A stretch of DNA of 64,000 nt from Candidatus Melainabacteria bacterium 17Bon1m (lineage in GTDB: Bacteria; Cyanobacteriota; Vampirovibrionia; Obscuribacterales; Obscuribacteraceae), in assembly GCA_032128875.1 (NCBI GenBank), contig JAVLKG010000001.1, forward strand, positions 608,001-672,000. Direction: 5' to 3'. A program made the position numbers and the translations under genes. Positions 1-64,000 of the stretch are shown in pieces. Position 1 is the first letter of the stretch, and every line of letters starts with the position of its first letter. The notes beneath the pieces were generated by a model. It was not told the origin of the DNA. It did no database searches and worked only from the letters and a program-made list of their open reading frames with translations.

Positions 1-741
1 ATTTATGCAGCAAAAAACTCTAGCGGAGAACAAATTATCGTAAAAGAGGCTGTGATTCCGAAGAATTCTCCCGATGCACTGAAGGCAAAGGCGATAGAAC
101 TGTTCAATAGAGAAGCGTTGCTTTTGAGCAAGTTGGATCATCCTCACATTGCAAAGGTTTTCGATCACTTTGTTGAGAATGAGCACCACTATGAGATTCT
201 CGAGTACATCGACGGTTTGGACCTCCGGCGTTTTGTTAAAGAACGAGGACCACAACCTGAAGATTTCGTTCTCAACTGGGCAGAACAGATTTGCGAAATT
301 CTTGATTATTTGCACTCGCAGCAGCCTCCCGTTATTCACCGAGATTTGACGCCGGACAACCTTGTCTTGCGTGTAGATGGTCAGCTCGTGCTGATTGACT
401 TTGGTGCGGCAAATGCTTTCGTTGGCACCGCGACTGGCACTATGGTCGGCAAACAGTCGTACATGCCGCCAGAACAATTGCGCGGGAAATCTGTTCCGCA
501 AAGCGACATCTATTCGCTTGGAGGTACGTGCTATTTCCTTTTGACAGGCAAGGATCCTACGCCGCTTGAAGCGTCGCAAATAAGCGAAGCCTCCGGCTTG
601 CCGATGAGTTTGAATCCACTGCTAGCGCGATGTACCGCTGGAGAAGTGGAAGCCAGATATGCGAGTTCTCGCGAACTTTTACAGGACATACGCCGCATTC
701 GCCAGCAGCGAATTATTGCGGCTGCGGCAGCAGAGTCTTAG
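1..741 (+). CDS. Hanks-type Ser/Thr protein kinase, 5'-truncated by the window edge
   Basis: Frame is open from base 1 (IYAAKNSSGEQIIVKEAV). Motifs IIVKE, HRDLTPDN, DFG, YMPPE and SDIYSLG are present. Confidence 0.93.
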   Translation: MYAAKNSSGEQIIVKEAVIPKNSPDALKAKAIELFNREALLLSKLDHPHIAKVFDHFVENEHHYEILEYIDGLDLRRFVKERGPQPEDFVLNWAEQICEILDYLHSQQPPVIHRDLTPDNLVLRVDGQLVLIDFGAANAFVGTATGTMVGKQSYMPPEQLRGKSVPQSDIYSLGGTCYFLLTGKDPTPLEASQISEASGLPMSLNPLLARCTAGEVEARYASSRELLQDIRRIRQQRIIAAAAAES

Positions 742-786
742 GTATTTAAGAAGTCTGAGGAGTCTAAGAAATCTAGGGAATCCAGA
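733..786. repeat. Degenerate 9-bp tandem repeat, about 6 units
   Basis: gagtcttag/gtatttaag/aagtctgag/gagtctaag/aaatctagg/gaatccaga. Confidence 0.45.
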
Positions 787-812
787 TTCGGTCTATACGG
801 TAGGAGTGAAGC

Positions 813-2684
813 ATGTACACATTTTCAGAAGCTGAATACAAATGGTGTCCTCAATGCGCTGGAAATATAAGACTCGAAGCAGCGTATTGCCGCTTTTGCC
901 ATAAGCCGATCGAGAATCGACTGTTGAAGACTGTTTCTCTCCCCCCATTTGTCACTGTCCGAAGTATTCGTGAGTGGCTTCCGAATTTCGCCGAGTTGAA
1001 AACAAAGCTGCCGGTCGAGTTTCTCAACAGACTTGAAACCGCTGCCGCTGCAGCTCCCAAACAAATTGGTGAATCAATTGAAGATATGCGCAGAAAGCCG
1101 GGCGGTGAAAACATATGTCCACACGAACCGCCGGAAGCAAACGTGGTCGCAATTTTGACGGATCTATTTTTGGCATTATATGCCCACGGTGAATCGATAA
1201 ATCAGTACTGCGATTATCCGCAAATGAAAGTGTTAGAAATTACTCCACAGGAAATAGCTGCTGAACTCGAGCTTCGCAACGCAGAATACGAGAAGGGACA
1301 TCGATGCAGTTATTGCCGGGAATTTATTTTGGAAAACAACGAAGAGTGTCGATTCTGCGAGGGAGCCGATGGCAAAATTCCCGTGGCGGTTGAAAACACC
1401 TGGGAAAAACCTGTCAATCCTCACCTCTTGAAGGATGTTCTTGTCTATGAGGCTGCCTGGCGAAAGATTCATGATGAAGATGCCGTACCGACGGAAATAC
1501 TTGCGTCTAACTCCTGCAGCGAAAAGGAAATTGAGCAGGAGATTTTGCGACAGCGCAATGGAAGTAGCGAGTTGCCGATGACCCGCTTCACCAGGCGCAT
1601 GATTGATTTAGGTCTCGCGACGTATTTCAGTTATGAACAGCTCTCGATGATGGCACTTTCTGAATTAGGAAGCGCACTCGACAGCAAGAAAGTTGATCGT
1701 TCGGATGAAGCTCTGATTGTTTATGAGCATGCGCTTCGCAGAACAGAGGGTAACGACGAATTGATGAGTCAGCGTGCTTCGATACTAACGAATCTTTCGA
1801 CATTCTACTCTCAAAAAAAAGACGATTCCAAATCCAAGCTTTATAGATCAATGGCGCACGAATGCAGCAAATTTGGAATGAACGACGAAATGAAAGCGAT
1901 GATGGATAAATCGAACGAGAGTTTGGAAAATATGTTCAAAGGAGACAGTCTCTTTGACATGGATCCGGAAAAACGGCTGGCCGCGCTGGAGAAAGATGCC
2001 GGAGCCGGCTTTGGTGGTCTGGGCGATATGGCAGGAAAAATCGAAGCGCTTATTCCTGGTATGGGTGATTTCTTTGCCTCTCTAACTGAGGGCATACAGG
2101 GCACGGTCAACTTGTCGCGCCTTATGCTTCAGGCTCAGGTCGCTGAAAAGAACGGTAACTTGCAGGAAGCCGAAAGTAAATATAATCAGGCTTTGCCTCT
2201 AGCCGACCAAGACCGCATAACAGGAACGACTTCGAAAATAGCCATCATGAATTCGTTGGCCGAGATAAAGAAGAAGTCGGGTGACATGCCTGCTGCGGAA
2301 AAGTTGTTGAACGAGGCGATGGAATATTCGAAGGAATACGCCGAAGCACATCCATCTCTCGGAAAGACTGCCCTGCTTCAAACGCTGGCAAATCACGCTT
2401 CCTATCTGAGGGACGTAGGGAAGTACGAAGAGTCTGAGTTGGAATTCCAACAAGCTTTAAAGGTCCATGAGGAGGTTTCTAGCGCCTTCATTAAAGAGTA
2501 TGGGGGTGACCCGGCCGATTACGCTTCTCAGGAAGCAGAAATCAAAGAGAAATATCTTCTGCTTTTAAAAGCGCAGAAGCGCGACCAGGATGCGAACAGG
2601 GTGGAAGCTGAAGTCGCACAACTGCGAAAAACCGCGGAAGCCAGAGAGGCAGAGCGAAAAGAGCGTCGAGACGGTAAAAAATAA
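813..2684 (+). CDS. TPR protein with two N-terminal zinc-ribbon modules
   Basis: CPQC-x10-CRFC and CSYC-x10-CRFC, followed by TPR-like helices (AESKYNQAL, AEKLLNEAM, SELEFQQAL). RBS ggag. Confidence 0.75.
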   Translation: MYTFSEAEYKWCPQCAGNIRLEAAYCRFCHKPIENRLLKTVSLPPFVTVRSIREWLPNFAELKTKLPVEFLNRLETAAAAAPKQIGESIEDMRRKPGGENICPHEPPEANVVAILTDLFLALYAHGESINQYCDYPQMKVLEITPQEIAAELELRNAEYEKGHRCSYCREFILENNEECRFCEGADGKIPVAVENTWEKPVNPHLLKDVLVYEAAWRKIHDEDAVPTEILASNSCSEKEIEQEILRQRNGSSELPMTRFTRRMIDLGLATYFSYEQLSMMALSELGSALDSKKVDRSDEALIVYEHALRRTEGNDELMSQRASILTNLSTFYSQKKDDSKSKLYRSMAHECSKFGMNDEMKAMMDKSNESLENMFKGDSLFDMDPEKRLAALEKDAGAGFGGLGDMAGKIEALIPGMGDFFASLTEGIQGTVNLSRLMLQAQVAEKNGNLQEAESKYNQALPLADQDRITGTTSKIAIMNSLAEIKKKSGDMPAAEKLLNEAMEYSKEYAEAHPSLGKTALLQTLANHASYLRDVGKYEESELEFQQALKVHEEVSSAFIKEYGGDPADYASQEAEIKEKYLLLLKAQKRDQDANRVEAEVAQLRKTAEAREAERKERRDGKK

Positions 2685-2827
2685 AGAAATTTTGTTGTTT
2701 GGACAACATTTCCATTTCGTTGGTTAAAACAAAAGTATGACCCGTGAATTTCACCAGCGGATTGGCGCTCGCACGCCTTTCTTGATGGCGGCTTTTGGTT
2801 GCGTTTAAGACGTATGAGGAAACAGAT

Positions 2828-4792
2828 ATGAGTAAAACGGTTGGTATTGATTTGGGCACGACAAACTCTGTTGTCGCCGTGATGGAGGGCGGCCAGCCTA
2901 CCGTTATCGCTAACGCGGAAGGCTCACGCACTACACCCTCGGTTGTAGCGTTCACTAAGACGGGCGAGAGATTGGTCGGGCAGCTCGCAAGGCGCCAGGC
3001 CGTCGTTAATCCGCAGAACACTATCTATTCCATTAAACGCTTCATTGGACGTCGATTCGACGAGGTAGAAGCGGAAAGAGCTATCGTCTCGTACAGGCTG
3101 AAGCCTGGCGCTGAAAACAGCAGCAAAGTCGTAGTCCAAGACAAGGAATACACGCCGGAAGAAATCTCCGCAATGGTGCTCCGCAAATTGAAGGAAGATG
3201 CTGAAAAATACCTTGGCGAAAAGGTCACTGGCGCGGTCATCACCGTACCGGCATATTTTAATGACTCGCAGCGCCAATCGACGAAAAACGCAGGAGCAAT
3301 CGCAGGTCTGGACGTTCTGAGAATCATCAACGAACCGACGGCCGCCGCTCTTGCATACGGCATCGACAAGAAGAATAACGAGACGGTTCTCGTTTTTGAC
3401 CTTGGTGGCGGAACATTTGACGTGTCGATTCTGGAAGTCGGCGACGGCGTTTTCGAAGTGAAATCGACATCGGGTGATACTCACCTTGGTGGCGACGACT
3501 TCGACCACGCGATTGTTGATTGGGCTGCCAGTGAGTTCCAAAAGCTTGAAGGTGTAGACCTACGTAAAGACAAACAAGCTCTCCAACGTTTGATTGAAGC
3601 TTCGGAAAAGGCAAAAATCGAGTTATCTTCCGTTTCGGAAACTACCATTTCCCTTCCGTTTGTCACCGCAAACGAAACTGGACCTAAGCACCTCGATATG
3701 CGAATCTCTAAGGCTAAGTTCAACGAGTTGACCCGTAGTTTGGTAGAACGTTGCCGTAAGCCAGTTGAGCAAGCGATTCAAGACGCTGGACTCAAGGCTT
3801 CCGATATTGACGAAGTCGTTTTGGTTGGTGGTTCTACCCGTATACCTGCGGTTCAAGAACTGGTGAAAACAATCACCGGTAAAGAACCAAATCAAGGCGT
3901 AAATCCGGACGAAGTAGTAGCAATTGGTGCAGCTATTCAATCCGGAGTACTCGCCGGCGAAGTCAAAGATGTTGTGCTTCTCGATGTAACCCCGCTTTCG
4001 CTGGGCATCGAAACCATGGGCGGAGTATTCACCAAGCTTGTCGAGCGCAACACCACAATCCCGACTCACAAGTCGCAAACATTCTCCACCGCTGACGATA
4101 ATCAGCCGGGAGTCGATGTTTACGTCTACCAGGGCGAGCGTCCGATGGCACGCGACAATAAAATGTTGGGCAACTTCCGTCTCGACGGAATCGCGCCAGC
4201 ACCACGTGGTTTGCCAAAGATCGAAGTGTCATTCGATATCGATGCCAATGGTATCGTGAGCGTCAAAGCGCGCGACGAAGCCACCAATAAAGAGCAGAAG
4301 ATCACCATCACCGCCAGCACTAATTTGAGCAAGGCTGACGTAGAACGGCTCATTAAGGAAGCTTCCGAGCACGCAGATGAAGATCGCGAACTCAGAGAAG
4401 CCGCCGACGTTCGAAACGAAGCAGACCAAATGTGCTACATGGTCGAGCGTCAGTTGAACGAACTTGGTGCTGCCGTCAATGAGCAAAACAAAGCGAAGGC
4501 AAAATTGCTCGTGGACGAACTGCGTAAGAAAGTTGAGGAGAAAGCCACCACCGCTGCCCTCAAATCTACGATGGATGAGTTGCGTGGAGCGCTTGTTATT
4601 CTGCAGCAAGATGCTGCCTCTGCTCAGGCTGCAGCCGCTCAATCTTCTGCTAACGCTGGAGGACAAAGCGCCGGGTTCGGTGGTTCGCAACACTTCGGAA
4701 ACGGAGGCTCAAACGGTAACTCTAACGGAAACGCTAAGGGAAGCTCACACAACGACGATGACATCGTAGATGTCGAAGTCAGCGCCGCATAG
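2828..4792 (+). CDS. dnaK: Chaperone DnaK (Hsp70)
   Basis: [31 protein letters not shown] and [12 protein letters not shown] at 2828 follows a gagga RBS. Confidence 0.98.
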
Positions 4793-4821
4793 AAAGACCT
4801 GAATCTCCTTTGTGACGCAAC

Positions 4822-4853
4822 AAAAAACGCCTCTAGTCTCTAGGGGCGTTTTT
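4822..4853. terminator. Bidirectional intrinsic terminator between convergent genes
   Basis: aaaaaacgcctctag-tct-ctaggggcgttttt hairpin flanked by A and T tracts. Confidence 0.85.
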
Positions 4854-4871
4854 CTTCATCCGCCGAACTCT

Positions 4872-5441
4872 TCAAACTCTTAACGACCCACGAAAACCCC
4901 TGACCGCATAGTATGACGATGCGCCGTTGTGATAGAGAAAGACAGTGTCATAGCGTCGATCGCAATAGAGGGCACCGCCGAGTTTTCTGATTGAAGCCGG
5001 TGTTTGCACCCAGCTTGAAGTCTTTAAATCAAACTTTCCAAGCTTTTGCAGTTCGCGATATTCATCTTCGGTCAGTATTTCTATACCCATCGCAGCAGCC
5101 ATGTCCATGGCGTTACCTGCAGGTTTGTGCTCTTTTCTAGAATCAAGCGCTTCTTTGTCAAAACATATGCTTCTGCGCTCTTTAGGTGTTTCAGCAGAGC
5201 AATCGTAAAAGATGACTTCGCCGGTCTTCTTATCGAGTCCAACTACATCGGGTTCGCCGCCGGTTCTTTCCATCTCGCTTAGCGACCAGAGTTTATCGGT
5301 TTTGCTTTCCAACCGGCTCTGCACCTTGTCCCATTCAATACCTTTGTGGCGTCCGGCATTTTTCTCAAAACGCGCTTTTAGCGTTTTGAACAATTCCTTT
5401 TGCTGTTCTGACGAAACTTTTTTACTGGTCGCTGTTTTCAT
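4872..5441 (-). CDS. DUF4256 family protein
   Basis: Recognised motifs MERTGGEPDVV, FYDCSAETP, KTSSWVQTP and YYAVRGFRGSLRV. Confidence 0.88.
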   Translation of the reverse strand: MKTATSKKVSSEQQKELFKTLKARFEKNAGRHKGIEWDKVQSRLESKTDKLWSLSEMERTGGEPDVVGLDKKTGEVIFYDCSAETPKERRSICFDKEALDSRKEHKPAGNAMDMAAAMGIEILTEDEYRELQKLGKFDLKTSSWVQTPASIRKLGGALYCDRRYDTVFLYHNGASSYYAVRGFRGSLRV

Positions 5442-5529
5442 GTCGCATCCTAAGGAAACTATGTGGACTGCAAACTGCTCTGTCGTCCGGAACTAAAAGA
5501 ACTCTCGCTGAGCAGCGAAAATGATAACT

Positions 5530-6282
5530 TTACTTCCGAAGTTCTTCAAGTTTTTGCTTGGCTGAGGTCCACATTGTATGCAGATCAACGCCGGCAGCGA
5601 CCAAAGTAAATCCGGCATCTATGTAGCCTTTGGCTTGTTCGGGAAGTAGAGCAAAAATACCCGCCGCAACTTTGTGTTTTTTGCAAGCCGCCAGAACGGT
5701 CTTTATCGCATTCTGAACTTCAGGATCACCCACCTTTCCGAGTTTTCCAAAGCTTCCAGACAAATCGTATGGTCCTATGATGATGCCATCGACGCCATCT
5801 ACGGAGATAATTTGTTCTATGTTTTTCACCGCGTCTTGATCTTCTATTTGCACTACAACACAAGTCAGGTCATTGGCATTTTCGTGGTGCGTCGCGTTTA
5901 GTCCATATGTGTGGGCACGTCCTGCGCCAAAGCTACGTTCTCCGAACGGCGGATACTTAGCCGATTTCACCGCCCGCAAGGCATCCTCTTTGTTGCTGAC
6001 ATGAGGCACGATTATGCCATCGGCTCCAATGTCGAGCACTCGTTTGATCCATTCGTCGGCATTTGTTGGAACGCGCACAAGACCGGCGCAGTCAGGTTGT
6101 TTTGCTGACAATATAGCTTGAACCTGTTCAAGTGAAAGTGGCGAATGCTCAAGATCAATCCAAAGCCAGTCGTAACCCAGATTCGACAAGCACTCAGTCA
6201 CCGCAGGTGGTGACAACGAGACGATGGTTCCGATTTGCGCTTTTCCGGATTTGATTTTTTCTCTGAACTTCGCGAATTTCAC
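5530..6282 (-). CDS. HpcH/HpaI class II aldolase (GarL/RhmA-like)
   Basis: WIDLEHSP, VRVP, VQIE and IGPYDLS motifs. Confidence 0.92.
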   Translation of the reverse strand: MKFAKFREKIKSGKAQIGTIVSLSPPAVTECLSNLGYDWLWIDLEHSPLSLEQVQAILSAKQPDCAGLVRVPTNADEWIKRVLDIGADGIIVPHVSNKEDALRAVKSAKYPPFGERSFGAGRAHTYGLNATHHENANDLTCVVVQIEDQDAVKNIEQIISVDGVDGIIIGPYDLSGSFGKLGKVGDPEVQNAIKTVLAACKKHKVAAGIFALLPEQAKGYIDAGFTLVAAGVDLHTMWTSAKQKLEELRK

Positions 6283-6335
6283 TGCTTGTGCTCCAGGTTA
6301 GCTTGGGGAGGTTTGAGGTTTTACATTCTTCATTG

Positions 6336-7727
6336 CTATTGTTCAAAAAGCAGGTTGACCTCTATCGTATCGTTTGGAGAGTTCGGGACCAATGGATAAG
6401 GCTCTGCCCTCATGCATGCATTCACGACTGAATTGTCAAAAGTTTTATCCTTGCCTGAATCAACTATTACGAGGTGGGCTATTCGTCCATTATTTCGGAT
6501 GCCTAACACTACCTCGGTTTTGCCATGTCCTTCGGCTTTCCACGCAGCATGTGCTTTCTGGCTCACAGAAACAATCCACGGTTCTAGATTTGGGTCAATA
6601 GTCTCGGGTGAGGCCTTCTTATCCTTTGCCAGATCCCGCATCATTTCTTCAGGAGAAGGTTCCTCCAACGGTTGAAGCCAATCTGATTGGCGGGCATCAG
6701 GTTCTATGAATGGCACCACAGTACCATCAGATCGGAAGCTCAGAGCTACAGGAATTTTCACTACTGATTTGTTCTTTCGAAGTTTTTCTGGTGCAGGCGG
6801 AAGTGGTAAAGCGGAAAGAAAAACGTTTAACGCTTGTTCGTCAAACTCTTCGTTGGAAGAAGGTTGGAATATTCGGTAGTTGAAGATGTTGCCACTTGAA
6901 TCGACGAGACAACTGATGCAGCACTCTAGGGCCGGTCTGTTAGCAGTTTTAAGACTTTGTCTAGGTATTTTTGCAACGATTGCTCTTGTGAACAAATCAT
7001 AGTCTTCATTAGATAAAATCACCCGACTGAACGGACCAGCTAACTCGTCTTTTGGCTTGCTCGCGACTTTTAGAATCGTCTCCGGTGGCTTGAAGTCGTA
7101 CAACTTTCGAATGGTTTTAACATCTCTTTCTGATAGCGTTTGCTGCTGAGAAAGATAGGGAAACATTACATCGTGCGGATCCAGGCTGTGATTCACGAGA
7201 CCGAGTGCGTGACCAATTTCATGCAAACATATGGCACGCAAGAGTTCGTCTGTCAGCGGTGCGATCTGGTTTGTCGTTCTGATGAAAATATCGGCAGAAT
7301 TCATATGATGTGGGCTTGTCTGATAGTTGGTTACTCCGGCAACGGATGGTTTCAGTTTTGGCAAGTCCGCAACAAACTCGCATGTGATATCTGCCGGTGG
7401 TTCTTTCACGAACTGAAATTTGATCTTGGAGTTTGAATTCTCGCTCCATGTCTGAAAGGCTTCTCGCAAAATCTGGTCGAACTTTGGCTTGAATTTGGGA
7501 ACGCCCGCCCCGGGTTTAACCAAGACTCGAATTGCCATGTCTGTGTCGAACCATCTGAAGGGATGACCCTTCGTTACTTGTTGAAAATAGTCCTCTTTGG
7601 GTGCTTCGAATGTTCGTGTTTTGGGTGAAGGAGATACTGCTTGTGCGAAGCCAGGACGCTCAAAAGTGAGTTGTGCTGATAGCGCAACAACCATTGCTGT
7701 AAAGATAATTTTTTGAGGACTGGTCAT
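6336..7727 (-). CDS. Exported matrixin-like zinc metalloprotease with two C-terminal TonB_C/TolA-like domains
   Basis: Signal peptide; HEIGHALGLVNH plus Met-turn (DVMFP); two TonB_C-like repeats (SSNEEFDEQAL...PLPPAP and SGKDKTFDNSV...AEPYPLVP). Confidence 0.8.
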   Translation of the reverse strand: MTSPQKIIFTAMVVALSAQLTFERPGFAQAVSPSPKTRTFEAPKEDYFQQVTKGHPFRWFDTDMAIRVLVKPGAGVPKFKPKFDQILREAFQTWSENSNSKIKFQFVKEPPADITCEFVADLPKLKPSVAGVTNYQTSPHHMNSADIFIRTTNQIAPLTDELLRAICLHEIGHALGLVNHSLDPHDVMFPYLSQQQTLSERDVKTIRKLYDFKPPETILKVASKPKDELAGPFSRVILSNEDYDLFTRAIVAKIPRQSLKTANRPALECCISCLVDSSGNIFNYRIFQPSSNEEFDEQALNVFLSALPLPPAPEKLRKNKSVVKIPVALSFRSDGTVVPFIEPDARQSDWLQPLEEPSPEEMMRDLAKDKKASPETIDPNLEPWIVSVSQKAHAAWKAEGHGKTEVVLGIRNNGRIAHLVIVDSGKDKTFDNSVVNACMRAEPYPLVPNSPNDTIEVNLLFEQ

Positions 7728-7839
7728 AACGACCTAGATCATAAATGTAAATTTCCGAAATCTTGATGGCACTTTGACAACAAAACCCCGGTCAACCCCT
7801 AAACACGTCATGAAATCACAACATTAAGGAGATAGTTTA

Positions 7840-8154
7840 ATGTTCAAGTCATTAACATCAATGCTCTCGCTGGTTGCTGTTTTGGGGCTTTTGGCTGCAC
7901 CTTCCTTTGCGAAGGATTCAGCTGAAATTCAAGCAGAGGCTGACAAAAAGGCCGCTGAAGCCGCGGCAGTAGGTGCTGAGGCGTCCGCTGAGTCAACCGA
8001 GTCGGCTGTTGCCCAAGTCAAGGGTAAAGAAGGTCGTGCGGCAAAACACGCCAAAGAGGCAGCAAGGCAGTCGAGAAAAGCTGACAAAATCCAGGAAGAT
8101 GCTGACGACTTGCAGCGCAAGGCTGACAAGAAATTGCGCAAGGAACTTAAATAG
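7840..8154 (+). CDS. Small exported Ala/Lys/Glu-rich helical protein
   Basis: RBS aaggaga, signal peptide ending SFA, coiled-coil-like composition. Confidence 0.7.
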   Translation: MFKSLTSMLSLVAVLGLLAAPSFAKDSAEIQAEADKKAAEAAAVGAEASAESTESAVAQVKGKEGRAAKHAKEAARQSRKADKIQEDADDLQRKADKKLRKELK

Positions 8155-8235
8155 TCAGGAGCGAATCATTCAGCCCTTCCGAAAAGACACTGTGAGTTTC
8201 AAACTTACAGGTTGACCGCTTTGGTGTGAGTGCCT

Positions 8236-9204
8236 TCATTTCTTCAGCGAACTCGGTTCGGAGGCAGAAGGCACTTTGCCGTGCGAACTTGCGCTATCGA
8301 GCATTGTATTTAAGCACTTTTTGAAAAACGTGATATCGCTGTCGCTAATACCGCGCGCCGCGTAGTTGAGAACTTTTCGTGCAATTGGAGGGATTATCTC
8401 GATGAGATCGTCGCCTTGTTCTGTAAGCCAAACTCTAAAGCATCGTTTGTCTTTTTCGTCTTGCTCTCTGCGAATTAGTCCGTTTTCTTCCATGCGCTCA
8501 AGCACGCCGGTAAGTGAGCCGCCGACTTGCTCCAGGTAAGTACCTATTTCTGACACCGGAATACCGTCGTCTTGCCATAGTTTGAAAAGAACCAATGTAT
8601 GACTGGCACTGAGTTTATATTCTTCGAGTGTGTCGTTGAACCTGCGAGTGAGCATTAGCTGCAGAAGTTTTAAGCGATAGCCGGTGGAGCGTGGCGGCAA
8701 AATGAGTTGGTATTTCGGAGCCACGCTTACTGCGGCTTCCGGCAAGCATACCGAGTACTCCGGCTCGCAGTTATGAATCATGCGTTCTAGAATGTCGGCG
8801 AATTTTTTCAAATCAGATTCTGAAATGTTTTGCCACGCCTGGTGCCATATGCGGTGCACAATTGGAGGCAAGACTTTGCTGAGCGCGAGACTTTCTTCCG
8901 TTAGATAAACCCGAAGAATTCTTCTGTCTTTGCGGTCGCGTCTGCGCTTTATGAGCTTGCGTTTTTCCATCCGCGACAGGAGGTCGGAAACTGTTCCTCC
9001 TATGTGCTGCAATTGGCTCGACAAGTACATGACGGGTAAGCCATCTTTTTGCCAGAGGCATGACAGTACAACCCAGTGACTGAGCGTGATGTCGTGTTCG
9101 CCAAGGGCTTCGTTTAGTCGTTTTGACATCAGGGCGGCAGTGCGACGCACGAGAAAACCGATTGTTTGACGCGCAAACATGTCGGCGTACTCGGTTCTAA
9201 TCAT
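8236..9204 (-). CDS. Tandem double-domain MarR family regulator
   Basis: Two homologous MarR domains (LWQKDG...RMEKRKLIKRRRDRKDRR and LWQDDG...RMEENGLIRREQDEKDKR). Start uncertain (9204 or 9180). Confidence 0.88.
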   Translation of the reverse strand: MIRTEYADMFARQTIGFLVRRTAALMSKRLNEALGEHDITLSHWVVLSCLWQKDGLPVMYLSSQLQHIGGTVSDLLSRMEKRKLIKRRRDRKDRRILRVYLTEESLALSKVLPPIVHRIWHQAWQNISESDLKKFADILERMIHNCEPEYSVCLPEAAVSVAPKYQLILPPRSTGYRLKLLQLMLTRRFNDTLEEYKLSASHTLVLFKLWQDDGIPVSEIGTYLEQVGGSLTGVLERMEENGLIRREQDEKDKRCFRVWLTEQGDDLIEIIPPIARKVLNYAARGISDSDITFFKKCLNTMLDSASSHGKVPSASEPSSLKK

Positions 9205-9316
9205 CTCGTGCTGCTTCACTTCGGTATTTTTGAAGACGATCACAAATCCATCACATTTTAGCAGTTTGTGAAGCCCCATAGATGCTGCAATATAGGCTGT
9301 TTTCAAGCGAAACATT

Positions 9317-9355
9317 AATTATGGTTGCTGCGAATAGTTCGTATCAACTATAATT
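9317..9355 (+). promoter_or_regulatory. Palindromic operator overlapping the putative sigma70 promoter of the RND operon
   Basis: AATTATGGTTGCTGCGAA-tag-TTCGTATCAACTATAATT (15/18 inverted match); TTGCTG (9325)-18 bp-TATAAT (9349). Confidence 0.7.
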
Positions 9356-9382
9356 GGAAAAAGCCGTCACCTTGGTCATTTC

Positions 9383-12300
9383 ATGTGGATCGTAAAGCTG
9401 GCGCTTCGGCGACCTTATACATTTGTAGTTGTTTCCCTGCTTATTTCTATACTGGGAATTGTCAGCATCACTCGGATGCCGACGGATATTTTTCCGACCA
9501 TAAACATTCCGGTCGTCAGTGTCATCTGGAGTTATAACGGACTGCCCGCTGAGGAGATGGAGAATCGCATCACGACCATTTGTGAGCGAGCGATCACAAC
9601 AGTCACGAGTGACATCGAACACATTGAGTCATCGTCACTAGACGGCATATCCGTAATCAAGGTCTATTTGCAGCAAGGCGCAGATGTCGGCAGAGGCGTC
9701 GGAACCATCGCCTCCCTTTGCCAAACTCTTTTGCGTATCTATCCGCAAGGGACGACACCACCACTTATAACTTCCTTCAGCGCATCGGATGTTCCTGTCC
9801 TTCAGCTCGGCGTCGGCAGCAAGACTCTGTCCGAACAAGAGCTTTTCGACTATGGAATGAACTTCATCCGGACCGGATTATCCGGCGTTGAGGGTGCCTC
9901 GATTCCGTTGCCTTATGGCGGTAAAAGCAGGCAGGTGATGGTCGACCTTGACCCTGAGGCTTTGCAGTCCAAAGGTCTGTCAGCGACCGACGTGTCTGTG
10001 GCGCTGGCAGCGCAAAACGTCATTTTGCCGAGCGGAAAAGCAAAGATTGGTTCGCAGCAAATAGCCGTTCAATTGAATAGTACGCCCGAGACCATCGAGG
10101 CTTTCAATAACTTACCAATCAAGCAGATTAATGGCTCAACGGTTTATTTGCGCGATGTCGCGCACGTGCGGGACGGCTTTGCTGTGCAGACCAATATTGT
10201 CCATCAAAACGGACGCCGCTCTACATTATTGAATGTGCTGCGCAATGGTAGTGCCTCCACCATCGCTGTCGTCGAGCGTGTTCGTAAGGCATTGCCTCAG
10301 GTTCTTGCAACTGTTCCTAAGGAAATCGATGTGCAACTGCTGGCGGACCAGTCGGTTTTTGTCAAAGGAGCTATTAGTGGAGTGGTCCGCGAAGCAGCAA
10401 TTGCCGCTGGTCTAACCGCGCTTTTAATTTTGGTTTTGCTCGGCAGTTGGCGCAGTACAGTTGTGGTCGCTATCTCCATTCCGCTTTCGATACTCGCTGC
10501 CATTTCGTGCATGTTCGCAATGCACCAGACTCTCAACATCATGACGCTGGGTGGCCTGGCGCTCGCTGTCGGTATGTTGGTGGACGATGCGACTGTGGAG
10601 GTTGAGAACATCCACCGCAACCTCTCGCTCGGCAAGCCGATTGTCACTGCCATTCTCGACGGGGCTCAGCAGATTGCGACCCCGGCTTTTGTTTCAACGC
10701 TGGCAATTTGTATTGTATTCGTGCCTGTCATTTTGCTTTCCGAGCCTGCTCGATCTCTATTCGTTCCGCTGGGAATGGCTGTTGTTTTTTCCATGATGTT
10801 CTCTTACTTCCTCTCCCGCACCTTGGTACCCGTCATGTGCCTGTACCTGCTGAAAGGGCATGAGAGCGAAGCGGACAGCCAGACTGTCGGTGTTTTCGCA
10901 GCAGTTCATTTGTTCGTCATTTCGATTTTTGATGGCGTGCGCGATAAGTATGCGCAAGTATTGCGATATTTCATCGCGCATAAAGGCCTTACTGCGACAT
11001 TCTTTGCTTGCTTCTTCGGTCTCTCGGCGATGTTGATTCCATTTCTCGGCATGGACTATTTCCCGCAAGTGGATGCTGGACAAATGCGCATGCACTTGCG
11101 CGCGCCAACTGGTACGAGGTTGGAGGAGACCGAACGTCTCTTTCTGCGGATTGAAGAGGAGATAAAAGCGCTTTTGGCGCCGGGCGACCTCGAATCGATT
11201 CTCGACAATATCGGTCTGCCTGCCAGTGGTATCAGTCTTGCGTATGGTGACAACATTACGACCAGTGAATTTGATGGAGAAATTTTGATTTCACTGCACG
11301 AACACCACAAGGTCTCAACCTTTGAATATTCGAAGAAGATACGCGAGATGTTGCGCAAGAAATTCCCGCAAGTCACCTGCTTCTTCCAGCCTGCAGACAT
11401 TGTCAGTCAAATATTGAATGCTGGTTTGCCTGCACCAATCGACATTCAAGTGACGGGACGCAATAAGAAAGCAAACTATCTGATTGCTCAAAAACTTCGC
11501 GATAAAGTCGCCGCTGTTCGTGGTGCAACCGACGTGACTCTGCAGCAGATTACAAACGCGCCCCAAATGCGTTTGACGGTGGATAGAACCAAAGCGAGCC
11601 AGCTTGGTTTGTCACAAAGAGATATTGCATCGTCCTTGCTCATCAGTTTGAGTTCTAGCTTTCAAACCGCACCAGGCTTTTGGGTGAATCCCGAAAATGG
11701 TGTCAACTATCCGGTTGCTGTGCAAACTCCTGAACATCGAATGGGTGGATTGGACGAAATCATGCAGACGCCGATCACTGGTCCTGCTGCTTCGAAGCCT
11801 CAACTGATGCAAAACCTTGCCACTGCCAATCGCGGAATGACCGCAACCGTTGTGAATCATTACAAGATTCAGCCTGTGTATGACGTCTTCGCAAATGTAC
11901 AAGGTCGCGACCTCGGCGGCGTGATGGCCGACGTTGAGAAAATCGTCGCCGGTGTAAAGAAAGACCTTCCTCGTGGCAGCACTTGCATAATTCGTGGTCA
12001 AGCTCAGAGTATGACGTCAGCGTTTGTAGGGTTGGCTAGCGGATTGGTTTTTGCGCTATTGCTGGTTTATCTTCTGCTTGTCGTCAACTTCCAATCTTGG
12101 ACAGATCCGTTGATTATTTTGATGGCACTTCCAGGCGCCGCGTCCGGCATTTTGTGGGCATTATTTGCCACTCAGACGACGTTTAGCGTGCCGGCACTGA
12201 TGGGCGCAATCGTGTCTATTGGCGTAGCGTCGGCGAATAGTATCTTGTTGATTACATTTGCTAACGATCAAATCAAAGATGGCTCGACAGCAGAAGAAGC

Positions 12301-12571
12301 TGCGTTAAACGCTGGATTTACGAGATTCCGTCCAGTAATTATGACCGCTGCTGCCATGATAATCGGTATGTTGCCGATGGCTCTGGGATTCGGCGAAGGC
12401 GGTGCTCAGAACGCGCCCCTCGGTCGAGCTGTAATAGGTGGTTTGAGTGTAGCGACCTTCGCCACTCTGCTTTTCGTTCCGTGTGTTTTTGCACTGGTGC
12501 GTAAGAAAACAAAAGCATTTTCGGTCAATCAAGAAGTAGAAATGTTAGTAGGAGGTTACTCCAATGATTGA
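9383..12571 (+). CDS. RND efflux permease (AcrB/CusA superfamily)
   Basis: 1062 aa; LALAVGMLVDDATVEVENI, RFRPVIMT, two blocks of TM helices. Confidence 0.96.
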   Translation: MWIVKLALRRPYTFVVVSLLISILGIVSITRMPTDIFPTINIPVVSVIWSYNGLPAEEMENRITTICERAITTVTSDIEHIESSSLDGISVIKVYLQQGADVGRGVGTIASLCQTLLRIYPQGTTPPLITSFSASDVPVLQLGVGSKTLSEQELFDYGMNFIRTGLSGVEGASIPLPYGGKSRQVMVDLDPEALQSKGLSATDVSVALAAQNVILPSGKAKIGSQQIAVQLNSTPETIEAFNNLPIKQINGSTVYLRDVAHVRDGFAVQTNIVHQNGRRSTLLNVLRNGSASTIAVVERVRKALPQVLATVPKEIDVQLLADQSVFVKGAISGVVREAAIAAGLTALLILVLLGSWRSTVVVAISIPLSILAAISCMFAMHQTLNIMTLGGLALAVGMLVDDATVEVENIHRNLSLGKPIVTAILDGAQQIATPAFVSTLAICIVFVPVILLSEPARSLFVPLGMAVVFSMMFSYFLSRTLVPVMCLYLLKGHESEADSQTVGVFAAVHLFVISIFDGVRDKYAQVLRYFIAHKGLTATFFACFFGLSAMLIPFLGMDYFPQVDAGQMRMHLRAPTGTRLEETERLFLRIEEEIKALLAPGDLESILDNIGLPASGISLAYGDNITTSEFDGEILISLHEHHKVSTFEYSKKIREMLRKKFPQVTCFFQPADIVSQILNAGLPAPIDIQVTGRNKKANYLIAQKLRDKVAAVRGATDVTLQQITNAPQMRLTVDRTKASQLGLSQRDIASSLLISLSSSFQTAPGFWVNPENGVNYPVAVQTPEHRMGGLDEIMQTPITGPAASKPQLMQNLATANRGMTATVVNHYKIQPVYDVFANVQGRDLGGVMADVEKIVAGVKKDLPRGSTCIIRGQAQSMTSAFVGLASGLVFALLLVYLLLVVNFQSWTDPLIILMALPGAASGILWALFATQTTFSVPALMGAIVSIGVASANSILLITFANDQIKDGSTAEEAALNAGFTRFRPVIMTAAAMIIGMLPMALGFGEGGAQNAPLGRAVIGGLSVATFATLLFVPCVFALVRKKTKAFSVNQEVEMLVGGYSND

Positions 12572-14024
12572 GCCTTCGAGCGGTTGTGCAACTAGAGAGC
12601 AAGATATTAAGGGGACTGAAATGGTCCGAGAAGAAATGCAACATCAAAAGGACCAGAAAGATTCATTTACTATGCACGAACGCTCTGATGCCAATAGAGT
12701 AAGCGGCCGTCCGCCCCTCGCCGTGATTGCTCTGTTGGTTGCGACCTTTGTTGCTTTTGCAGGCATCTTCGCTTACGGCATGTTTGCGCGTGCTGCTCGC
12801 GAGAAAGAGTCCGATGCCATGGAGCAGATAAAGATTGCGACGCCATCATATACGGTGTCGCCAGTAAAAATTGCCGCGAAAACGGTTGAGCTTAAACTGC
12901 CGGCAAATATTCAAGCGATTCAAGAATTCAGTATTTACTCTCGCTGTGACGGTTATCTGAAACGCCGCTTAGTTGATATTGGCGATCACGTGAGAAAAGG
13001 ACAATTGCTGGTTGAGATAGATGCCCCTGAGTTGGAGAAACAGCTCAAGCGTGAGGTTGCTGATTACAAGCAAGCAGAAGCTCAGGTGAAGAGCGCGGAA
13101 GCTGATCTTGCGCAAGCGATGTCGATGGTTCAAAACAACAAGGCGGCGGTAAAACGTCTGGAAGCGCAAATCAATTTTTCTGCTCTTGAAGTTCAGCGCT
13201 ACAAAGATTTGGAACGCCAGGGAGCGGTCAGCAGCGAACAGCGCGATGAGAAAGTCAGAGACGTAAGCACTGACAGAGCATCACTCGAAGCTGCTCAAGC
13301 TGCGGTTGCAGCCGCTAAGGCGCAAGCTGCTGCGTATCGCGAGAAGATAGCAGCAGCTAGAGCAAATGTCGATGCGGCGAATGCGAGTGTGGAAGAATTA
13401 GAAACCACCACAGCATTTCAAAAAGTTCTTGCTCCTTGTGACGGTGTAATCACTGCTCGTAATGTTGACGCTGGTGCCCTCGTTTCGAAAGGGAGCAGCA
13501 CCAATAATCAGGAATTGTTGAAGATGGCGCGCACGGACATGTTGCGCGTTTTTGTTTATATACCGCAGACGGATTATCAGGGTGTGACAGTTGGAATGCC
13601 CGCGAAAGTCACGGTGGCGGAATTGCCGAATCAAGCCTTCGATGCGCGTATCACGCATATATCTGGCGGTCTAGATCCTACTTCTCGCACCCTGCTTGCA
13701 GAGATTCAAATTCCCAATACGAATCGAAAGCTCATGCCGGGTATGTTCGCACAAGTAAGCATGATTGCACAACGGCAACATCCGCCGGTAATTGCGCCTG
13801 ATTCTGCGATTGTTGTAAAACCAGAAGGACAATTTGTCGTTGTTTATGACAATGGTTCGGTTCATTATCAAAAGGTGACCTTAGGCAGAGACTTCGGCAA
13901 GCAGAGCGAAGTAACCGGTGGGCTCCAGCCTGGCGATCAAGTACTATTGCAGCCAACCACAGACCTAACAGAAGGGCAAAAAATCAATCCTGATTTTGTT
14001 CAGGCCGGTCCAGCTAAGTCGTGA
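12564..14024 (+). CDS. RND periplasmic adaptor (membrane fusion protein)
   Basis: N-terminal TM helix, lipoyl half-motifs (VDIGDHVRKGQLL; APCDGVIT), long hairpin, LMPGMFA. Overlaps the permease stop. Confidence 0.95.
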   Translation: MIEPSSGCATREQDIKGTEMVREEMQHQKDQKDSFTMHERSDANRVSGRPPLAVIALLVATFVAFAGIFAYGMFARAAREKESDAMEQIKIATPSYTVSPVKIAAKTVELKLPANIQAIQEFSIYSRCDGYLKRRLVDIGDHVRKGQLLVEIDAPELEKQLKREVADYKQAEAQVKSAEADLAQAMSMVQNNKAAVKRLEAQINFSALEVQRYKDLERQGAVSSEQRDEKVRDVSTDRASLEAAQAAVAAAKAQAAAYREKIAAARANVDAANASVEELETTTAFQKVLAPCDGVITARNVDAGALVSKGSSTNNQELLKMARTDMLRVFVYIPQTDYQGVTVGMPAKVTVAELPNQAFDARITHISGGLDPTSRTLLAEIQIPNTNRKLMPGMFAQVSMIAQRQHPPVIAPDSAIVVKPEGQFVVVYDNGSVHYQKVTLGRDFGKQSEVTGGLQPGDQVLLQPTTDLTEGQKINPDFVQAGPAKS

Positions 14025-14054
14025 TTCGACTTGTTTTGTAAATCAGAAGTGGAA

Positions 14055-16604
14055 TTATTTCGCACTGCGTGGCTGAGAGCACGGAACAGCTAAGACAGGA
14101 TCGCCACCAGTCCATGTCTTGTTGTAGAGACTTGGTGTTTGCACAGCCCCTCTGTCGCTGAGCACTTCAGCGCTAACTGACGAGCGCAGCTTGTTAAATG
14201 CTTCGGTGAGTGTCGTGTCTTTGCCTTTGCATTGCAATGCTTCGATCAATTTTCTCGTGAAGATGCTATTCGGGTAATTTTTCGATTCCCATGAAACTTG
14301 ATCTGCCAGGCTGGAGCACAGCACTACTTGCCCGCTTCCAATGTTCAGTCCGCCTGCATCCATTTTTACGCGCTGCAAACCTTTTGCTGCACCGTCGGTG
14401 GTGATGGCGTCTTCGTCTTCATCAGCATCTGATTTTTTCGAGTCTTCGCCCGCAGAACCACTGTGGCAAACATCAAGAATAACAACAACGCGTTTGCTAT
14501 GAACTTGCTCTTGAACTATTTTTGTCAGCCATTGCATCGGAATGCCGGTCGATACCAATTTGAATTTATCGGTGTCGTGGGCAACTAAGAAGTTGACGCC
14601 CACATCTTCTAGCGAAGCACTTCCGTGGCTTGACACGAAAATAACTACCAAGTCGTCCGGTTGCGCTCGTTTGCCTAGCCATCCTTGTCCTAGTTTTGAT
14701 GCAATTTCTTCTTTTGATGCATTGCCATCGGTAAGAAGCTTTACGTGATCTGACTTAAAGTTGCCTTGGGTGACCAGAAAGTTTGCGAAGTCCGTCGCAT
14801 CTTTTGCAGCGTACTTCAGGTTGATTGATTGATCTTTGAAGTTACTGATTCCCACGACCAGTGCCCATTTGTCAGCGACTTTCTTGTCCTGTGCGGAGCT
14901 TGCAAGGGCAGCTGCAGTATAGCTTTGTGCATCCGTTGCGCCTGGCAACGATGCGGTAATTTCTCTCGATTGTTTAAGAAGCGGACCTGCGAGATCCATT
15001 TTCTTCTGCTTCGTATATAGGTCAGCTAGTGCTTCAAGATCTCTGGCAGCCTGTGGACTCTTTTCGCCAAACAGTTTTTGATCGGCGGTCAAAATGCGCT
15101 TGAGTAGCGGCTCTGCTTCGTCGTACTTCTGTTGAACAGTCAACAACTCACTCAAATCTCTAACGATATTGATTGCTTGCAAACTGTCCGGACCCAATGT
15201 TTTTTCTACAAGTTGAAGTGAACTTCTAAACATAGGATCGGCTTTTGCATAGTCTTTTTGCGACAGATAGATTTCTGCCAAACTGCGGGTTGTAAGCGCG
15301 ATATCCGGGTGTTCGGCTCCGAGTTTTTCCTTGCTGATTTTCAAAGCTTTGTTCAACGTTGTTTCTGCTTCAGCAAATTTACGTTCATCAGCAAGAATCG
15401 TTCCCAGCTCAACAAGATCGTGCGCAACTGCCGGATGATCCGCTGTCACCAGTTTTTCATCTAACTCCAATGCTTTTCTTGCGAGCTCCTCAGCTTCGCT
15501 GTAGCGTCCCTGATATCTCGCAATGGACGCTTGAGTAATCCAGCACTTCGAGATTTCTACGTTGTTTTGTCCAAGCGAAGCTTCGATGATTTTGATCGCT
15601 TGTCTGCAGAGTTGTTCTGCTTTTGCATAACGTCCTTCGTCACGATAAAGCAATGCTAGGTCGAGCAGAGCCTTTCCGTAGTCCGGATGCTCTTTGGTGA
15701 GAGCCGCTTCTCGAATTTTGCGAACCTGCTGAAAAGTTTTTCTCGCCTCTTCGTATCGTCCTTGCTTTCTATACAAGTCGCCTAACGGTTCCAAGATAAT
15801 TGCGATGTGTTCATGTTCGAATCCAATCAACGATTGCAGACCAAGTAGTGTCGCTTTGTACAGCGCTTCGGCTTCTTTGTACTTTCCTTTCTCGTTGAGA
15901 ATTTGGGCCAGGTTAAATGCGGTGTACGCGTACAACCAATTTTGCTTGGATGCCGGTGTGCTGAAAAGAGCCAGAGTCCTATCATTGACAGTTTTCGCTT
16001 CGCTTAGCTTGCCCCATTTCAGATACAGTCGCGTCAAACCATTCAGAGGCAGCGCTAGGTTGTAATTGTTTGGGCCAACTTTCTTTGTTCCGATTGCAAT
16101 CGAACGATTGAGAATTTGTTCGCACTCTTGAAAGCGACTTTGGTCTAAATAAAGAACAGACAAATCGCTCATCATTGTGGGGACGAGATCGCTTGCTCTT
16201 TTTTTGCCGGCTTTGTATTTCTTGTTGAGGTGTTTTTTGTCTGATTCTTCAGCTTCGGCGATTGCGCTCTTGAAAAGAGTCTCTGCGTCATTGTATCGGC
16301 CGATTGAGCGATAGGACTCCGCCAACCCAAGGCTAATCTGGGCAGCCTGGTAATCAGATTTTTCGCTGGATTGCTGAGCCTTTTCAAAGAGCTGAATAGC
16401 ATCTTTGTAACGCCCGTGCTGGTAGTTGTTTTGCGCGTTGACGATCAAACTTTCAAGTTTGAAGGGTGCTTCAATTGCCTCCGCGCCGCTGCGTGGGTCG
16501 CGCGCAACAGGCGCTGCGGCGGGTGACTCAGTCGCCTGTACCGATTCGAACATAAGCCCGAAATAGAGTCCAAATAGAATAGTTAGAAGGCGTTTTGATG
16601 ACAT
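14055..16604 (-). CDS. Exported TPR-repeat protein with C-terminal caspase-like (C14) domain
   Basis: Signal-like N-terminus; many TPRs (LG.EHP.A); KWALVVGIS, SSHG and DVCHSG His/Cys dyad. Confidence 0.9.
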   Translation of the reverse strand: MSSKRLLTILFGLYFGLMFESVQATESPAAAPVARDPRSGAEAIEAPFKLESLIVNAQNNYQHGRYKDAIQLFEKAQQSSEKSDYQAAQISLGLAESYRSIGRYNDAETLFKSAIAEAEESDKKHLNKKYKAGKKRASDLVPTMMSDLSVLYLDQSRFQECEQILNRSIAIGTKKVGPNNYNLALPLNGLTRLYLKWGKLSEAKTVNDRTLALFSTPASKQNWLYAYTAFNLAQILNEKGKYKEAEALYKATLLGLQSLIGFEHEHIAIILEPLGDLYRKQGRYEEARKTFQQVRKIREAALTKEHPDYGKALLDLALLYRDEGRYAKAEQLCRQAIKIIEASLGQNNVEISKCWITQASIARYQGRYSEAEELARKALELDEKLVTADHPAVAHDLVELGTILADERKFAEAETTLNKALKISKEKLGAEHPDIALTTRSLAEIYLSQKDYAKADPMFRSSLQLVEKTLGPDSLQAINIVRDLSELLTVQQKYDEAEPLLKRILTADQKLFGEKSPQAARDLEALADLYTKQKKMDLAGPLLKQSREITASLPGATDAQSYTAAALASSAQDKKVADKWALVVGISNFKDQSINLKYAAKDATDFANFLVTQGNFKSDHVKLLTDGNASKEEIASKLGQGWLGKRAQPDDLVVIFVSSHGSASLEDVGVNFLVAHDTDKFKLVSTGIPMQWLTKIVQEQVHSKRVVVILDVCHSGSAGEDSKKSDADEDEDAITTDGAAKGLQRVKMDAGGLNIGSGQVVLCSSLADQVSWESKNYPNSIFTRKLIEALQCKGKDTTLTEAFNKLRSSVSAEVLSDRGAVQTPSLYNKTWTGGDPVLAVPCSQPRSAK

Positions 16605-16801
16605 TGAATACCTTTCGCAAGCGAAAACGAACACTGGGTCAGGAAAGAGATTCTATCGCGAAACCAAGAAGAGAATATTTAATGTTTGAACCTCCTGGCA
16701 TCAAGCGCTGGTGCGGCTTTCGCAGTTGTGCCGCCCCGTTTTCAAAAGTGCATGTGGGTATGTAATATGTACGACCTGCAAACTGATCGAGGGGGAAGGG
16801 A

Positions 16802-17236
16802 ATGATTCGAGCACTTTTCAATGGCTTCGTTGGCGCGGTTGCGCTCACTACTGCTCATCAGGCCCTTCGCAGAGCGTTGCCGGATGCCCCGCAACTGGAC
16901 CGCATGGGCATGAAAGGTGTGGCAAAGGTCTGCAACGCAGTTGGCAGGAGACCGCCAACTGGTTCAGCGCTTTTCCTCTTTGCATTGTTGGGCGATATTT
17001 TGACCAATACCTTCTATTTCAGCCAGGTTGGCTCGAAGCCAGGACTGGGCAGTCTTGGAAAAGGACTTTCGCTGGGCTTGAGTGCCGGGCTCGGCGCAGC
17101 AGCCCTGCCTGTTGTTATGAGTCTAGACAGCGGCGCCAGAAGAAGAACAAGGCGCACCGGTGCTCTCACCGTAGGTCTTTTCTTGTGTGGTGGACTAGCA
17201 GCCGCTATGGCGGCTCAGTGCGCGCCGCGCAGATAA
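16802..17236 (+). CDS. Small membrane protein, about 4 TM, hypothetical
   Basis: RBS gggaagg; Gly/Ala-rich hydrophobic segments. Confidence 0.65.
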   Translation: MIRALFNGFVGAVALTTAHQALRRALPDAPQLDRMGMKGVAKVCNAVGRRPPTGSALFLFALLGDILTNTFYFSQVGSKPGLGSLGKGLSLGLSAGLGAAALPVVMSLDSGARRRTRRTGALTVGLFLCGGLAAAMAAQCAPRR

Positions 17237-17312
17237 ATACGTTAACCGAAAAGTGCTAAGTTGTATGGGGAGTGTCGACCCTGTCCAGCTCAACTTGAGG
17301 TGTTTCAATCAA

Positions 17313-18602
17313 ATGGCAGAGCCCGTCGGTTCTAAACCTCAGGTGTCAAAACCGACCGCGACCAATGTTGTCGACGGTGAATGTCAGGATTGCTTTCGTC
17401 CCGTAGCGGAAGAGGGCACTGTACAGAAAACTCAATGGTTTTCGCTCTGTCGCTGCGACCGCCCCTTCTCGCCTAGTTCTTCTTTTTCAATTGATATTTG
17501 TGCCGCTTGCAATAGGCGTATTGCCGCCAATGTTGCACCGGGACCGAAGCACGTTGATCTTTGCAGTTGCATGGTGCGCAAACCTGTAAAAGTTCCGATG
17601 CATCTCAAGCCTAACGAAAGTGATGCCATATCATTGGACCTTTCGACTGTTGGATTATCACCTGGCACTTTTCCTGCCGAGAGATACGCGCCTCTCGCAC
17701 TTTTAGGTTTTAGCAAACGAGCAACGACAGTTCTTGCAAGAGACAGACAGCGCGGGACAAAAGTTGCTGTGAAGTGTTTCAAGAAAATTCCGCCTGAATT
17801 GCAGGCGACTTTCCAAAGCGAAGTGAAGAAGAATCAGCAGCTCACTCATACAAATATTCTCAAAATTGCCGACTGTGGTGTACACAATGGAAAAGCACCG
17901 TATGTGGTGACAGACTATAAAGATGGCTTTAACGTAGAGCAGTGCGCGGCGCTTTATGGTTTTCCAAGTTTTGATGTTGCCGTCAAAGTCATGCTTGGAA
18001 TGTGCGAAACCTTATTGTATGCGCAGAAGCAAGGTGTTTCACACAAAGACATCAGACCCGGCAACATCATTTTCTTTGACGATATGAATTCAGATCCATC
18101 CGTCTTTGTGACTGATTTCGCTCTACCGAAAATCAAAGCAAGCGAGGGACTTGTCGATACGAGTGATGCAATTTGGATGTCCGGTGATGAAGCGCGTAAT
18201 ATGGAATACACAGAAAGGTCGGAAGTCTATTCGATAGGTGCTATTGGCTTTCTTCTTTTGACTGGCCGTCCTGCTTTTCGAGACGGCGACATGCAGGAAA
18301 TCAAAAATATGCATGCGCTCAAACTGCCTCCCAAAATCTCTGACTTGAACTTTGACAAGAGACGCCCCAAAGATCTCGAGGAGATTATTGTGAGGTGTTT
18401 AGAGAAAGATCCGCAATACCGTTTTGAAACCGTGGAAAAGCTAAAAGAGCGCCTGGAGGTTTTTCCTCGCAGAATCCAGATGCAAATCAATGCCGTCATT
18501 GCAGCGAGAAAGCGCAAGAAGATAATGCTGATCGCGTCTATCGCTGCCGCCGCAATTTCGGTCATTGGCGCAATTGGATTCTTTGTTCTTCGCGGTCATT
18601 AA
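17313..18602 (+). CDS. Divergent Ser/Thr kinase with Cys-rich N-terminus and C-terminal TM anchor
   Basis: VAVK, HKDIRPGN, DFA, WMSGDE, SEVYSIG; CxxC/CxC clusters; hydrophobic C-terminus. Confidence 0.82.
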   Translation: MAEPVGSKPQVSKPTATNVVDGECQDCFRPVAEEGTVQKTQWFSLCRCDRPFSPSSSFSIDICAACNRRIAANVAPGPKHVDLCSCMVRKPVKVPMHLKPNESDAISLDLSTVGLSPGTFPAERYAPLALLGFSKRATTVLARDRQRGTKVAVKCFKKIPPELQATFQSEVKKNQQLTHTNILKIADCGVHNGKAPYVVTDYKDGFNVEQCAALYGFPSFDVAVKVMLGMCETLLYAQKQGVSHKDIRPGNIIFFDDMNSDPSVFVTDFALPKIKASEGLVDTSDAIWMSGDEARNMEYTERSEVYSIGAIGFLLLTGRPAFRDGDMQEIKNMHALKLPPKISDLNFDKRRPKDLEEIIVRCLEKDPQYRFETVEKLKERLEVFPRRIQMQINAVIAARKRKKIMLIASIAAAAISVIGAIGFFVLRGH

Positions 18603-18613
18603 AGTTTGCACTC

Positions 18614-18967
18614 ATGAGCAATAGCGCTTCGATTGACATTGATGAGATTGTTGATAATGCCACTGATGCGCAGGCGCAAAAGAAAGTGCGCTGTAAGAGC
18701 TGCGAGCACGAGATAACAAGTCCGTCGCTGGCAATTCAACCGCACGAACATACTTTTCGTAATCCAGCCGGTTACTCATTTCACGTGCTCTGCTACAGCG
18801 ACGCACCCGGCGCCGCCAATGTTGGCGATGCGTCGACTGAGGCGAGCTGGTTTGCGAATTATGCATGGACTTTTGCAATCTGCGCTCAGTGCCACAATCA
18901 TCTAGGATGGTGGTACGAGGGAAAAGATCGTTTTGCCGGGCTCATCGCGACTCGTTTGATTCGCTAA
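18614..18967 (+). CDS. Cereblon-family (CULT, thalidomide-binding domain) protein
   Basis: CxxC...NPAG...SWFANYAW...CxxC.HLGW.Y, the zinc site plus aromatic cage pattern. Confidence 0.9.
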   Translation: MSNSASIDIDEIVDNATDAQAQKKVRCKSCEHEITSPSLAIQPHEHTFRNPAGYSFHVLCYSDAPGAANVGDASTEASWFANYAWTFAICAQCHNHLGWWYEGKDRFAGLIATRLIR

Positions 18968-19203
18968 TGATGGAAACCAATCCGCGCCTTTTTCTATGTT
19001 TTTAACTACACGAAAAATAGAAGATCTCGGTAGCCCCTTAGGGCGATGCACATCCGGAAAGTCATGTCTTTATTAGCTCGGCGGATTTTGGTTCAGTACA
19101 TTAAATTACAATTTTTCACACTTCATCCGTTACCGCGAGAAAAAGCGAAGGAAAGATTCCTATATGGGCCGAGCTGTAAAATTTTAGGAGACCGGAGGCT
19201 AGA

Positions 19204-19734
19204 TTGATGCGAGTCCGAAAAGTTGAGGTGCTGGCAGTGCCAGTGCTCGAATCGCATATTGAGGCAATGCGCCTTATTGCCGAACAGCGCATGATTTCAA
19301 TTGATAGATTAGCGTCAGAGATGATTGCTAAAGAAACACAACGGCAGCGTAAGCTGCTTGGTGGTGGCGCTGGGGTTGCAGCAGGCGATGCTGCAGGCGG
19401 GTCAAAACCTCTGAGTAAGCCGGCGAAGAAGCGAGCTGAGTCAGTCTCGGAAGAAGATATTCTCTTGCGAAACATCGGAAAGCAGATTAGGCTGCGCCGC
19501 CTTTTGATGGGAATGAGCCAAGCGGAGCTAAGCAAGAAAGCCGGTTTTAGCCGCGCATTCATTGTGGATGTTGAAAGCGGCAACAGAAGTATAGGCTTAG
19601 ACAACCTATACCACCTCGCGTCGATGCTGGATATTGAAGGCTCACACCTTGTTCATCTTGCAGAACAGATGTCTGTAGGCGCTGAAGCGAAGCACGAAGT
19701 AATCGATTGCGGAACTACAGATCCGCAAGAGTGA
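19204..19734 (+). CDS. XRE-family HTH regulator with possible N-terminal ribbon-helix-helix
   Basis: IGKQIRLRRLLMGMSQAELSKKAGFSRAFIVDVESGNR is a Cro/C1 HTH. Confidence 0.8.
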   Translation: MMRVRKVEVLAVPVLESHIEAMRLIAEQRMISIDRLASEMIAKETQRQRKLLGGGAGVAAGDAAGGSKPLSKPAKKRAESVSEEDILLRNIGKQIRLRRLLMGMSQAELSKKAGFSRAFIVDVESGNRSIGLDNLYHLASMLDIEGSHLVHLAEQMSVGAEAKHEVIDCGTTDPQE

Positions 19735-19789
19735 CCGATATACTCAGAGTCATTTAGCTGTTTAGCGGGCGTAACGAATTTAGGACCTG

Positions 19790-20653
19790 CTAGCGCATCG
19801 CTGGCTCTAGGCGGGAATTCAATTCGGCGACTTTGTTTCCATTAAGATAGGTGCCGAACTGATCGAGCGAAAACTGAACGCCCGAATAGAAGTCGCCGAA
19901 TACACCGTATTTCGAGCTGGCTTCGTCGAAACGCATTTCGTAAATCAGCTTTTTGAATACGAGCGGATCGTCTGCGTACAGGTCGACGCCCCATTCGAAG
20001 TTGTCGTATCCGATTGAGCCGGAGATGACTTGAGTCACAAGTCCGTGGTAGGTTCTGCCGATTTTGCCGTGGTCGAGCATCAAGCGCGCCCGTTCGGCAA
20101 AAGGCAGTGTGTACCAGTTAACCGTTTCGCCACGTTTCTTGTCCATTGGGTAGAAGCAGACATAGCGGCGTTGCGGGATGCGCGCCCAGAGTCGCCCTGC
20201 GTGGTGTGGAACCTTTTCTTGCTCTTTGAGAAGCTCATCGAAAGCCTTAATCCACTCCTCAGAATGGGGCTTCAGTCCCTTCTCCGCTAGTGCAGCGTGG
20301 ATTTTGCCAGTGGCGTCGTAGAGCCCGAGCTCCAGAATAGAAACGTAAGACGCTTGTGGTGAGATAAACTCTGAAATTGCCAGCCTGTCGACGACGGTCT
20401 GTGCATGCGCCAGACCTTCGTAATTTTTGCTGTAGTGCGTCAGCATTAGGTCGGCTTTATGTCCGACCATTTGAGCCAGCCCGATATCTGTGTCGTCAGC
20501 GTTTTTCAGTTCATTGAGCGCTGCTGTCGCTTGCTCGATAATTTGGGTCTTCTCTTCCTGGGCGACCTGGTCCCATGCCAGACGATCGAAGGCGAACATG
20601 CGGTGGAGTATCCACCAGCTGTCTAGGGATTCGGGGACTTCAGGATGACGCAT
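19790..20653 (-). CDS. hemQ: Coproheme decarboxylase (chlorite dismutase family)
   Basis: GHKADLM, FYPMDKKR, NWYTLP, HGKIGR, EWGVDLYADD and MRFDEASS. RBS aaggag. Confidence 0.9.
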   Translation of the reverse strand: MRHPEVPESLDSWWILHRMFAFDRLAWDQVAQEEKTQIIEQATAALNELKNADDTDIGLAQMVGHKADLMLTHYSKNYEGLAHAQTVVDRLAISEFISPQASYVSILELGLYDATGKIHAALAEKGLKPHSEEWIKAFDELLKEQEKVPHHAGRLWARIPQRRYVCFYPMDKKRGETVNWYTLPFAERARLMLDHGKIGRTYHGLVTQVISGSIGYDNFEWGVDLYADDPLVFKKLIYEMRFDEASSKYGVFGDFYSGVQFSLDQFGTYLNGNKVAELNSRLEPAMR

Positions 20654-20804
20654 AGTCCGGCTCCTTGGCAAGGCGTATATAACGGATTAAAGCCTAATCT
20701 ATAAAGGCTCGCCAATAGCCGGATGCTAAGCAAGTCTTTGCATTCGATGTAACGCCAAACGCCCGCCTGTTGAGATTTGAGGCCGGAGGCGGAAGCCCAA
20801 GGCG

Positions 20805-21296
20805 TCAGATTCTTTGGAATTTCCAGGACACGAGCTTGCCGTCCTTAAAGGGCGCGATGCCATGAAACATCTTGGGTGAGTCGTCAAAAACCATGTCTAG
20901 CCACAAGCGGTCGCTTTCCCAAAGATTGAGATCAGCGATTTTCTCTACCTCAATCCACTCTAGAACGCCTTCCACATTGCCTTTGTGCGCCTCACCCGAG
21001 TAAGCATCAACCCTGAAAATGAACCCGAACCAAGCTTCGTCATTCTTTCCGAAGCCGGGCCAGCTGATGGTTCCGCGCAGTTTTATATCCGTCGGAGTGA
21101 GTCCGGATTCTTCCTCAATCTCTCTGACTAAGCCCGAAATAATGTCCTCGGCGTCCGATAGTTTCCCGCCCAAACCGTTGTATTTGCCGTAATGTAGGTC
21201 GTCCGGCCTGGTATTCCGGTGAATCATAAGCACGGATTTTTTGTCCGGTGAAAGTATGTAGGCGAGAGTTGCCAAAATCGGAGTGTACGCTTTCAT
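20805..21296 (-). CDS. NUDIX hydrolase, 8-oxo-dGTP diphosphatase (MutX/MutT-like)
   Basis: GLGGKL...REIEEESGL Nudix box; EGVLEW and LWESDR. Confidence 0.88.
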   Translation of the reverse strand: MKAYTPILATLAYILSPDKKSVLMIHRNTRPDDLHYGKYNGLGGKLSDAEDIISGLVREIEEESGLTPTDIKLRGTISWPGFGKNDEAWFGFIFRVDAYSGEAHKGNVEGVLEWIEVEKIADLNLWESDRLWLDMVFDDSPKMFHGIAPFKDGKLVSWKFQRI

Positions 21297-21564
21297 GGCG
21301 TCGGGGAATCCTTCCTGTATAAAGACCGAACGATATTACCTCAAATGACGCGTGTATTGGATTTCGCGTATCGTGCGGGCGAATTTTCGCAGGCGCCGTA
21401 AGAGCTTGTCTTCAATATGTGTCACCCAGTCCACCCGTGCACACCGAATATGGTGCGCTAACGGCTCGGTTACCTGATGGTTACAAAAATCACGAGATTG
21501 GGTGATTGCAGCGTTAAGTCCCTGCTGTACGATTGCCTTAAGTCGATAGTCATAACTAAAAAGG

Positions 21565-21969
21565 TTGAGCTTTACTCTTCCGACTCTGGAGGGCGAGGTG
21601 CACATAATTATTGCGCGCGAAATTGAAAGAATGCGCAGCTTCTCCTGCCGCTGCCAGGAGCGCAACGACTTTCTAACCTCTTACTGGAGTCTCAGGCAGG
21701 TTTTGGATATTGCCGACAAGAATTCGCTCGGTAGCGAGACTTATGCGGACATTCTTGTGGAGCTTGGTCTGGTCTGTACGACACTCAACAAAGTCGCCGA
21801 AGGTAAGTCACATTTCGTAAATGCGTTGTGTTTGTATAGGGAAATTTATCCAGAGGACGGCTTTCCAGTTCAGGAATGCCTCAAACGCATTGAGGGGGCA
21901 GAGGCGGTCATGTCGCTGCAGCCTGCGTCTAGTTTACGTAACCGATATTCAAATATAAGGGCGACTTAA
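21565..21969 (+). CDS. Hypothetical protein with a TPR-like helix pair
   Basis: ADILVELGLVC...AEGKSHFVNALCLYREIY. TTG start uncertain. Confidence 0.5.
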   Translation: MSFTLPTLEGEVHIIIAREIERMRSFSCRCQERNDFLTSYWSLRQVLDIADKNSLGSETYADILVELGLVCTTLNKVAEGKSHFVNALCLYREIYPEDGFPVQECLKRIEGAEAVMSLQPASSLRNRYSNIRAT

Positions 21970-22317
21970 AATACGCGACACCATGCTGCATCCGACCTTT
22001 GCTTCCTTAAAGTGAACCGAGGCATAGGGGCCGTTTCATCGTGTCAATGAGGCTATAATCGCACGCTCTTTCAGGGTGATCAGGTTTGTTTGATGAAATA
22101 AGACATCACTAGATCACCATACCTCGGTATTGATTTTCCCCTTGGCTATCGAGCAAAAGAGGCATAACCTGGACAAATCCAGCGTTTTTCCTCATCATGG
22201 AATACAGGCGGTGACTAACATCAGTAGTAAGAGCGATGGCGATGCGTCCTGCCCTAGGTGCTCGCGCTCTCCATTAGCTCTGTATATATCCGTCTAATTC
22301 GATGATTGGAATGTGAA

Positions 22318-22749
22318 ATGCCAGTATTACTAGTGGTTGAAGCCGAATCTGTTCAACGCGACATAATTTCGGCTTTACTTGAAAAATATGAATACTCTGC
22401 CGTTTTCGTAGAAACGGCGGCCGATGCGCTTGACGCAATCAAAAATAGCGATACGTCGTTTGATGGAATCCTCATGGATTTGCAGTTGCCTCATTCGTCT
22501 GAAACTGAGACAGCTAGAGCAATACGTCAGCTGGAGATTGATAAAGGGCGAAAGACTCCCTTGATTGCAGTAACAACAAATGCCTCTGAGCGTGAGCGCA
22601 TTGATGCCTACGGCGTGGGTGCTGACGATTGTTTGAAGAAGCCATTTGATCCGGAGGATCTGAGGCGTATTCTTCTGAAGTGGACTTACAACCCAGCGAG
22701 GCCCAATTTGAGGATTCTTCCTCCGAGCAGATCGTTGGAAAGCGCTTAG
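22318..22749 (+). CDS. Single-domain response regulator (CheY-like receiver)
   Basis: LLVVE, ILMDLQLP, IAVT and LKKPF. Confidence 0.88.
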   Translation: MPVLLVVEAESVQRDIISALLEKYEYSAVFVETAADALDAIKNSDTSFDGILMDLQLPHSSETETARAIRQLEIDKGRKTPLIAVTTNASERERIDAYGVGADDCLKKPFDPEDLRRILLKWTYNPARPNLRILPPSRSLESA

Positions 22750-22760
22750 CGGGTTAAAGT

Positions 22761-24683
22761 TTAGTCTTTCAGAGTGGAGACTTTGATCCAAACTAAGTAA
22801 GCCACAAGTGCTAGGACGAGAAACGCGCAGCCGATGTATTTGCACAGGATGAGACCACTGCTCGGCGGACCGTTTTGTGCAATTGCTATTCTGACATTGG
22901 CGAATCTGTCCGCGATAGTCTTATCTTCGGCGCGTTTGGTCTTTCCTCTCTCAAGCGCGAGAACAAGCGGCTTGTTTGAATTGGGACACATGATCATTTC
23001 ACCTTTACTGTCATACGCATGAAGATAGGCGAACTGAGATTCAATCGGAGCATTAGGTAATTCAACACGCCCATTTGGTTTGTTGATGACCGAAAGCATA
23101 GCTACCGTGCCTGGCTCAGGTGAGGTTTCCTGTTCAAAGCTTTCGCCGCGCAGCATACGGTCATCCAGTTTTTTGTCTTTTATTTTGGTATCAGGCGAAT
23201 ACGTATTGAACGAATACGTCTTCACAGGTTCGAGCTTATTCGTGACTGGGTTGCGGTAGGAAAAGAGGGTTTTGGCTTCGTTGGCGATCGGGTATCGATG
23301 GTTGTTTTGGTAAAACGATTGCGCACCGGCCGCGACACTACCCATTGCTCGGGCAGTATTGATTTCTGGCGATGCATCATCCCAAAGTTTTAGACCTGAT
23401 GTGTCTTGCAATCCGTGCTCGATTGGTGTTAACCACTCACAATTGTTGTACTCGCCTTTGAGCAAGCGCATTTCATCTGAGAATGAGCCTCTCCAGATTA
23501 CCGGATGAGCATTATTCTTCAATCCAGAGCCAGTCAGAGCAAAACCCTTTCTGCTTATACCAAGTGAAACAGAACCGTCTATAGTGGCATACGTTTTACC
23601 GACGAGAGCCTGAACGTACGGTGGATATTCCTTGGACGACGGCTCGTTGACCAATGAGGTTATGAAAAGACCGAACACCACGGCAATTGCTGCAAGGGGA
23701 GACAATCTTATGAGTCTTGTCTTCCAAGAATTTTCTTCCTCGATTGTTTTGTCGAGTTCTGCGGTCGCTTGAGTTTTGAAATAGGTGCGCGCGATGCCGG
23801 TAGTTGATGACTGTGTATGAACTGGAAAATCCGACCAATCAACACCCGTATTGTTTTCGTTGGTCAGTTTGTTCGGTGCAAGTGGAAGGGTTGCTCGCGC
23901 ACTGGCTCGAGGATCGGGTCCGAGCTTGTGCAGTCCGCCAGCTACGCCGTCTTGGTTATCCCTACCGGTCTCTTGCTTTGGTGGCGAAAAATCTTCATCC
24001 GCGCTACCCTGATTGCCCGTTTCAAGCTCGTTCGAAAGCATGTCTGCGGGCGACGCATCGGGCGCAAAAGATTGCCTTGATTGAATAGACTGTTGTACTT
24101 TGGGTGGTTGGTGGCTTCCTGTTCGCCGTGGGGAGGCGCGATTTATGCGCGAAACTAATACTGCCTGTGTTGACGGCTGCTTATTATCTTCGGCGTCTGA
24201 TTCAGTTTTTCCTGTGCCAAGTGTTTCTCTCATCTCCTGTTTCAAACCGAGGAGAGTAGACTTATCTCCATTTGTTTTTATCAACCAGGCGGCATAATTG
24301 CCGATTACAGATTTCCGAATGACATGATGCAGTGGCAACAGAGAGGTCGCCAACTTGTGCGCGATTTTGAATTCTACTTCTGCCTGAGCTTGCTGTTCGC
24401 ATTGGTCGTGAGCTTTTGCTAGTTTTAAATACGAGACGATTTTGTCTGCATCGCGACTGCCGCTTTCATCTTGCAGTTTGAGCAAAGTCTCGTACGTTAC
24501 GAGCGATTCCTTGTATAAGGTCGCACGCTGCTGGCTGGCTCCCAGCTTCTTCAGAATTTCGATTCTCTGGGCACTTGCAGAAGTGTCGAGCTGGCTTAGC
24601 AGTTTGCCATACATTTGGCATGCTTCATCAAAGTTGCCTGCCTTAAACTCTAGATCCGCATCTGTTTCTACTTCAGATAACAT
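22761..24683 (-). CDS. Bitopic membrane protein: N-terminal TPRs, disordered linker, TM, extracytoplasmic domain, C-terminal TM
   Basis: TPR-like helices; TM LAAIAVVFGLFITSLV; C-terminal hydrophobic segment; paralogue of 45289-46668. Confidence 0.7.
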   Translation of the reverse strand: MLSEVETDADLEFKAGNFDEACQMYGKLLSQLDTSASAQRIEILKKLGASQQRATLYKESLVTYETLLKLQDESGSRDADKIVSYLKLAKAHDQCEQQAQAEVEFKIAHKLATSLLPLHHVIRKSVIGNYAAWLIKTNGDKSTLLGLKQEMRETLGTGKTESDAEDNKQPSTQAVLVSRINRASPRRTGSHQPPKVQQSIQSRQSFAPDASPADMLSNELETGNQGSADEDFSPPKQETGRDNQDGVAGGLHKLGPDPRASARATLPLAPNKLTNENNTGVDWSDFPVHTQSSTTGIARTYFKTQATAELDKTIEEENSWKTRLIRLSPLAAIAVVFGLFITSLVNEPSSKEYPPYVQALVGKTYATIDGSVSLGISRKGFALTGSGLKNNAHPVIWRGSFSDEMRLLKGEYNNCEWLTPIEHGLQDTSGLKLWDDASPEINTARAMGSVAAGAQSFYQNNHRYPIANEAKTLFSYRNPVTNKLEPVKTYSFNTYSPDTKIKDKKLDDRMLRGESFEQETSPEPGTVAMLSVINKPNGRVELPNAPIESQFAYLHAYDSKGEMIMCPNSNKPLVLALERGKTKRAEDKTIADRFANVRIAIAQNGPPSSGLILCKYIGCAFLVLALVAYLVWIKVSTLKD

Positions 24684-24795
24684 TGATACTCTCTTGCCTT
24701 AGTGCGTGCGAAGACGACGAAACTCACACGAATTTCGCCTGCTAACCCCGGGTAATGTTTACATTATGGCAAGTGCCTGCCTGTTAGACATCACA

Positions 24796-24879
24796 CCAAA
24801 AGGTTATTACGCCAAACCAAAAGGTTATTACTCCAAACCAAAGGGTTATTACGCCAAACCAAGAACCTATTCCGTAGAA
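24796..24879. repeat. 21-bp tandem repeat, 3 near-perfect units plus 1 degenerate
   Basis: ccaaaaggttattacgccaaa/ccaaaaggttattactccaaa/ccaaagggttattacgccaaa/ccaagaacctattccgtagaa. Confidence 0.9.
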
Positions 24880-24901
24880 CCAGAAACCAATTGAATGTCA
24901 A

Positions 24902-25318
24902 TTACATTCTGAATTTCATCATTTTTCCGGAAATTCTTTGTTGAAGCAGGTTGAGGCGTGTGATGGCCTGAAACAAATTGTTTGCTGATTCTGGCTGCGC
25001 GTTTATGACTACAGTGTCAATAGTATGTTGAATGTGCTTTGCGACTGTGGCTATTTCTTCAATTTCAGACTGGCAAGCAGAAGTAAAAACGTCCGCGAAT
25101 TTCTTTTCAAGCGAATCCAGCAATTTTATTTGTTGATTCAATATCACAGGCACCATCGAGGTTTGCTGCATAACTAGCTGCTTTACTGAATCAGTGTTAT
25201 CGACACTAAGTGAAGTCTTCAATTGCTCATGCGCCTTTTCTATCCCCATGGCCGCATGGCGCATTTGCTCAACGAGGTTGCTTGAAAGATTTTGGGGCGC
25301 GTGGGTCGTGATTTCCAT
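24902..25318 (-). CDS. Hypothetical helical protein
   Basis: ORF directly downstream of atl. Start uncertain (25318 or 25345). Confidence 0.55.
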   Translation of the reverse strand: MEITTHAPQNLSSNLVEQMRHAAMGIEKAHEQLKTSLSVDNTDSVKQLVMQQTSMVPVILNQQIKLLDSLEKKFADVFTSACQSEIEEIATVAKHIQHTIDTVVINAQPESANNLFQAITRLNLLQQRISGKMMKFRM

Positions 25319-25337
25319 AAACGTATGATTGCACAAA

Positions 25338-25724
25338 TTAGTCAATCCAGAGATAAACCGCTAAATCAATACTTTCATCATTTCGAAAGCGAACACCTTC
25401 TTGTTCTAGGAGCACACGCTGAAGTCTTAGAGGGCGTCCATCATCGGATAGTTGCGCGGACTCTTGATGGGTGCTGAGTTTGCCTTTCGAGTTAATTACA
25501 CGGTGCCAAGGCACTGTATTCGAATTGTATTCGCTCTCATTCTTGTCGCTTCCAAGAGCATTCATTGCCCAACCTACCGCCGCTGCACTTAAGCGTTTGT
25601 TCATGCGAGCTGAGATATCACCGTAGGTCGAAACTTTGCCGCGCGGAATTTTTCGAACAATCTCATATACGTGCTCGAACGGGCTGAGCTCTTTGGTTTG
25701 TTTGGTTTTCTTAGAAGTCGTCAT
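25338..25724 (-). CDS. atl: Alkyltransferase-like protein (MGMT family, PWHRV type)
   Basis: IPRGKVSTYG, VGWAM and PWHRVIN (Trp in place of the active Cys), LLEQEGV. Confidence 0.88.
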   Translation of the reverse strand: MTTSKKTKQTKELSPFEHVYEIVRKIPRGKVSTYGDISARMNKRLSAAAVGWAMNALGSDKNESEYNSNTVPWHRVINSKGKLSTHQESAQLSDDGRPLRLQRVLLEQEGVRFRNDESIDLAVYLWID

Positions 25725-25831
25725 TTGTTGATGAGCTGAGCTGTAACTGCCAATGGGCGCCGCTATAATAGCAAAGTGCTCGTGTGCGTATACAATTGGG
25801 CACTGGGGAAATCTACAAAAGGGGTTGTGCA

Positions 25832-26344
25832 ATGAGAGCACCCTTTCGCGCGCTAAAAGTCGTCCAAGCGGTACTTCTGGTATCTATCGTCTCCGTTGTT
25901 TTGTTCGCTGCTACTGGCTGTTCTAAAGACGAGCAAGTTGACGACCTTGCGGTTGCTAAGATACCCGTGGAAGAACTACAAGCGACTGGTTTTTTGCCGC
26001 TGAACGCGGATAAGCCCGGCACATTTGTTGAAGTAGAGAAATACCTGGTTCCTGGAAAATATACTCTGGTCGCTTATTTTAGCCCTTACGACGGTGTTTA
26101 TGCCGGACTAGAACCCAGACTAATTCAGCTTTCGCAGGTTCGTCCCGAAATTGCCATCCGTACAGTAAACATAAATCGCCCAGACATTCAGGGCATCGAT
26201 TGGCAGTCTCCTGTACTCGGCGATTTAGGCATTACAAAACTTCCTCACTTCCAAATCTTTGATGCATCCCGCAGCTTGAGAGCACAAGCAAGACCCGCTA
26301 TGGAACAAGTAACTCAGTGGGTGCAGTCTCTGCCGCCAAACTAA
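25832..26344 (+). CDS. Thioredoxin-fold lipoprotein lacking CxxC
   Basis: Lipobox AATG-C; YTLVAYFSPYDGVY where WCxxC would be; ITKLPHFQIFD cis-Pro loop. Confidence 0.65.
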   Translation: MRAPFRALKVVQAVLLVSIVSVVLFAATGCSKDEQVDDLAVAKIPVEELQATGFLPLNADKPGTFVEVEKYLVPGKYTLVAYFSPYDGVYAGLEPRLIQLSQVRPEIAIRTVNINRPDIQGIDWQSPVLGDLGITKLPHFQIFDASRSLRAQARPAMEQVTQWVQSLPPN

Positions 26345-27654
26345 TGTTTTGTTGACTGCTTGTGCGGTTGTTGATGTTGCGCTTCTTTGTGTTTCACTTC
26401 TTGGTGTTTCACTTCTTGGTGTTGCGCATGCAGTGGCTGTTTAACTTGCTGTTGCTCGCGCGCGATTTTCATACCTTTAGCCATGTTGGCGAGCCCGGTC
26501 CGCATTGCCGGCGTATCATCGAGTCGCAAACATTCATCTTCGATTTTTTTCGCCTCTGCATCTTTGCCTGCACCGACATAAGTTCCATAAAGCAAAAGGA
26601 CCATACTCGGCAACGGATCAAAGTCTTTTGAAATCTCAGTGTTTGGTTTTGGTTTTTTCAGCGCTTCGGCTTCTTGATAGATTTCTTTCAGCCTGTCTAG
26701 AGGATTTACGTACAGATAGTTCGCTGCGTCAGACCAACGGTTCTCAGAGAACAAAACATTTTCGAGCGACTTGAAATGTTTTTGAATAACATCACGTTGC
26801 TGTGGATCAGATTTTATTTTGTCGAACCAGGCAACTGTGCGTCCGTTTTCGCTAAGCATTCCATTCAATAAAATCCAGTCTGCGCGCTTGTCTTGCTTGT
26901 CGGCAATTTCTCTTAATTCGATAAACTTCGCTCTTGCCGGTGGATAAATCGTCAACAACTTTTTTGACTCAAAGGGAATCAACCCTCTTCTCAATTCCTT
27001 TTCTGTTTCATCCGTGGTGCTCAAATTGTTCCACAACCAAACGTACTCTACGAGCGCTTCTTCGTTTCTACCCTCGGTTGCCGCCTCACGTGCTTTGTTT
27101 ATGTGAGACCAGATGTCGGCACTACTCGAATTGGAATTGCCTGCCCTTTGAGTACTTGAATTCGCATTGCTCGGACTTGCACTCTCTGTCTGTTTGCCGT
27201 CAGAGCTACTATCTTCTTTCCTCGAATCACTGCCACTCTTCGCCGATTTCATCCAGCGAAGCAGATCGGGCGCGCTCATATATCCGACTTGTCGTCCGAA
27301 CTCTTTGGTGCTTTTCGGCGTAAAGAGAATTACGGTCGGCATTGCTTCGATGCGCATCGACTCCGAAGCCTTTTCTTCTTTATCGACATCGAATTGGACT
27401 GCTATTGCGTTGTCCCTGATCCAATTTCTGACCTCTTCATCGACCCATGTCGTGGACTCCATCCTTCTGCAAGGCGGGCACCATGATGCTGTGAAATCCA
27501 TCAATAGAAGCTTGTCTTCTTTCTGAGCCTGCTCTTTAGCTTGTTCTAAAGTAAATTTTGAAAAGATGCTGGACTCGGCCAACGCGCCCGAAGCGCATGA
27601 AAGGACCAGAATGCTTGACAAAGATACTTTTTTCCAGAGTTTTGAGAACATCAT
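26341..27654 (-). CDS. Exported thioredoxin-family protein with helical C-terminal domain and His/Gln-rich tail
   Basis: Signal peptide; DFTASWCPPC; AMPTV; HQEVK repeats. Confidence 0.82.
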   Translation of the reverse strand: MMFSKLWKKVSLSSILVLSCASGALAESSIFSKFTLEQAKEQAQKEDKLLLMDFTASWCPPCRRMESTTWVDEEVRNWIRDNAIAVQFDVDKEEKASESMRIEAMPTVILFTPKSTKEFGRQVGYMSAPDLLRWMKSAKSGSDSRKEDSSSDGKQTESASPSNANSSTQRAGNSNSSSADIWSHINKAREAATEGRNEEALVEYVWLWNNLSTTDETEKELRRGLIPFESKKLLTIYPPARAKFIELREIADKQDKRADWILLNGMLSENGRTVAWFDKIKSDPQQRDVIQKHFKSLENVLFSENRWSDAANYLYVNPLDRLKEIYQEAEALKKPKPNTEISKDFDPLPSMVLLLYGTYVGAGKDAEAKKIEDECLRLDDTPAMRTGLANMAKGMKIAREQQQVKQPLHAQHQEVKHQEVKHKEAQHQQPHKQSTKH

Positions 27655-27721
27655 TGGTCTCCGATTGCAGCATGGCTCGAAGAGCAAATATATCACCGAT
27701 CTACTTATGCAGCATCGCCCA

Positions 27722-28435
27722 TTAAGCGAGGCTCAATAACCAACCGAACAAACCTTCTTCCTCGAGTCCCATTGTCAAAGACTCGTGGTCTACTCCTTCG
27801 TATTCAGTCACTTTCGGCTGCGCTCCGAGCTTGCGTAGCTCTGTTATGAGATCTCGAGTTTCTTCAATCGGACAAGGTTCGTCGTATGTTCCTTGCAAAA
27901 ACCAAATGGGCGTGTCGACTATTTTTTTTGCGATGTTTTCCGGTCTGTTTTCAGCAACGAACATCGCCTCGAACATTTCTTTGTCCTCAAGCGGCAAGTG
28001 CGCAGGAGGTTCTTCGCCCATCCATGTAATTCCTGGAGCGATACAGGCTATACCGTGAAACTTGTGCGGGTGTTTTGCCGCAAGCCAAAGGCAACTGGAG
28101 CCGCCCATTGAATAACCAGTTAGCAACAATTTGTCGCAAGAAGCGCCCAGTTGCTCAGCTGTGACATCGATGCAGCGTAGGGCGCGCTTCTCCATCTCGC
28201 CGTAGAACGCTCGATGGTTGAGGTCGCACTGTGGGACTACGATTACCGCTGGCAGTTGGAGATTTTCGAAAACGTGTGCGTTGCCTTTGAGTGGAAGACC
28301 CGGATCCCAGCCTCGTTCGCCCGATCCGTGGAGAAAAACCACAATTGGCGCACTACTCAGGCTTTCATAATTGTCGGGAGTGAATACGACAAACTCGTAT
28401 TGATTTTCTTCGTCTTTCAGCAATTGAAAGGGCAT
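27722..28435 (-). CDS. Alpha/beta hydrolase (esterase/peptidase S9-like)
   Basis: FLHGSGERG, GYSMGG, GTYD and VDH triad. Confidence 0.88.
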   Translation of the reverse strand: MPFQLLKDEENQYEFVVFTPDNYESLSSAPIVVFLHGSGERGWDPGLPLKGNAHVFENLQLPAVIVVPQCDLNHRAFYGEMEKRALRCIDVTAEQLGASCDKLLLTGYSMGGSSCLWLAAKHPHKFHGIACIAPGITWMGEEPPAHLPLEDKEMFEAMFVAENRPENIAKKIVDTPIWFLQGTYDEPCPIEETRDLITELRKLGAQPKVTEYEGVDHESLTMGLEEEGLFGWLLSLA

Positions 28436-28613
28436 TGCGGTCTCCAGGGCTTCCGGTATTCACACGACCTATCTTCTTCCCGTGAAAACTGAATGTCAAT
28501 TGTATATTGCTGCACAGCAATGAATAGATTATGGAACGGAATAATTCCATACATGGAAGCAATTCTATCCCTAGGCCAGTTTTGTTATGATACTAAATCT
28601 GGTGGCGCAGTAT

Positions 28614-28919
28614 TCAATCTTGCTTGGCTGCGGTTTGCGGAACTTTCTGTTTGTGAAAACAAGTATGGCAAAAAACTGGGCGCAATCCGGTAGGTTTGAA
28701 CGGCACGCGGGTGATTTCTCCACAAGTGTGACAAGGTACGTCCGCCCCATCATCGGCTGCTTTTCCCTTCTTGAACAGTTTTAATGAAGTACGGCAATTT
28801 GGGCAGCGAACAGGCATGTTCTTCAGTCCTTTGAGCGCAAAAAACTCTTGTTCTCCAACAGAGAAAACAAAAGGTGTTTCGCATGTGCGACAAGTTATTG
28901 TTTTGTCCTCAAGGACCAT
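28614..28919 (-). CDS. Zinc-ribbon plus CxxC-x17-CxxC domain protein
   Basis: DKTITCRTC...EQEFF..KG...P.RCPNCR and CHTC...VPFKP...PVFCHTCF; RBS gagga. Confidence 0.9.
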   Translation of the reverse strand: MVLEDKTITCRTCETPFVFSVGEQEFFALKGLKNMPVRCPNCRTSLKLFKKGKAADDGADVPCHTCGEITRVPFKPTGLRPVFCHTCFHKQKVPQTAAKQD

Positions 28920-29087
28920 ATTTCCTCAAATGTCTTTCCAGTGGGCCCACTTCTTCTTATTCTGTGGTTAGAACAGGTATGCCCGGGAAGGCCCAAACGG
29001 TCACAATTGTTTGCGTTATGTAATCAATAAAATTGTAGCCGTTTGGTGAAAAGTTTGTCGGTAAAAGAGAAAGATGGCAAAAAGCAA

Positions 29088-29118
29088 ATGCGGAACTCGC
29101 TTTTGGCGAATTCCGCAT
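29088..29118 (-). terminator. Probable intrinsic terminator
   Basis: atgcggaactcgc-ttttg-gcgaattccgcat hairpin, T-rich run downstream on the minus strand. Confidence 0.6.
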
Positions 29119-29149
29119 CTGGTTCCGGCTGGGTTTCCCCTGATTAAAC

Positions 29150-29947
29150 TTACTTTTTCGCTTGTTCTAGCGGCACATCCTCGCCTTTCGTGGTGAAGGC
29201 CCAGGCAGAACCGTTTCGTCCTCTAAACTCGAGGTTATTCGACTGCGCGTTATAATCGAAGTCGCCGTGCCACACTGCTCCTGAGTCTTTGTTTTTCCAA
29301 GACACCTGCCCGTTTTCTTCAACGCGGTCCCAGTGTCCCAAGTTGCCGTCAATCCCGACGAGTTGTCCGTTTTCATACTGATATTTTCTGACACGTCCAT
29401 TTCCGGACGGCGCCTCGATAACATTCCCGCCCTTGTCAGTGACGATTCTGCCATTAACGTTGTCTTGAAGAACGAACGAGCCGTCCACGTTGAATTCAAC
29501 GTGAAGACCATCTGGATGTCCGGAGACGTCGTATTGAATATTGCCAACTGCGTCGACTTTGACGTTTTCGACGGTTTGCATAATCTCGCCTTTGTCATTG
29601 CGTACGACAAATTTGCCATCCGCTTGTCTTTCCATCTTGACGCCTGCTTCGTTTGTAATCGATGTGATTTCGCCCTGGTCGTTGATGCTCACGTCAAGCG
29701 GACCGCGCTTTTCATGGGTGTCCGGTCTGCACATCTGCGGTTCGGTTGAATCTGCCGGTTTGTCGCTGAGCTGTTTCAGCAACAGCTCATCCGGAGCTAG
29801 AAAACATGCATTTTGATTGGGTTTGGTAAGGCAATACACTTCATTGAACTTCGGATCGATCATTGGAGTACTTTCCAGCGGACACGAATTTGCGGCCGCC
29901 TGCGCTGAAGTACTGTCATTAAACTGATAAACGTCTGGATAACCCAT
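29150..29947 (-). CDS. Hypothetical beta-rich protein with YD/RHS-like hairpins
   Basis: RBS ggagga before ATG 29947; NDQGEITSI and GRVRKYQYENGQLVGI hairpin motifs. Confidence 0.6.
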   Translation of the reverse strand: MGYPDVYQFNDSTSAQAAANSCPLESTPMIDPKFNEVYCLTKPNQNACFLAPDELLLKQLSDKPADSTEPQMCRPDTHEKRGPLDVSINDQGEITSITNEAGVKMERQADGKFVVRNDKGEIMQTVENVKVDAVGNIQYDVSGHPDGLHVEFNVDGSFVLQDNVNGRIVTDKGGNVIEAPSGNGRVRKYQYENGQLVGIDGNLGHWDRVEENGQVSWKNKDSGAVWHGDFDYNAQSNNLEFRGRNGSAWAFTTKGEDVPLEQAKK

Positions 29948-30207
29948 AAAATCGTCCTCCCACCGCGCCATCGCGTCATTGGTTGATGCGTAGAACGATA
30001 CTGGCGACTTGTATCCAATTTGTTTATGCGCCGGAAATTCTTTGGCGGAAACAAAAAACGCCAAGGGGTGACGGCGCGACCTCGCTCCTTGCCGGTCAAA
30101 ACCCTGCTCACCGTCGAAGATTAAACGCTGGATTGTAAGCCAGGTGGGCGTTTAACGGCTTTAGCTTAGGTGGTCCCCGTTTTGGGCACATATATGGATA
30201 AGATCAT

Positions 30208-33200
30208 ATGGTATCCCGTATGCCGCCTGACCAGATTACTGCGAAGAGTGAGCCGAACAACGTTGAGCGCCCGGACTCTGAAAAAACAGAGCAGTCCGGC
30301 GCGCATAACAGTTTCATCAGAGAACTGGCCAATTCGGTTGTCTTTTCGGCTATCGAGCAGCCGTCGCTTGGCGTTGCGCAGTTCATCAGCAACGACGCCA
30401 TGGGCAGCGTTAAAAACTTCTTTTCAAAGGGCGGAATAGAGGCGCCGGAGCCGGCGAAGTTCAATTCCGCTAATTGGTATGCCCAGACGTTTGGAAGCGC
30501 CGTAGGCATGATTTTGCCCTTCGCACTCACGAAAAAAGGGCTCGGGAAATTGGGTGCTTTTGGTGAAACAGCGGCAGTGGAAACCAGTGCCCTGTCGCGC
30601 CAAGCGGCGATTGGCATGAGTGTCAAAGAGTCCGCCATTACAGGTGGGGTTTACGGAACCCTATTCACCCCGAGCGACCAGGCGGCCCGGAATGCCGGCT
30701 GGTTATCCTTTCTAGGAGACAGAGCCGTAAGTGGAGGGGGCAGCGCCCTAACTTTTGCGACATTGACCGCAGGGAGTTTGGGAGTCGGACGGTTAGCCGA
30801 AACCAGCGTAGCCTCCCGATTTGGCTTGGCTCCTATACTAAACAGTCCAATCACTTCCGGTACTTTCGGTGGCTTGCCGGGCGGTTATGTCGCTGCCCAG
30901 TACGATTCGCTGGCGAGACATCGGCGCCCGGCTACTGCTGAGGAAATTACGGAGTCCATGTTCGGTATGGCTGTAGTGGGCGGCGCATTCGGTTCTGCCG
31001 CGTATTTAGGGCGTCTGAAATCAGGCACAGGCGATCTGCAGGTAAGACCAGGAGAACAAGAAAAGCCTTACAGTCAAACTGTCGGAAGAGCTGAGGGCAA
31101 TTCCAATGTTGTGGCACTGAATACGGTGCCGATCGAACCAGGAAGAACTATTGCTACTGGTGAAACTCGCGGCGTAACGAACGAAACTCGTGGTGTGACC
31201 AACGAAACTCGCAATATTGAAAGCGAAACGCGACCGACAACTGTTGCAGAAGTCCAACCACCTAAATCAATTAATCCCAATGAGTTTAAGACAGGGCAAG
31301 GCGTTGACCAATCGCTGCGAGTCGAGTTGACTGCTCAAGAGCAAAGTCTGTGGCGTCAGACACAGCAGGCGAAAACTATCGAAGAATGGAGACAACTCAC
31401 CGAACAAATTGATGAGCTTCCTCTAGATAAGAGATCTTGGTTTAGCGAAACATTAGATCGCCAGGGCAAGAATTTGACTGAGGTTGAGTTGAATGCGCTC
31501 TGGCCAAAACTGTTGCAGGAAGATCCGCACCAGGGCTATCGAATCGCCAAGCTTATTGGACCAGAACGTACTACTCAAGTTTGGGAGCAGCAACTGAAGT
31601 CTGTTCAGGCGTTTGAGAATCCTGCTCTGGCAGAGCAATTGGCGAAGACTATGGTCTTTCTCGAACCTTCAAAACAGATGGCAGCTTTGGAGTCGCTTCT
31701 AAACCTAGATAAAAGACCATCCTATGTCGACATGGCTTCGGTTATGTTGGCTAAGGAAAATCAGCTGCCTGCTGCAAAACTTCTCGAATCGCGTGGCATC
31801 ACACCGCAGATTGAAACTGGCTCCGTTGCGCCGTCTGTTTGGGCCGACTGGGCTCTGTCTCTAAAACAAGGCGAGATCCGGGATGGCGTTCTTGACCAGG
31901 TTCGCAAAAAGCTATCCGGTTCTAAACAAAATCCGGCTGAAGAATTGAATTCAGTTTTCAAACTCGCAAAAGATAGGCTAGAACCGAAAGAGTATGAGCT
32001 GTTTAACTCTATGCTCACCGGTATCACACCGAAATACAACTCTGCGGAAATAGCGTCTGTTCGCTCAACGGCGCTGAAAGATGTCGATCCGAAATTCATC
32101 AGTCGCATGTCGTTTTTCGAACGCGACTGGCCGATGGCTGAGCGGATTGCAGAAAGAAATCCAGAGCTGATCAGAGCTCTCGCATCTAACTCGAAATTCA
32201 ATCCAAATCTCAAGCGCAGCGCATACATTGCGGAGCTGATGTCCAGAGAGCCTCCACCAACTGTTGAACAATTGACAAAGTCGTTGTTGGAAAGCAATCG
32301 AAAATCGGAAGAAAACAGGGAGTACTCACTGCTTTCTCCTGGCGATGTGAAAGCTCTCGTTGAGCATGGCGTGAAGGTTGAGCCCGGACAAGTGCCAGAA
32401 GCATTGCGCTCTGTTCAGTCTGATGTTTTCCAGATGTTTGATTTGAAGGGAGAAAAGCCGATACACCACGGTCGTTTGCTCAATGCACTCACGCTTGCTA
32501 ACGAGCTGGGCAAGAAGAATCCTGAGGCATTCAATCGTGATTTTAAAGAACCGATTGAGTCGGCGCTAACGAGTTCGGATTACAGATACGCACGCAGGCT
32601 TGATGCGTCCAAAGCGCTGGGCGAGCTGCAGCGTGGTGGCTTTGATGGAGCGATGGCGCTGCGCATGCCGGAACTGCGCATGGGCAAGATTGTCGAGATA
32701 GCTCCTGAAGCGCGAACAGCGATGCGTAATTCTGTTGAAAAGTCACTGTTTAATGTCAACGAGCTGAGACGGATGATTGGTGACGGACCTCTGGGCAAGC
32801 TCATGCCTTCTGTTTTTGGTAAAGCAGAGCAAGGTGGAATTGTAGGCAGAGAACAGCATAAAACGCATGACTTCACACTAGATAATCACTTGCTTGGCGT
32901 GGTTGAGCGTGTAAAGAATGATAGCCGCTTCAATGAATTGATGCCCAATGACCAGGTCAACGTTTTGTGGGCTGCACTTTTGCACGACGTTGGCAAAATG
33001 GAAAACATGATCGATTTCGATCACAACCGAACATCCGTAAGTATGGCTTGGGGGGTGCTTCGTTCGCTCGGCTATTCAGATACCCGCATTCAACGAATTA
33101 CCGACATCATGAGCAAGGATGCAGAACTCAGTTTCAATCCTGATGTCAAAAATTCTGTCACTCTTAAAGATCAAAAAGCCATGGATGATGTGGTGAACAA

Positions 33201-34185
33201 CTACCGCCATGCCGATGCGCTGAAAATGGTGGCAATACTAAATCGTTCTGACATCAAGTCGGTCAAGAAGAATGAAGCTTGGTTTACTGAAGATGTCGTT
33301 TCAGAGCTGGGCAAGATCAGCGAAATGACAGAACCTCGAGTGGCTGAGTTGAACAGGCATCTGTTGCCATTGATGTCGACGAAGATGCCCGAAGGTTATG
33401 GTGCGCATGTGATGTCCGATTACAGTGTGTTCGGGCATTCTTCAAGGGATTTAGCCGGTCAATTTCTCAAGCAACGTTCAACTATTGAATCGCCAGAATA
33501 CTCAACCTCGTTCTCCGTTTTCACGCCAGAAAATCATCGAGTCTACGAAGATGGCTCGAAAGTTATTGCACTCGTCACTGGTCCCTTCGAGCATGTTGCA
33601 CAAGCGTACAGGAACAACCTTTCGACTGGTACTTCTGTCGGCTGGAACGGACAGGTAGAGCTCGTCGGCAGATGGAGCACAGACAGCAAAGCAAATGCAT
33701 TTGCTGCAGAAGCTGAAGCGAAGCTGACAGAACTCGGCATTCCACCGGCGCGAAATGTGGCGGCTGAGAATTTCCCCAGGCTCAATCAACTCCGTCGTGT
33801 AGCTGGACAATTCGACACACTCACAGACCTTATTACCGCTGCCGGTGAAACAGACCCTTATGTGCTAGCGGTGAAGTCTCTTAATCGAATGATGACGACC
33901 GAGAAAGATGGCTCTGCGCTCAAAACAAACAACGAAGGCAAACTGAACAACGCCATATTGTCCGGTATTGGTTTGCTGCGCAGCGGCAATCAACCTGTTT
34001 ATTTCGAAGGACTGACGCAGGCAGAACTCGCGAAACTTTGGAACGGCAATATCCCTGATTTCGTCTCTGCTGGCCCTGCAAATCAAGCTCCAGCCAACGC
34101 TCTGCGCGTCACTGCTGACGTTGCATCTTCCGCCAAGGAGCACAACCTGCCGATTGTTGTTTTGAACGATCAGACTGTCAGGTAG
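30208..34185 (+). CDS. Large effector-like protein: hydrophobic N-terminus, helical middle, HD domain, putative ART-like C-terminal domain
   Basis: HD signature QHKTHDFTLDNHLL...WAALLHDVGK...H...RSD; C-terminal FGH...STSFS...NNE; Gly/Ala-rich hydrophobic helices at aa ~40-270. Confidence 0.7.
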   Translation: MVSRMPPDQITAKSEPNNVERPDSEKTEQSGAHNSFIRELANSVVFSAIEQPSLGVAQFISNDAMGSVKNFFSKGGIEAPEPAKFNSANWYAQTFGSAVGMILPFALTKKGLGKLGAFGETAAVETSALSRQAAIGMSVKESAITGGVYGTLFTPSDQAARNAGWLSFLGDRAVSGGGSALTFATLTAGSLGVGRLAETSVASRFGLAPILNSPITSGTFGGLPGGYVAAQYDSLARHRRPATAEEITESMFGMAVVGGAFGSAAYLGRLKSGTGDLQVRPGEQEKPYSQTVGRAEGNSNVVALNTVPIEPGRTIATGETRGVTNETRGVTNETRNIESETRPTTVAEVQPPKSINPNEFKTGQGVDQSLRVELTAQEQSLWRQTQQAKTIEEWRQLTEQIDELPLDKRSWFSETLDRQGKNLTEVELNALWPKLLQEDPHQGYRIAKLIGPERTTQVWEQQLKSVQAFENPALAEQLAKTMVFLEPSKQMAALESLLNLDKRPSYVDMASVMLAKENQLPAAKLLESRGITPQIETGSVAPSVWADWALSLKQGEIRDGVLDQVRKKLSGSKQNPAEELNSVFKLAKDRLEPKEYELFNSMLTGITPKYNSAEIASVRSTALKDVDPKFISRMSFFERDWPMAERIAERNPELIRALASNSKFNPNLKRSAYIAELMSREPPPTVEQLTKSLLESNRKSEENREYSLLSPGDVKALVEHGVKVEPGQVPEALRSVQSDVFQMFDLKGEKPIHHGRLLNALTLANELGKKNPEAFNRDFKEPIESALTSSDYRYARRLDASKALGELQRGGFDGAMALRMPELRMGKIVEIAPEARTAMRNSVEKSLFNVNELRRMIGDGPLGKLMPSVFGKAEQGGIVGREQHKTHDFTLDNHLLGVVERVKNDSRFNELMPNDQVNVLWAALLHDVGKMENMIDFDHNRTSVSMAWGVLRSLGYSDTRIQRITDIMSKDAELSFNPDVKNSVTLKDQKAMDDVVNNYRHADALKMVAILNRSDIKSVKKNEAWFTEDVVSELGKISEMTEPRVAELNRHLLPLMSTKMPEGYGAHVMSDYSVFGHSSRDLAGQFLKQRSTIESPEYSTSFSVFTPENHRVYEDGSKVIALVTGPFEHVAQAYRNNLSTGTSVGWNGQVELVGRWSTDSKANAFAAEAEAKLTELGIPPARNVAAENFPRLNQLRRVAGQFDTLTDLITAAGETDPYVLAVKSLNRMMTTEKDGSALKTNNEGKLNNAILSGIGLLRSGNQPVYFEGLTQAELAKLWNGNIPDFVSAGPANQAPANALRVTADVASSAKEHNLPIVVLNDQTVR
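31162..31233 (+). repeat. Intragenic 21-bp repeat encoding ETRGVTN
   Basis: gaaactcgcggcgtaacgaac/gaaactcgtggtgtgaccaac/gaaactcgcaatattgaaagc/gaaacgcga. Confidence 0.8.
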
Positions 34186-34388
34186 ATGCTGGCTAGGCGT
34201 TTATCAGTTGCCGGTGAAGCCTCTAGTAGAAGTCCGGCGAAGCGGCAGGTAGTTTCTACGTAGAAGTCGGCATTTAGTAGCCAGACGTCCACCCATCGTC
34301 TGTTTTGCGGCTTTTGCTCTTGGAAAGCAGATCTGGAACCAATCGCATATATAAGGGATAATTGACCCCTCGCAAACAGGAGAGGGTC

Positions 34389-35591
34389 ATGCTGAAAACC
34401 ACGCCCTTGCATTCCCGTACGTCTGCGCTCATGCAAGCCAACCAATGGCGGCGCTGGGCCGGCTATTCCGTAGCTAGCTCGTATGAGATGACACACGACC
34501 GGGAATACTATGCAATTCGCAATGCCTGCGTCTTGCTCGACGTTTCACCGCTCTGCAAATACCGAATCAAAGGCGCGGACGCGCTCAAGTTTCTCAATCG
34601 CCTCGTTACTCGCGATGTGAGCAAGATTTCCGTCGGCGGGATGTTGTACACACCGTGGTGCGACTCTCGAGGAAAGATACTGGACGATGGCACGGTCGCA
34701 ATGCTGGCAGCCGACGAATACCGTCTTACTTCAGCTGAGCCGAACATGCGCTGGCTTCAAGATAACGCAGTCGGAATGCAAGTTGAGATCACTGACGTTT
34801 CCGACCAGATTGCAGCAATGTCGCTGCAAGGTCCTAAGTCTCGTGATTTGCTGATGACCCTGTGCGACGCTCCTTTGGGTGGCGTTAAGTATTACGAGTT
34901 CGTCAACACGAAGATTGATGGCATAGATGTGATGATTTCTCGCACCGGGTATACAGGCGATCTTGGTTTTGAACTTTGGGTCGATGCGACCAAGGCTGAG
35001 AAGGTTTGGGATGCGGTAGTGAAGGCGGGAAAGTCTTTCGCACTTCAACCGGCAGGCATCTGGGCTTTAGATGTTTCTCGTATTGAAGCCGGGCTGATCA
35101 TGCTGGACATCGACTACACGCCAGCGAACAAGGCAATGACTGACGCTCAAACTTCAACTCCAATCGAGCTCGGATTGAATTGGGCGATTAGCTGGAAGAA
35201 GGGCAACTTCATCGGCCGAAAGGCTTTGCTAGCCGAAAAGGAAAATGGTTCAACGATTCAATTTGTCGGACTGGAAATTGATCATAAAGAGTTCGAGCGC
35301 CAACATCATGAATTAGGACTTACTGTTCCTTATCCATTCATGGCTTGGAGAGCTGTAATTCCATTGTATGTCGATGGTTCGCAAGTTGGCTATGCCACTA
35401 GCGGAGTCTGGTCGCCTACGTTGAAAAAGTATCTCGCATTCGGGCATGTGCAGCCGAAGTATGCGCAACCCGGCTCGGTGGTGACAATTGATTTGACAGT
35501 CGATCGTTTCCGTCGTCCGTTTAACGCAAAGGTGACCAAGCTACCCTTCTTCAATCCGCCAAGGAAGAAAGATATCCTAGGAGCGAAATGA
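34389..35591 (+). CDS. GcvT-like folate-binding aminomethyltransferase
   Basis: KTTPLH, LDVSPL, SRTGYTGDLGFEL, RIEAG, FIGRKAL, WSPTLKK. Confidence 0.92.
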   Translation: MLKTTPLHSRTSALMQANQWRRWAGYSVASSYEMTHDREYYAIRNACVLLDVSPLCKYRIKGADALKFLNRLVTRDVSKISVGGMLYTPWCDSRGKILDDGTVAMLAADEYRLTSAEPNMRWLQDNAVGMQVEITDVSDQIAAMSLQGPKSRDLLMTLCDAPLGGVKYYEFVNTKIDGIDVMISRTGYTGDLGFELWVDATKAEKVWDAVVKAGKSFALQPAGIWALDVSRIEAGLIMLDIDYTPANKAMTDAQTSTPIELGLNWAISWKKGNFIGRKALLAEKENGSTIQFVGLEIDHKEFERQHHELGLTVPYPFMAWRAVIPLYVDGSQVGYATSGVWSPTLKKYLAFGHVQPKYAQPGSVVTIDLTVDRFRRPFNAKVTKLPFFNPPRKKDILGAK

Positions 35592-37183
35592 GCAAATCAA
35601 GCAACAATCAATATGACGTAATAGTCATCGGCGGTGGGCACAACGGTCTGGTCAACGCCGCATATTTAGGCAAAGCCGGTAAGAAAGTTTTGGTATTGGA
35701 ACAGCGCCACACCGTCGGTGGTGCCACCATTACAGAGGGAGTGTATCCAGGCTTCAAGTTTTTAATCGCTTCTTATTTGATCAGTCTTTTGAGACCTGAT
35801 GTGATTCAAGAGCTGGAGCTTGTTCGCCACGGCTTGGAAATCATGCCATTGGAGAGTACTTTTGTTCCTCTAGCAAACGGCAACTATTTGGCTGATTGGC
35901 CTGACCACGAAGCAACTCGACACGAGATAGAGCGGCATTCTAAACGCGACGCCGAAGCATACGATGAGTATGCGCGCGTGATGAGAAGACTGGCCATTGC
36001 TCTGCGACCACTGTTAGATATGATCCCTCCCGATCCGACTTCGGTCACGCCGAAAGATTTGGAAACGATGGCTCGTGTGCGTGGCGTACTCAACAATATG
36101 ACACGCGATGATTTTCATTTACTGTCGCGTTTGATGACCATGAGCGCTGCTGACTTTCTTGATGAATGGTTTGAAGGCACCGCGCTGAAAGGCACCAAGT
36201 GCACCAGTGGGATTATTGGCACATTCATGGGACCTCGTTCGCCTGGAACGGGCTATGTGCTGCTGCACCACTACATTGGCGAATTGGATGGAACATTCAG
36301 AGCCTGGGGCTTTGCGCGCGGGGGGACCGGCGCATTGAGTCAGGCGATTGCGAGTGCGGCTCTAGAGGCTGGAGTTGAGATCAAAACGAATTCTCCTGTC
36401 GCACACGTCAACGTCAAAAATGGTGAAGCCTCCGGTGTGACCCTCGAGAACGGCGACGAATATTCTGCCTCCATTGTTGTATCGAATGCCGATGTGAAAA
36501 GAACCTTCTTGAAGTTGATCGACCCGAAGCATCTTCCCGATGATTTCGTGAGCGACGTAAATAGATTTCGTATCGCGAGCCCCGCGTGCAAAGTCAACCT
36601 GGCGCTCGATGGTTTGCCCGAGTTTACTTCTATGCCGAAGGGAAAAGAAGCGCTTTTGCGTGGTTCTATCGAAATTGCACCGAGTATAGATTATGTTGAA
36701 CAAGCGTATGATGATGCCAAATATGGTGGCTGGTCACGCAAGCCTTTTATGGACGCGTTGATACCATCACTGCTCGATCCGGGAATGGCGCCACCCGGAA
36801 AACACGTGATGTCGCTCTTTGTTCAATACGCCTCCTCTGACTTGGAAGGCGGCTGGAATGAGGAGAAGAAGGCTCAGTTTCTCGATGTAGTCATCGATAC
36901 GCTTGCAGAGCACGCGCCCAACTTGAAAAAGATTTTGATTCATAAGCACATCATGACTCCGTGGGATTTGGAGCGCATGATTGGTCTTACAAGTGGACAC
37001 ATCTTCCACGGAGAATTGGCGCTGCAACAGTTGTTCTTCCTGCGTCCATCACCTCAGTGGTCTAACTACAGGACACCCATCAAAAACATGTACATGTGCG
37101 GCAGCAGCACACATCCCGGCGGCTGCATCACTGGCGCTCCCGGGCGCAACGCGGCACTGGCAATTCTAGAGGATCGCCCATGA
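35588..37183 (+). CDS. FAD-dependent oxidoreductase (phytoene dehydrogenase-like, PYROXD2-like)
   Basis: GGGHNGL Rossmann motif, RGGTGAL, APPGKH, CGSSTHPGG; ATGA overlap with the upstream gene. Confidence 0.92.
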   Translation: MSKSSNNQYDVIVIGGGHNGLVNAAYLGKAGKKVLVLEQRHTVGGATITEGVYPGFKFLIASYLISLLRPDVIQELELVRHGLEIMPLESTFVPLANGNYLADWPDHEATRHEIERHSKRDAEAYDEYARVMRRLAIALRPLLDMIPPDPTSVTPKDLETMARVRGVLNNMTRDDFHLLSRLMTMSAADFLDEWFEGTALKGTKCTSGIIGTFMGPRSPGTGYVLLHHYIGELDGTFRAWGFARGGTGALSQAIASAALEAGVEIKTNSPVAHVNVKNGEASGVTLENGDEYSASIVVSNADVKRTFLKLIDPKHLPDDFVSDVNRFRIASPACKVNLALDGLPEFTSMPKGKEALLRGSIEIAPSIDYVEQAYDDAKYGGWSRKPFMDALIPSLLDPGMAPPGKHVMSLFVQYASSDLEGGWNEEKKAQFLDVVIDTLAEHAPNLKKILIHKHIMTPWDLERMIGLTSGHIFHGELALQQLFFLRPSPQWSNYRTPIKNMYMCGSSTHPGGCITGAPGRNAALAILEDRP

Positions 37184-38727
37184 GCACTTACAACACGATC
37201 ATTTTGGGTTCTTCCCCCAACGCTTTAACTGCAGCGTGCTACTTGGCTCGCAGCGGTAAAAAGGTTTTGGTGCTCGAACCGACGGAACACATCGGAGGAG
37301 CTGTTTCAACAGCTCAGTTTGCTGATGGCTTCAAAGCCGACATCGGTTTGATGACCGGTCGCCTCGATGCAGAGATCGTCAAAGATTTGAAGTTGAGCGA
37401 GCACGGATTGGAAGTTATCGAACGCAGTAGTCTCACGAGCCTATTGCCTGGCGGCAAGAGTTTCACACTCTCCTGCGACCTCAATGCAGCCGAAAAAGTA
37501 ATTGCAGGAATTTCTCCTGCTGACGCGAAGAAGTACAAGCCTTTTATGAATCTCGTAAGTTTGGCCAGTGACTTCTTGAAAAGTGCCTACAACGTGACAC
37601 CGCCCGCCAACCATCCTCCTTCTAAAGATGATGTTGAGGGGCTTTCTAAATTGAGCGCTCAGCTCAAAGGCTATGGTCGTCGCGAGATGACCGAAGTAAT
37701 GCGTCTATTGGTGATGTCTGTGCGCGACCTCACTGATGAATGGTTTGCTAGTCCAGAACTCAAAGGACTGCTCGCGACAGCTGCGGTAAGAGGCATCAAC
37801 CAGGGTCCTTTCGCCGGTAACACGGCATACACTCTTCTGCATCATCTTGCTCAAGGTGATGGCTTTTTCCGTGCCACTGCTAAAGGTGGCATTGGAGCAC
37901 TCTGCCAGGCGCTGGCCGCAGCTGCGAAATCGTATGGTGTAGAAATTCGTACGAAGTGCGGATCGCTCACCATCAACGTCGAAGATGGTGTCGCTACGGG
38001 GGTTGCCGCTGGTACCGAGTCGATTGAAGCTTCGCTAGTAATTTCAGATTACGATGCTCGACATACATTTACTCATTTGGTTGCACCGCCTGAACTTGAG
38101 CCTGAATTCAATCGCGCGGTGAAAAACCTTAAGTATCGTGGCGCGGTAGCACGTTTGAACTTTGCTCTAAAGGACCTGCCAAAATTCGCAGGGATTACAG
38201 ATGAGGCGATGAAAGGAATGCTTGTTTTGGCGCCTAGTGTCGAATACCTTGAAAAAGCGTATGACGCCGCCAAACGCGGAGACGTGTCCGCGCGACCATA
38301 TTTGGAAGTTTCTATTCCAAGCTTGAGCGACGCGACTCTTGCACCCTCCGGCAAGCATGTGATGTCGGTTTGGATGCAATATGCACCATGTCATAGCACT
38401 GCAAATCCTGACCACCTGCGTGATCTGGTACTCAAACAATTGAGTGAGTTTTGCCCCAATCTAAAATCGCTGGTAGAACACTCACAGGTGCTCTTACCAA
38501 ACGAGTACGAGTCACAGTATTACTTGACCGAAGGCAATCTTTACGGTGCAGAGATAAATCTCGCCCAGGCATTCTACTTGAGACCCCTTCCCGGTTTTGC
38601 CCAGTACAGCACGCCGATCTCACAGCTCTACCTGTGCGGATCGGCAACACATCCTGCCGGAATTAGCGGGCTGTCCGGACGAAACGCTGCACGGGAATTA
38701 GGCGTTAGAGATATGGTCCCGGCATAA
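37180..38727 (+). CDS. Second FAD-dependent oxidoreductase paralogue with degenerate Rossmann motif
   Basis: IILGSSPNAL, KGGIGAL, APSGKH, CGSATHP; ATGA overlap. Confidence 0.88.
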   Translation: MSTYNTIILGSSPNALTAACYLARSGKKVLVLEPTEHIGGAVSTAQFADGFKADIGLMTGRLDAEIVKDLKLSEHGLEVIERSSLTSLLPGGKSFTLSCDLNAAEKVIAGISPADAKKYKPFMNLVSLASDFLKSAYNVTPPANHPPSKDDVEGLSKLSAQLKGYGRREMTEVMRLLVMSVRDLTDEWFASPELKGLLATAAVRGINQGPFAGNTAYTLLHHLAQGDGFFRATAKGGIGALCQALAAAAKSYGVEIRTKCGSLTINVEDGVATGVAAGTESIEASLVISDYDARHTFTHLVAPPELEPEFNRAVKNLKYRGAVARLNFALKDLPKFAGITDEAMKGMLVLAPSVEYLEKAYDAAKRGDVSARPYLEVSIPSLSDATLAPSGKHVMSVWMQYAPCHSTANPDHLRDLVLKQLSEFCPNLKSLVEHSQVLLPNEYESQYYLTEGNLYGAEINLAQAFYLRPLPGFAQYSTPISQLYLCGSATHPAGISGLSGRNAARELGVRDMVPA

Positions 38728-38781
38728 ACCAACAGCCGAAACCGATCTCTCTCTCCAATGGTCAAGCCGTCTGACACAGAA

Positions 38782-39033
38782 CTACTTCGTGACGCTGGTC
38801 TGTGTTTGAACCTTGACGGAGCTATTTGCTCCGACATTGCTCTGCGCTGACGATCTGACAGTAGAAGTGGAGATATGTCTTCTCGGCGCTCTTTTCTTGA
38901 TGCGCAGCACGGGCCTATTTTTTGTAATAGTAGTTGTGCTGCTTGTTGTCGTGGCTGTTTGTGCTTCTCCGGGCAAAATGCAAAGCATCGGAACGAACGC
39001 TGCCAGAAATGCGGCCATAAATTTCTTTGTCAT
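38782..39033 (-). CDS. Small exported Thr/Ser/Arg-rich protein
   Basis: RBS ggag; signal peptide ending GEA. Confidence 0.6.
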   Translation of the reverse strand: MTKKFMAAFLAAFVPMLCILPGEAQTATTTSSTTTITKNRPVLRIKKRAPRRHISTSTVRSSAQSNVGANSSVKVQTQTSVTK

Positions 39034-39237
39034 TTCAAACTCCAATCAGTGCAGTCAGTAGAGGTCCCCGTTGCAAGACTGGTGAATAATTTCAATGTTC
39101 CTTCTTCCTAATCTTCTTGAGCGTGAAGTTAAGTGATCCGTAGATTAGACTTCGCCTTGCGATGCTTGGGCTGGTGATAGACTCTTTGCGTTGTGAAGAA
39201 GGCGCCCCGGTGCAGTACTGTTGTAAAGGAAAAAGTC

Positions 39238-40032
39238 ATGACAATTAGATCTCACGTAATCGACTATGTAATCCTCGGCGACGATATGCAGGCTGTAGAG
39301 ATCGAGCTTGATCCAGGAGAAACAGTGATTGCCGAAGCCGGCGCCATGAATTACATGGAAGAAGGCATTTCATTCGAAGCAAAGATGGGCGACGGAACGG
39401 ACGCCGATCAGGGCGTTATGGGCAAATTGTTCGGCGCCGGAAAACGTCTTTTGGCTGGCGAGTCATTGATGATTACTCACTTCACCAACCAGGGCCGCGG
39501 CAAACAAAAGGTTGCCTTCGCCGCACCTTACCCGGGCAGAATTATTCCGATGAATCTCGGGGAAATGGGCGGTGAGGTTCTTGTTCAACGGGATGGTTTC
39601 TTGTGTGCTGCATTCGGTACTAAACTGAACGTTGCTTTTACTCAAAAGCTTGGTGCTGGTTTTTTCGGTGGGGAAGGATTTGTTCTTCAAAGCTTGAAGG
39701 GTGACGGTCTGGCATTTGTGCATGCCTGCGGCGCCATTATCAAACGTGAACTGCGCGGTGAAACGCTGCGTGTTGATACCGGATGTATTGTTGCATTCAC
39801 TCCTGGTATTTCTTACGATATTCAGCGTGCTGGAAATCTGAAGTCAATGATCTTCGGTGGTGAAGGACTATTCCTCGCTACGCTTAGAGGAACAGGAACA
39901 GTCTGGATGCAGAGCCTGCCATTCTCCCGTCTTGCTAACCGCATTCTCGAACATGCTCCACAAAGTGGTGGAAACACAGTCGAGCAAGGCGGCGGGTTGA
40001 TGGGCCTTGGCAGAATGTTCGAATCAGAGTGA
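39238..40032 (+). CDS. TIGR00266/AIM24 family protein
   Basis: [41 protein letters not shown]. Confidence 0.93.
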
Positions 40033-40035
40033 ACT

Positions 40036-40710
40036 CTACGAAGCTTTTCTTGCACCGAAATCTGATTTGTTGAGCACGGTTCCTTTGAATCTGCGCACCA
40101 CATAAACAGGTGTACCTGTGCGCACCATGCCGTACAAGTGTGAAATGTCACTGTTGGAATGGCGGATGCACCCATGGCTAACACTTTTTCGAATCAAGTT
40201 AGGTTGATTGGTTCCATGTAAAAGCAATTCGTATTTGTTTAGATAAATCGCCGCCACACCCAATGGGTTATTTCGGTCTTTATTGTAGGGGGCGTACTTG
40301 CGCTTCTTGCCCTTGATTGTTTTCGGCACTATCCATTCAGGATATTGCTTCTTGCCTGTTACGACATAACGACCGGATGGAGTGGGTTTATCTTGCGACC
40401 CGATCGCGTTGGAGATTGTTAGCACTCTTACCACTCCACGATCTTGCAATTGCAGTGCGTATGTGAAATGACTGCCTTTGTCTACAATTACGACTGTGGG
40501 CTTGTCTGAATGATATCCGTTCATCTTCATCGCAGAACCGAGCACATAGTGATTATTGACGAAGACCCCATCAGACTTCGGATTTTTCGCACCATTTGCA
40601 GATTTTTTCGGCGGGGATTCTTTATGTGGTGCTGCTGTGACTGAACTCGCGAATGCGAATTGGCACATGAAAATTACCAGTAAATAAGCCATGTACCTCT
40701 GTAATCGCAT
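40036..40710 (-). CDS. L,D-transpeptidase (YkuD domain)
   Basis: TPSGRY, NPLG, LHGT...SHGCIR; signal peptide. Confidence 0.92.
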   Translation of the reverse strand: MRLQRYMAYLLVIFMCQFAFASSVTAAPHKESPPKKSANGAKNPKSDGVFVNNHYVLGSAMKMNGYHSDKPTVVIVDKGSHFTYALQLQDRGVVRVLTISNAIGSQDKPTPSGRYVVTGKKQYPEWIVPKTIKGKKRKYAPYNKDRNNPLGVAAIYLNKYELLLHGTNQPNLIRKSVSHGCIRHSNSDISHLYGMVRTGTPVYVVRRFKGTVLNKSDFGARKAS

Positions 40711-40728
40711 TGAGAATTTCCCCCTTTC

Positions 40729-41442
40729 TTATTGTTTTGCTTTGTTCGATTTGTAGACTTCATAGGGATCGAGTGCACGCGCTTGCCACCATTTTTTATC
40801 CGGCGTCAAAACAGAAATCGAAAGATGCAAATGTGGTGTATTGGGCGGTGCATTGCCGGACGTACCGACAAATCCTATTATTTGGCCGCGTTTTACCTTG
40901 TCGCCCTCTTTTAGATTTTGCTCGTACTTTTCCAAATGCGCGTAGTAGTAAACATATTTGCTGCTTGGATCTATTTGGTAAATTGTGTTGCCGCCAAATC
41001 GACTTAGAAAAAGCTTTGCAATCGTGCCGTCTTCTAATGCACGTATAGGGGTATTTCGAGGAGCAATAATGTCGGTGGCTTCATGCGCACTGTCGCCTCT
41101 CTTTTCGTAGAAAGAACCTTTGAGATTGTCCGCAGAAATGCCATCTATTGGCAGCAGAAGATGCCTTGCGCTAAGTTCTGCGATCGCTGCTCGTATTTGC
41201 GCATCTGATACCAGTGCGGCGGCGTCTATTATCTTGTTCTCTTTCTCTTGCTTTTTTTCGAAGCCTGGTTTACTTTCTGGCTTTTCGCTGTGAGTGAATC
41301 CTTGTCCCTTGATCGGACTTGACTGTGCGATGAGTTGTGCAAAGAGAGCCTGTAGAAGAACAATAAAGATCGCGATAGTAAGCGCCTTGGAAATACTGAT
41401 TTTTCTCGTTCGCAACATCCAGCTCGTCTTCCTAGATTTCAA
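40729..41442 (-). CDS. M23 family metallopeptidase
   Basis: HEATD, YYAHL, VGTSGNA and PHLH; N-terminal TM helix. Confidence 0.92.
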   Translation of the reverse strand: MKSRKTSWMLRTRKISISKALTIAIFIVLLQALFAQLIAQSSPIKGQGFTHSEKPESKPGFEKKQEKENKIIDAAALVSDAQIRAAIAELSARHLLLPIDGISADNLKGSFYEKRGDSAHEATDIIAPRNTPIRALEDGTIAKLFLSRFGGNTIYQIDPSSKYVYYYAHLEKYEQNLKEGDKVKRGQIIGFVGTSGNAPPNTPHLHLSISVLTPDKKWWQARALDPYEVYKSNKAKQ

Positions 41443-41564
41443 AAGATTGGAATATATTTTTTTAAAACAAAGATTTGAAAACGACGCACGTGAAATAGGA
41501 ACCCTTCCAACGCTCGCTGGAAGACGAAGACCGGGGCGACCCCTTGTTAGTTCCCAAGATTGCG

Positions 41565-42665
41565 CTAAGCGGCAATTTCTAGCGGAACAACCTTGGTATC
41601 CAATGGTTTGCTGTTTTGTTCTTCGATAAAGGTGAGAAACGCTACCAGCGTCATCTCTTTCTTAGACAGTCCGGTACGATGCCTGACTGGAACATTCAAC
41701 CTGCTCATAATTGATGGCAATGTGCCGTCTTCAGCGGCGGAGAGGATGGCTGAGTGAATGTAACTCTTCCTGCAAACGGCAGGTGTGTTTCCTAAGGCTT
41801 GCGAGGCAGCTTTGACAGCGGCGCTTATGAAGCGTTTTGTTGCCGTCTTACTGAGATCTTCCGGCATCTCGCAGAGTTCAGAAAGTGCAACTACACTACC
41901 TTTCCAGGTCCTGAAGTCTTTGGCTGTAATAGATTCTCTGGCAACTTCTAAGAGATAAGAATTGACGTCTGATGAAGTAATTGCGACATACTCGTCATTG
42001 GCATTCTGATATGAGAAAAGAAACTCTCCATCGCTCTTTTCACAGTCTTCTATAACCGCAGCCAGTGCTTCGTCACTGCAATTCATCTCGATTTGCTTGC
42101 CTGATTTGCCTCTGAAATTGAAACGAATATTGCTGTCGGAACGCTCGACATGTTCTGAAGATAGAGTTGTAGCTCCTCTCGAATCGTTTGCGTGCAAATA
42201 CTGTTTGTTTCCTACTCTCAAGCAGGCTTTGTCGAGCAAGCGCACAACGGCGGCAACGACACGTCTCTTGTTGAGTTCGTCAATCTTCAGATCTCCCTGG
42301 ACATTTCTGCGAATTGTCGGGAGCAAACGGGCAAACTGCCGCAGGCGTCCGTATTTATGCGCTGCGCTCGCCTCGTGCCACTTTGGATGATAAATGTATT
42401 GCTTTCTGCCGGCATCATCAATGCCAGTTGCTTGAATGTGTCCGTCGCTATGAATACAGATCCATACATTTTTCCAAGCCGGCGGAATCACTAGACTGAC
42501 GAGCCTTTCGCGGGTTTCCTTGCAGGCAATTGTTCGCCCTGCATCGTCTATGTACTTGAAGCCCTTACCGTTTTTTTTGCGAGTGTAGCCTGTTCTGAAA
42601 TCCTGTATATATTTGAGTCCTGCGCTCTGCGCGCGTGCATGCCAATCATTCATATCGTTTGTCAC
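41565..42665 (-). CDS. Bacterial DNA topoisomerase IB
   Basis: IPPAW, GRKQYIYH, LRVGN, FRGKSG, KDFRTW, LGNTPAVCRKSY (catalytic Tyr). Confidence 0.95.
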   Translation of the reverse strand: MTNDMNDWHARAQSAGLKYIQDFRTGYTRKKNGKGFKYIDDAGRTIACKETRERLVSLVIPPAWKNVWICIHSDGHIQATGIDDAGRKQYIYHPKWHEASAAHKYGRLRQFARLLPTIRRNVQGDLKIDELNKRRVVAAVVRLLDKACLRVGNKQYLHANDSRGATTLSSEHVERSDSNIRFNFRGKSGKQIEMNCSDEALAAVIEDCEKSDGEFLFSYQNANDEYVAITSSDVNSYLLEVARESITAKDFRTWKGSVVALSELCEMPEDLSKTATKRFISAAVKAASQALGNTPAVCRKSYIHSAILSAAEDGTLPSIMSRLNVPVRHRTGLSKKEMTLVAFLTFIEEQNSKPLDTKVVPLEIAA

Positions 42666-42796
42666 TTATATTTTTCAACGTAGTCTCAAGAGCGCATTAA
42701 GCGCCGGAAAGTTCCAAGCACAAGCGACTACAAAGGTGCAGTCACGTTAACTTTCCACGTCTGCTGTCGAAATTCGACGCCGAATTGGCGGCAAAG

Positions 42797-43576
42797 CTAT
42801 TTGTCTAGAATCATTTCTTCAAGCATGTTTACGGCTTGCTCGGTCTTTTTCTTGCGCTGAGTTACTTCGTTGAGTGATTTGACTATTTTGAAGTTGGAGG
42901 GATATGAAAATTCCGAGACCGGCACGGACACTTCCATAAATGACATTGTGTCGAGGGTGGTGTCCACTCTTTTGTTTGGATAGTTTCGTGTTCTTTTGAG
43001 CAGCAATCCTGTTTCATTTGGCATTCCGTAGATGCCCCGCAGGAAATTCTGAACTGGAGGATCGAACTTCATAAACCTGCTCAGCAAAAACTCTTCAGAC
43101 TTGAACTCAGCAGATCGGCTCGGGCTTTCTCTGTAAATCATTTCGACTTGTTCTTTCACTGGGTCTGAGCTAGTAACGGTTGGCAGTACTAATTCTGCCG
43201 CCTTGCCGCGCCACAATGACGGTACACGCGATTTCTCTTTTGCCTTTTGCTTGTCCACCAGCCTGAAAGCCCGGAATCGCCAGTCGTCGTTGCTGAATAC
43301 CATGCCGATTTTTTCTTTTTCATTGGCGACTTTAATATCCCATTTTGGTGGCAGACCTACACAAACGACGTGTTGTACCGGGCACAGCATTTTGACCCCC
43401 GCCTTGCTCAAATAAAGAGTAATATTGCCCTCTAATTGGCTGGTCTGTTGTACTTTCCACACCTTGATGTTCTTCTGCAAATGCTGTGCGGCCTGCATCG
43501 GAGGCGCGACGCATATAAATGCAGTTGCCGTACCTATAAGAATTGATTGATGTTGATAGAACTTGTGGCGCCGCAA
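42797..43576 (-). CDS. Hypothetical exported protein
   Basis: Signal-like N-terminus and beta-rich body; RBS aggag before GTG. Confidence 0.6.
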   Translation of the reverse strand: MRRHKFYQHQSILIGTATAFICVAPPMQAAQHLQKNIKVWKVQQTSQLEGNITLYLSKAGVKMLCPVQHVVCVGLPPKWDIKVANEKEKIGMVFSNDDWRFRAFRLVDKQKAKEKSRVPSLWRGKAAELVLPTVTSSDPVKEQVEMIYRESPSRSAEFKSEEFLLSRFMKFDPPVQNFLRGIYGMPNETGLLLKRTRNYPNKRVDTTLDTMSFMEVSVPVSEFSYPSNFKIVKSLNEVTQRKKKTEQAVNMLEEMILDK

Positions 43577-43699
43577 CAGATTCGCTCCTTGGGTCGACCA
43601 TCTTTATTATCCCCCAAAAACACAATTTGGCGAGTCGTCAGCATGTTAGGATCGTTTGCCTGAATAGATGCGAAAAATGTAAAAGGGGGCTCGGAGCCA

Positions 43700-44308
43700 A
43701 TGAGTACCGAAATCAGTTGGGAAGACCATTACAAAAACGCGACCGATCGGTTGCCTTGGGACATCGGTACGCCTGCCCCAGAGCTTCAGAATGCCTTCAA
43801 AGAGTTGAAATTGCAGGGTAAACCGGTTTTAGAGATCGGCTGCGGAACTGGCACAAACGCAATCTGGATGGCTCAACAGAACTGCAAGGTGGTGGCAACA
43901 GATATTTCGCCAACTGCAATCGAACAAGCTAAAGCTAAAACCAACGAAGCAAAAGCAGATGTTGAGTACGTTTTGGCAGATATTTGCGAGTCACCAGCAG
44001 TGAAAGACGGCGCTGTTGATTTTGTTTTTGACAGAGGCGTTTATCACGTGATGTCACCGGAGAAGCGCTCGGTTTTTGCCAAGCGCGTAGCAGACTCGCT
44101 GAGCAGTGGTGGATACTGGCTGTGTCTGGCTGGTTCGAAGGATGAAGTGCGGGAGAACCCTGAAGTCGGTCCGCCTCAACTTTCTGCTGTTGAAGTTATC
44201 GAGCCCATGGAAGAATTTTTCGAAATTCACAAGCTCGATCGTGCTCATTTCTACCTTCCTAATGGCACCAAGCACGTCGCCTGGCTCGTACTCGTCAAGA
44301 AAAGATAG
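43700..44308 (+). CDS. Class I SAM-dependent methyltransferase (TPMT-like)
   Basis: PWDIG, VLEIGCGTG, DISPTAI, VFDRGVYH. Confidence 0.92.
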   Translation: MSTEISWEDHYKNATDRLPWDIGTPAPELQNAFKELKLQGKPVLEIGCGTGTNAIWMAQQNCKVVATDISPTAIEQAKAKTNEAKADVEYVLADICESPAVKDGAVDFVFDRGVYHVMSPEKRSVFAKRVADSLSSGGYWLCLAGSKDEVRENPEVGPPQLSAVEVIEPMEEFFEIHKLDRAHFYLPNGTKHVAWLVLVKKR

Positions 44309-44509
44309 AGCCGTCAGACTGTAATCACGTTAAGGGACTAAAAACGTATCCCGGGGTATTGCTGTCTTGTCCCGCGGGAAAGCCGGACAGGATGTCTGTC
44401 AACGCTTGTTGGAACAGTCTTTTGGGAATTACACAAAGCTGCCACAAAGTTATGGTCAAATCTACCATGCCATCCGTGGCACCCCTTACTAGCACACCAG
44501 GTTACGTTT

Positions 44510-45286
44510 ATGAAAAACAGGCACTTCCTCGCCTTTGCAGTGGCATCGCTGGTAGCTCTTTGCTCTAATACATTGGTTTTTGCAGCTGAAGTAGGCTCTG
44601 TTGAGACCACACCGCTTGAAGTTCAATACACATCAGCCAGCGAAGAATTGACCACGCAGTTAAAACAGCTTGCATCGCTCGGAGGCGGCATTACGCCTTT
44701 CGTGAACCGCCAGAAGCAAATCGACCAAGTCTTTGCTGATGGTGACCATGAAAGTGCTGTGAATGACCTGGTTCATTTGAATAAGAGCGTTAAAGAACAG
44801 TTGTCCAACTTGAAAGAGTTGAGGACAGCGAAGAAAGCTGCCGCTGCGACCAGAGTCGCGTCTGTCAAAACTAGCGTTCGCTCGAGCTCTTTGGCTGTTT
44901 CACCAGCCAGCATGTCTCAATTGAATATGCTGATGGTCAACCAAGTCGGTGCTGGAAACTACTCGAATTATGCAGGTGATGCTGATGGTTACGCCAAAAC
45001 CGTCGCCAACGACATCCTTTCCAGAGAGCTTGGGAATCTCGGAATCCCGTGCAAAGGTCCCTTTCGTGTTGAGAGATTCCGCAACCTGCAGCGCATAAAT
45101 GAATTGCGCCAAAAAGGTCAAAAAATTGATGGTTATCTCGATTACCACAGACGAACTGAAGAACTGGCTTCTCTTGCGAGAAACGATTCATCAAGACTGG
45201 GTCAGTTGAGCAGTGAAGTTCGTTATTTAGAACAGCAACTTGGTCTGTCACCACTTACTGGTTCGCGTAAGATCGCTACTTACTAG
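44510..45286 (+). CDS. Hypothetical exported helical protein
   Basis: Signal peptide ending VFA; 2 bp upstream of the next gene. Confidence 0.65.
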   Translation: MKNRHFLAFAVASLVALCSNTLVFAAEVGSVETTPLEVQYTSASEELTTQLKQLASLGGGITPFVNRQKQIDQVFADGDHESAVNDLVHLNKSVKEQLSNLKELRTAKKAAAATRVASVKTSVRSSSLAVSPASMSQLNMLMVNQVGAGNYSNYAGDADGYAKTVANDILSRELGNLGIPCKGPFRVERFRNLQRINELRQKGQKIDGYLDYHRRTEELASLARNDSSRLGQLSSEVRYLEQQLGLSPLTGSRKIATY

Positions 45287-45288
45287 TC

Positions 45289-46668
45289 ATGTCCTTCTGC
45301 GATACATCTCTACAATTAGAAGCAACCGACAAAATGCTCGCTCAAGCTGCTGAGTTGGCTTCACGCGGGCGTCATGTTGAAGCGGAAAGACTGTATCAGG
45401 AGAGTCTAAAAAATATTGTTGGTTTGTATGGTGCCAGAACCCTTAAAGCTTGCTCTTGCCTTTTGGAGCTTTCGGACATTTATTATCACAACGAACAGTA
45501 CGCAGAGGTCATAACCCTTTTAGAGCAGGTTCTTGTCACCAGTCAGAGCGAAGAGATATTTGCTGACGAAAAACTTCTTTCAATCAAATTTAAGTTGGCC
45601 AGAGCACTGGAGAAAACCGGCAATCTGAAACAAGCGGGACAGTGCTATTCAGAGGTTCTGAGCGAAGCAACTGTAGTCTGCGGTCCAACGTCAACATTCA
45701 CCAGAACTGTTGTCGAATGTGTGAGATTGCTTGCCAAAAGAACCGCTCAAACATCAAGTACTGAGACAACCTCAGAGCCGCAGGATTCCTCGAAACATCG
45801 ATTTGTACGCGAAGTCCCGAGAAATCGCGCATATAATTCTGAAATCGATTCGCCTCCGCAATTGCTTCGTCGAAATCTGCGCGCAATCATCACAATTCCG
45901 ACTGCCTGCATTCTTGTTCTCTGGCTGTTCTTCTCCGGTGTGCTCGAAGATAAAAGTGGTCGGACAGACAAAGAAAGGGAAACTGGTGCGAGCGCGACAG
46001 CCGCGCTGAACCCCACATCTTTAGCGGAGTTTGCTGGTCATTATAGTTCTACGGATGGTATCAAACAATTTGAATTGCAAGACGGTGGCAAAGGTCTTTT
46101 GGTCCTTGGTCCTGATGCGGAAGAAGTGAAGGTTTCGAAGCTGTCTGGTGAGCTCTATGCTGAAACCGAAGGTTTGAGGGTGGTTTTTAGGCCAACCGGT
46201 AATTCTCTAGTTGACGAGCAGGGGGTAAAACTATTTAAGCGCGGAACGCCAGAACTCGGAGTCGTCGCTGCTGCACGCAAATTGGCTGATGATTTCAATC
46301 GTTATTATGCTCGCTACGGGAAGTATCCTCGCTCTCAAATGAGCCTTCAAAGTGCTGGCATCTCGTACAGTAATGCTCTTACCCTCAGACCGACGCATCC
46401 CAAGTTGATGGCAGTAAGCTCGGACAATGCCGGTTCTTCAATGACTCTTGCGGATTATCAAAACGCCAACTGGATGGCCACTAACCTGCTGTCGATGAAT
46501 GGTGCAATGGGCGAGCCCGGTGGAATTGAAGTGCATGTATTTCCTGTCTCCAGTGTGGGGGAGACGGTGTACATCAGAGGCTTTGATAGAGATGGACATC
46601 TTCTGCCGAGCAGCACTGTCGGCAAATGCTTCACTGTAGTGCTTGTGGCCGGCACCGTGAGCAAATAG
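45289..46668 (+). CDS. TPR-TM-ectodomain membrane protein, paralogue of 22761-24683
   Basis: TPRs (AERLYQESL), TM IITIPTACILVLWLFF, YSSTDG and YIRGFDRDG motifs. Confidence 0.7.
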   Translation: MSFCDTSLQLEATDKMLAQAAELASRGRHVEAERLYQESLKNIVGLYGARTLKACSCLLELSDIYYHNEQYAEVITLLEQVLVTSQSEEIFADEKLLSIKFKLARALEKTGNLKQAGQCYSEVLSEATVVCGPTSTFTRTVVECVRLLAKRTAQTSSTETTSEPQDSSKHRFVREVPRNRAYNSEIDSPPQLLRRNLRAIITIPTACILVLWLFFSGVLEDKSGRTDKERETGASATAALNPTSLAEFAGHYSSTDGIKQFELQDGGKGLLVLGPDAEEVKVSKLSGELYAETEGLRVVFRPTGNSLVDEQGVKLFKRGTPELGVVAAARKLADDFNRYYARYGKYPRSQMSLQSAGISYSNALTLRPTHPKLMAVSSDNAGSSMTLADYQNANWMATNLLSMNGAMGEPGGIEVHVFPVSSVGETVYIRGFDRDGHLLPSSTVGKCFTVVLVAGTVSK

Positions 46669-46676
46669 CGCCAAAT

Positions 46677-46708
46677 AAAAGAGGGAGCCGCGTACGGCTC
46701 CCTTCTCT
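46677..46708. terminator. Intrinsic terminator between convergent genes
   Basis: aaaa-gagggagccg-cgta-cggctccctt-ctct. Confidence 0.8.
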
Positions 46709-46837
46709 GATCGCATTTGTAAGCGCCTGTCCCGCGATCTATAAAATCTCTGCACGACCTCCCTATTTGGCAATGGCTTCCCGGGATTCGAGACGCTTGC
46801 TAGCTTATTGCACATGCTTACGTGCCATCCAAAATGC

Positions 46838-47206
46838 TTATTTTGCAACCGTTGCGATTTCCCACGAGAGGTTGTTGGCCGCGTGTGCGTCCAGTATCGA
46901 TTCAATTTGATCGAGCTTGCGCATTATTGGTGCATTGCTGCGTACCGAGCTGTCGATAGCGAAGTATTCGTTTTCTGCGCGAGCACCATCGAGGTCGCGC
47001 TGTAGTTGTGCCATTTCATAACCGTTTATCAAGCCAGCGTTAAACGCGCATTGAATTTCCCTCGATATTTGCGACTCTCTTTGGTTGACTGGACCACGCA
47101 TATGATGCGCAGTGAACGGAGTATCAGCAAACGCTGCCGGCATCGATAGGAATGTTAGTACTACAAGTGGTGCAATTATTTCTGGCTTGATGTTCGAGAG
47201 CTTCAT
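46838..47206 (-). CDS. Small exported protein
   Basis: RBS gaggagga; signal peptide ending AFA. Confidence 0.7.
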   Translation of the reverse strand: MKLSNIKPEIIAPLVVLTFLSMPAAFADTPFTAHHMRGPVNQRESQISREIQCAFNAGLINGYEMAQLQRDLDGARAENEYFAIDSSVRSNAPIMRKLDQIESILDAHAANNLSWEIATVAK

Positions 47207-47506
47207 GGTCGTATCCTCCTCAACCTATTTTTTTCTTGGCGACCTATCTGTTTCCTTGAGCACGTTCGCTTCAGTGCTTACATTGCCAACATAGGCGCGA
47301 TTTGTGAGGGACCTGTGAATACAGAGTCTCTTAAGGTTTCAGGGTTTTTCAGGATTTTTCAGGATTAGGCGGGCTTGGGTGGTGTAAAAGGGGTTTTTCA
47401 TTCCTGCGCAGTAGCCCGAACGGGTGTTTTCAGACATTTGGGCCCCTTGCTAGGATGAATTTGGGGCGGTTCGACTAGTGAGTTGCGAACCGCGTGTGGG
47501 GGGATT

Positions 47507-48262
47507 ATGTCCAACTTTCGTGCGCTTACATTTTCTTTGGTCATTTTATCTGTATCTTTCATATCAACTTCAGGGCCAGCGGCGGCCGCCGGTGTAGCTA
47601 CCAGCGCAGATGTAAAACCCGCTGCGTTGCTCAAAAAATCTTACGATCAGATGGTAGACGGTGAGTTTCGTGATGCCGTCGACACTCAGGTGTTGGCTGT
47701 CAAAGCTGACAAGAACAGCGTCGATGCTCGGCGCTATCTGAGTTATTCTCTGCTGAAAATTGGTGCTTCTGAAGAAGCTATTGAACAGTTGAATAACTTA
47801 TTGTCTATGACCAAACCTACAACAATCGATATGTTGATGTGCGGTGAGGCCTGCCTGCAGTCCGGCCGCTTGAAGCAAGCAGAACGATGGTTCAAAGAGG
47901 CATTATCTAAAGATCCGCAGCTTGCCTGTGCAAAAACCGGATTAGCAAATGTTGCCGCAGCGAAAACGAAATTGGTTTCGCCTGCTAAGGGAGCACCACA
48001 GTCCGAGGAATTGGTCGCAGAAGCGCCCAAAACTACCTTTGAGCTTGGTCAAGTCAGACCTGAAGATGGGGTGATTGCTTATACAGTGCGAACTTCAGGC
48101 GATCAAGACACGCAGTCCTACGCCAGTGAAACAGCACGCCAATTGCGTAATTCATCAGCGAACCAGCGGGTCGCTAGCGTGCAGCCGTCAGGCAATGGTG
48201 CTACCGGCAATAATCAAGTCGTGAATGCGTGGGCGAATTACAAAGGAATTCAAAGGCACTAG
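47507..48262 (+). CDS. Exported TPR protein
   Basis: Signal peptide; TPRs (ARRYLSYSLLKIG, AERWFKEALSKDP). Confidence 0.78.
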   Translation: MSNFRALTFSLVILSVSFISTSGPAAAAGVATSADVKPAALLKKSYDQMVDGEFRDAVDTQVLAVKADKNSVDARRYLSYSLLKIGASEEAIEQLNNLLSMTKPTTIDMLMCGEACLQSGRLKQAERWFKEALSKDPQLACAKTGLANVAAAKTKLVSPAKGAPQSEELVAEAPKTTFELGQVRPEDGVIAYTVRTSGDQDTQSYASETARQLRNSSANQRVASVQPSGNGATGNNQVVNAWANYKGIQRH

Positions 48263-48280
48263 AAAAAGTTTCGACAAGCC

Positions 48281-48336
48281 AAAGCTGAAGCAGTTGCAAT
48301 CGCAGATTCTCTGTTGGTGCAACTGCTTTTTGCTTT
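48281..48336 (+). terminator. Long hairpin, probable terminator
   Basis: aagcagttgca...tgcaactgctt followed by tttgcttt. Confidence 0.65.
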
Positions 48337-48538
48337 AACGCTTCGTGTCGCTCAACGACAGTGAAGAAGCGCATCTTGAAATGAACTCTTTACGATATTG
48401 TCACCCCGTCAGGTGATTCATACTTCAGAATCGTTTGGTAGGCTTGGATTATCAAATTTTGTGAGGGGAAGTCCTGAAGCCATGCTTTCGGTTTAGACCG
48501 GTACGCACGGTGACGGGTTTAGAGGGGAGATTGGCTCT

Positions 48539-49123
48539 ATGAAGAGTCATCGTTTTGGCATGCCGATAGGCCGGTCTTGCGTCAGCCACTTGGCTGAGCA
48601 AAAGACAAAGAAAATTTACTACTCAAGAAATAGAAATGGCGGTGCGATTGTAGAAGCCGGTGCATCTATGGCACTACTTCTGCCCGTACTGTTGATCTTG
48701 ATGTGGGCAATAACGCAGATAAGCCAGTATTTTGTGCTCAAACAACAGCTTTCCTTTGTGGCAAGACAAGCGGCTCGCGAGGTTTCCTACGCGTATGGCA
48801 CCCTCGGGTATACCAGTATGAACAGTGGTGGTGCGAGTTCCGGCGCAGCTAATACAGGTGATTCGAATTACTTGCAAATAGTGAATGCGATATCAGTGCC
48901 TGGTGTGATCAACGCGAATTCTAATTCGCAATTCAAGGTGTTTTTCAACATTCCTAATTCTCCGAGTTTGTCGCAAAGCTATGTGACGGCGACTGTTACT
49001 TATAAATCCAGCTCCAATCTACCTAAATTTCCGTGGAATCCATTGAACACCGGATTCTTGAAGTTTGACACAACTGGCATTGTCATAAATTCATCATGCT
49101 CGTGGCCAATACCGCATTCGTAA
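48539..49123 (+). CDS. tadE: TadE-like minor pilin
   Basis: Basic leader, G|GAIVE (Glu at +5), hydrophobic helix, VARQAARE. Confidence 0.8.
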   Translation: MKSHRFGMPIGRSCVSHLAEQKTKKIYYSRNRNGGAIVEAGASMALLLPVLLILMWAITQISQYFVLKQQLSFVARQAAREVSYAYGTLGYTSMNSGGASSGAANTGDSNYLQIVNAISVPGVINANSNSQFKVFFNIPNSPSLSQSYVTATVTYKSSSNLPKFPWNPLNTGFLKFDTTGIVINSSCSWPIPHS

Positions 49124-49155
49124 TTTCTGCGTGAGTAAACTGAGGAGTTATAACC

Positions 49156-49698
49156 GTGAGAAAGTTAAGACCGGTTCGCAGAAAGCAGAGATCTGCTAGA
49201 GGCGCTCAAATAGCCGAATTCGCTGCCGCGGCCGCATTGATTATTCCGCTTTTTATTGTCGTCGTTTATCTCACATACGAGATTGCCATGTACATGTATT
49301 TGAAGTCGGGAGTCGACATCGCGGCGAAAACCGAAGCTCGTTGGTTGGCTATCAACTTCAACTATTTTGTTCAGCAAAACGGCAACAGTGCTTCTAGTTA
49401 TGCGACCTGGAAGAATAGCGGTGTGCGGGTAGCAAATTGCGTCACAACAAATGCGCAATTTACCAATGGCACCATAGATAGTTCCGGTAATTTTGTTGAG
49501 ACCGCGCCTCCGGTTCTATCCGCTGGTGAATGCTTGTCTAGTGCTAGTGGGCAAGGCGTAGTTGCTGTGAAGGTTGTTTATCCAGGTACCAGTGGGCTGC
49601 CTGCCTGGCCATTTCCGCCTTTGAATTTCTTTGGAGCAAAATTGGCTCCAGCAAATATGACTATTGCAGGTGTCTACGTTGCTGACATTGAACCTTGA
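49156..49698 (+). CDS. tadE: TadE-like minor pilin
   Basis: RG|AQIAEF prepilin site, hydrophobic helix, AAKTEAR; RBS gaggag. Confidence 0.82.
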   Translation: MRKLRPVRRKQRSARGAQIAEFAAAAALIIPLFIVVVYLTYEIAMYMYLKSGVDIAAKTEARWLAINFNYFVQQNGNSASSYATWKNSGVRVANCVTTNAQFTNGTIDSSGNFVETAPPVLSAGECLSSASGQGVVAVKVVYPGTSGLPAWPFPPLNFFGAKLAPANMTIAGVYVADIEP

Positions 49699-49720
49699 TT
49701 AAAGAGGCAGGGAAACGGTT

Positions 49721-50836
49721 ATGAATAAAGTTGCACGATACAGGTCAAGATCCATACGCTCTGCAAGAGGGGCTCTTGGTTCGCTGCTGTTCTTGTTTGG
49801 AATATTCATCACACTTCTCTTCGCAATTGTTGCTGTTGATATATCGCACTTTGTTTCGGCAAATGCCGAACTTCAGTGTGCGGCAGACGCAGCAGCGATG
49901 ATGGGCGCATATGATCTGCAATGGAATTCGACTGGTGCCAATCTGACAAGCGCGACTGCTGATGCTCGTTATATGGCTACAAAGTGTGTAGCCGATTACT
50001 ATGGGCCTTCTGGCATTTCTATTCCAACCGCAAGTGTCAACGTCAGCTTTTCATCATTAAACGGCGGGACAAACAACGCAATTACGGTCACGATGAATCC
50101 GCCCATTGTTTTTTTGTTTGCTCCATTCATTGGTAATTTCAACAGGCTTGTGGGAGTTTCTGCAACCGCGGAGAGACTACCTATCTCTACCGCACCGGCA
50201 CCGCCCTGGTATTTGGGAACAGATTTCCAGACAGGACCCGATCCTCAGAAGACTCCTTCAACTCTGCCCTCTCCTTCGCCGGCTCCACCGACAACTTTTC
50301 CTACCAATGGATACATAACTTTCGTCGATAGCTCAAAGTTGAAACAGCCGGGCGTTAAGAATGCCCCACCAATATTACCAACGTACTGGGTGGATATGGG
50401 TTTGAGCAATCTGTCTAACGCTAAAACTAACCCGCCCGGCGTCGCCAGTGTGATCAAATGCATGGGGCAATGCGTCACCAGCACCGCATGCAATACTACG
50501 AACCCAATCGTAATTGGTGGCTCGCATATTATCGCCAATCACGGATCTTACAACTCCAATGTTTCCAATCCTGATGGTAACTCCGCTGAATGGACTAATG
50601 GACAGAATGTGCTTTTGCCCGTGACCACCAACGACAACGTCGTGAGTGTATATGTGGTCAAACTCACAGGACCATATGTACCCAACAGTTATACCCACGG
50701 TCAGGGTGTATTCGGGGAGTTTGGAGTTCAGTTTGTTGGTTCTGCCGACAATATCCCGGGTGTGACAGTCATGAATCCTACTCAAGGCGCTGTGTACCAA
50801 AACGTCGGTGCAACTGTTGCAGCATTGGTGAAATAG
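49721..50836 (+). CDS. tadG: TadG-like Tad pilus protein
   Basis: RG|ALG leader; AVDISH...LQCAADAAAMMGA signature. Confidence 0.82.
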   Translation: MNKVARYRSRSIRSARGALGSLLFLFGIFITLLFAIVAVDISHFVSANAELQCAADAAAMMGAYDLQWNSTGANLTSATADARYMATKCVADYYGPSGISIPTASVNVSFSSLNGGTNNAITVTMNPPIVFLFAPFIGNFNRLVGVSATAERLPISTAPAPPWYLGTDFQTGPDPQKTPSTLPSPSPAPPTTFPTNGYITFVDSSKLKQPGVKNAPPILPTYWVDMGLSNLSNAKTNPPGVASVIKCMGQCVTSTACNTTNPIVIGGSHIIANHGSYNSNVSNPDGNSAEWTNGQNVLLPVTTNDNVVSVYVVKLTGPYVPNSYTHGQGVFGEFGVQFVGSADNIPGVTVMNPTQGAVYQNVGATVAALVK

Positions 50837-50857
50837 ACCGAAGGCAGAAGGTAGCCC

Positions 50858-51937
50858 GTGAGATTCCTGCTATATGTTTTGCTTGCAGTCTTCTTGAGCA
50901 ATCAGGTGGCATCTGCTGTCACCAGCAGCGATTCCAGAACACGCACCATCGACTTTCCCACTAAAGGTTTGGGAAAGTATTACATTGAAGATGCGAAGTC
51001 ACCTTTTCTTGCTCAATGGCCTGAACTTGCTGAAAGAAAATGGGCGAAAGGGCGTGTCACTGTTCCATACGATGCGATCGTCGGTGTCGAGACTTATTGG
51101 TGTACCGGAGATTGTCTTCCAGACTTGCGCTTGCTAAAGGCTGGCGACATACAGATTTTAGATGTTGACGGCTCTGTGCTTACACATGCCGGCTTGAAGC
51201 ACATCTGCAAGATGAATGGACTGAAGAAACTCGTTTTAGAAGGAACTGACGTAGACGATCGTGATGTGGATTTGGTCGCCCGGCGCATGCCCGCATTGCA
51301 GGAGTTGAAAATTGGATACACCCGCGTAACAAATAACGCCTTAGATGCCGTTGCAAAAATGCGGTCGCTAAGAAAACTCTCCCTACAGAGGAACAAAATC
51401 TCAAGTGCAGGCGTTGCGCGACTGGCTGACTCGGCAAGTTTGTCAGAGTTGTGCTTGAAAGAAACCAAGGTCGACGATGATGTATTTGCTGCGCTTACGA
51501 AGTGCAAAAGACTGACCGCCCTCAATCTCGCAAAGACTAAGATCTCTGACAAGGGGCTTTCCGCGCTCCTGTCTATGCGTTCACTGCGCAAACTTGATCT
51601 GAGTGAGAACAAAATTTCCGATACCTCAGTGTGCAACATATTGCCAAAGCTGGAGAATTTGGAAGAACTCAATTTGAGCGGAACGCAGGTGACGGACAAA
51701 GGAGTTATGTCTCTTGGAAAACTCAAGCATCTGCGCAGACTTTGGCTGCGAGATCTCGCCAGTGTCTCCGATGCATCTGTTCCAAGTTTGATTGTTCACT
51801 CAAAAATGCAAGACTTAGAACTACAAAAAACAAATATCAGCTCTAACGGAATACAAAAGCTAGCGAGCGCTTTGCCGAACTCGGAGGTTCATTCCCACGC
51901 CCTGTGCAAATGCCGCAAGCAAAGTCGCGTGAATTAG
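50858..51937 (+). CDS. Exported leucine-rich-repeat protein (RNI-like, ~24-aa LRRs)
   Basis: Signal peptide; about 10 LxxLxLxxTxVxD repeats. Confidence 0.88.
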   Translation: MRFLLYVLLAVFLSNQVASAVTSSDSRTRTIDFPTKGLGKYYIEDAKSPFLAQWPELAERKWAKGRVTVPYDAIVGVETYWCTGDCLPDLRLLKAGDIQILDVDGSVLTHAGLKHICKMNGLKKLVLEGTDVDDRDVDLVARRMPALQELKIGYTRVTNNALDAVAKMRSLRKLSLQRNKISSAGVARLADSASLSELCLKETKVDDDVFAALTKCKRLTALNLAKTKISDKGLSALLSMRSLRKLDLSENKISDTSVCNILPKLENLEELNLSGTQVTDKGVMSLGKLKHLRRLWLRDLASVSDASVPSLIVHSKMQDLELQKTNISSNGIQKLASALPNSEVHSHALCKCRKQSRVN

Positions 51938-52024
51938 GCACTGAATGCTATGACAACTGTTCGGGCTCTTACGCACAAGAGCTTAGTGATGGCGCGCTTT
52001 TTCAGTGTCTGATTTAATGCCTAT

Positions 52025-52732
52025 ATGGACACCTCCAGAGTAAAAACATGTGCTGATGCGAACAGGCTATCCCGGCTGTTGACCTTCGATCATGAATTGC
52101 TGCATGCTCCACGAAAGCGGACAACATCTGTATTGATTGGAACAGATGAGGTCGGCCGTGGCTGTTTGGCCGGACCCGTAGTCGCCGCAGCGGTGATCAT
52201 GCCGCCCATTGAAGATGGTTCGGAATTGGCGGCAAATCTCGCCGCGCTCAATGATTCAAAGCAAGTACCACCCAAGAAAAGGGCAGAACTAGCTATTTTA
52301 TTGATGGACGTTTGTAGATTTGCGATCGCGGAGGCTAGTGCGGCAGAAGTTGATAAGCTGAATGTTTTGTACGCAAGTCTTCTTGCTATGCGGCGCGCCG
52401 TTCGAAAGCTTAGGGTTATGGAGCCTGCTTTGATCGCTGTGGATGGAAACCAAAAAATCAAGTCACTTAGATGCGAGCAAGTTACCATCGTCGATGGCGA
52501 TACCTTTTCCGCCTCCGTTGCTGCCGCATCAATCATCGCGAAGGTATATCGCGACGACTTGATGGTCAGGCTCTCCAAAAAGCACCCCGCATATTGTTGG
52601 GAATCAAACAAAGGGTATCGCTCAAGGCACCACTGGGCCGCTATCCACGAACACGGAATGACGCGCAGTCACAGGCGCCGGTTTGTCGAGCGATGGCTTG
52701 ATACTGAAGCGTCAGACAACGACGAAGTTTGA
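52025..52732 (+). CDS. rnhB: Ribonuclease HII
   Basis: GTDEVGRGCLAGPVV, LNDSK, VDGN, AAASIIAKV.RD, NKGY. Confidence 0.96.
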   Translation: MDTSRVKTCADANRLSRLLTFDHELLHAPRKRTTSVLIGTDEVGRGCLAGPVVAAAVIMPPIEDGSELAANLAALNDSKQVPPKKRAELAILLMDVCRFAIAEASAAEVDKLNVLYASLLAMRRAVRKLRVMEPALIAVDGNQKIKSLRCEQVTIVDGDTFSASVAAASIIAKVYRDDLMVRLSKKHPAYCWESNKGYRSRHHWAAIHEHGMTRSHRRRFVERWLDTEASDNDEV

Positions 52733-52736
52733 TTGA

Positions 52737-54467
52737 TTACTTGAGCTGACACTTATTTGCATTGCTTTGAATGCAGAAGTGTTCGTTGAGCAGTGTCTGT
52801 GTTGGATCTGCAACGCTCTCTAAGCGCCATTCTCCACGTTGCGCAATCAATTTGTGAATGGGAGCTTTGGATACAAATTTCTGGAAGCTCTCCTGATAGA
52901 GCACCAGGTGTTCTCCAGGAAATGCCATCACCGCACCGTAGTCATAAAAGCTCTGAATGTTGGCTACTCGTTTTTTTGCATAAAAGGACGCGGAGGGATT
53001 ACTGCACCATATTTCACTTATCGACTCAGGGTTTCTACTTATAGCCAAATCCAGCAATGCCGCATAGTCACGTTGGTGATATTCGTAGAATTGTACGAAA
53101 AGGAAAGGAACGAGAACTGCGCTTAGTACGGCACACGACAAAATGAGAAAGTGCGTAGCCTCTTTGACGAATTTTTGTCGCCAGATTGAAAAAGCAAAGA
53201 TGCCCAAAACTGTGGCGTATGCGCCGAAAATTAGATAGATCGAAGTTGTCTTTGCGACCGTATCTGCGTGCAGCGCGTCAAAAAGTTTTGGTATCGCTGC
53301 TAGTGACACGATCATAGCGAGCAGTCCGCCATTCAAAAGGAATTTTGGCTTCTTCAATCGAAGTGCTGTGTTGAAAGCCGCAGCCACTAGTATTGCTGCA
53401 GCTGGATACAGCGGGAGCATGTACGTGGGCAGTTTGCCTTTCAGTACTGAGAATCCAGAGAATACGGTTATACAAATGGATGCGCAAAACAACAGCAGTT
53501 GGTAGCGTTTAGTTTGAACTGTTCGCTTCGCCCACCATTTCTTTAACAGTGGAATCATGAACGCAAAGAAAGCAGACCATGGAAAGGTTGTTATGGCAAT
53601 TATTGGAATATAAAACCAAAATGGCTGTGCATGATTGTTGGCAATCGTGCCGGCAGCGCGCTGAAAGTTTTGCACGATAAAAAAGTCTTTTAAATACGCG
53701 CCGTGCGTTGCAATTCCTACTGCTACGTACCAAGGGACTGCAATAGCCGCAGCAATAAGGAGGCCAGGAACTGACCTAAAGAGTACGAGCTTTTTAAATG
53801 TTTCCGCTGGCTGAAACTGTTTCTCGCTTGCAAGAAAGTAGATCAAAAATGCTCCCAGCGTAATCAGGAATGCTATTGGTCCTTTGGTTAAGAGCGCTAT
53901 TCCTAGCGCAATCCAACCCAATAGTTGGAACTTCTTTGATTGCTCTTTCCAGCCAATAAAAAACGAGAACAAACTCAGATTCAGAAAAAGAGCCAGCGGC
54001 ATATCGGTAAGCGAAACTCTGGCTAATATCGAGAAAAGGTAGCTGGACACTAAAATAAGGCCAGCGAACCAGGCTGTACGTGAGTTTGCATAACGTCGCG
54101 CAAATGCAAATGTCGCTACGCACAACGCCGATGCACAGAGCGCCGACGGCAGACGGGAAGCAAATTCCGAGACACCCAAGACGGCATAGCTGGCTGCAAT
54201 TAGCCAGTGCGTGAGGATTGGCTTGTCGTTGTAAGGTGCGTAGTTTAAGGTCGGAACAATGAAGTTATTGCTTTCAAGCAATTCTCGCGCCGACTCAGCA
54301 AAGAATCCGTCGCTCGGATCAATGATGCGCGTGATTCCCAACGTCGGAAGCAAACTCAAAAGGGCAATGGCAAACAGAAGCAACGCGAGGGTTTTATCGC
54401 TTAGCTTCAATTTCACCGCCTGCAATTGAGCAGACTTTGTATTTGAAGGCACAGAAAGTTCGAGCAT
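52737..54467 (-). CDS. ArnT/PMT-family (GT-C) membrane glycosyltransferase
   Basis: DG.FAESARE, DKPILTHW, RLPSAL, DMPL, LTKGP, KLPTY.LP; many TM helices. Confidence 0.9.
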   Translation of the reverse strand: MLELSVPSNTKSAQLQAVKLKLSDKTLALLLFAIALLSLLPTLGITRIIDPSDGFFAESARELLESNNFIVPTLNYAPYNDKPILTHWLIAASYAVLGVSEFASRLPSALCASALCVATFAFARRYANSRTAWFAGLILVSSYLFSILARVSLTDMPLALFLNLSLFSFFIGWKEQSKKFQLLGWIALGIALLTKGPIAFLITLGAFLIYFLASEKQFQPAETFKKLVLFRSVPGLLIAAAIAVPWYVAVGIATHGAYLKDFFIVQNFQRAAGTIANNHAQPFWFYIPIIAITTFPWSAFFAFMIPLLKKWWAKRTVQTKRYQLLLFCASICITVFSGFSVLKGKLPTYMLPLYPAAAILVAAAFNTALRLKKPKFLLNGGLLAMIVSLAAIPKLFDALHADTVAKTTSIYLIFGAYATVLGIFAFSIWRQKFVKEATHFLILSCAVLSAVLVPFLFVQFYEYHQRDYAALLDLAISRNPESISEIWCSNPSASFYAKKRVANIQSFYDYGAVMAFPGEHLVLYQESFQKFVSKAPIHKLIAQRGEWRLESVADPTQTLLNEHFCIQSNANKCQLK

Positions 54468-54613
54468 ATGGCCGCGCTTTTTCGGCAATCCGATTAGAGA
54501 TTGCCGGGTTCTTGTACGTAAGTATTGGCACCAAGCAAGATTACTCACTAATGCGTGCGTTGAAATTGCAGTGCGTTAATGAATCCTATTGGATACGCGA
54601 TGATGAAGAACAA

Positions 54614-55264
54614 TTAGTTCAGTTTTTGTCTTTTTACTCGCGCCCAGTGAAGAACACTTCCGCGTACATTCGTCTCTGTCTGTGAGTTTCCGTAGCCGTA
54701 GCCGGCACCAGAAGCACCACTACTAGCTGGGCCTCCGGCAGTGTAATTCGGCACGCCGTGGCCTCCACCTTTGACCATTTGTGGTGGCGCTCCATATCCC
54801 TTGTATGGAGTGTAGGTTTTTACAGACGGTGCTCCACCCGATGCGGTTTTGGGCTTGCTTGTTGAAGCTTTTGAAGACTTGAGTTTGCCTGCCTTTCCTC
54901 TCATGCCCGTCGGATCGGGAGGTAAGGCGGCCGGTTGTGGCACCCCATTTGCTGTTTTGGGCAGATTGGTGCTCAAGCCTGGAACGAACTGTGAATACGG
55001 TGTCCATCCTGCTTTTGGCAGGGCGCGGCCCAGACCTGGTGCCGCACCTGGTCCAGCTCCAGCGCCAGCTTGTGGGTTTGTGCGCTGGTCGTTGACCGCG
55101 GGGGCGTCGTCGGTGATGGTAATTTGTCGGCGTGCCATATAGAAGTGACCCATGTTCGGATTATCAGTTGCATAACCCTGAGCCTGGGCGCCTTGCCACG
55201 CGCCGATCGTGGCCGTAAGGGCCAGGAATGCCGACGCTGATGTCAGGGCAGGTAGTTTCATCAA
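54614..55264 (-). CDS. Exported Pro/Gly-rich hypothetical protein
   Basis: RBS ggaga; signal peptide ending AQA; low complexity. Confidence 0.65.
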   Translation of the reverse strand: MMKLPALTSASAFLALTATIGAWQGAQAQGYATDNPNMGHFYMARRQITITDDAPAVNDQRTNPQAGAGAGPGAAPGLGRALPKAGWTPYSQFVPGLSTNLPKTANGVPQPAALPPDPTGMRGKAGKLKSSKASTSKPKTASGGAPSVKTYTPYKGYGAPPQMVKGGGHGVPNYTAGGPASSGASGAGYGYGNSQTETNVRGSVLHWARVKRQKLN

Positions 55265-55566
55265 AAGTCTCCAGGAATGTCAGCCGGTAAGCTCCCCGGC
55301 GGTCTTAGTTCAGTTTAATGCGGTTCAAACATTGATGTCAAGGAATTTGAATGTTCGCACAACCCGCACCTGCTTTTGGTTTGGGTTTGCCCCTCCTGCA
55401 TTTTAGACAATCAGCCTGGAAAATGCTTACCGGTGCTGCCAAACTTGAGCTCTACGAAAGCTAATTGAAGTCTTTTCTTGTATTAGAGGCACTTCGGGAT
55501 TGGATGCCAAGAAAGTGTTAGACTCAAACGCTTAATCGAAGTACTGGCGGGAGTTTTTGGCTAGAG

Positions 55567-56427
55567 ATGCTTAGTTCATTGACTCAGAAAGAAATGAAAG
55601 AAACCGATGGCAGGAGAATTCTTGGAATTATTGCCGGGGATGGCAAACTGCCGGCTATGCTTGCGCAGTCAGCTAAGGAGAAAGGCTACAAGGTTGTTTC
55701 GCTAGCTCTCACAGAGGATGCTCTGGCTCGAATGCAGCCTCTCTGTGACGCTATCATGCATTCCCCACCGGGTTTGCTCGGACGCAACATCAGCTATCTA
55801 AAGAGTCAGGGCGTTCAAGATGTCGTGTTCATCGGAAAATTGAACAAAGTTCAATTGCTTCGAAACATATTGAAGATTGATTTGACCGCGATAAAAGAGA
55901 TGAGCAAGCTGGCCAATCTCAATGATGGCAGCATACAAACCGCAGTAGGCGGTTTTATGGAAAGCCATGGAATGCGGGTGGTAACACAATCCGAATTTTT
56001 GCCGCAACTATTTCCGTCAGTTGGCGTCATGACTAAGAAGCAGCCAACTGCGGCAGAGTACGTTGATATTGAGTATGGATACAAGATTGCTAAAGAACTC
56101 GCTCGCATGGAAATCGGTCAGACAGTGGTGGTTCGAGATCGCATGATTATTGCGATTGAGGCTATTGAGGGTACTGATGAGGCCATTAGGCGAGGCGTGC
56201 AGTTGGCTGATGGTCCGGTAATTGTGGTTAAGGTCGCACGTCCTGTGCAGGACCAGCGATTCGACATTCCAGCTGCCGGTCTGCGCACACTGAACGCGAT
56301 GCTCGCCAAAAAGCCAGGCGGCGTCCTTGCTGTAGCAGCAGGAGAAGTGATGATGGTTGAGCAAGAAGAGATGATCCGCTTTGCCGATGAACATCAGATT
56401 GCCATCGTTGCCGTGAGCGGAGATTGA
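55567..56427 (+). CDS. lpxI: UDP-2,3-diacylglucosamine diphosphatase LpxI
   Basis: GIIAGDGKLP, IGQTVVV, AIEAIEGTD, QDQRFDIP. Confidence 0.9.
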   Translation: MLSSLTQKEMKETDGRRILGIIAGDGKLPAMLAQSAKEKGYKVVSLALTEDALARMQPLCDAIMHSPPGLLGRNISYLKSQGVQDVVFIGKLNKVQLLRNILKIDLTAIKEMSKLANLNDGSIQTAVGGFMESHGMRVVTQSEFLPQLFPSVGVMTKKQPTAAEYVDIEYGYKIAKELARMEIGQTVVVRDRMIIAIEAIEGTDEAIRRGVQLADGPVIVVKVARPVQDQRFDIPAAGLRTLNAMLAKKPGGVLAVAAGEVMMVEQEEMIRFADEHQIAIVAVSGD

Positions 56428-56623
56428 AGTAATTATCGGCACGACACGCTAGTCCTGAGTCAGATTGCGAAGTCGACGAGGTTGCGGAGCTGGCGAAGAC
56501 ACTAGGGAAAACCCTGAAAATCTCCGGTCAATTTGGTCGTGTGTATTCATTAGAGCCGGTGCAATAATAATGCCAAGCCTGTTTCCAGTTTTGAGTTCGA
56601 TTCCTGTTGGAGGAAACTTCTAA

Positions 56624-58018
56624 GTGTTTGATCCTCTTGTCACTCCAAAGCGCCTTCATTCAGTAGTTGTCGCAGCTCTAATTGCTGGCACCATCTTGGT
56701 CGGACCTGCGCATGCGCAAGACGCTAAAGGCGTAAAGGTTACTAAATCTGTTTCGCAAACAACCACAGAAGTAGCGCAGCAATCTGCTGAATTAAAACAT
56801 GAACCTGCTGACGTCAAAGAGCGATCTGCTGAAGTTAAAGAGCGATCTGCTGAAGCTAAAGAGCGATCTGCCGCTGATCTGAAAACAACAGACGCTGCAA
56901 AACCAGCAGCAAGAGCTGTTCTAGACGACCCTGCGCTGATTAAGACTGAGCAGGCTGAGTTGGGTGAGAAAGCTATTTATAAAGACGGTAAGCTTTTGCG
57001 CGAAGCTGACGTTGCTGCTCAGCAACTGGCTCAGGCTCAAGCTCTCGACCATTTCGATCTTTCCAAATTTTATTTTGGTCAGTTCGATTTTAAGATGTGC
57101 GAATTAGAGTTGGAAGCGGCAATTATGTACATGCCTGCCATGAAAGTCGCTCACAGAGACTATTGTGTTGTTTCGCTTCTTACCGGTCATCCGCTTCGCT
57201 CCCTTGCCGAACTGATGATGGTGATTGGTGTAGGTGAGCCGGTGCCGCTTACCGATGCGGAAAAGGTAGAGTTGAAGGCGCGTGGCGCAAAACTGCACTA
57301 TCGCAAAGCGCTCGAGTACGGAAAGAAAGATAAGTGGGATAACGCCATAGCAGAGCTGCAGTGGGCATTGGATTTCACTCCTACAAATACTGCAATCAAA
57401 CGTTCGCTTGCTTTTGCACTGGCCAGCAAAGGCGAGTTCGATATGGCTGAAGAAACCTACAAAGAAAGCCTTGCAGCAGAACCGGATGATCCGTACGCGC
57501 ATGCAGATTTTGCATATCTGCTCTCAGACAAAGGGGATCAAAGCAAGGCATTCAGCCAGTTGGCTCAGGCTGTAAAACTCGCACCGCAAGCGGCGGCTCT
57601 GCACGTCGATCTTGCTTGGATGGCTGAAACAAAGGGCGATTTCAAGCTTGCGTCCGACGAACTTGAAAAAGCGATCAAGATCAGCCCGGCGCATGCCGGA
57701 CTGTGGGCGCATCTTGGACGTGTAGACGAAAGAAAGGGTGACGTCGATGGCGCGATCGCTGCTTACAATCGCGCTCTAAATGTTGATCCCGGTCAGTTTG
57801 AAGCAAAACGCAGGTTGGAAGTAATCAAGGCTGAGGAGGCGAAAAGCAAGTCTGCTACGCCGGAAGGGGAAGGTGCTAATCCGACCGCCGAACCCGGTGG
57901 TGAGCAAGCGCCGCGTGGTAATGGGCAGTCCACGGACAAATCCAAGGAACCACTCAAGGGTGGATCACCATCTGCGAATGTGCGAACCAGTCAAAAGCTC
58001 AATCACAGAAGCATCTAA
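56624..58018 (+). CDS. Exported TPR protein with repetitive linker
   Basis: Signal peptide ending AHA; multiple canonical TPRs; SAEVKER repeats. Confidence 0.85.
   Translation: MFDPLVTPKRLHSVVVAALIAGTILVGPAHAQDAKGVKVTKSVSQTTTEVAQQSAELKHEPADVKERSAEVKERSAEAKERSAADLKTTDAAKPAARAVLDDPALIKTEQAELGEKAIYKDGKLLREADVAAQQLAQAQALDHFDLSKFYFGQFDFKMCELELEAAIMYMPAMKVAHRDYCVVSLLTGHPLRSLAELMMVIGVGEPVPLTDAEKVELKARGAKLHYRKALEYGKKDKWDNAIAELQWALDFTPTNTAIKRSLAFALASKGEFDMAEETYKESLAAEPDDPYAHADFAYLLSDKGDQSKAFSQLAQAVKLAPQAAALHVDLAWMAETKGDFKLASDELEKAIKISPAHAGLWAHLGRVDERKGDVDGAIAAYNRALNVDPGQFEAKRRLEVIKAEEAKSKSATPEGEGANPTAEPGGEQAPRGNGQSTDKSKEPLKGGSPSANVRTSQKLNHRSI
56783..56873 (+). repeat. Intragenic 21-bp repeat encoding SAEVKER
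   Basis: ctgctga recurs at 56784, 56805, 56826 and 56847; aaagagcgatctgc occurs three times. Confidence 0.8.
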
Positions 58019-58108
58019 GCCGTTCGAAGTATCGAAGCCGATTAAAAGTATCGAAGCCGCTCAAACCTCACATACGTGCAAAAACTCCCCGACGTGCAAA
58101 AACCTCCC
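58017..58108. repeat. Two sets of short direct repeats after the TPR gene
   Basis: aagtatcgaagccg at 58027 and 58046; acgtgcaaaaac at 58074 and 58092. Confidence 0.75.
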
Positions 58109-58137
58109 AAAGCCACACGCACTGGGCAAACTCGTTT

Positions 58138-58291
58138 GGTTGTTATCAAATTGTGCCAGCAGCAATAGCCGCCCTAAATGCGCGCGGCGATCTTCCACGG
58201 CGCGAGGCCCTAGGCAACTCGCGCACAGGCAGGGTGTCCACCGCATTAGCACTATCTGGCTATCTCTGGGCAGATCAACACCGCGACCTGT
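58138..58291 (-). ncRNA. Candidate long-hairpin non-coding RNA, family unassigned
   Basis: Nested complementary segments (tgccag/ctgggca, atagcc/ggctat, ctaaatgcg/cgcattag, gcgcgag/ctcgcgc) just downstream of a minus-strand promoter. Confidence 0.35.
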
Positions 58292-58297
58292 ATATTT

Positions 58298-58325
58298 ATT
58301 ATACATACATTTGTATGTGGGTCAA
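58298..58325 (-). promoter_or_regulatory. Near-consensus sigma70 promoter with a palindromic operator in the spacer
   Basis: TTGACC-16 bp-TATAAT on the minus strand; ACATACA-tt-TGTATGT at 58303-58318. Confidence 0.65.
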
Positions 58326-58495
58326 GTTTAAAAGTGAGTTCCAGACTTTTCGATGCTTGAGCGCAAGAGTGTCAGCCTGTTTGCCTTAGGAGCTTTACGT
58401 ACTTTCCCCAATGACTTCTCTTCTTCTTTAACATAAGCTCAGAGACCTAAGGCTTCATCAGATCCTAAAGCGAAGAGCTTGAGTCGGGAGATTGA

Positions 58496-59746
58496 GTGAC
58501 AGATCAGCCGTCACGTTTTGATAATCAATTGGACGTCGTGGGAAGAACGATGGCCCAGGCTCCAAGCGCGATCATGGAAGAAGTGCTCAACGACATTTCG
58601 CAAAGACCCGGTCAGGTCATGCAAAATTCGATGATTGCGGGTGCAATCGGTTATGGCGGTACAATCCTGATGCGTCGCGCTCCCGTTGTCGGCGCTCTGG
58701 TTGCCGGAACAGCGCTCCTGGCGGAAGGCTTGCGCATTACTCCGAAAGTGTCCAACTTTCTGGATGAGGCAGGCGATGCGGACACAAGAGAAAAACGTGT
58801 CGCACTATCAAGACAAGGCGCGCAAGGCATAGGTCGCGAAGGCGCGATGTTTGTCGAAACCCTCCCAGCCGCAGGTATTGGCAGTAAACTCGCCTTTTCT
58901 ACCTTGGAAAAATCAGCATTCTCACAGAGTCTCAGCACCGCTTTTGCCGAGAAGATTGAATTTCCTGTTCGTCGTTCTCTCCCGGATGATCTGTTTTTCA
59001 AGGGGCCTGGTACAAAGATCAAAGCCAACCTCATGGTTGATGCCAACACCGTGGATGCGCTTGGTGCCAGCCGTTTGATGCCGTCGCAAAAACCTTTTAC
59101 AGTCGAGTATGGTCGCGTAGTCGACCCCTTGCGTGGCAGAGCGAGCCACATCATGTCAGGTACGAGCGAAGGCGTTGAGATTGGCGTTGCTCAACAGGCA
59201 AAACAGATCCAAATCCACACACACAACCCGCATGTAGATGCGCCAGGCATGATGTCGGTCCCTGATTTGCGCATGACCCCTAAAGATGCGCTCGCCGTCA
59301 TTAATGCGGGGGAGAATCAGACGTTCTACATGGGCATTGGAAAAGCGCCAGTTGCGGCTGGAAGCGACGTTCAGGTGAGAGCCCTGGTGATGGATCACAA
59401 GGCAAAAGAAGCGTTTCTACACGATTACATGGCAATGGCTGATCGCAAAACCTTCGGATTATCAGGACTCAAAGATCCTGTAAAACTCGATTACGATGCG
59501 GCTCTACAATCGCTGCAAAGAGTTGATATCAATAATCCTTGGAATTCGCTCTCTAGTATCGCGCGTTACGAAAGACCCGGTGTGTCGAATCTCGCTCAAT
59601 CACTCGGTCTCAATCGAGTCGACAACTCTTTGTCTGCAAGAATCTCTTCAAGGCTGGGTATCGGTGACGGTCTTCCAACCTTTGTTAGATCAACAATAAC
59701 TGCAGCAAATCCGCTGTTTCAGATTGATCGAAGTACTAAGAGTTAA
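58496..59746 (+). CDS. Effector-like protein with hydrophobic N-terminus and JAB/JAMM-like metalloprotease motif
   Basis: VEYG...IHTH-x10-S-x2-D; Gly/Ala hydrophobic helices at aa ~45-80 and ~110-130. Confidence 0.6.
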   Translation: MTDQPSRFDNQLDVVGRTMAQAPSAIMEEVLNDISQRPGQVMQNSMIAGAIGYGGTILMRRAPVVGALVAGTALLAEGLRITPKVSNFLDEAGDADTREKRVALSRQGAQGIGREGAMFVETLPAAGIGSKLAFSTLEKSAFSQSLSTAFAEKIEFPVRRSLPDDLFFKGPGTKIKANLMVDANTVDALGASRLMPSQKPFTVEYGRVVDPLRGRASHIMSGTSEGVEIGVAQQAKQIQIHTHNPHVDAPGMMSVPDLRMTPKDALAVINAGENQTFYMGIGKAPVAAGSDVQVRALVMDHKAKEAFLHDYMAMADRKTFGLSGLKDPVKLDYDAALQSLQRVDINNPWNSLSSIARYERPGVSNLAQSLGLNRVDNSLSARISSRLGIGDGLPTFVRSTITAANPLFQIDRSTKS

Positions 59747-59983
59747 CAGTCGCTATATCCGATCGGGTTGCAGTGGATATGTCGGAAAGCGTGATTCTGC
59801 GCCGCTTTTCCCTTGATAGTCCGCAAACGCCCGCTGGAAAGGCTGATCGCGGCGTGATTTGAAACTTAGCAATTACTAGAACATTAAATGGAATCCAGGT
59901 ACACTCTAATACCGGGCTCGTGCGCGCGCATTTTGTAAAAAATCCCCACGAGTTGTTGATTGCATATACGGGAGCAAGCAGCC

Positions 59984-60415
59984 GTGAAGGTTTCCGACTC
60001 GCTGAAGTCGCATACTAAGTATTTGTGGTTCGATACCAAGAAGCGACAAGAATTTATACGAATTACTGATGAAGTTGCCGAATTCCTTACAGAGAGCGGA
60101 CTTCGGGAAGGCTTTATTCTTGTCTCAGCCATGCACATCACGGCTGGTGTATATATAAATGATTGGGAGCAGGGACTGATTCACGACATCGGCGAATGGC
60201 TTGAAAAGCTGGCGCCGGTCAATCCTGATTACAGGCATCACCAGACTGGCGAGGACAACGGAGATGCGCATTTAAAGCGAATCTTGATCAATCACCAGGT
60301 AATGGTTCCGGTGACCGAAGGTAAGCTCGACCTCGGACCGTGGGAGCAAATCTTCTACGCAGAGTTCGATGGACAGCGCAGAAAGAGAGTAATACTCAAA
60401 GCTATTGGGATTTGA
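59984..60415 (+). CDS. yjbQ: YjbQ/UPF0047 family protein
   Basis: [37 protein letters not shown]. Confidence 0.92.
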
Positions 60416-60458
60416 CGATTAATTAGTAAAGCGTACAGCAGGCGAAAGTGAGGGACAG

Positions 60459-62726
60459 ATGACTTATACAACGCACCATGAAAAGAGGTCCAAGTATCAC
60501 GTGTCGAAAAACAGCAACGGCGCTCAGGCAAATGGACGCAAGCAGGCAGTCGCTTCAGTAGCGGACCGGCAGCCACTCACGACTGCTGTCGACTATGCCA
60601 GCCATCCGGTAAACGAGATTTTTGGTGCAAACGTTTTCAATCGGCAGACGATGCGCGCATTATTGCCGAAAACTGTATACAAAGCGGTTGTACGTTGCCT
60701 GGATCATGGCGAACAACTTGATCCGGCTATGGCAGACACCGTTGCGAACGCGATGAAGGATTGGGCAATCGCGCGCGGCGCCACCCACTTTACTCATTGG
60801 TTTGTGCCTCTGCACGGATACACTGCGGAAAAGCATGATTCCTTCCTGGTTTCCAACGTTGATGATGGTGCCGTTCTGGAATTTTCCGGTAAGAACTTAG
60901 TGCAAGGCGAGCCTGATGCATCGAGCTTTCCATCCGGTGGTATTCGCTCCACATTCGAAGCACGTGGATATACAGGCTGGGATCCGTCGAGCCCTGCATT
61001 CCTTATGGACAGTGCTAATGGCAGAACGCTCTGCATTCCGTCCGTATTCTGCTCATTCAGCGGACATGCACTCGATGTGAAAACACCGCTGCTGCGCTCG
61101 CTTGAAGCCATCAGCAAGTCAACCGTTCGCTTGTTGCATGCTATCGGCAACAAAGACGTGAAGCGCGTCAACTGCACTGTGGGTCCTGAGCAAGAATACT
61201 TCCTTATAGATGAAGCCTTCTATCACGCTCGTCCAGACATTATCAGTGCCGGTCGTGCTCTCTTCGGTGCCCGTCCTCCTAAAGGACAGGAAATGGAAGA
61301 TCACTATTGGGGTTCGATTCGTGAGCGTGTTCTTGCATTCATGATGGATGCTGAGCACGAGCTCTACAGGCTCGGCGTGCCGGTAAAGACGCGTCACAAC
61401 GAAGTTGCTCCTGCACAGTTTGAAGTCGCACCTGTTTTCGAAAGCAGCAATCTCGCGACAGACCACAACATGTTGCTCATGGAAGTCTTCAGGAAAACGG
61501 CTCAGAAGCATGGTTTCCGTTGCCTCTTCCACGAAAAACCATTCAGTGGTGTCAACGGAAGCGGTAAGCACAACAACTGGTCGTTGGCTGATGATCAAGG
61601 CAACAACTTGCTGGAACCTGGTGATGATACGCAAGAGAACCTGCAGTTCTTGATCGTCTTGTCCGCGGTTATCCGCGCGGTTGATAAATACGCAAAATTG
61701 TTGCGCGCCAGTATTGCCACTGCCGGTAATGACCACCGCCTCGGTGCTAACGAAGCACCACCAGCGATTATGTCTATCTACTTAGGTGACGCGCTCACTA
61801 AAGTTGTGGACAACATCATCTCTGGCAAGGCAGGCGACAAGAAGGTTGGAGCAACTGTGAAATCCGGCGTCTCGATGTTGCCGGACATTCTCAAAGATGA
61901 CTCAGACCGCAACCGTACTTCTCCGTTTGCTTTCACCGGCAACAAGTTTGAATTCCGTGCCGTCGGCTCCAGTCAATCTGTTGCTATGCCAAACACCGTT
62001 CTCAACACGATGGTGGCAGACTCGATGGATTATCTCGCTGACGAGATCGAAAAAGCCGTGAAGAATGGTAGCGAGCTGAAAGCTGCAATCAGCAGCGTAT
62101 TGGTCAAGACACTTTCCGATCACAAACGTGTTCTCTTTAACGGTGATAACTACTCGGAGCAATGGCATGAAGAAGCCTCGCGCCGCGGTCTCGCCAATCT
62201 GAAGAATTTGCCTGAAGCGCTGCCGGTGCTTGTTGAAGCAGAAGCGAAAGAACTCTTCAGCCGTTACGATGTATTCCAAGAAGACGAGTTGGTCAGCCGC
62301 TATCACATCTTGCTGGAAAACTATTGCAAGACCATTAACGTCGAATCACTACTCACTTCCAACATTGCAACGACAATGATCTTGCCTGCTGCAATCGAGT
62401 ATCAAACTCGCCTGGCAACAGCGATTGTGCAAACTAAATCCGCCGTCAGCGGCATCAATCTTGCCCATCAGGAGAACATGCTGAAAGACGTGTCGGACAG
62501 AATTGCACGACTGAGAACAGCAATTGAAGTACTCGATATGTTGCGTCACGAACAACGTGGCGAAGATCACTTGGATGATGAACACACCGCAGAAGCTCGC
62601 TTCTACCAACAGCGCGTGATTCCTGCGATGAATGAAGTCAGAACAGTTGCTGACGAATTGGAGCTGATGGTTGACGACTCACTGTGGCCGTTGCCGAAGT
62701 TCCGCGAGATGCTCTACATCTACTAA
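60459..62726 (+). CDS. glnN: Glutamine synthetase type III
   Basis: THFTHWF, EPDASSFPSGG, EQEYFL, HNEVAP.QFE, NGSGKHNNW, RLGANEAPP, DRNRTSPFAFTGNKFEFR. Confidence 0.97.
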   Translation: MTYTTHHEKRSKYHVSKNSNGAQANGRKQAVASVADRQPLTTAVDYASHPVNEIFGANVFNRQTMRALLPKTVYKAVVRCLDHGEQLDPAMADTVANAMKDWAIARGATHFTHWFVPLHGYTAEKHDSFLVSNVDDGAVLEFSGKNLVQGEPDASSFPSGGIRSTFEARGYTGWDPSSPAFLMDSANGRTLCIPSVFCSFSGHALDVKTPLLRSLEAISKSTVRLLHAIGNKDVKRVNCTVGPEQEYFLIDEAFYHARPDIISAGRALFGARPPKGQEMEDHYWGSIRERVLAFMMDAEHELYRLGVPVKTRHNEVAPAQFEVAPVFESSNLATDHNMLLMEVFRKTAQKHGFRCLFHEKPFSGVNGSGKHNNWSLADDQGNNLLEPGDDTQENLQFLIVLSAVIRAVDKYAKLLRASIATAGNDHRLGANEAPPAIMSIYLGDALTKVVDNIISGKAGDKKVGATVKSGVSMLPDILKDDSDRNRTSPFAFTGNKFEFRAVGSSQSVAMPNTVLNTMVADSMDYLADEIEKAVKNGSELKAAISSVLVKTLSDHKRVLFNGDNYSEQWHEEASRRGLANLKNLPEALPVLVEAEAKELFSRYDVFQEDELVSRYHILLENYCKTINVESLLTSNIATTMILPAAIEYQTRLATAIVQTKSAVSGINLAHQENMLKDVSDRIARLRTAIEVLDMLRHEQRGEDHLDDEHTAEARFYQQRVIPAMNEVRTVADELELMVDDSLWPLPKFREMLYIY

Positions 62727-62780
62727 GATGGCGCAGCGGTTAAATTCGCATAGAGCAATTCGACACAAAGAATAAGATCC

Positions 62781-62822
62781 AGGATGGGGGCGTACTCGTT
62801 GCGCTCCCGTTCTTTCTTTTTC
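62781..62822 (+). terminator. Intrinsic terminator after glnN
   Basis: ggatgggggcg...cgctcccgttc stem followed by tttcttttt. Confidence 0.7.
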
Positions 62823-63371
62823 TCAGCGGGATTTTGTTTTGTCATAGTGCTTGCGCACTTTCTCTCGATTGCCGCATGTTTCCATACTGCACCACTGTCT
62901 CTGCTGATTCTTTGACGTATCTACGAAGTAGAGAATACATTTATCGCTGGCGCACTTTCGCAGTGATTTCAACTTTGTCGATGCCAGAAGTTCGCAGCAA
63001 GCAGTTGCAATCCTTGCGAGTAAATCCGCACCTGAATCCAGCCTATACTCGAGTTTATAACTGTCGTTAGAGCACTTCAGCACGCGTACCAGCATGTTGC
63101 TGCGTTGGTTCAGTAAATCAAGATCTTCCTGTATAAGAGCGTTTGACTCCACGGCACGCTCGAATGCGCGCCTTATCGACGATCTCAATTCTTTCGCATC
63201 AGCGAGATCCTTTTCGGCGAGTTTTACGCTCAACGGTTCGCCGAGCGCGGCGTTGAACCATTGGAGCAGAGATTCGGGAGAGTGAAGCAAATCAATTCTG
63301 GCATTGGAGCCCACGACTTCCGTGTTTACGAAGTCGCTCGCCAAATTGTTGCCAATGAAAAGAAAATCCAT
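62823..63371 (-). CDS. ABATE/CGNR zinc-finger regulator
   Basis: DFVNT; C-x4-C...FVDTSKN..RQWCSMETCGNR. Confidence 0.93.
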   Translation of the reverse strand: MDFLFIGNNLASDFVNTEVVGSNARIDLLHSPESLLQWFNAALGEPLSVKLAEKDLADAKELRSSIRRAFERAVESNALIQEDLDLLNQRSNMLVRVLKCSNDSYKLEYRLDSGADLLARIATACCELLASTKLKSLRKCASDKCILYFVDTSKNQQRQWCSMETCGNREKVRKHYDKTKSR

Positions 63372-63382
63372 GCTGACAATCT

Positions 63383-63450
63383 TAACCTTTTAAGCGAGTT
63401 TTGGGGGTTAGAAGTTTGTTTCTAACTGGTATAATTGGTTTAGGTGGTTA
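63383..63450. promoter_or_regulatory. Two TAAC(C/T)-N18-GGTTA inverted repeats; the second covers an extended -10 (TGGTATAAT)
   Basis: taacc (63383)...ggtta (63406) and taact (63423)...ggtta (63446): identical spacing, 40-bp period. Confidence 0.7.
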
Positions 63451-63528
63451 AGGTCTGCGTGATAACGCTATCAAGGCTGATGCACAGTGGCCCGGTCGAT
63501 AAGATCTGCCGCCGAAAGGAAGGAATCC

Positions 63529-64000
63529 ATGGGTAGATATCATGCCGGTGAATTGGCAGTCCAAGAGTTGGCTGGCGTTCGACGAATGGCAGAGCGCATG
63601 GCGGGCTCGTCTTACAGCTCGCTTTCCGTGCCGGCGCAAAATTACTTGCTGTCTAGTTCTTTTGCAGCCATGACTTGGCTCGATTCAAAAGGTCAGCCTT
63701 GGATTACGCCGCTATCGGGTGCGCCTGGGTTTTTGCAGGCGATGGACCAATCAACCATCGCCATCGATTTGCAAGGTTCGGCTGCTCCATTGCTGAGCGG
63801 GCGGGATTTTGGCGAAACACCCGCGGCACTCGTCGTGATGGACTTTGGAGCAAGGCTTAGAGTGCGCGTGAATGGGCAAGCTTCTTCAAGAGGTGATGAT
63901 CTCGTGTTTTACGTTGACGAAGTCTACGGCAACTGTCCGAAGTACATTCACAGACGCCACCCTCTGGAAGACTCTGCTCTCTCATCTGTAGATTATCTTG
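63529..64000 (+). CDS. Pyridoxamine 5'-phosphate oxidase-like FMN-binding protein, 3'-truncated by the window edge
   Basis: Not in the ORF track; my translation gives MGRYHAGELAVQELAGV...GAPGF...RVRVNG...VYGNCPKYI. RBS aaggaagga. Confidence 0.88.
   Translation, partial: MGRYHAGELAVQELAGVRRMAERMAGSSYSSLSVPAQNYLLSSSFAAMTWLDSKGQPWITPLSGAPGFLQAMDQSTIAIDLQGSAAPLLSGRDFGETPAALVVMDFGARLRVRVNGQASSRGDDLVFYVDEVYGNCPKYIHRRHPLEDSALSSVDYL

What the first reader, a model, noticed from the sequence alone, without database searches (positions are those of the whole stretch)
30208..34185. Effector-like protein fusing an HD phosphohydrolase to a putative ADP-ribosyltransferase domain (SidE-like PDE plus mART logic)
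Seen: no Sec signal; about 230 aa of Gly/Ala-rich hydrophobic helices; a repeat linker; a helical middle; a clear HD motif set (H at ~32887, HD at 32983, distal D at ~33250). The last ~270 aa carry His on a strand (VFGH, 33436), S-x-S (STSFS, ~33502), NLSTG and a late NE (NNEGKL, ~33928), which is the order of ART catalytic elements. Established: Legionella SidE couples an HD-type PDE with a mono-ART for phosphoribosyl ubiquitination, and polymorphic toxins put enzymatic domains behind membrane-inserting N-termini. Inference: this could be an undescribed two-step NAD-dependent modification effector in a free-living lineage. No small immunity gene follows it.
Basis: partly seen in the sequence, partly recalled or inferred. 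Interest (0 to 1): 0.78.

Follow-up and report, generated by a model that had tools for sequence, protein, structure and literature searches.

The report
Membrane-module protein with HD and ADP-ribosyltransferase domains
A 1325-residue protein of a non-photosynthetic relative of cyanobacteria joins a lineage-specific carrier domain to a fixed pair of enzymes, a phosphohydrolase and a new kind of ADP-ribosyltransferase-like domain, so it looks like an undescribed NAD-using protein-modifying machine.

Summary
The HD domain is real: its motif residues are invariant in 29 relatives, and six distant relatives pass Pfam's cut-off.

The C-terminal 281 residues match no ART sequence family. With 47 sequences they model at pLDDT 92.8. 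The only clear structural neighbour is the mono-ADP-ribosyltransferase CteC (Z 7.3-7.4), and most weaker rows are also ART-fold proteins. His1077, Ser1099/Ser1101 and Glu1243 are invariant or nearly so and sit on strands in ART order. A helical insert lies between strands as in CteC.

HD and the ART-like domain form an obligate tandem: 51 of 52 representatives with room have both. The module was found only in Obscuribacterales/Melainabacteria-labelled genomes.

The Gly/Ala-rich N-terminus is a separate, order-specific module. It occurs in 96 of 107 genomes, 1-26 copies each, and in none of 300 other genomes of the phylum. It is fused to varied cargo (LOG/SLOG, NADAR-like, GNAT, methyltransferases, an oxidoreductase, mostly unknown).

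No immunity gene, conserved neighbour or known injection-system marker was found. The SidE analogy holds as logic, not as homology. NAD use, target and export are untested.

The parts
30208..34185 (+). Whole ORF, 1325 aa plus stop; the true start is possibly Met5 (30220)
   Evidence: There are 23 homologues, 21 of them covering 99-100% of the length. Alignment A1.
30208..30312 (+). Hydrophilic, poorly conserved N-terminal leader (aa 1-35); no signal-peptide-like hydrophobic core
   Evidence: Direct reading; hydropathy scan; alignment.
30313..31017 (+). Gly/Ala/Ser-rich, moderately hydrophobic N-domain (aa 36-270). It is an order-specific carrier module shared with 5 full-length paralogues and 1 fragment in the same genome.
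   Evidence: paralogues, 27-34% identity. Found in 96 of 107 genomes of the order and in 0 of 300 other genomes of the phylum. No Pfam or NCBIfam match. Hydropathy maximum 1.26.
31018..31242 (+). Variable Thr/Glu/Gly-rich linker (aa 271-345) holding the ETRGVTN tandem repeat (nt 31162-31212)
   Evidence: period 21, 2.4 copies. This region is unalignable and of variable length among homologues.
31243..32757 (+). Conserved middle region (aa 346-850), presumed helical scaffold; fold not predicted here
   Evidence: Conserved along its whole length in A1. Leu/Glu/Lys-rich composition. Weak HEAT_2 hits in 4 of 30 relatives. No family match in the window protein.
32758..33342 (+). HD metal-dependent phosphohydrolase domain (aa 851-1045). 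Invariant residues: Arg881, Gln883, His887, His894, His926-Asp927, Lys930, Asp936, His939, Asp1015.
   Evidence: Pfam HD at 17.7-21.2 bits, just under the 22-bit cut-off. 18 of 29 relatives match at E<=0.01. 6 of 30 distant relatives score at or over the cut-off. NCBIfam GlnD HD region E 2e-6 and HDIG. The profile hits PDB 2pq7 HD hydrolase at E 5.7e-5. Invariants.
33343..34182 (+). C-terminal ART-fold domain (aa 1046-1325). Candidate catalytic residues: His1077 (33436), Ser1099-x-Ser1101 (33502-33510), Glu1128 (33589), Glu1243 (33934).
   Evidence: Model at pLDDT 92.8, pTM 0.90. CteC Z 7.3 / 7.4. 12 of 19 rows with Z>=2 are ART-superfamily proteins. Conservation. No ART Pfam family in 0 of 29 members.
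33640..33897 (+). Five-helix insertion (aa ~1145-1230) between the fourth core strand and the Glu1243 strand, in the same place as CteC's substrate-recruiting insertion
   Evidence: Secondary structure of the model: helices at model residues 102-184, between strands 86-90 and 199-203. The CteC insertion lies between beta4 and beta5 (PMC10810742, passages read). Four MarR-type chains align only to this part.

Best explanation
The gene encodes a four-part enzyme of an Obscuribacterales-type bacterium, a non-photosynthetic relative of cyanobacteria.

(1) An N-terminal module of about 235 residues made of Gly/Ala-rich, moderately hydrophobic helices. It is a lineage-specific carrier that the same genomes fuse to many different enzymatic cargoes. 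I infer that it associates with or inserts into a membrane and places or delivers the cargo.

(2) A variable repeat linker and a conserved scaffold of about 500 residues, presumed helical.

(3) A canonical metal-dependent HD phosphohydrolase.

(4) Directly fused to it, a new family of ADP-ribosyltransferase-fold domain whose closest solved relative is CteC. It has a helical insertion at the place where CteC recruits its substrate. His1077, Ser1099/Ser1101 and Glu1243 sit on the strands where ARTs carry R/H, S-T-S/Y and the catalytic Glu.

Inferred mechanism: the ART domain uses NAD+ to ADP-ribosylate a macromolecule held by the helical insert. The HD domain then works on the phosphodiester or pyrophosphate of the same ADP-ribose adduct. 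It would either trim or relay it (as SidE's PDE does) or remove it (as GlnD's HD removes UMP).

Shown here: the domain composition, the ART fold of the model, the residue conservation, the obligate HD-ART tandem, the polymorphic N-domain family and its taxonomic restriction.

Inferred: NAD use, coupling of the two activities, membrane association, and export.
For: ART fold:
- The second model has pLDDT 92.8 and pTM 0.90; all five models score 89.8-92.8.
- Against 48,161 PDB representatives only 19 chains reach Z>=2. The top is CteC at Z 7.3 (173 aligned, rmsd 5.9), 3 units above the next row.
- 12 of the 19 rows are ART-superfamily proteins: CteC, Tpt1 x2, DarT x3, SopF, Scabin, PARP1 x2, pierisin and PARP4. 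Five are so named in the titles; seven I classify from my own knowledge.
- In the second look at Foldseek's top 999 chains, the only 6 chains with Z>=2 are CteC chains, from 4 entries (Z 5.8-7.4).
- The weaker first model gave the same ranking.
- A language-model look-up independently put ADPrib_exo_Tox clusters first, at score 0.81, which is a lead only.

Residues:
- Glu1128 and Glu1243 are invariant in 47 sequences. His1077, Glu1094, Ser1099, Ser1101, Asn1242 and Lys1245 are conserved in >=90%.
- These residues are invariant in 29 domains down to 31% identity.
- His1077 ends a strand, Ser1099/Ser1101 begin the next long strand, and Glu1243 begins the strand after the insert. This is the order of CteC's R65, S97 and E220, with the insertion between beta4 and beta5.

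HD domain.

Coupling:
- Of 78 representative clusters with the C-domain among 1.84 billion proteins, 52 have room upstream for an HD domain.
- 51 of those 52 carry the HD domain 0-47 residues before the C-domain.
- All 38 genome matches listed in the order search aligned within the joint HD+C query, 35 of them from its first 14 residues to within its last 60.

Carrier module:
- 6 full-length paralogues in this genome carry other C-termini.
- There are 743 matches in 96 of 107 genomes of the order and none in 300 other genomes of the phylum.
- 27 of 40 long HD-ART proteins carry it.
- Cargo is diverse in 40 sampled ORFs.
Against: - No sequence method links the C-domain to any ART family. 0 of 29 members match at E<=0.1 in Pfam. 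The profile finds nothing among PDB sequences at E<=10. Foldseek's best E is 0.14.
- Z 7.3 is within the range the tool's own note calls 'middling'.
- I could not superpose residues, so the equivalence of His1077/Ser1099/Glu1243 with CteC's R65/S97/E220 rests on strand order and spacing only. The first residue is His, not CteC's Arg.
- The window's own HD score (17.7-21.2 bits) is just under Pfam's 22-bit cut-off.
- Hydropathy of the N-domain peaks at 1.26, below a classical transmembrane helix.
- Export is not supported by context. The orthologue is single-copy, vertically conserved (45-95% identity over the full length) and sits among housekeeping genes.
- It has no immunity gene and no neighbour shared among the paralogue loci.
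- TssC, VirB4, contractile sheath and WXG100 were not found in the 93%-complete genome.
- Much of the cargo of the N-domain family is not toxin-like: GNAT, methyltransferases, a FAD oxidoreductase.
Confidence: 0.55

Rival explanations
1. The protein has the same domains but is not an exported effector. It is a membrane-tethered, cell-autonomous regulator. The ART domain writes ADP-ribose on one of the bacterium's own proteins or nucleic acids, and the fused HD domain erases or processes the mark. This would be a one-polypeptide writer/eraser like GlnD (uridylyltransferase plus uridylyl-removing HD). The N-domain would simply be the order's common membrane anchor for peripheral enzymes.
For: - The best family-level match of the HD region is the HD part of GlnD models (E 2e-6 to 2e-5).
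- The orthologue is single-copy and conserved over its full length in 11 of 12 other genomes of the genus.
- It sits among housekeeping genes.
- There is no immunity gene and no conserved partner.
- No TssC, VirB4, sheath or WXG100 was found.
- The cargo of the N-domain family includes ordinary enzymes: GNAT, methyltransferases, DAO oxidoreductase, LOG.
Against: - One to 26 copies per genome with swapped, mostly unknown C-termini is the pattern of conflict or effector families rather than of housekeeping anchors.
- The HD-ART protein is missing from 72 of 107 genomes of the order, though many are incomplete.
- Cargo drawn from the NAD/ADP-ribose conflict network: ART here, NADAR-like and SLOG/LOG in paralogues, and a polymorphic-toxin DSP-phosphatase after the module in P0088.
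- The GlnD scores (23-26 bits) are far below the family cut-offs of 519-959.
Confidence: 0.27
2. The ART-fold domain is not a transferase but an NAD+ (or NADP+) glycohydrolase or a nucleotide-signal-making or -breaking enzyme. The HD domain further degrades the ADP-ribose-type product. The module would then act by depleting NAD+ or by destroying or producing small nucleotide signals, as some ART-fold toxins and defence effectors do.
For: - ART-fold NADases exist. A paper titled 'An ART-fold Rhs toxin ... defines Tne5, a novel family of NAD(P) glycohydrolases effectors' appeared in the search listing only. [quoted passage not shown]
- HD domains commonly hydrolyse small nucleotides (my knowledge).
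- Paralogue cargo (LOG/SLOG, NADAR-like) belongs to domains that PMC9503650 assigns to the processing of ADP-ribose derivatives.
Against: - The large conserved helical insertion sits where CteC binds its protein substrate. The ~500-residue conserved scaffold also suggests recognition of a macromolecule.
- No PADLOC defence model matched beyond a sub-threshold Cas3-HD hit at 15.4 bits.
Confidence: 0.12
3. The resemblance of the C-terminal domain to ARTs is a common beta-sandwich-plus-helices arrangement without homology, or the domain is a catalytically dead binding module. The protein would then be an HD hydrolase with a novel C-terminal domain.
For: - Foldseek finds nothing at E<=0.001.
- The best Z, 7.3-7.4, is in the range that the tool reports as typical for best hits of models without clear relatives.
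- There is no sequence-profile link to ARTs.
Against: - The hit list is not a random mix. Only 19 of 48,161 chains reach Z>=2, and 12 of them are ART-superfamily members from different clades.
- Two models built from different alignments gave the same top hits.
- The residues invariant over 47 sequences are polar and lie at the ART motif positions, which argues against a dead domain.
Confidence: 0.06

Closest known systems
CteC of Chromobacterium violaceum (mono-ADP-ribosyltransferase that modifies ubiquitin Thr66; PDB 8UX2, 8HTC-F)
   Same: It is the closest solved structure: Z 7.3-7.4, 165-173 residues aligned. Both have a mART core with an all-helical insertion before the strand that carries the catalytic Glu. 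In CteC that insertion recruits the substrate (PMC10810742, passages read). A conserved acidic residue lies between the Ser strand and the insertion: Glu1128 here, Asp134 in CteC. This correspondence is inferred from spacing.
   Different: Identity is about 10%, with no sequence-profile link. The first motif residue is an invariant His, not Arg65. The insertion is about twice as long (about 85 versus 38 residues). There is an extra C-terminal beta/alpha extension. The domain is always fused behind an HD domain inside a protein of more than 1000 residues. The organism has no ubiquitin of its own and no known type III system was looked for.
SidE family of Legionella (SdeA: DUB-PDE-mART-CC; phosphoribosyl ubiquitination)
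   Same: The logic and domain order match: a phosphodiesterase-type domain immediately before a mono-ART domain in one long polypeptide, with no immunity gene. The SidE order and chemistry are from my knowledge and from the abstract of PMC11668277 in the listing.
   Different: No homology was shown. The HD profile matched no SidE chain among PDB sequences at E<=10. No SidE chain is among the 19 structural rows. The HD here has the canonical H...HD...D metal-site motif. No DUB domain was detected.
HD domain of GlnD ([protein-PII] uridylyltransferase/uridylyl-removing enzyme) and generic HD/HDIG hydrolases (PDB 2pq7)
   Same: It has the H...HDxxK...H...D motif set. The best family-level sequence matches are the HD region of GlnD models (E 2e-6) and HDIG. 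The best solved relative is 2pq7 at E 5.7e-5. The idea of a transferase and a removing HD in one chain is shared with GlnD.
   Different: Scores of 23-26 bits are far under the GlnD cut-offs of 519-959. No nucleotidyltransferase or ACT domains were found. There is an extra invariant GGxVGRxQHxxHD segment before the first HD helix.
Polymorphic toxin / effector families with a shared N-terminal trafficking domain (Zhang et al. 2012, PMC3482391, seen in listing only; pre-toxin PT-TG domain; phage ejection protein gp16)
   Same: One conserved N-terminal module is fused to many alternative C-terminal enzymatic domains, in several copies per genome. Language-model look-alikes of the N-domain include PT-TG (0.85), P22 gp16 (0.85) and polyvalent-protein domains (0.86-0.89). 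The top hits are unnamed phage proteins at 0.93. These are leads only.
   Different: There are no adjacent immunity genes or cassettes. No known secretion-system marker was found. The orthologues evolve vertically rather than by C-terminal swapping. Much of the cargo is not typical toxin domains.
Other ART clades: Tpt1/KptA, DarT, PARPs
   Same: They show weaker fold matches at Z 2.0-4.1. The His-x-[Ser/Thr] at the end of the first motif strand (GHS here) resembles the H-G-[ST] of diphtheria-toxin/PARP-type ARTs. That motif is recalled, not from a call.
   Different: The second motif is Ser-x-Ser, as in cholera-toxin-type ARTs, rather than Tyr. So the triad is a hybrid, His-Ser-Glu.

Membership tests
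HD superfamily (Pfam PF01966) | Conserved H...HD...D metal-binding motif | tested here: met
   His894, His926-Asp927 and Asp1015, plus His939 and Lys930, are invariant in 29 sequences. They align to H, HD and DH of the solved HD hydrolase 2pq7.
HD superfamily (Pfam PF01966) | Score over Pfam's gathering cut-off (22 bits) | tested here: inconclusive
   The window protein scores 17.7 bits whole and 21.2 bits as the domain alone, both just under the cut-off. 18 of 29 relatives match at E<=0.01. 6 of 30 distant relatives score 22.1-31.1 bits.
ADP-ribosyltransferase superfamily | ART fold (split beta-sheet core that forms the NAD+ cleft) | tested here: met
   The model has pLDDT 92.8. CteC gives Z 7.3 / 7.4. 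12 of 19 rows with Z>=2 are ART proteins. All 6 chains with Z>=2 in the second look are CteC chains. The caveat is that the Z values are moderate and Foldseek's best E is 0.14.
ADP-ribosyltransferase superfamily | Motif triad (R/H on beta1, S-T-S or Y on the next motif strand, catalytic E/Q-x-E before beta5) lining the NAD+ site | tested here: inconclusive
   His1077, Ser1099-x-Ser1101 and Asn1242-Glu1243 are invariant or conserved in >=90% of sequences and lie at strand ends or starts in the right order. No residue-level superposition or NAD+ docking could be done.
ADP-ribosyltransferase superfamily | Match to a curated ART sequence family | tested here: not met
   0 of 29 domain sequences match any ART family in Pfam at E<=0.1. 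The profile finds no PDB sequence at E<=10. This is the reason I call it a new family of the fold rather than a member of a named ART family.
ADP-ribosyltransferase superfamily | NAD+-dependent transfer or hydrolysis activity | not testable with these tools
   This needs a biochemical assay.
CteC family | R-S-E triad (R65, S97, E220) and helical insertion between beta4 and beta5 | tested here: inconclusive
   The insertion is present at the same topological place. Ser and Glu are present. The first position holds an invariant His instead of Arg. Identity is about 10%. I do not file it as a CteC-family member.
SidE family (Legionella) | SidE-type PDE domain homologous to SdeA PDE | tested here: inconclusive
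   The HD profile against all PDB sequences gave only 2pq7 and no SidE chain at E<=10. The HD domain was not folded, so no structural comparison was made.
SidE family (Legionella) | SidE-type mART domain; N-terminal DUB; Dot/Icm delivery | tested here: inconclusive
   No SidE chain is among the 19 rows with Z>=2, which does not exclude the family. No DUB family appears in Pfam. VirB4 was not found in the genome, and Dot/Icm-specific components were not searched.
Polymorphic toxin systems | Shared N-terminal module with variable C-terminal domains | tested here: met
   6 paralogues in G000 share only the N-domain. There are 743 matches in 96 of 107 genomes. 40 of 40 sampled ORFs carry it at the N-terminus with diverse C-termini.
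Polymorphic toxin systems | Cognate immunity gene immediately downstream | tested here: not met
   The downstream gene is gcvT. In nine other orthologous loci that I scanned, seven downstream ORFs are aldolase II, methyltransferase, DAO, protein kinase or FtsJ genes and two have no family. No gene family is shared among the seven paralogue neighbourhoods within +/-8 kb.
Polymorphic toxin systems | Link to a known export route (T5/T6/T7SS, contractile injection, etc.) | tested here: not met
   TssC, VirB4, Phage_sheath_1 and WXG100 were not found in G000, which is 93% complete. The controls rang in reference genomes. Other routes were not searched.
GlnD | Full-length match over the family cut-off, with nucleotidyltransferase and ACT domains | tested here: not met
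   Only the HD region matches, at 23-26 bits against cut-offs of 519-959.

The most novel reading that the evidence does not exclude
Obscuribacterales possess a lineage-specific protein-delivery platform that needs none of the known injection machines. The Gly/Ala-rich N-domain would be a self-inserting translocation module, akin in principle to phage ejection proteins or pre-toxin domains. It would carry up to 26 different enzymatic cargoes per genome into other cells. The HD-ART tandem would be an independently evolved two-step NAD-dependent modifier: ADP-ribosylation followed by phosphodiester processing, as in SidE. Its ART catalytic triad would be the hybrid His-Ser-Glu.
Probability: 0.15. 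Interest if true: 0.85.

Novelty: new variant of a known kind. Interest (0 to 1): 0.66.

Why it matters
ADP-ribosyltransferases are central to bacterial toxins, defence systems and signalling. New clades have repeatedly revealed new chemistry, as CteC, SidE and DarT did.

This is an ART-fold family that no sequence library recognises. It appears to have a hybrid His-Ser-Glu motif set, and it is always welded to an HD phosphohydrolase. That fusion makes a specific prediction: two enzymes act in sequence on one NAD-derived adduct. The prediction can be tested directly with a soluble 475-residue construct.

The protein also exposes a large, unannotated superfamily confined to one order of non-photosynthetic cyanobacterial relatives. 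I counted 743 copies in 96 of 107 genomes. One N-terminal module carries NAD/ADP-ribose-network domains and many unknown ones. Whether that module is an anchor or a delivery device bears on the largely unknown lifestyle of this lineage, which could be free-living, predatory or host-associated.

My two full-text searches aimed at this lineage found nothing on the family. No paper holds both 'Obscuribacter' and 'ADP-ribos'. The 12 papers listed, out of 27,219 holding at least two of its five terms, do not concern it.

Tried and rejected
- **Whole protein against PDB sequences.** No match at E<=1.
- **C-domain profile against PDB sequences.** No match at E<=10.
- **Foldseek against PDB, both models.** Nothing at E<=0.001; CteC first at E 0.14-0.19.
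- **Foldseek against viral predicted structures.** Nothing meaningful; best E 0.022 to a phage 'nuclease' with TM 0.18.
- **SidE.** No SidE chain appeared in either the sequence search with the HD profile or the structural lists. This does not exclude a distant relation.
- **PADLOC defence models.** The protein and five paralogues gave only a sub-threshold Cas3-HD hit.
- **Profile of the C-domain against 1.84 billion representatives.** 78 hits with a sharp cut-off and no bridge to a named ART family.
- **Conserved partner or immunity gene.** None found among the seven paralogue neighbourhoods or downstream of the orthologues.
- **Secretion markers.** TssC, VirB4, contractile sheath and WXG100 were not found in G000. 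Photo_RC was also not found, which fits a non-photosynthetic lineage.
- **N-domain in viral contigs.** The alignment query was rejected as too divergent. A single-sequence scan found no relative. That method reaches only close relatives, so the phage look-alikes remain untested.
- **Earlier findings of this scan.** Nothing to show.
- **Literature.** No paper holds both 'Obscuribacter' and 'ADP-ribos'. The broader searches listed nothing on this family.
- **Classical polymorphic toxin reading.** I considered it and set it aside: there is no immunity gene, the orthologues are inherited vertically, and much of the cargo is not toxin-like.
- **GlnD homologue reading.** I considered it and set it aside: only the HD region matches, far below the cut-off.

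Full report
**1.

The window carries an ATG-initiated ORF at 30208..34185 on the + strand, 1325 aa.
- His894 at 32887
- His926-Asp927 at 32983
- Asp1015 at 33250
- His1077 (VFGH) at 33436
- Ser1099 (STSFS) at 33502
- NLSTG at aa 1137-1141
- Asn1241 (NNEGKL) at 33928

Residues 1-35 are hydrophilic. No 19-residue hydropathy window reaches 0.9 before residue 43, so there is no Sec-type signal. Residues 36-270 hold 14% Gly, 15% Ala and 10% Ser. Their four hydrophobic stretches peak at only 0.99-1.26. The linker holds a 21-nt tandem repeat, 2.4 copies, at 31162-31212.

The neighbours are housekeeping genes: a thioredoxin-domain protein and an esterase upstream, gcvT and two amine-oxidase-type flavoproteins downstream. 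Base composition is unremarkable and there are no tRNAs in the window.

**2. A conserved, unnamed protein**

A word-indexed search found 23 homologues at 45-95% identity. Of these, 21 cover 99-100% of the query. Where a source names them at all, the name is 'hypothetical protein'. The linker (aa ~271-345) is unalignable.

Record titles of related contigs call the organisms Candidatus Melainabacteria, Obscuribacterales or Obscuribacteraceae. A few MAGs carry names of photosynthetic cyanobacteria. The genome of the window is 7.55 Mb in 35 contigs and 93% complete. No photosynthetic reaction-centre gene was found in it.

**3. The HD domain**

The window protein scores 17.7 bits against Pfam HD as a whole, and 21.2 bits as the domain alone. 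The cut-off is 22 bits. NCBIfam's best matches are the HD part of GlnD models (E 2e-6 to 2e-5, scores far under the family cut-offs) and HDIG.

Support from relatives:
- 18 of 29 match Pfam HD at E<=0.01.
- 6 of 30 more distant relatives score 22.1-31.1 bits.
- In 29 sequences down to 37% identity, Arg881, Gln883, His887, His894, His926, Asp927, Lys930, Asp936, His939 and Asp1015 are invariant.
- A profile of this alignment hits one solved protein, the HD hydrolase 2pq7 (E 5.7e-5), aligning the H, HD and DH motifs. It hits no SidE-family chain.

I conclude that this is a canonical metal-dependent HD phosphohydrolase.

**4. The C-terminal domain**

No sequence method recognises it:
- Pfam gives only a spurious 13-residue hit.
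- 0 of 29 domain sequences match an ART family at E<=0.1.
- Its profile finds nothing among PDB sequences at E<=10.

A first model from 24 sequences was mediocre. The best model had pLDDT 78.9 and the other four 52.6-59.3. Even so, CteC came first in Foldseek (E 0.19) and in the exhaustive VIA search (Z 5.1), followed by Tpt1 and DarT.

I then built a broader alignment of 47 sequences. It combined domain-only stretches from 28 related genomes with 18 proteins from the representative search. The second model is confident: pLDDT 92.8, pTM 0.90, and all five models at 89.8-92.8.

Fold searches with the second model:
- Foldseek still gives no E<=0.001, but ranks 1-4 are CteC chains.
- In the exhaustive search only 19 of 48,161 chains reach Z>=2.
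- CteC leads with Z 7.3 (173 residues aligned, rmsd 5.9).
- Next come Tpt1 (4.1), DarT/DarTG (3.3, 3.0, 2.9), SopF (2.8), TreX (2.4), Scabin (2.4), PARP1 (2.3, 2.1), mouse Tpt1 (2.2), pierisin-1 (2.1) and PARP4 (2.0).
- The unrelated rows are four MarR-type regulators that align only to residues ~100-209 (the helical insert) and PcrA. Two rows (TreX, 9ld3) I cannot classify with certainty.
- So 12 of 19 rows are ART-superfamily proteins. Five are so named in their titles; seven I classify from my own knowledge of the families.
- In the second look at Foldseek's best 999 chains, the only six with Z>=2 are CteC chains from four entries, Z 5.8-7.4.
- A language-model look-up also put ADPrib_exo_Tox clusters first, at score 0.81, which by the tool's own calibration is only a lead.

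**5. Motifs on the fold**

In the model, His1077 ends the second strand (model residues 30-33). Ser1099 and Ser1101 open the next long strand (55-62). Glu1128 sits just before strand 86-90. Five helices (102-184) follow. Asn1242-Glu1243 open strand 199-203.

Passages of PMC10810742 describe CteC this way: R65, S97 and E220 form the R-S-E motif. D134 holds the nicotinamide ribose and is essential. A four-helix insertion (F157-R194) between beta4 and beta5 is indispensable for binding ubiquitin.

The order, the approximate spacing and the position of the insertion are the same here. The first residue is an invariant His followed by x-[Ser/Thr]. From memory, that recalls the H-G-[S/T] of diphtheria-toxin/PARP-type ARTs. 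The Ser-x-Ser is of the cholera-toxin type. I therefore describe the triad as a hybrid His-Ser-Glu.

Glu1128 and Glu1243 are invariant in all 47 sequences. His1077, Glu1094, Ser1099, Ser1101, Gln1132, Thr1140, Gly1141, Asn1242 and Lys1245 are conserved in at least 90%. This pattern argues for an active enzyme. I could not extract coordinates, so the residue equivalences are inferred, not shown.

**6. HD and the ART-like domain are one module**

A profile of the C-domain, run against 1.84 billion representative proteins, found only 78 clusters at E<=0.001, 76 of them at E<=1e-10. There was no tail leading to other families.

Of these 78, 52 have at least 230 residues upstream of a complete domain. 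In 51 of the 52, my HD profile finds the HD domain ending 0-47 residues before it. The exception is P0082.

In the order-level genome search, 35 of 107 genomes had a match to the HD+C query. That includes 11 of 12 other genomes of the genus. All 38 listed matches aligned within the joint query, 35 of them from its first 14 residues to within its last 60. They lay in open frames of 177 to 3114 aa.

One 3089-aa relative (P0088) adds a DSP-type phosphatase after the module, of a kind Pfam labels as polymorphic-toxin- and NAD-kinase-associated.

A pattern scan of one genome per species (185,579 species) gave 22 loci. All were MAGs of the lineage named above. The scan used a single peptide pattern, so it is a lower bound.

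**7. The N-terminus is a carrier module of a large, order-specific family**

In the window's own genome, five other full-length proteins share only residues ~25-280 (27-34% identity). A 123-aa fragment does too. Their C-termini differ:
- one has a Phage_30_3 domain (E 1e-15), with a sub-threshold NADAR-DarT1 hit;
- one has a LOG/SLOG domain (E 7e-19);
- three have no known family.

A profile of the six N-domains found 743 matches in 96 of 107 genomes of the order. Copy number is 1-26 per genome, in open frames of about 120 to 1770 aa. It found none in 300 other genomes sampled from the phylum at E<=1e-5.

I picked 40 ORFs from the 150 listed matches for variety of genome and length, so this is not a random sample. 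All 40 carry the module at the N-terminus. Their Pfam cargo is:
- LOG/SLOG x3
- TPR plus methyltransferase x2
- methyltransferase x1
- GNAT x1
- Phage_30_3 x1
- FAD oxidoreductase x1
- Tcp10_C repeats x1
- a sub-threshold ChaN-like hit x1
- no family x29

Among HD-ART proteins of at least 900 aa, 27 of 40 carry the module. Some of the rest may be truncated metagenomic fragments.

The module has no Pfam or NCBIfam match. Its language-model look-alikes are unnamed phage proteins (0.93). More weakly, they are P22 ejection protein gp16, the pre-toxin PT-TG domain and polyvalent-protein domains (0.85-0.89). These are leads only.

**8. What speaks for and against an exported effector**

For:
- The family is multi-copy, swaps cargo and is restricted to one lineage.
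- Its cargo comes partly from the NAD/ADP-ribose network. PMC9503650 (passages read) lists ART, NADAR and SLOG together as parts of that network.
- The closest ART structure is an injected effector.

Against:
- There is no immunity gene or conserved neighbour.
- gcvT synteny appears in only 3 of 22 related loci, and the other downstream genes are diverse housekeeping genes.
- The orthologues are inherited vertically and conserved over their full length.
- The N-domain's hydropathy is sub-threshold.
- No TssC, VirB4, contractile sheath or WXG100 was found in the genome.

I therefore commit to the enzymatic architecture with fair confidence. I treat export as roughly even odds against a cell-autonomous, membrane-tethered writer/eraser.

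**9. Comparison with the known, and verdict**

The C-domain works like, and folds like, a mono-ART of the CteC type. It fails membership of any curated ART sequence family and departs from R-S-E at the first position.

The HD is a generic member of its superfamily. The SidE parallel (phosphodiesterase before mART, no immunity) is one of logic and order, not of demonstrated homology.

The N-domain family behaves like a polymorphic effector family in architecture. It fails the immunity-gene and secretion-system criteria.

My two full-text searches aimed at this lineage found nothing on the family. Two broader searches listed nothing on it either. Supplements were not consulted.

I rate this a new variant of a known kind. 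It combines a new ART-fold family with an obligate HD partner and a new carrier module.

Noticed in passing
L005:3-1319 (-), next to paralogue E (G000:C12): A divergently oriented ORF of at least 439 aa upstream of the 482-aa N-domain paralogue is itself rich in Gly/Ala hydrophobic stretches. It might be a distant or inverted relative of the carrier module.
   Followed up: no
G069:C11:93369-94058 and 95872-96540; G092:C104:13289-13948 and 16357-17112: N-domain genes sometimes sit in tandem pairs on one contig, unlike the dispersed copies in the window's genome.
   Followed up: no
G016:C312:3234-4643 and G069:C1:177500-178885: Two HD-ART homologues have one in-frame stop each (1 TGA, 1 TAG) inside the match. 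These could be pseudogenes or sequencing errors.
   Followed up: no
P0088 (3089 aa) and P0077 (3070 aa): In two giant relatives the HD-ART module is internal rather than C-terminal. P0088 continues into a DSP-type phosphatase that matches Pfam's polymorphic-toxin and NAD-kinase-fused phosphatase families.
   Followed up: partly
L002:1225-3627 (G000:C15), paralogue B: After its Phage_30_3/NADAR-like domain (aa 497-622), this 801-aa paralogue has a further ~170-residue C-terminal region with no family match. Paralogues C (954-aa frame) and D (756-aa frame) share 41% identity over ~450 residues, well beyond the N-domain.
   Followed up: partly
window 22761-24683 (-) and 29150-30064 (-): Two sizeable ORFs (640 aa and 304 aa) have no Pfam family at E<=0.001. 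The 304-aa ORF lies directly upstream of the finding on the opposite strand.
   Followed up: partly
window 41565-42665 (-), 39193-40032 (+), 35588-38727 (+): The window also encodes a bacterial type IB topoisomerase, an AIM24-family protein, and two adjacent amine-oxidase-type flavoproteins that follow gcvT.
   Followed up: no
window 30208-30220: Homologues at 62% identity and below begin at the residue aligned to Met5 (MPPN...), so the annotated ATG at 30208 may lie four codons upstream of the real start.
   Followed up: no
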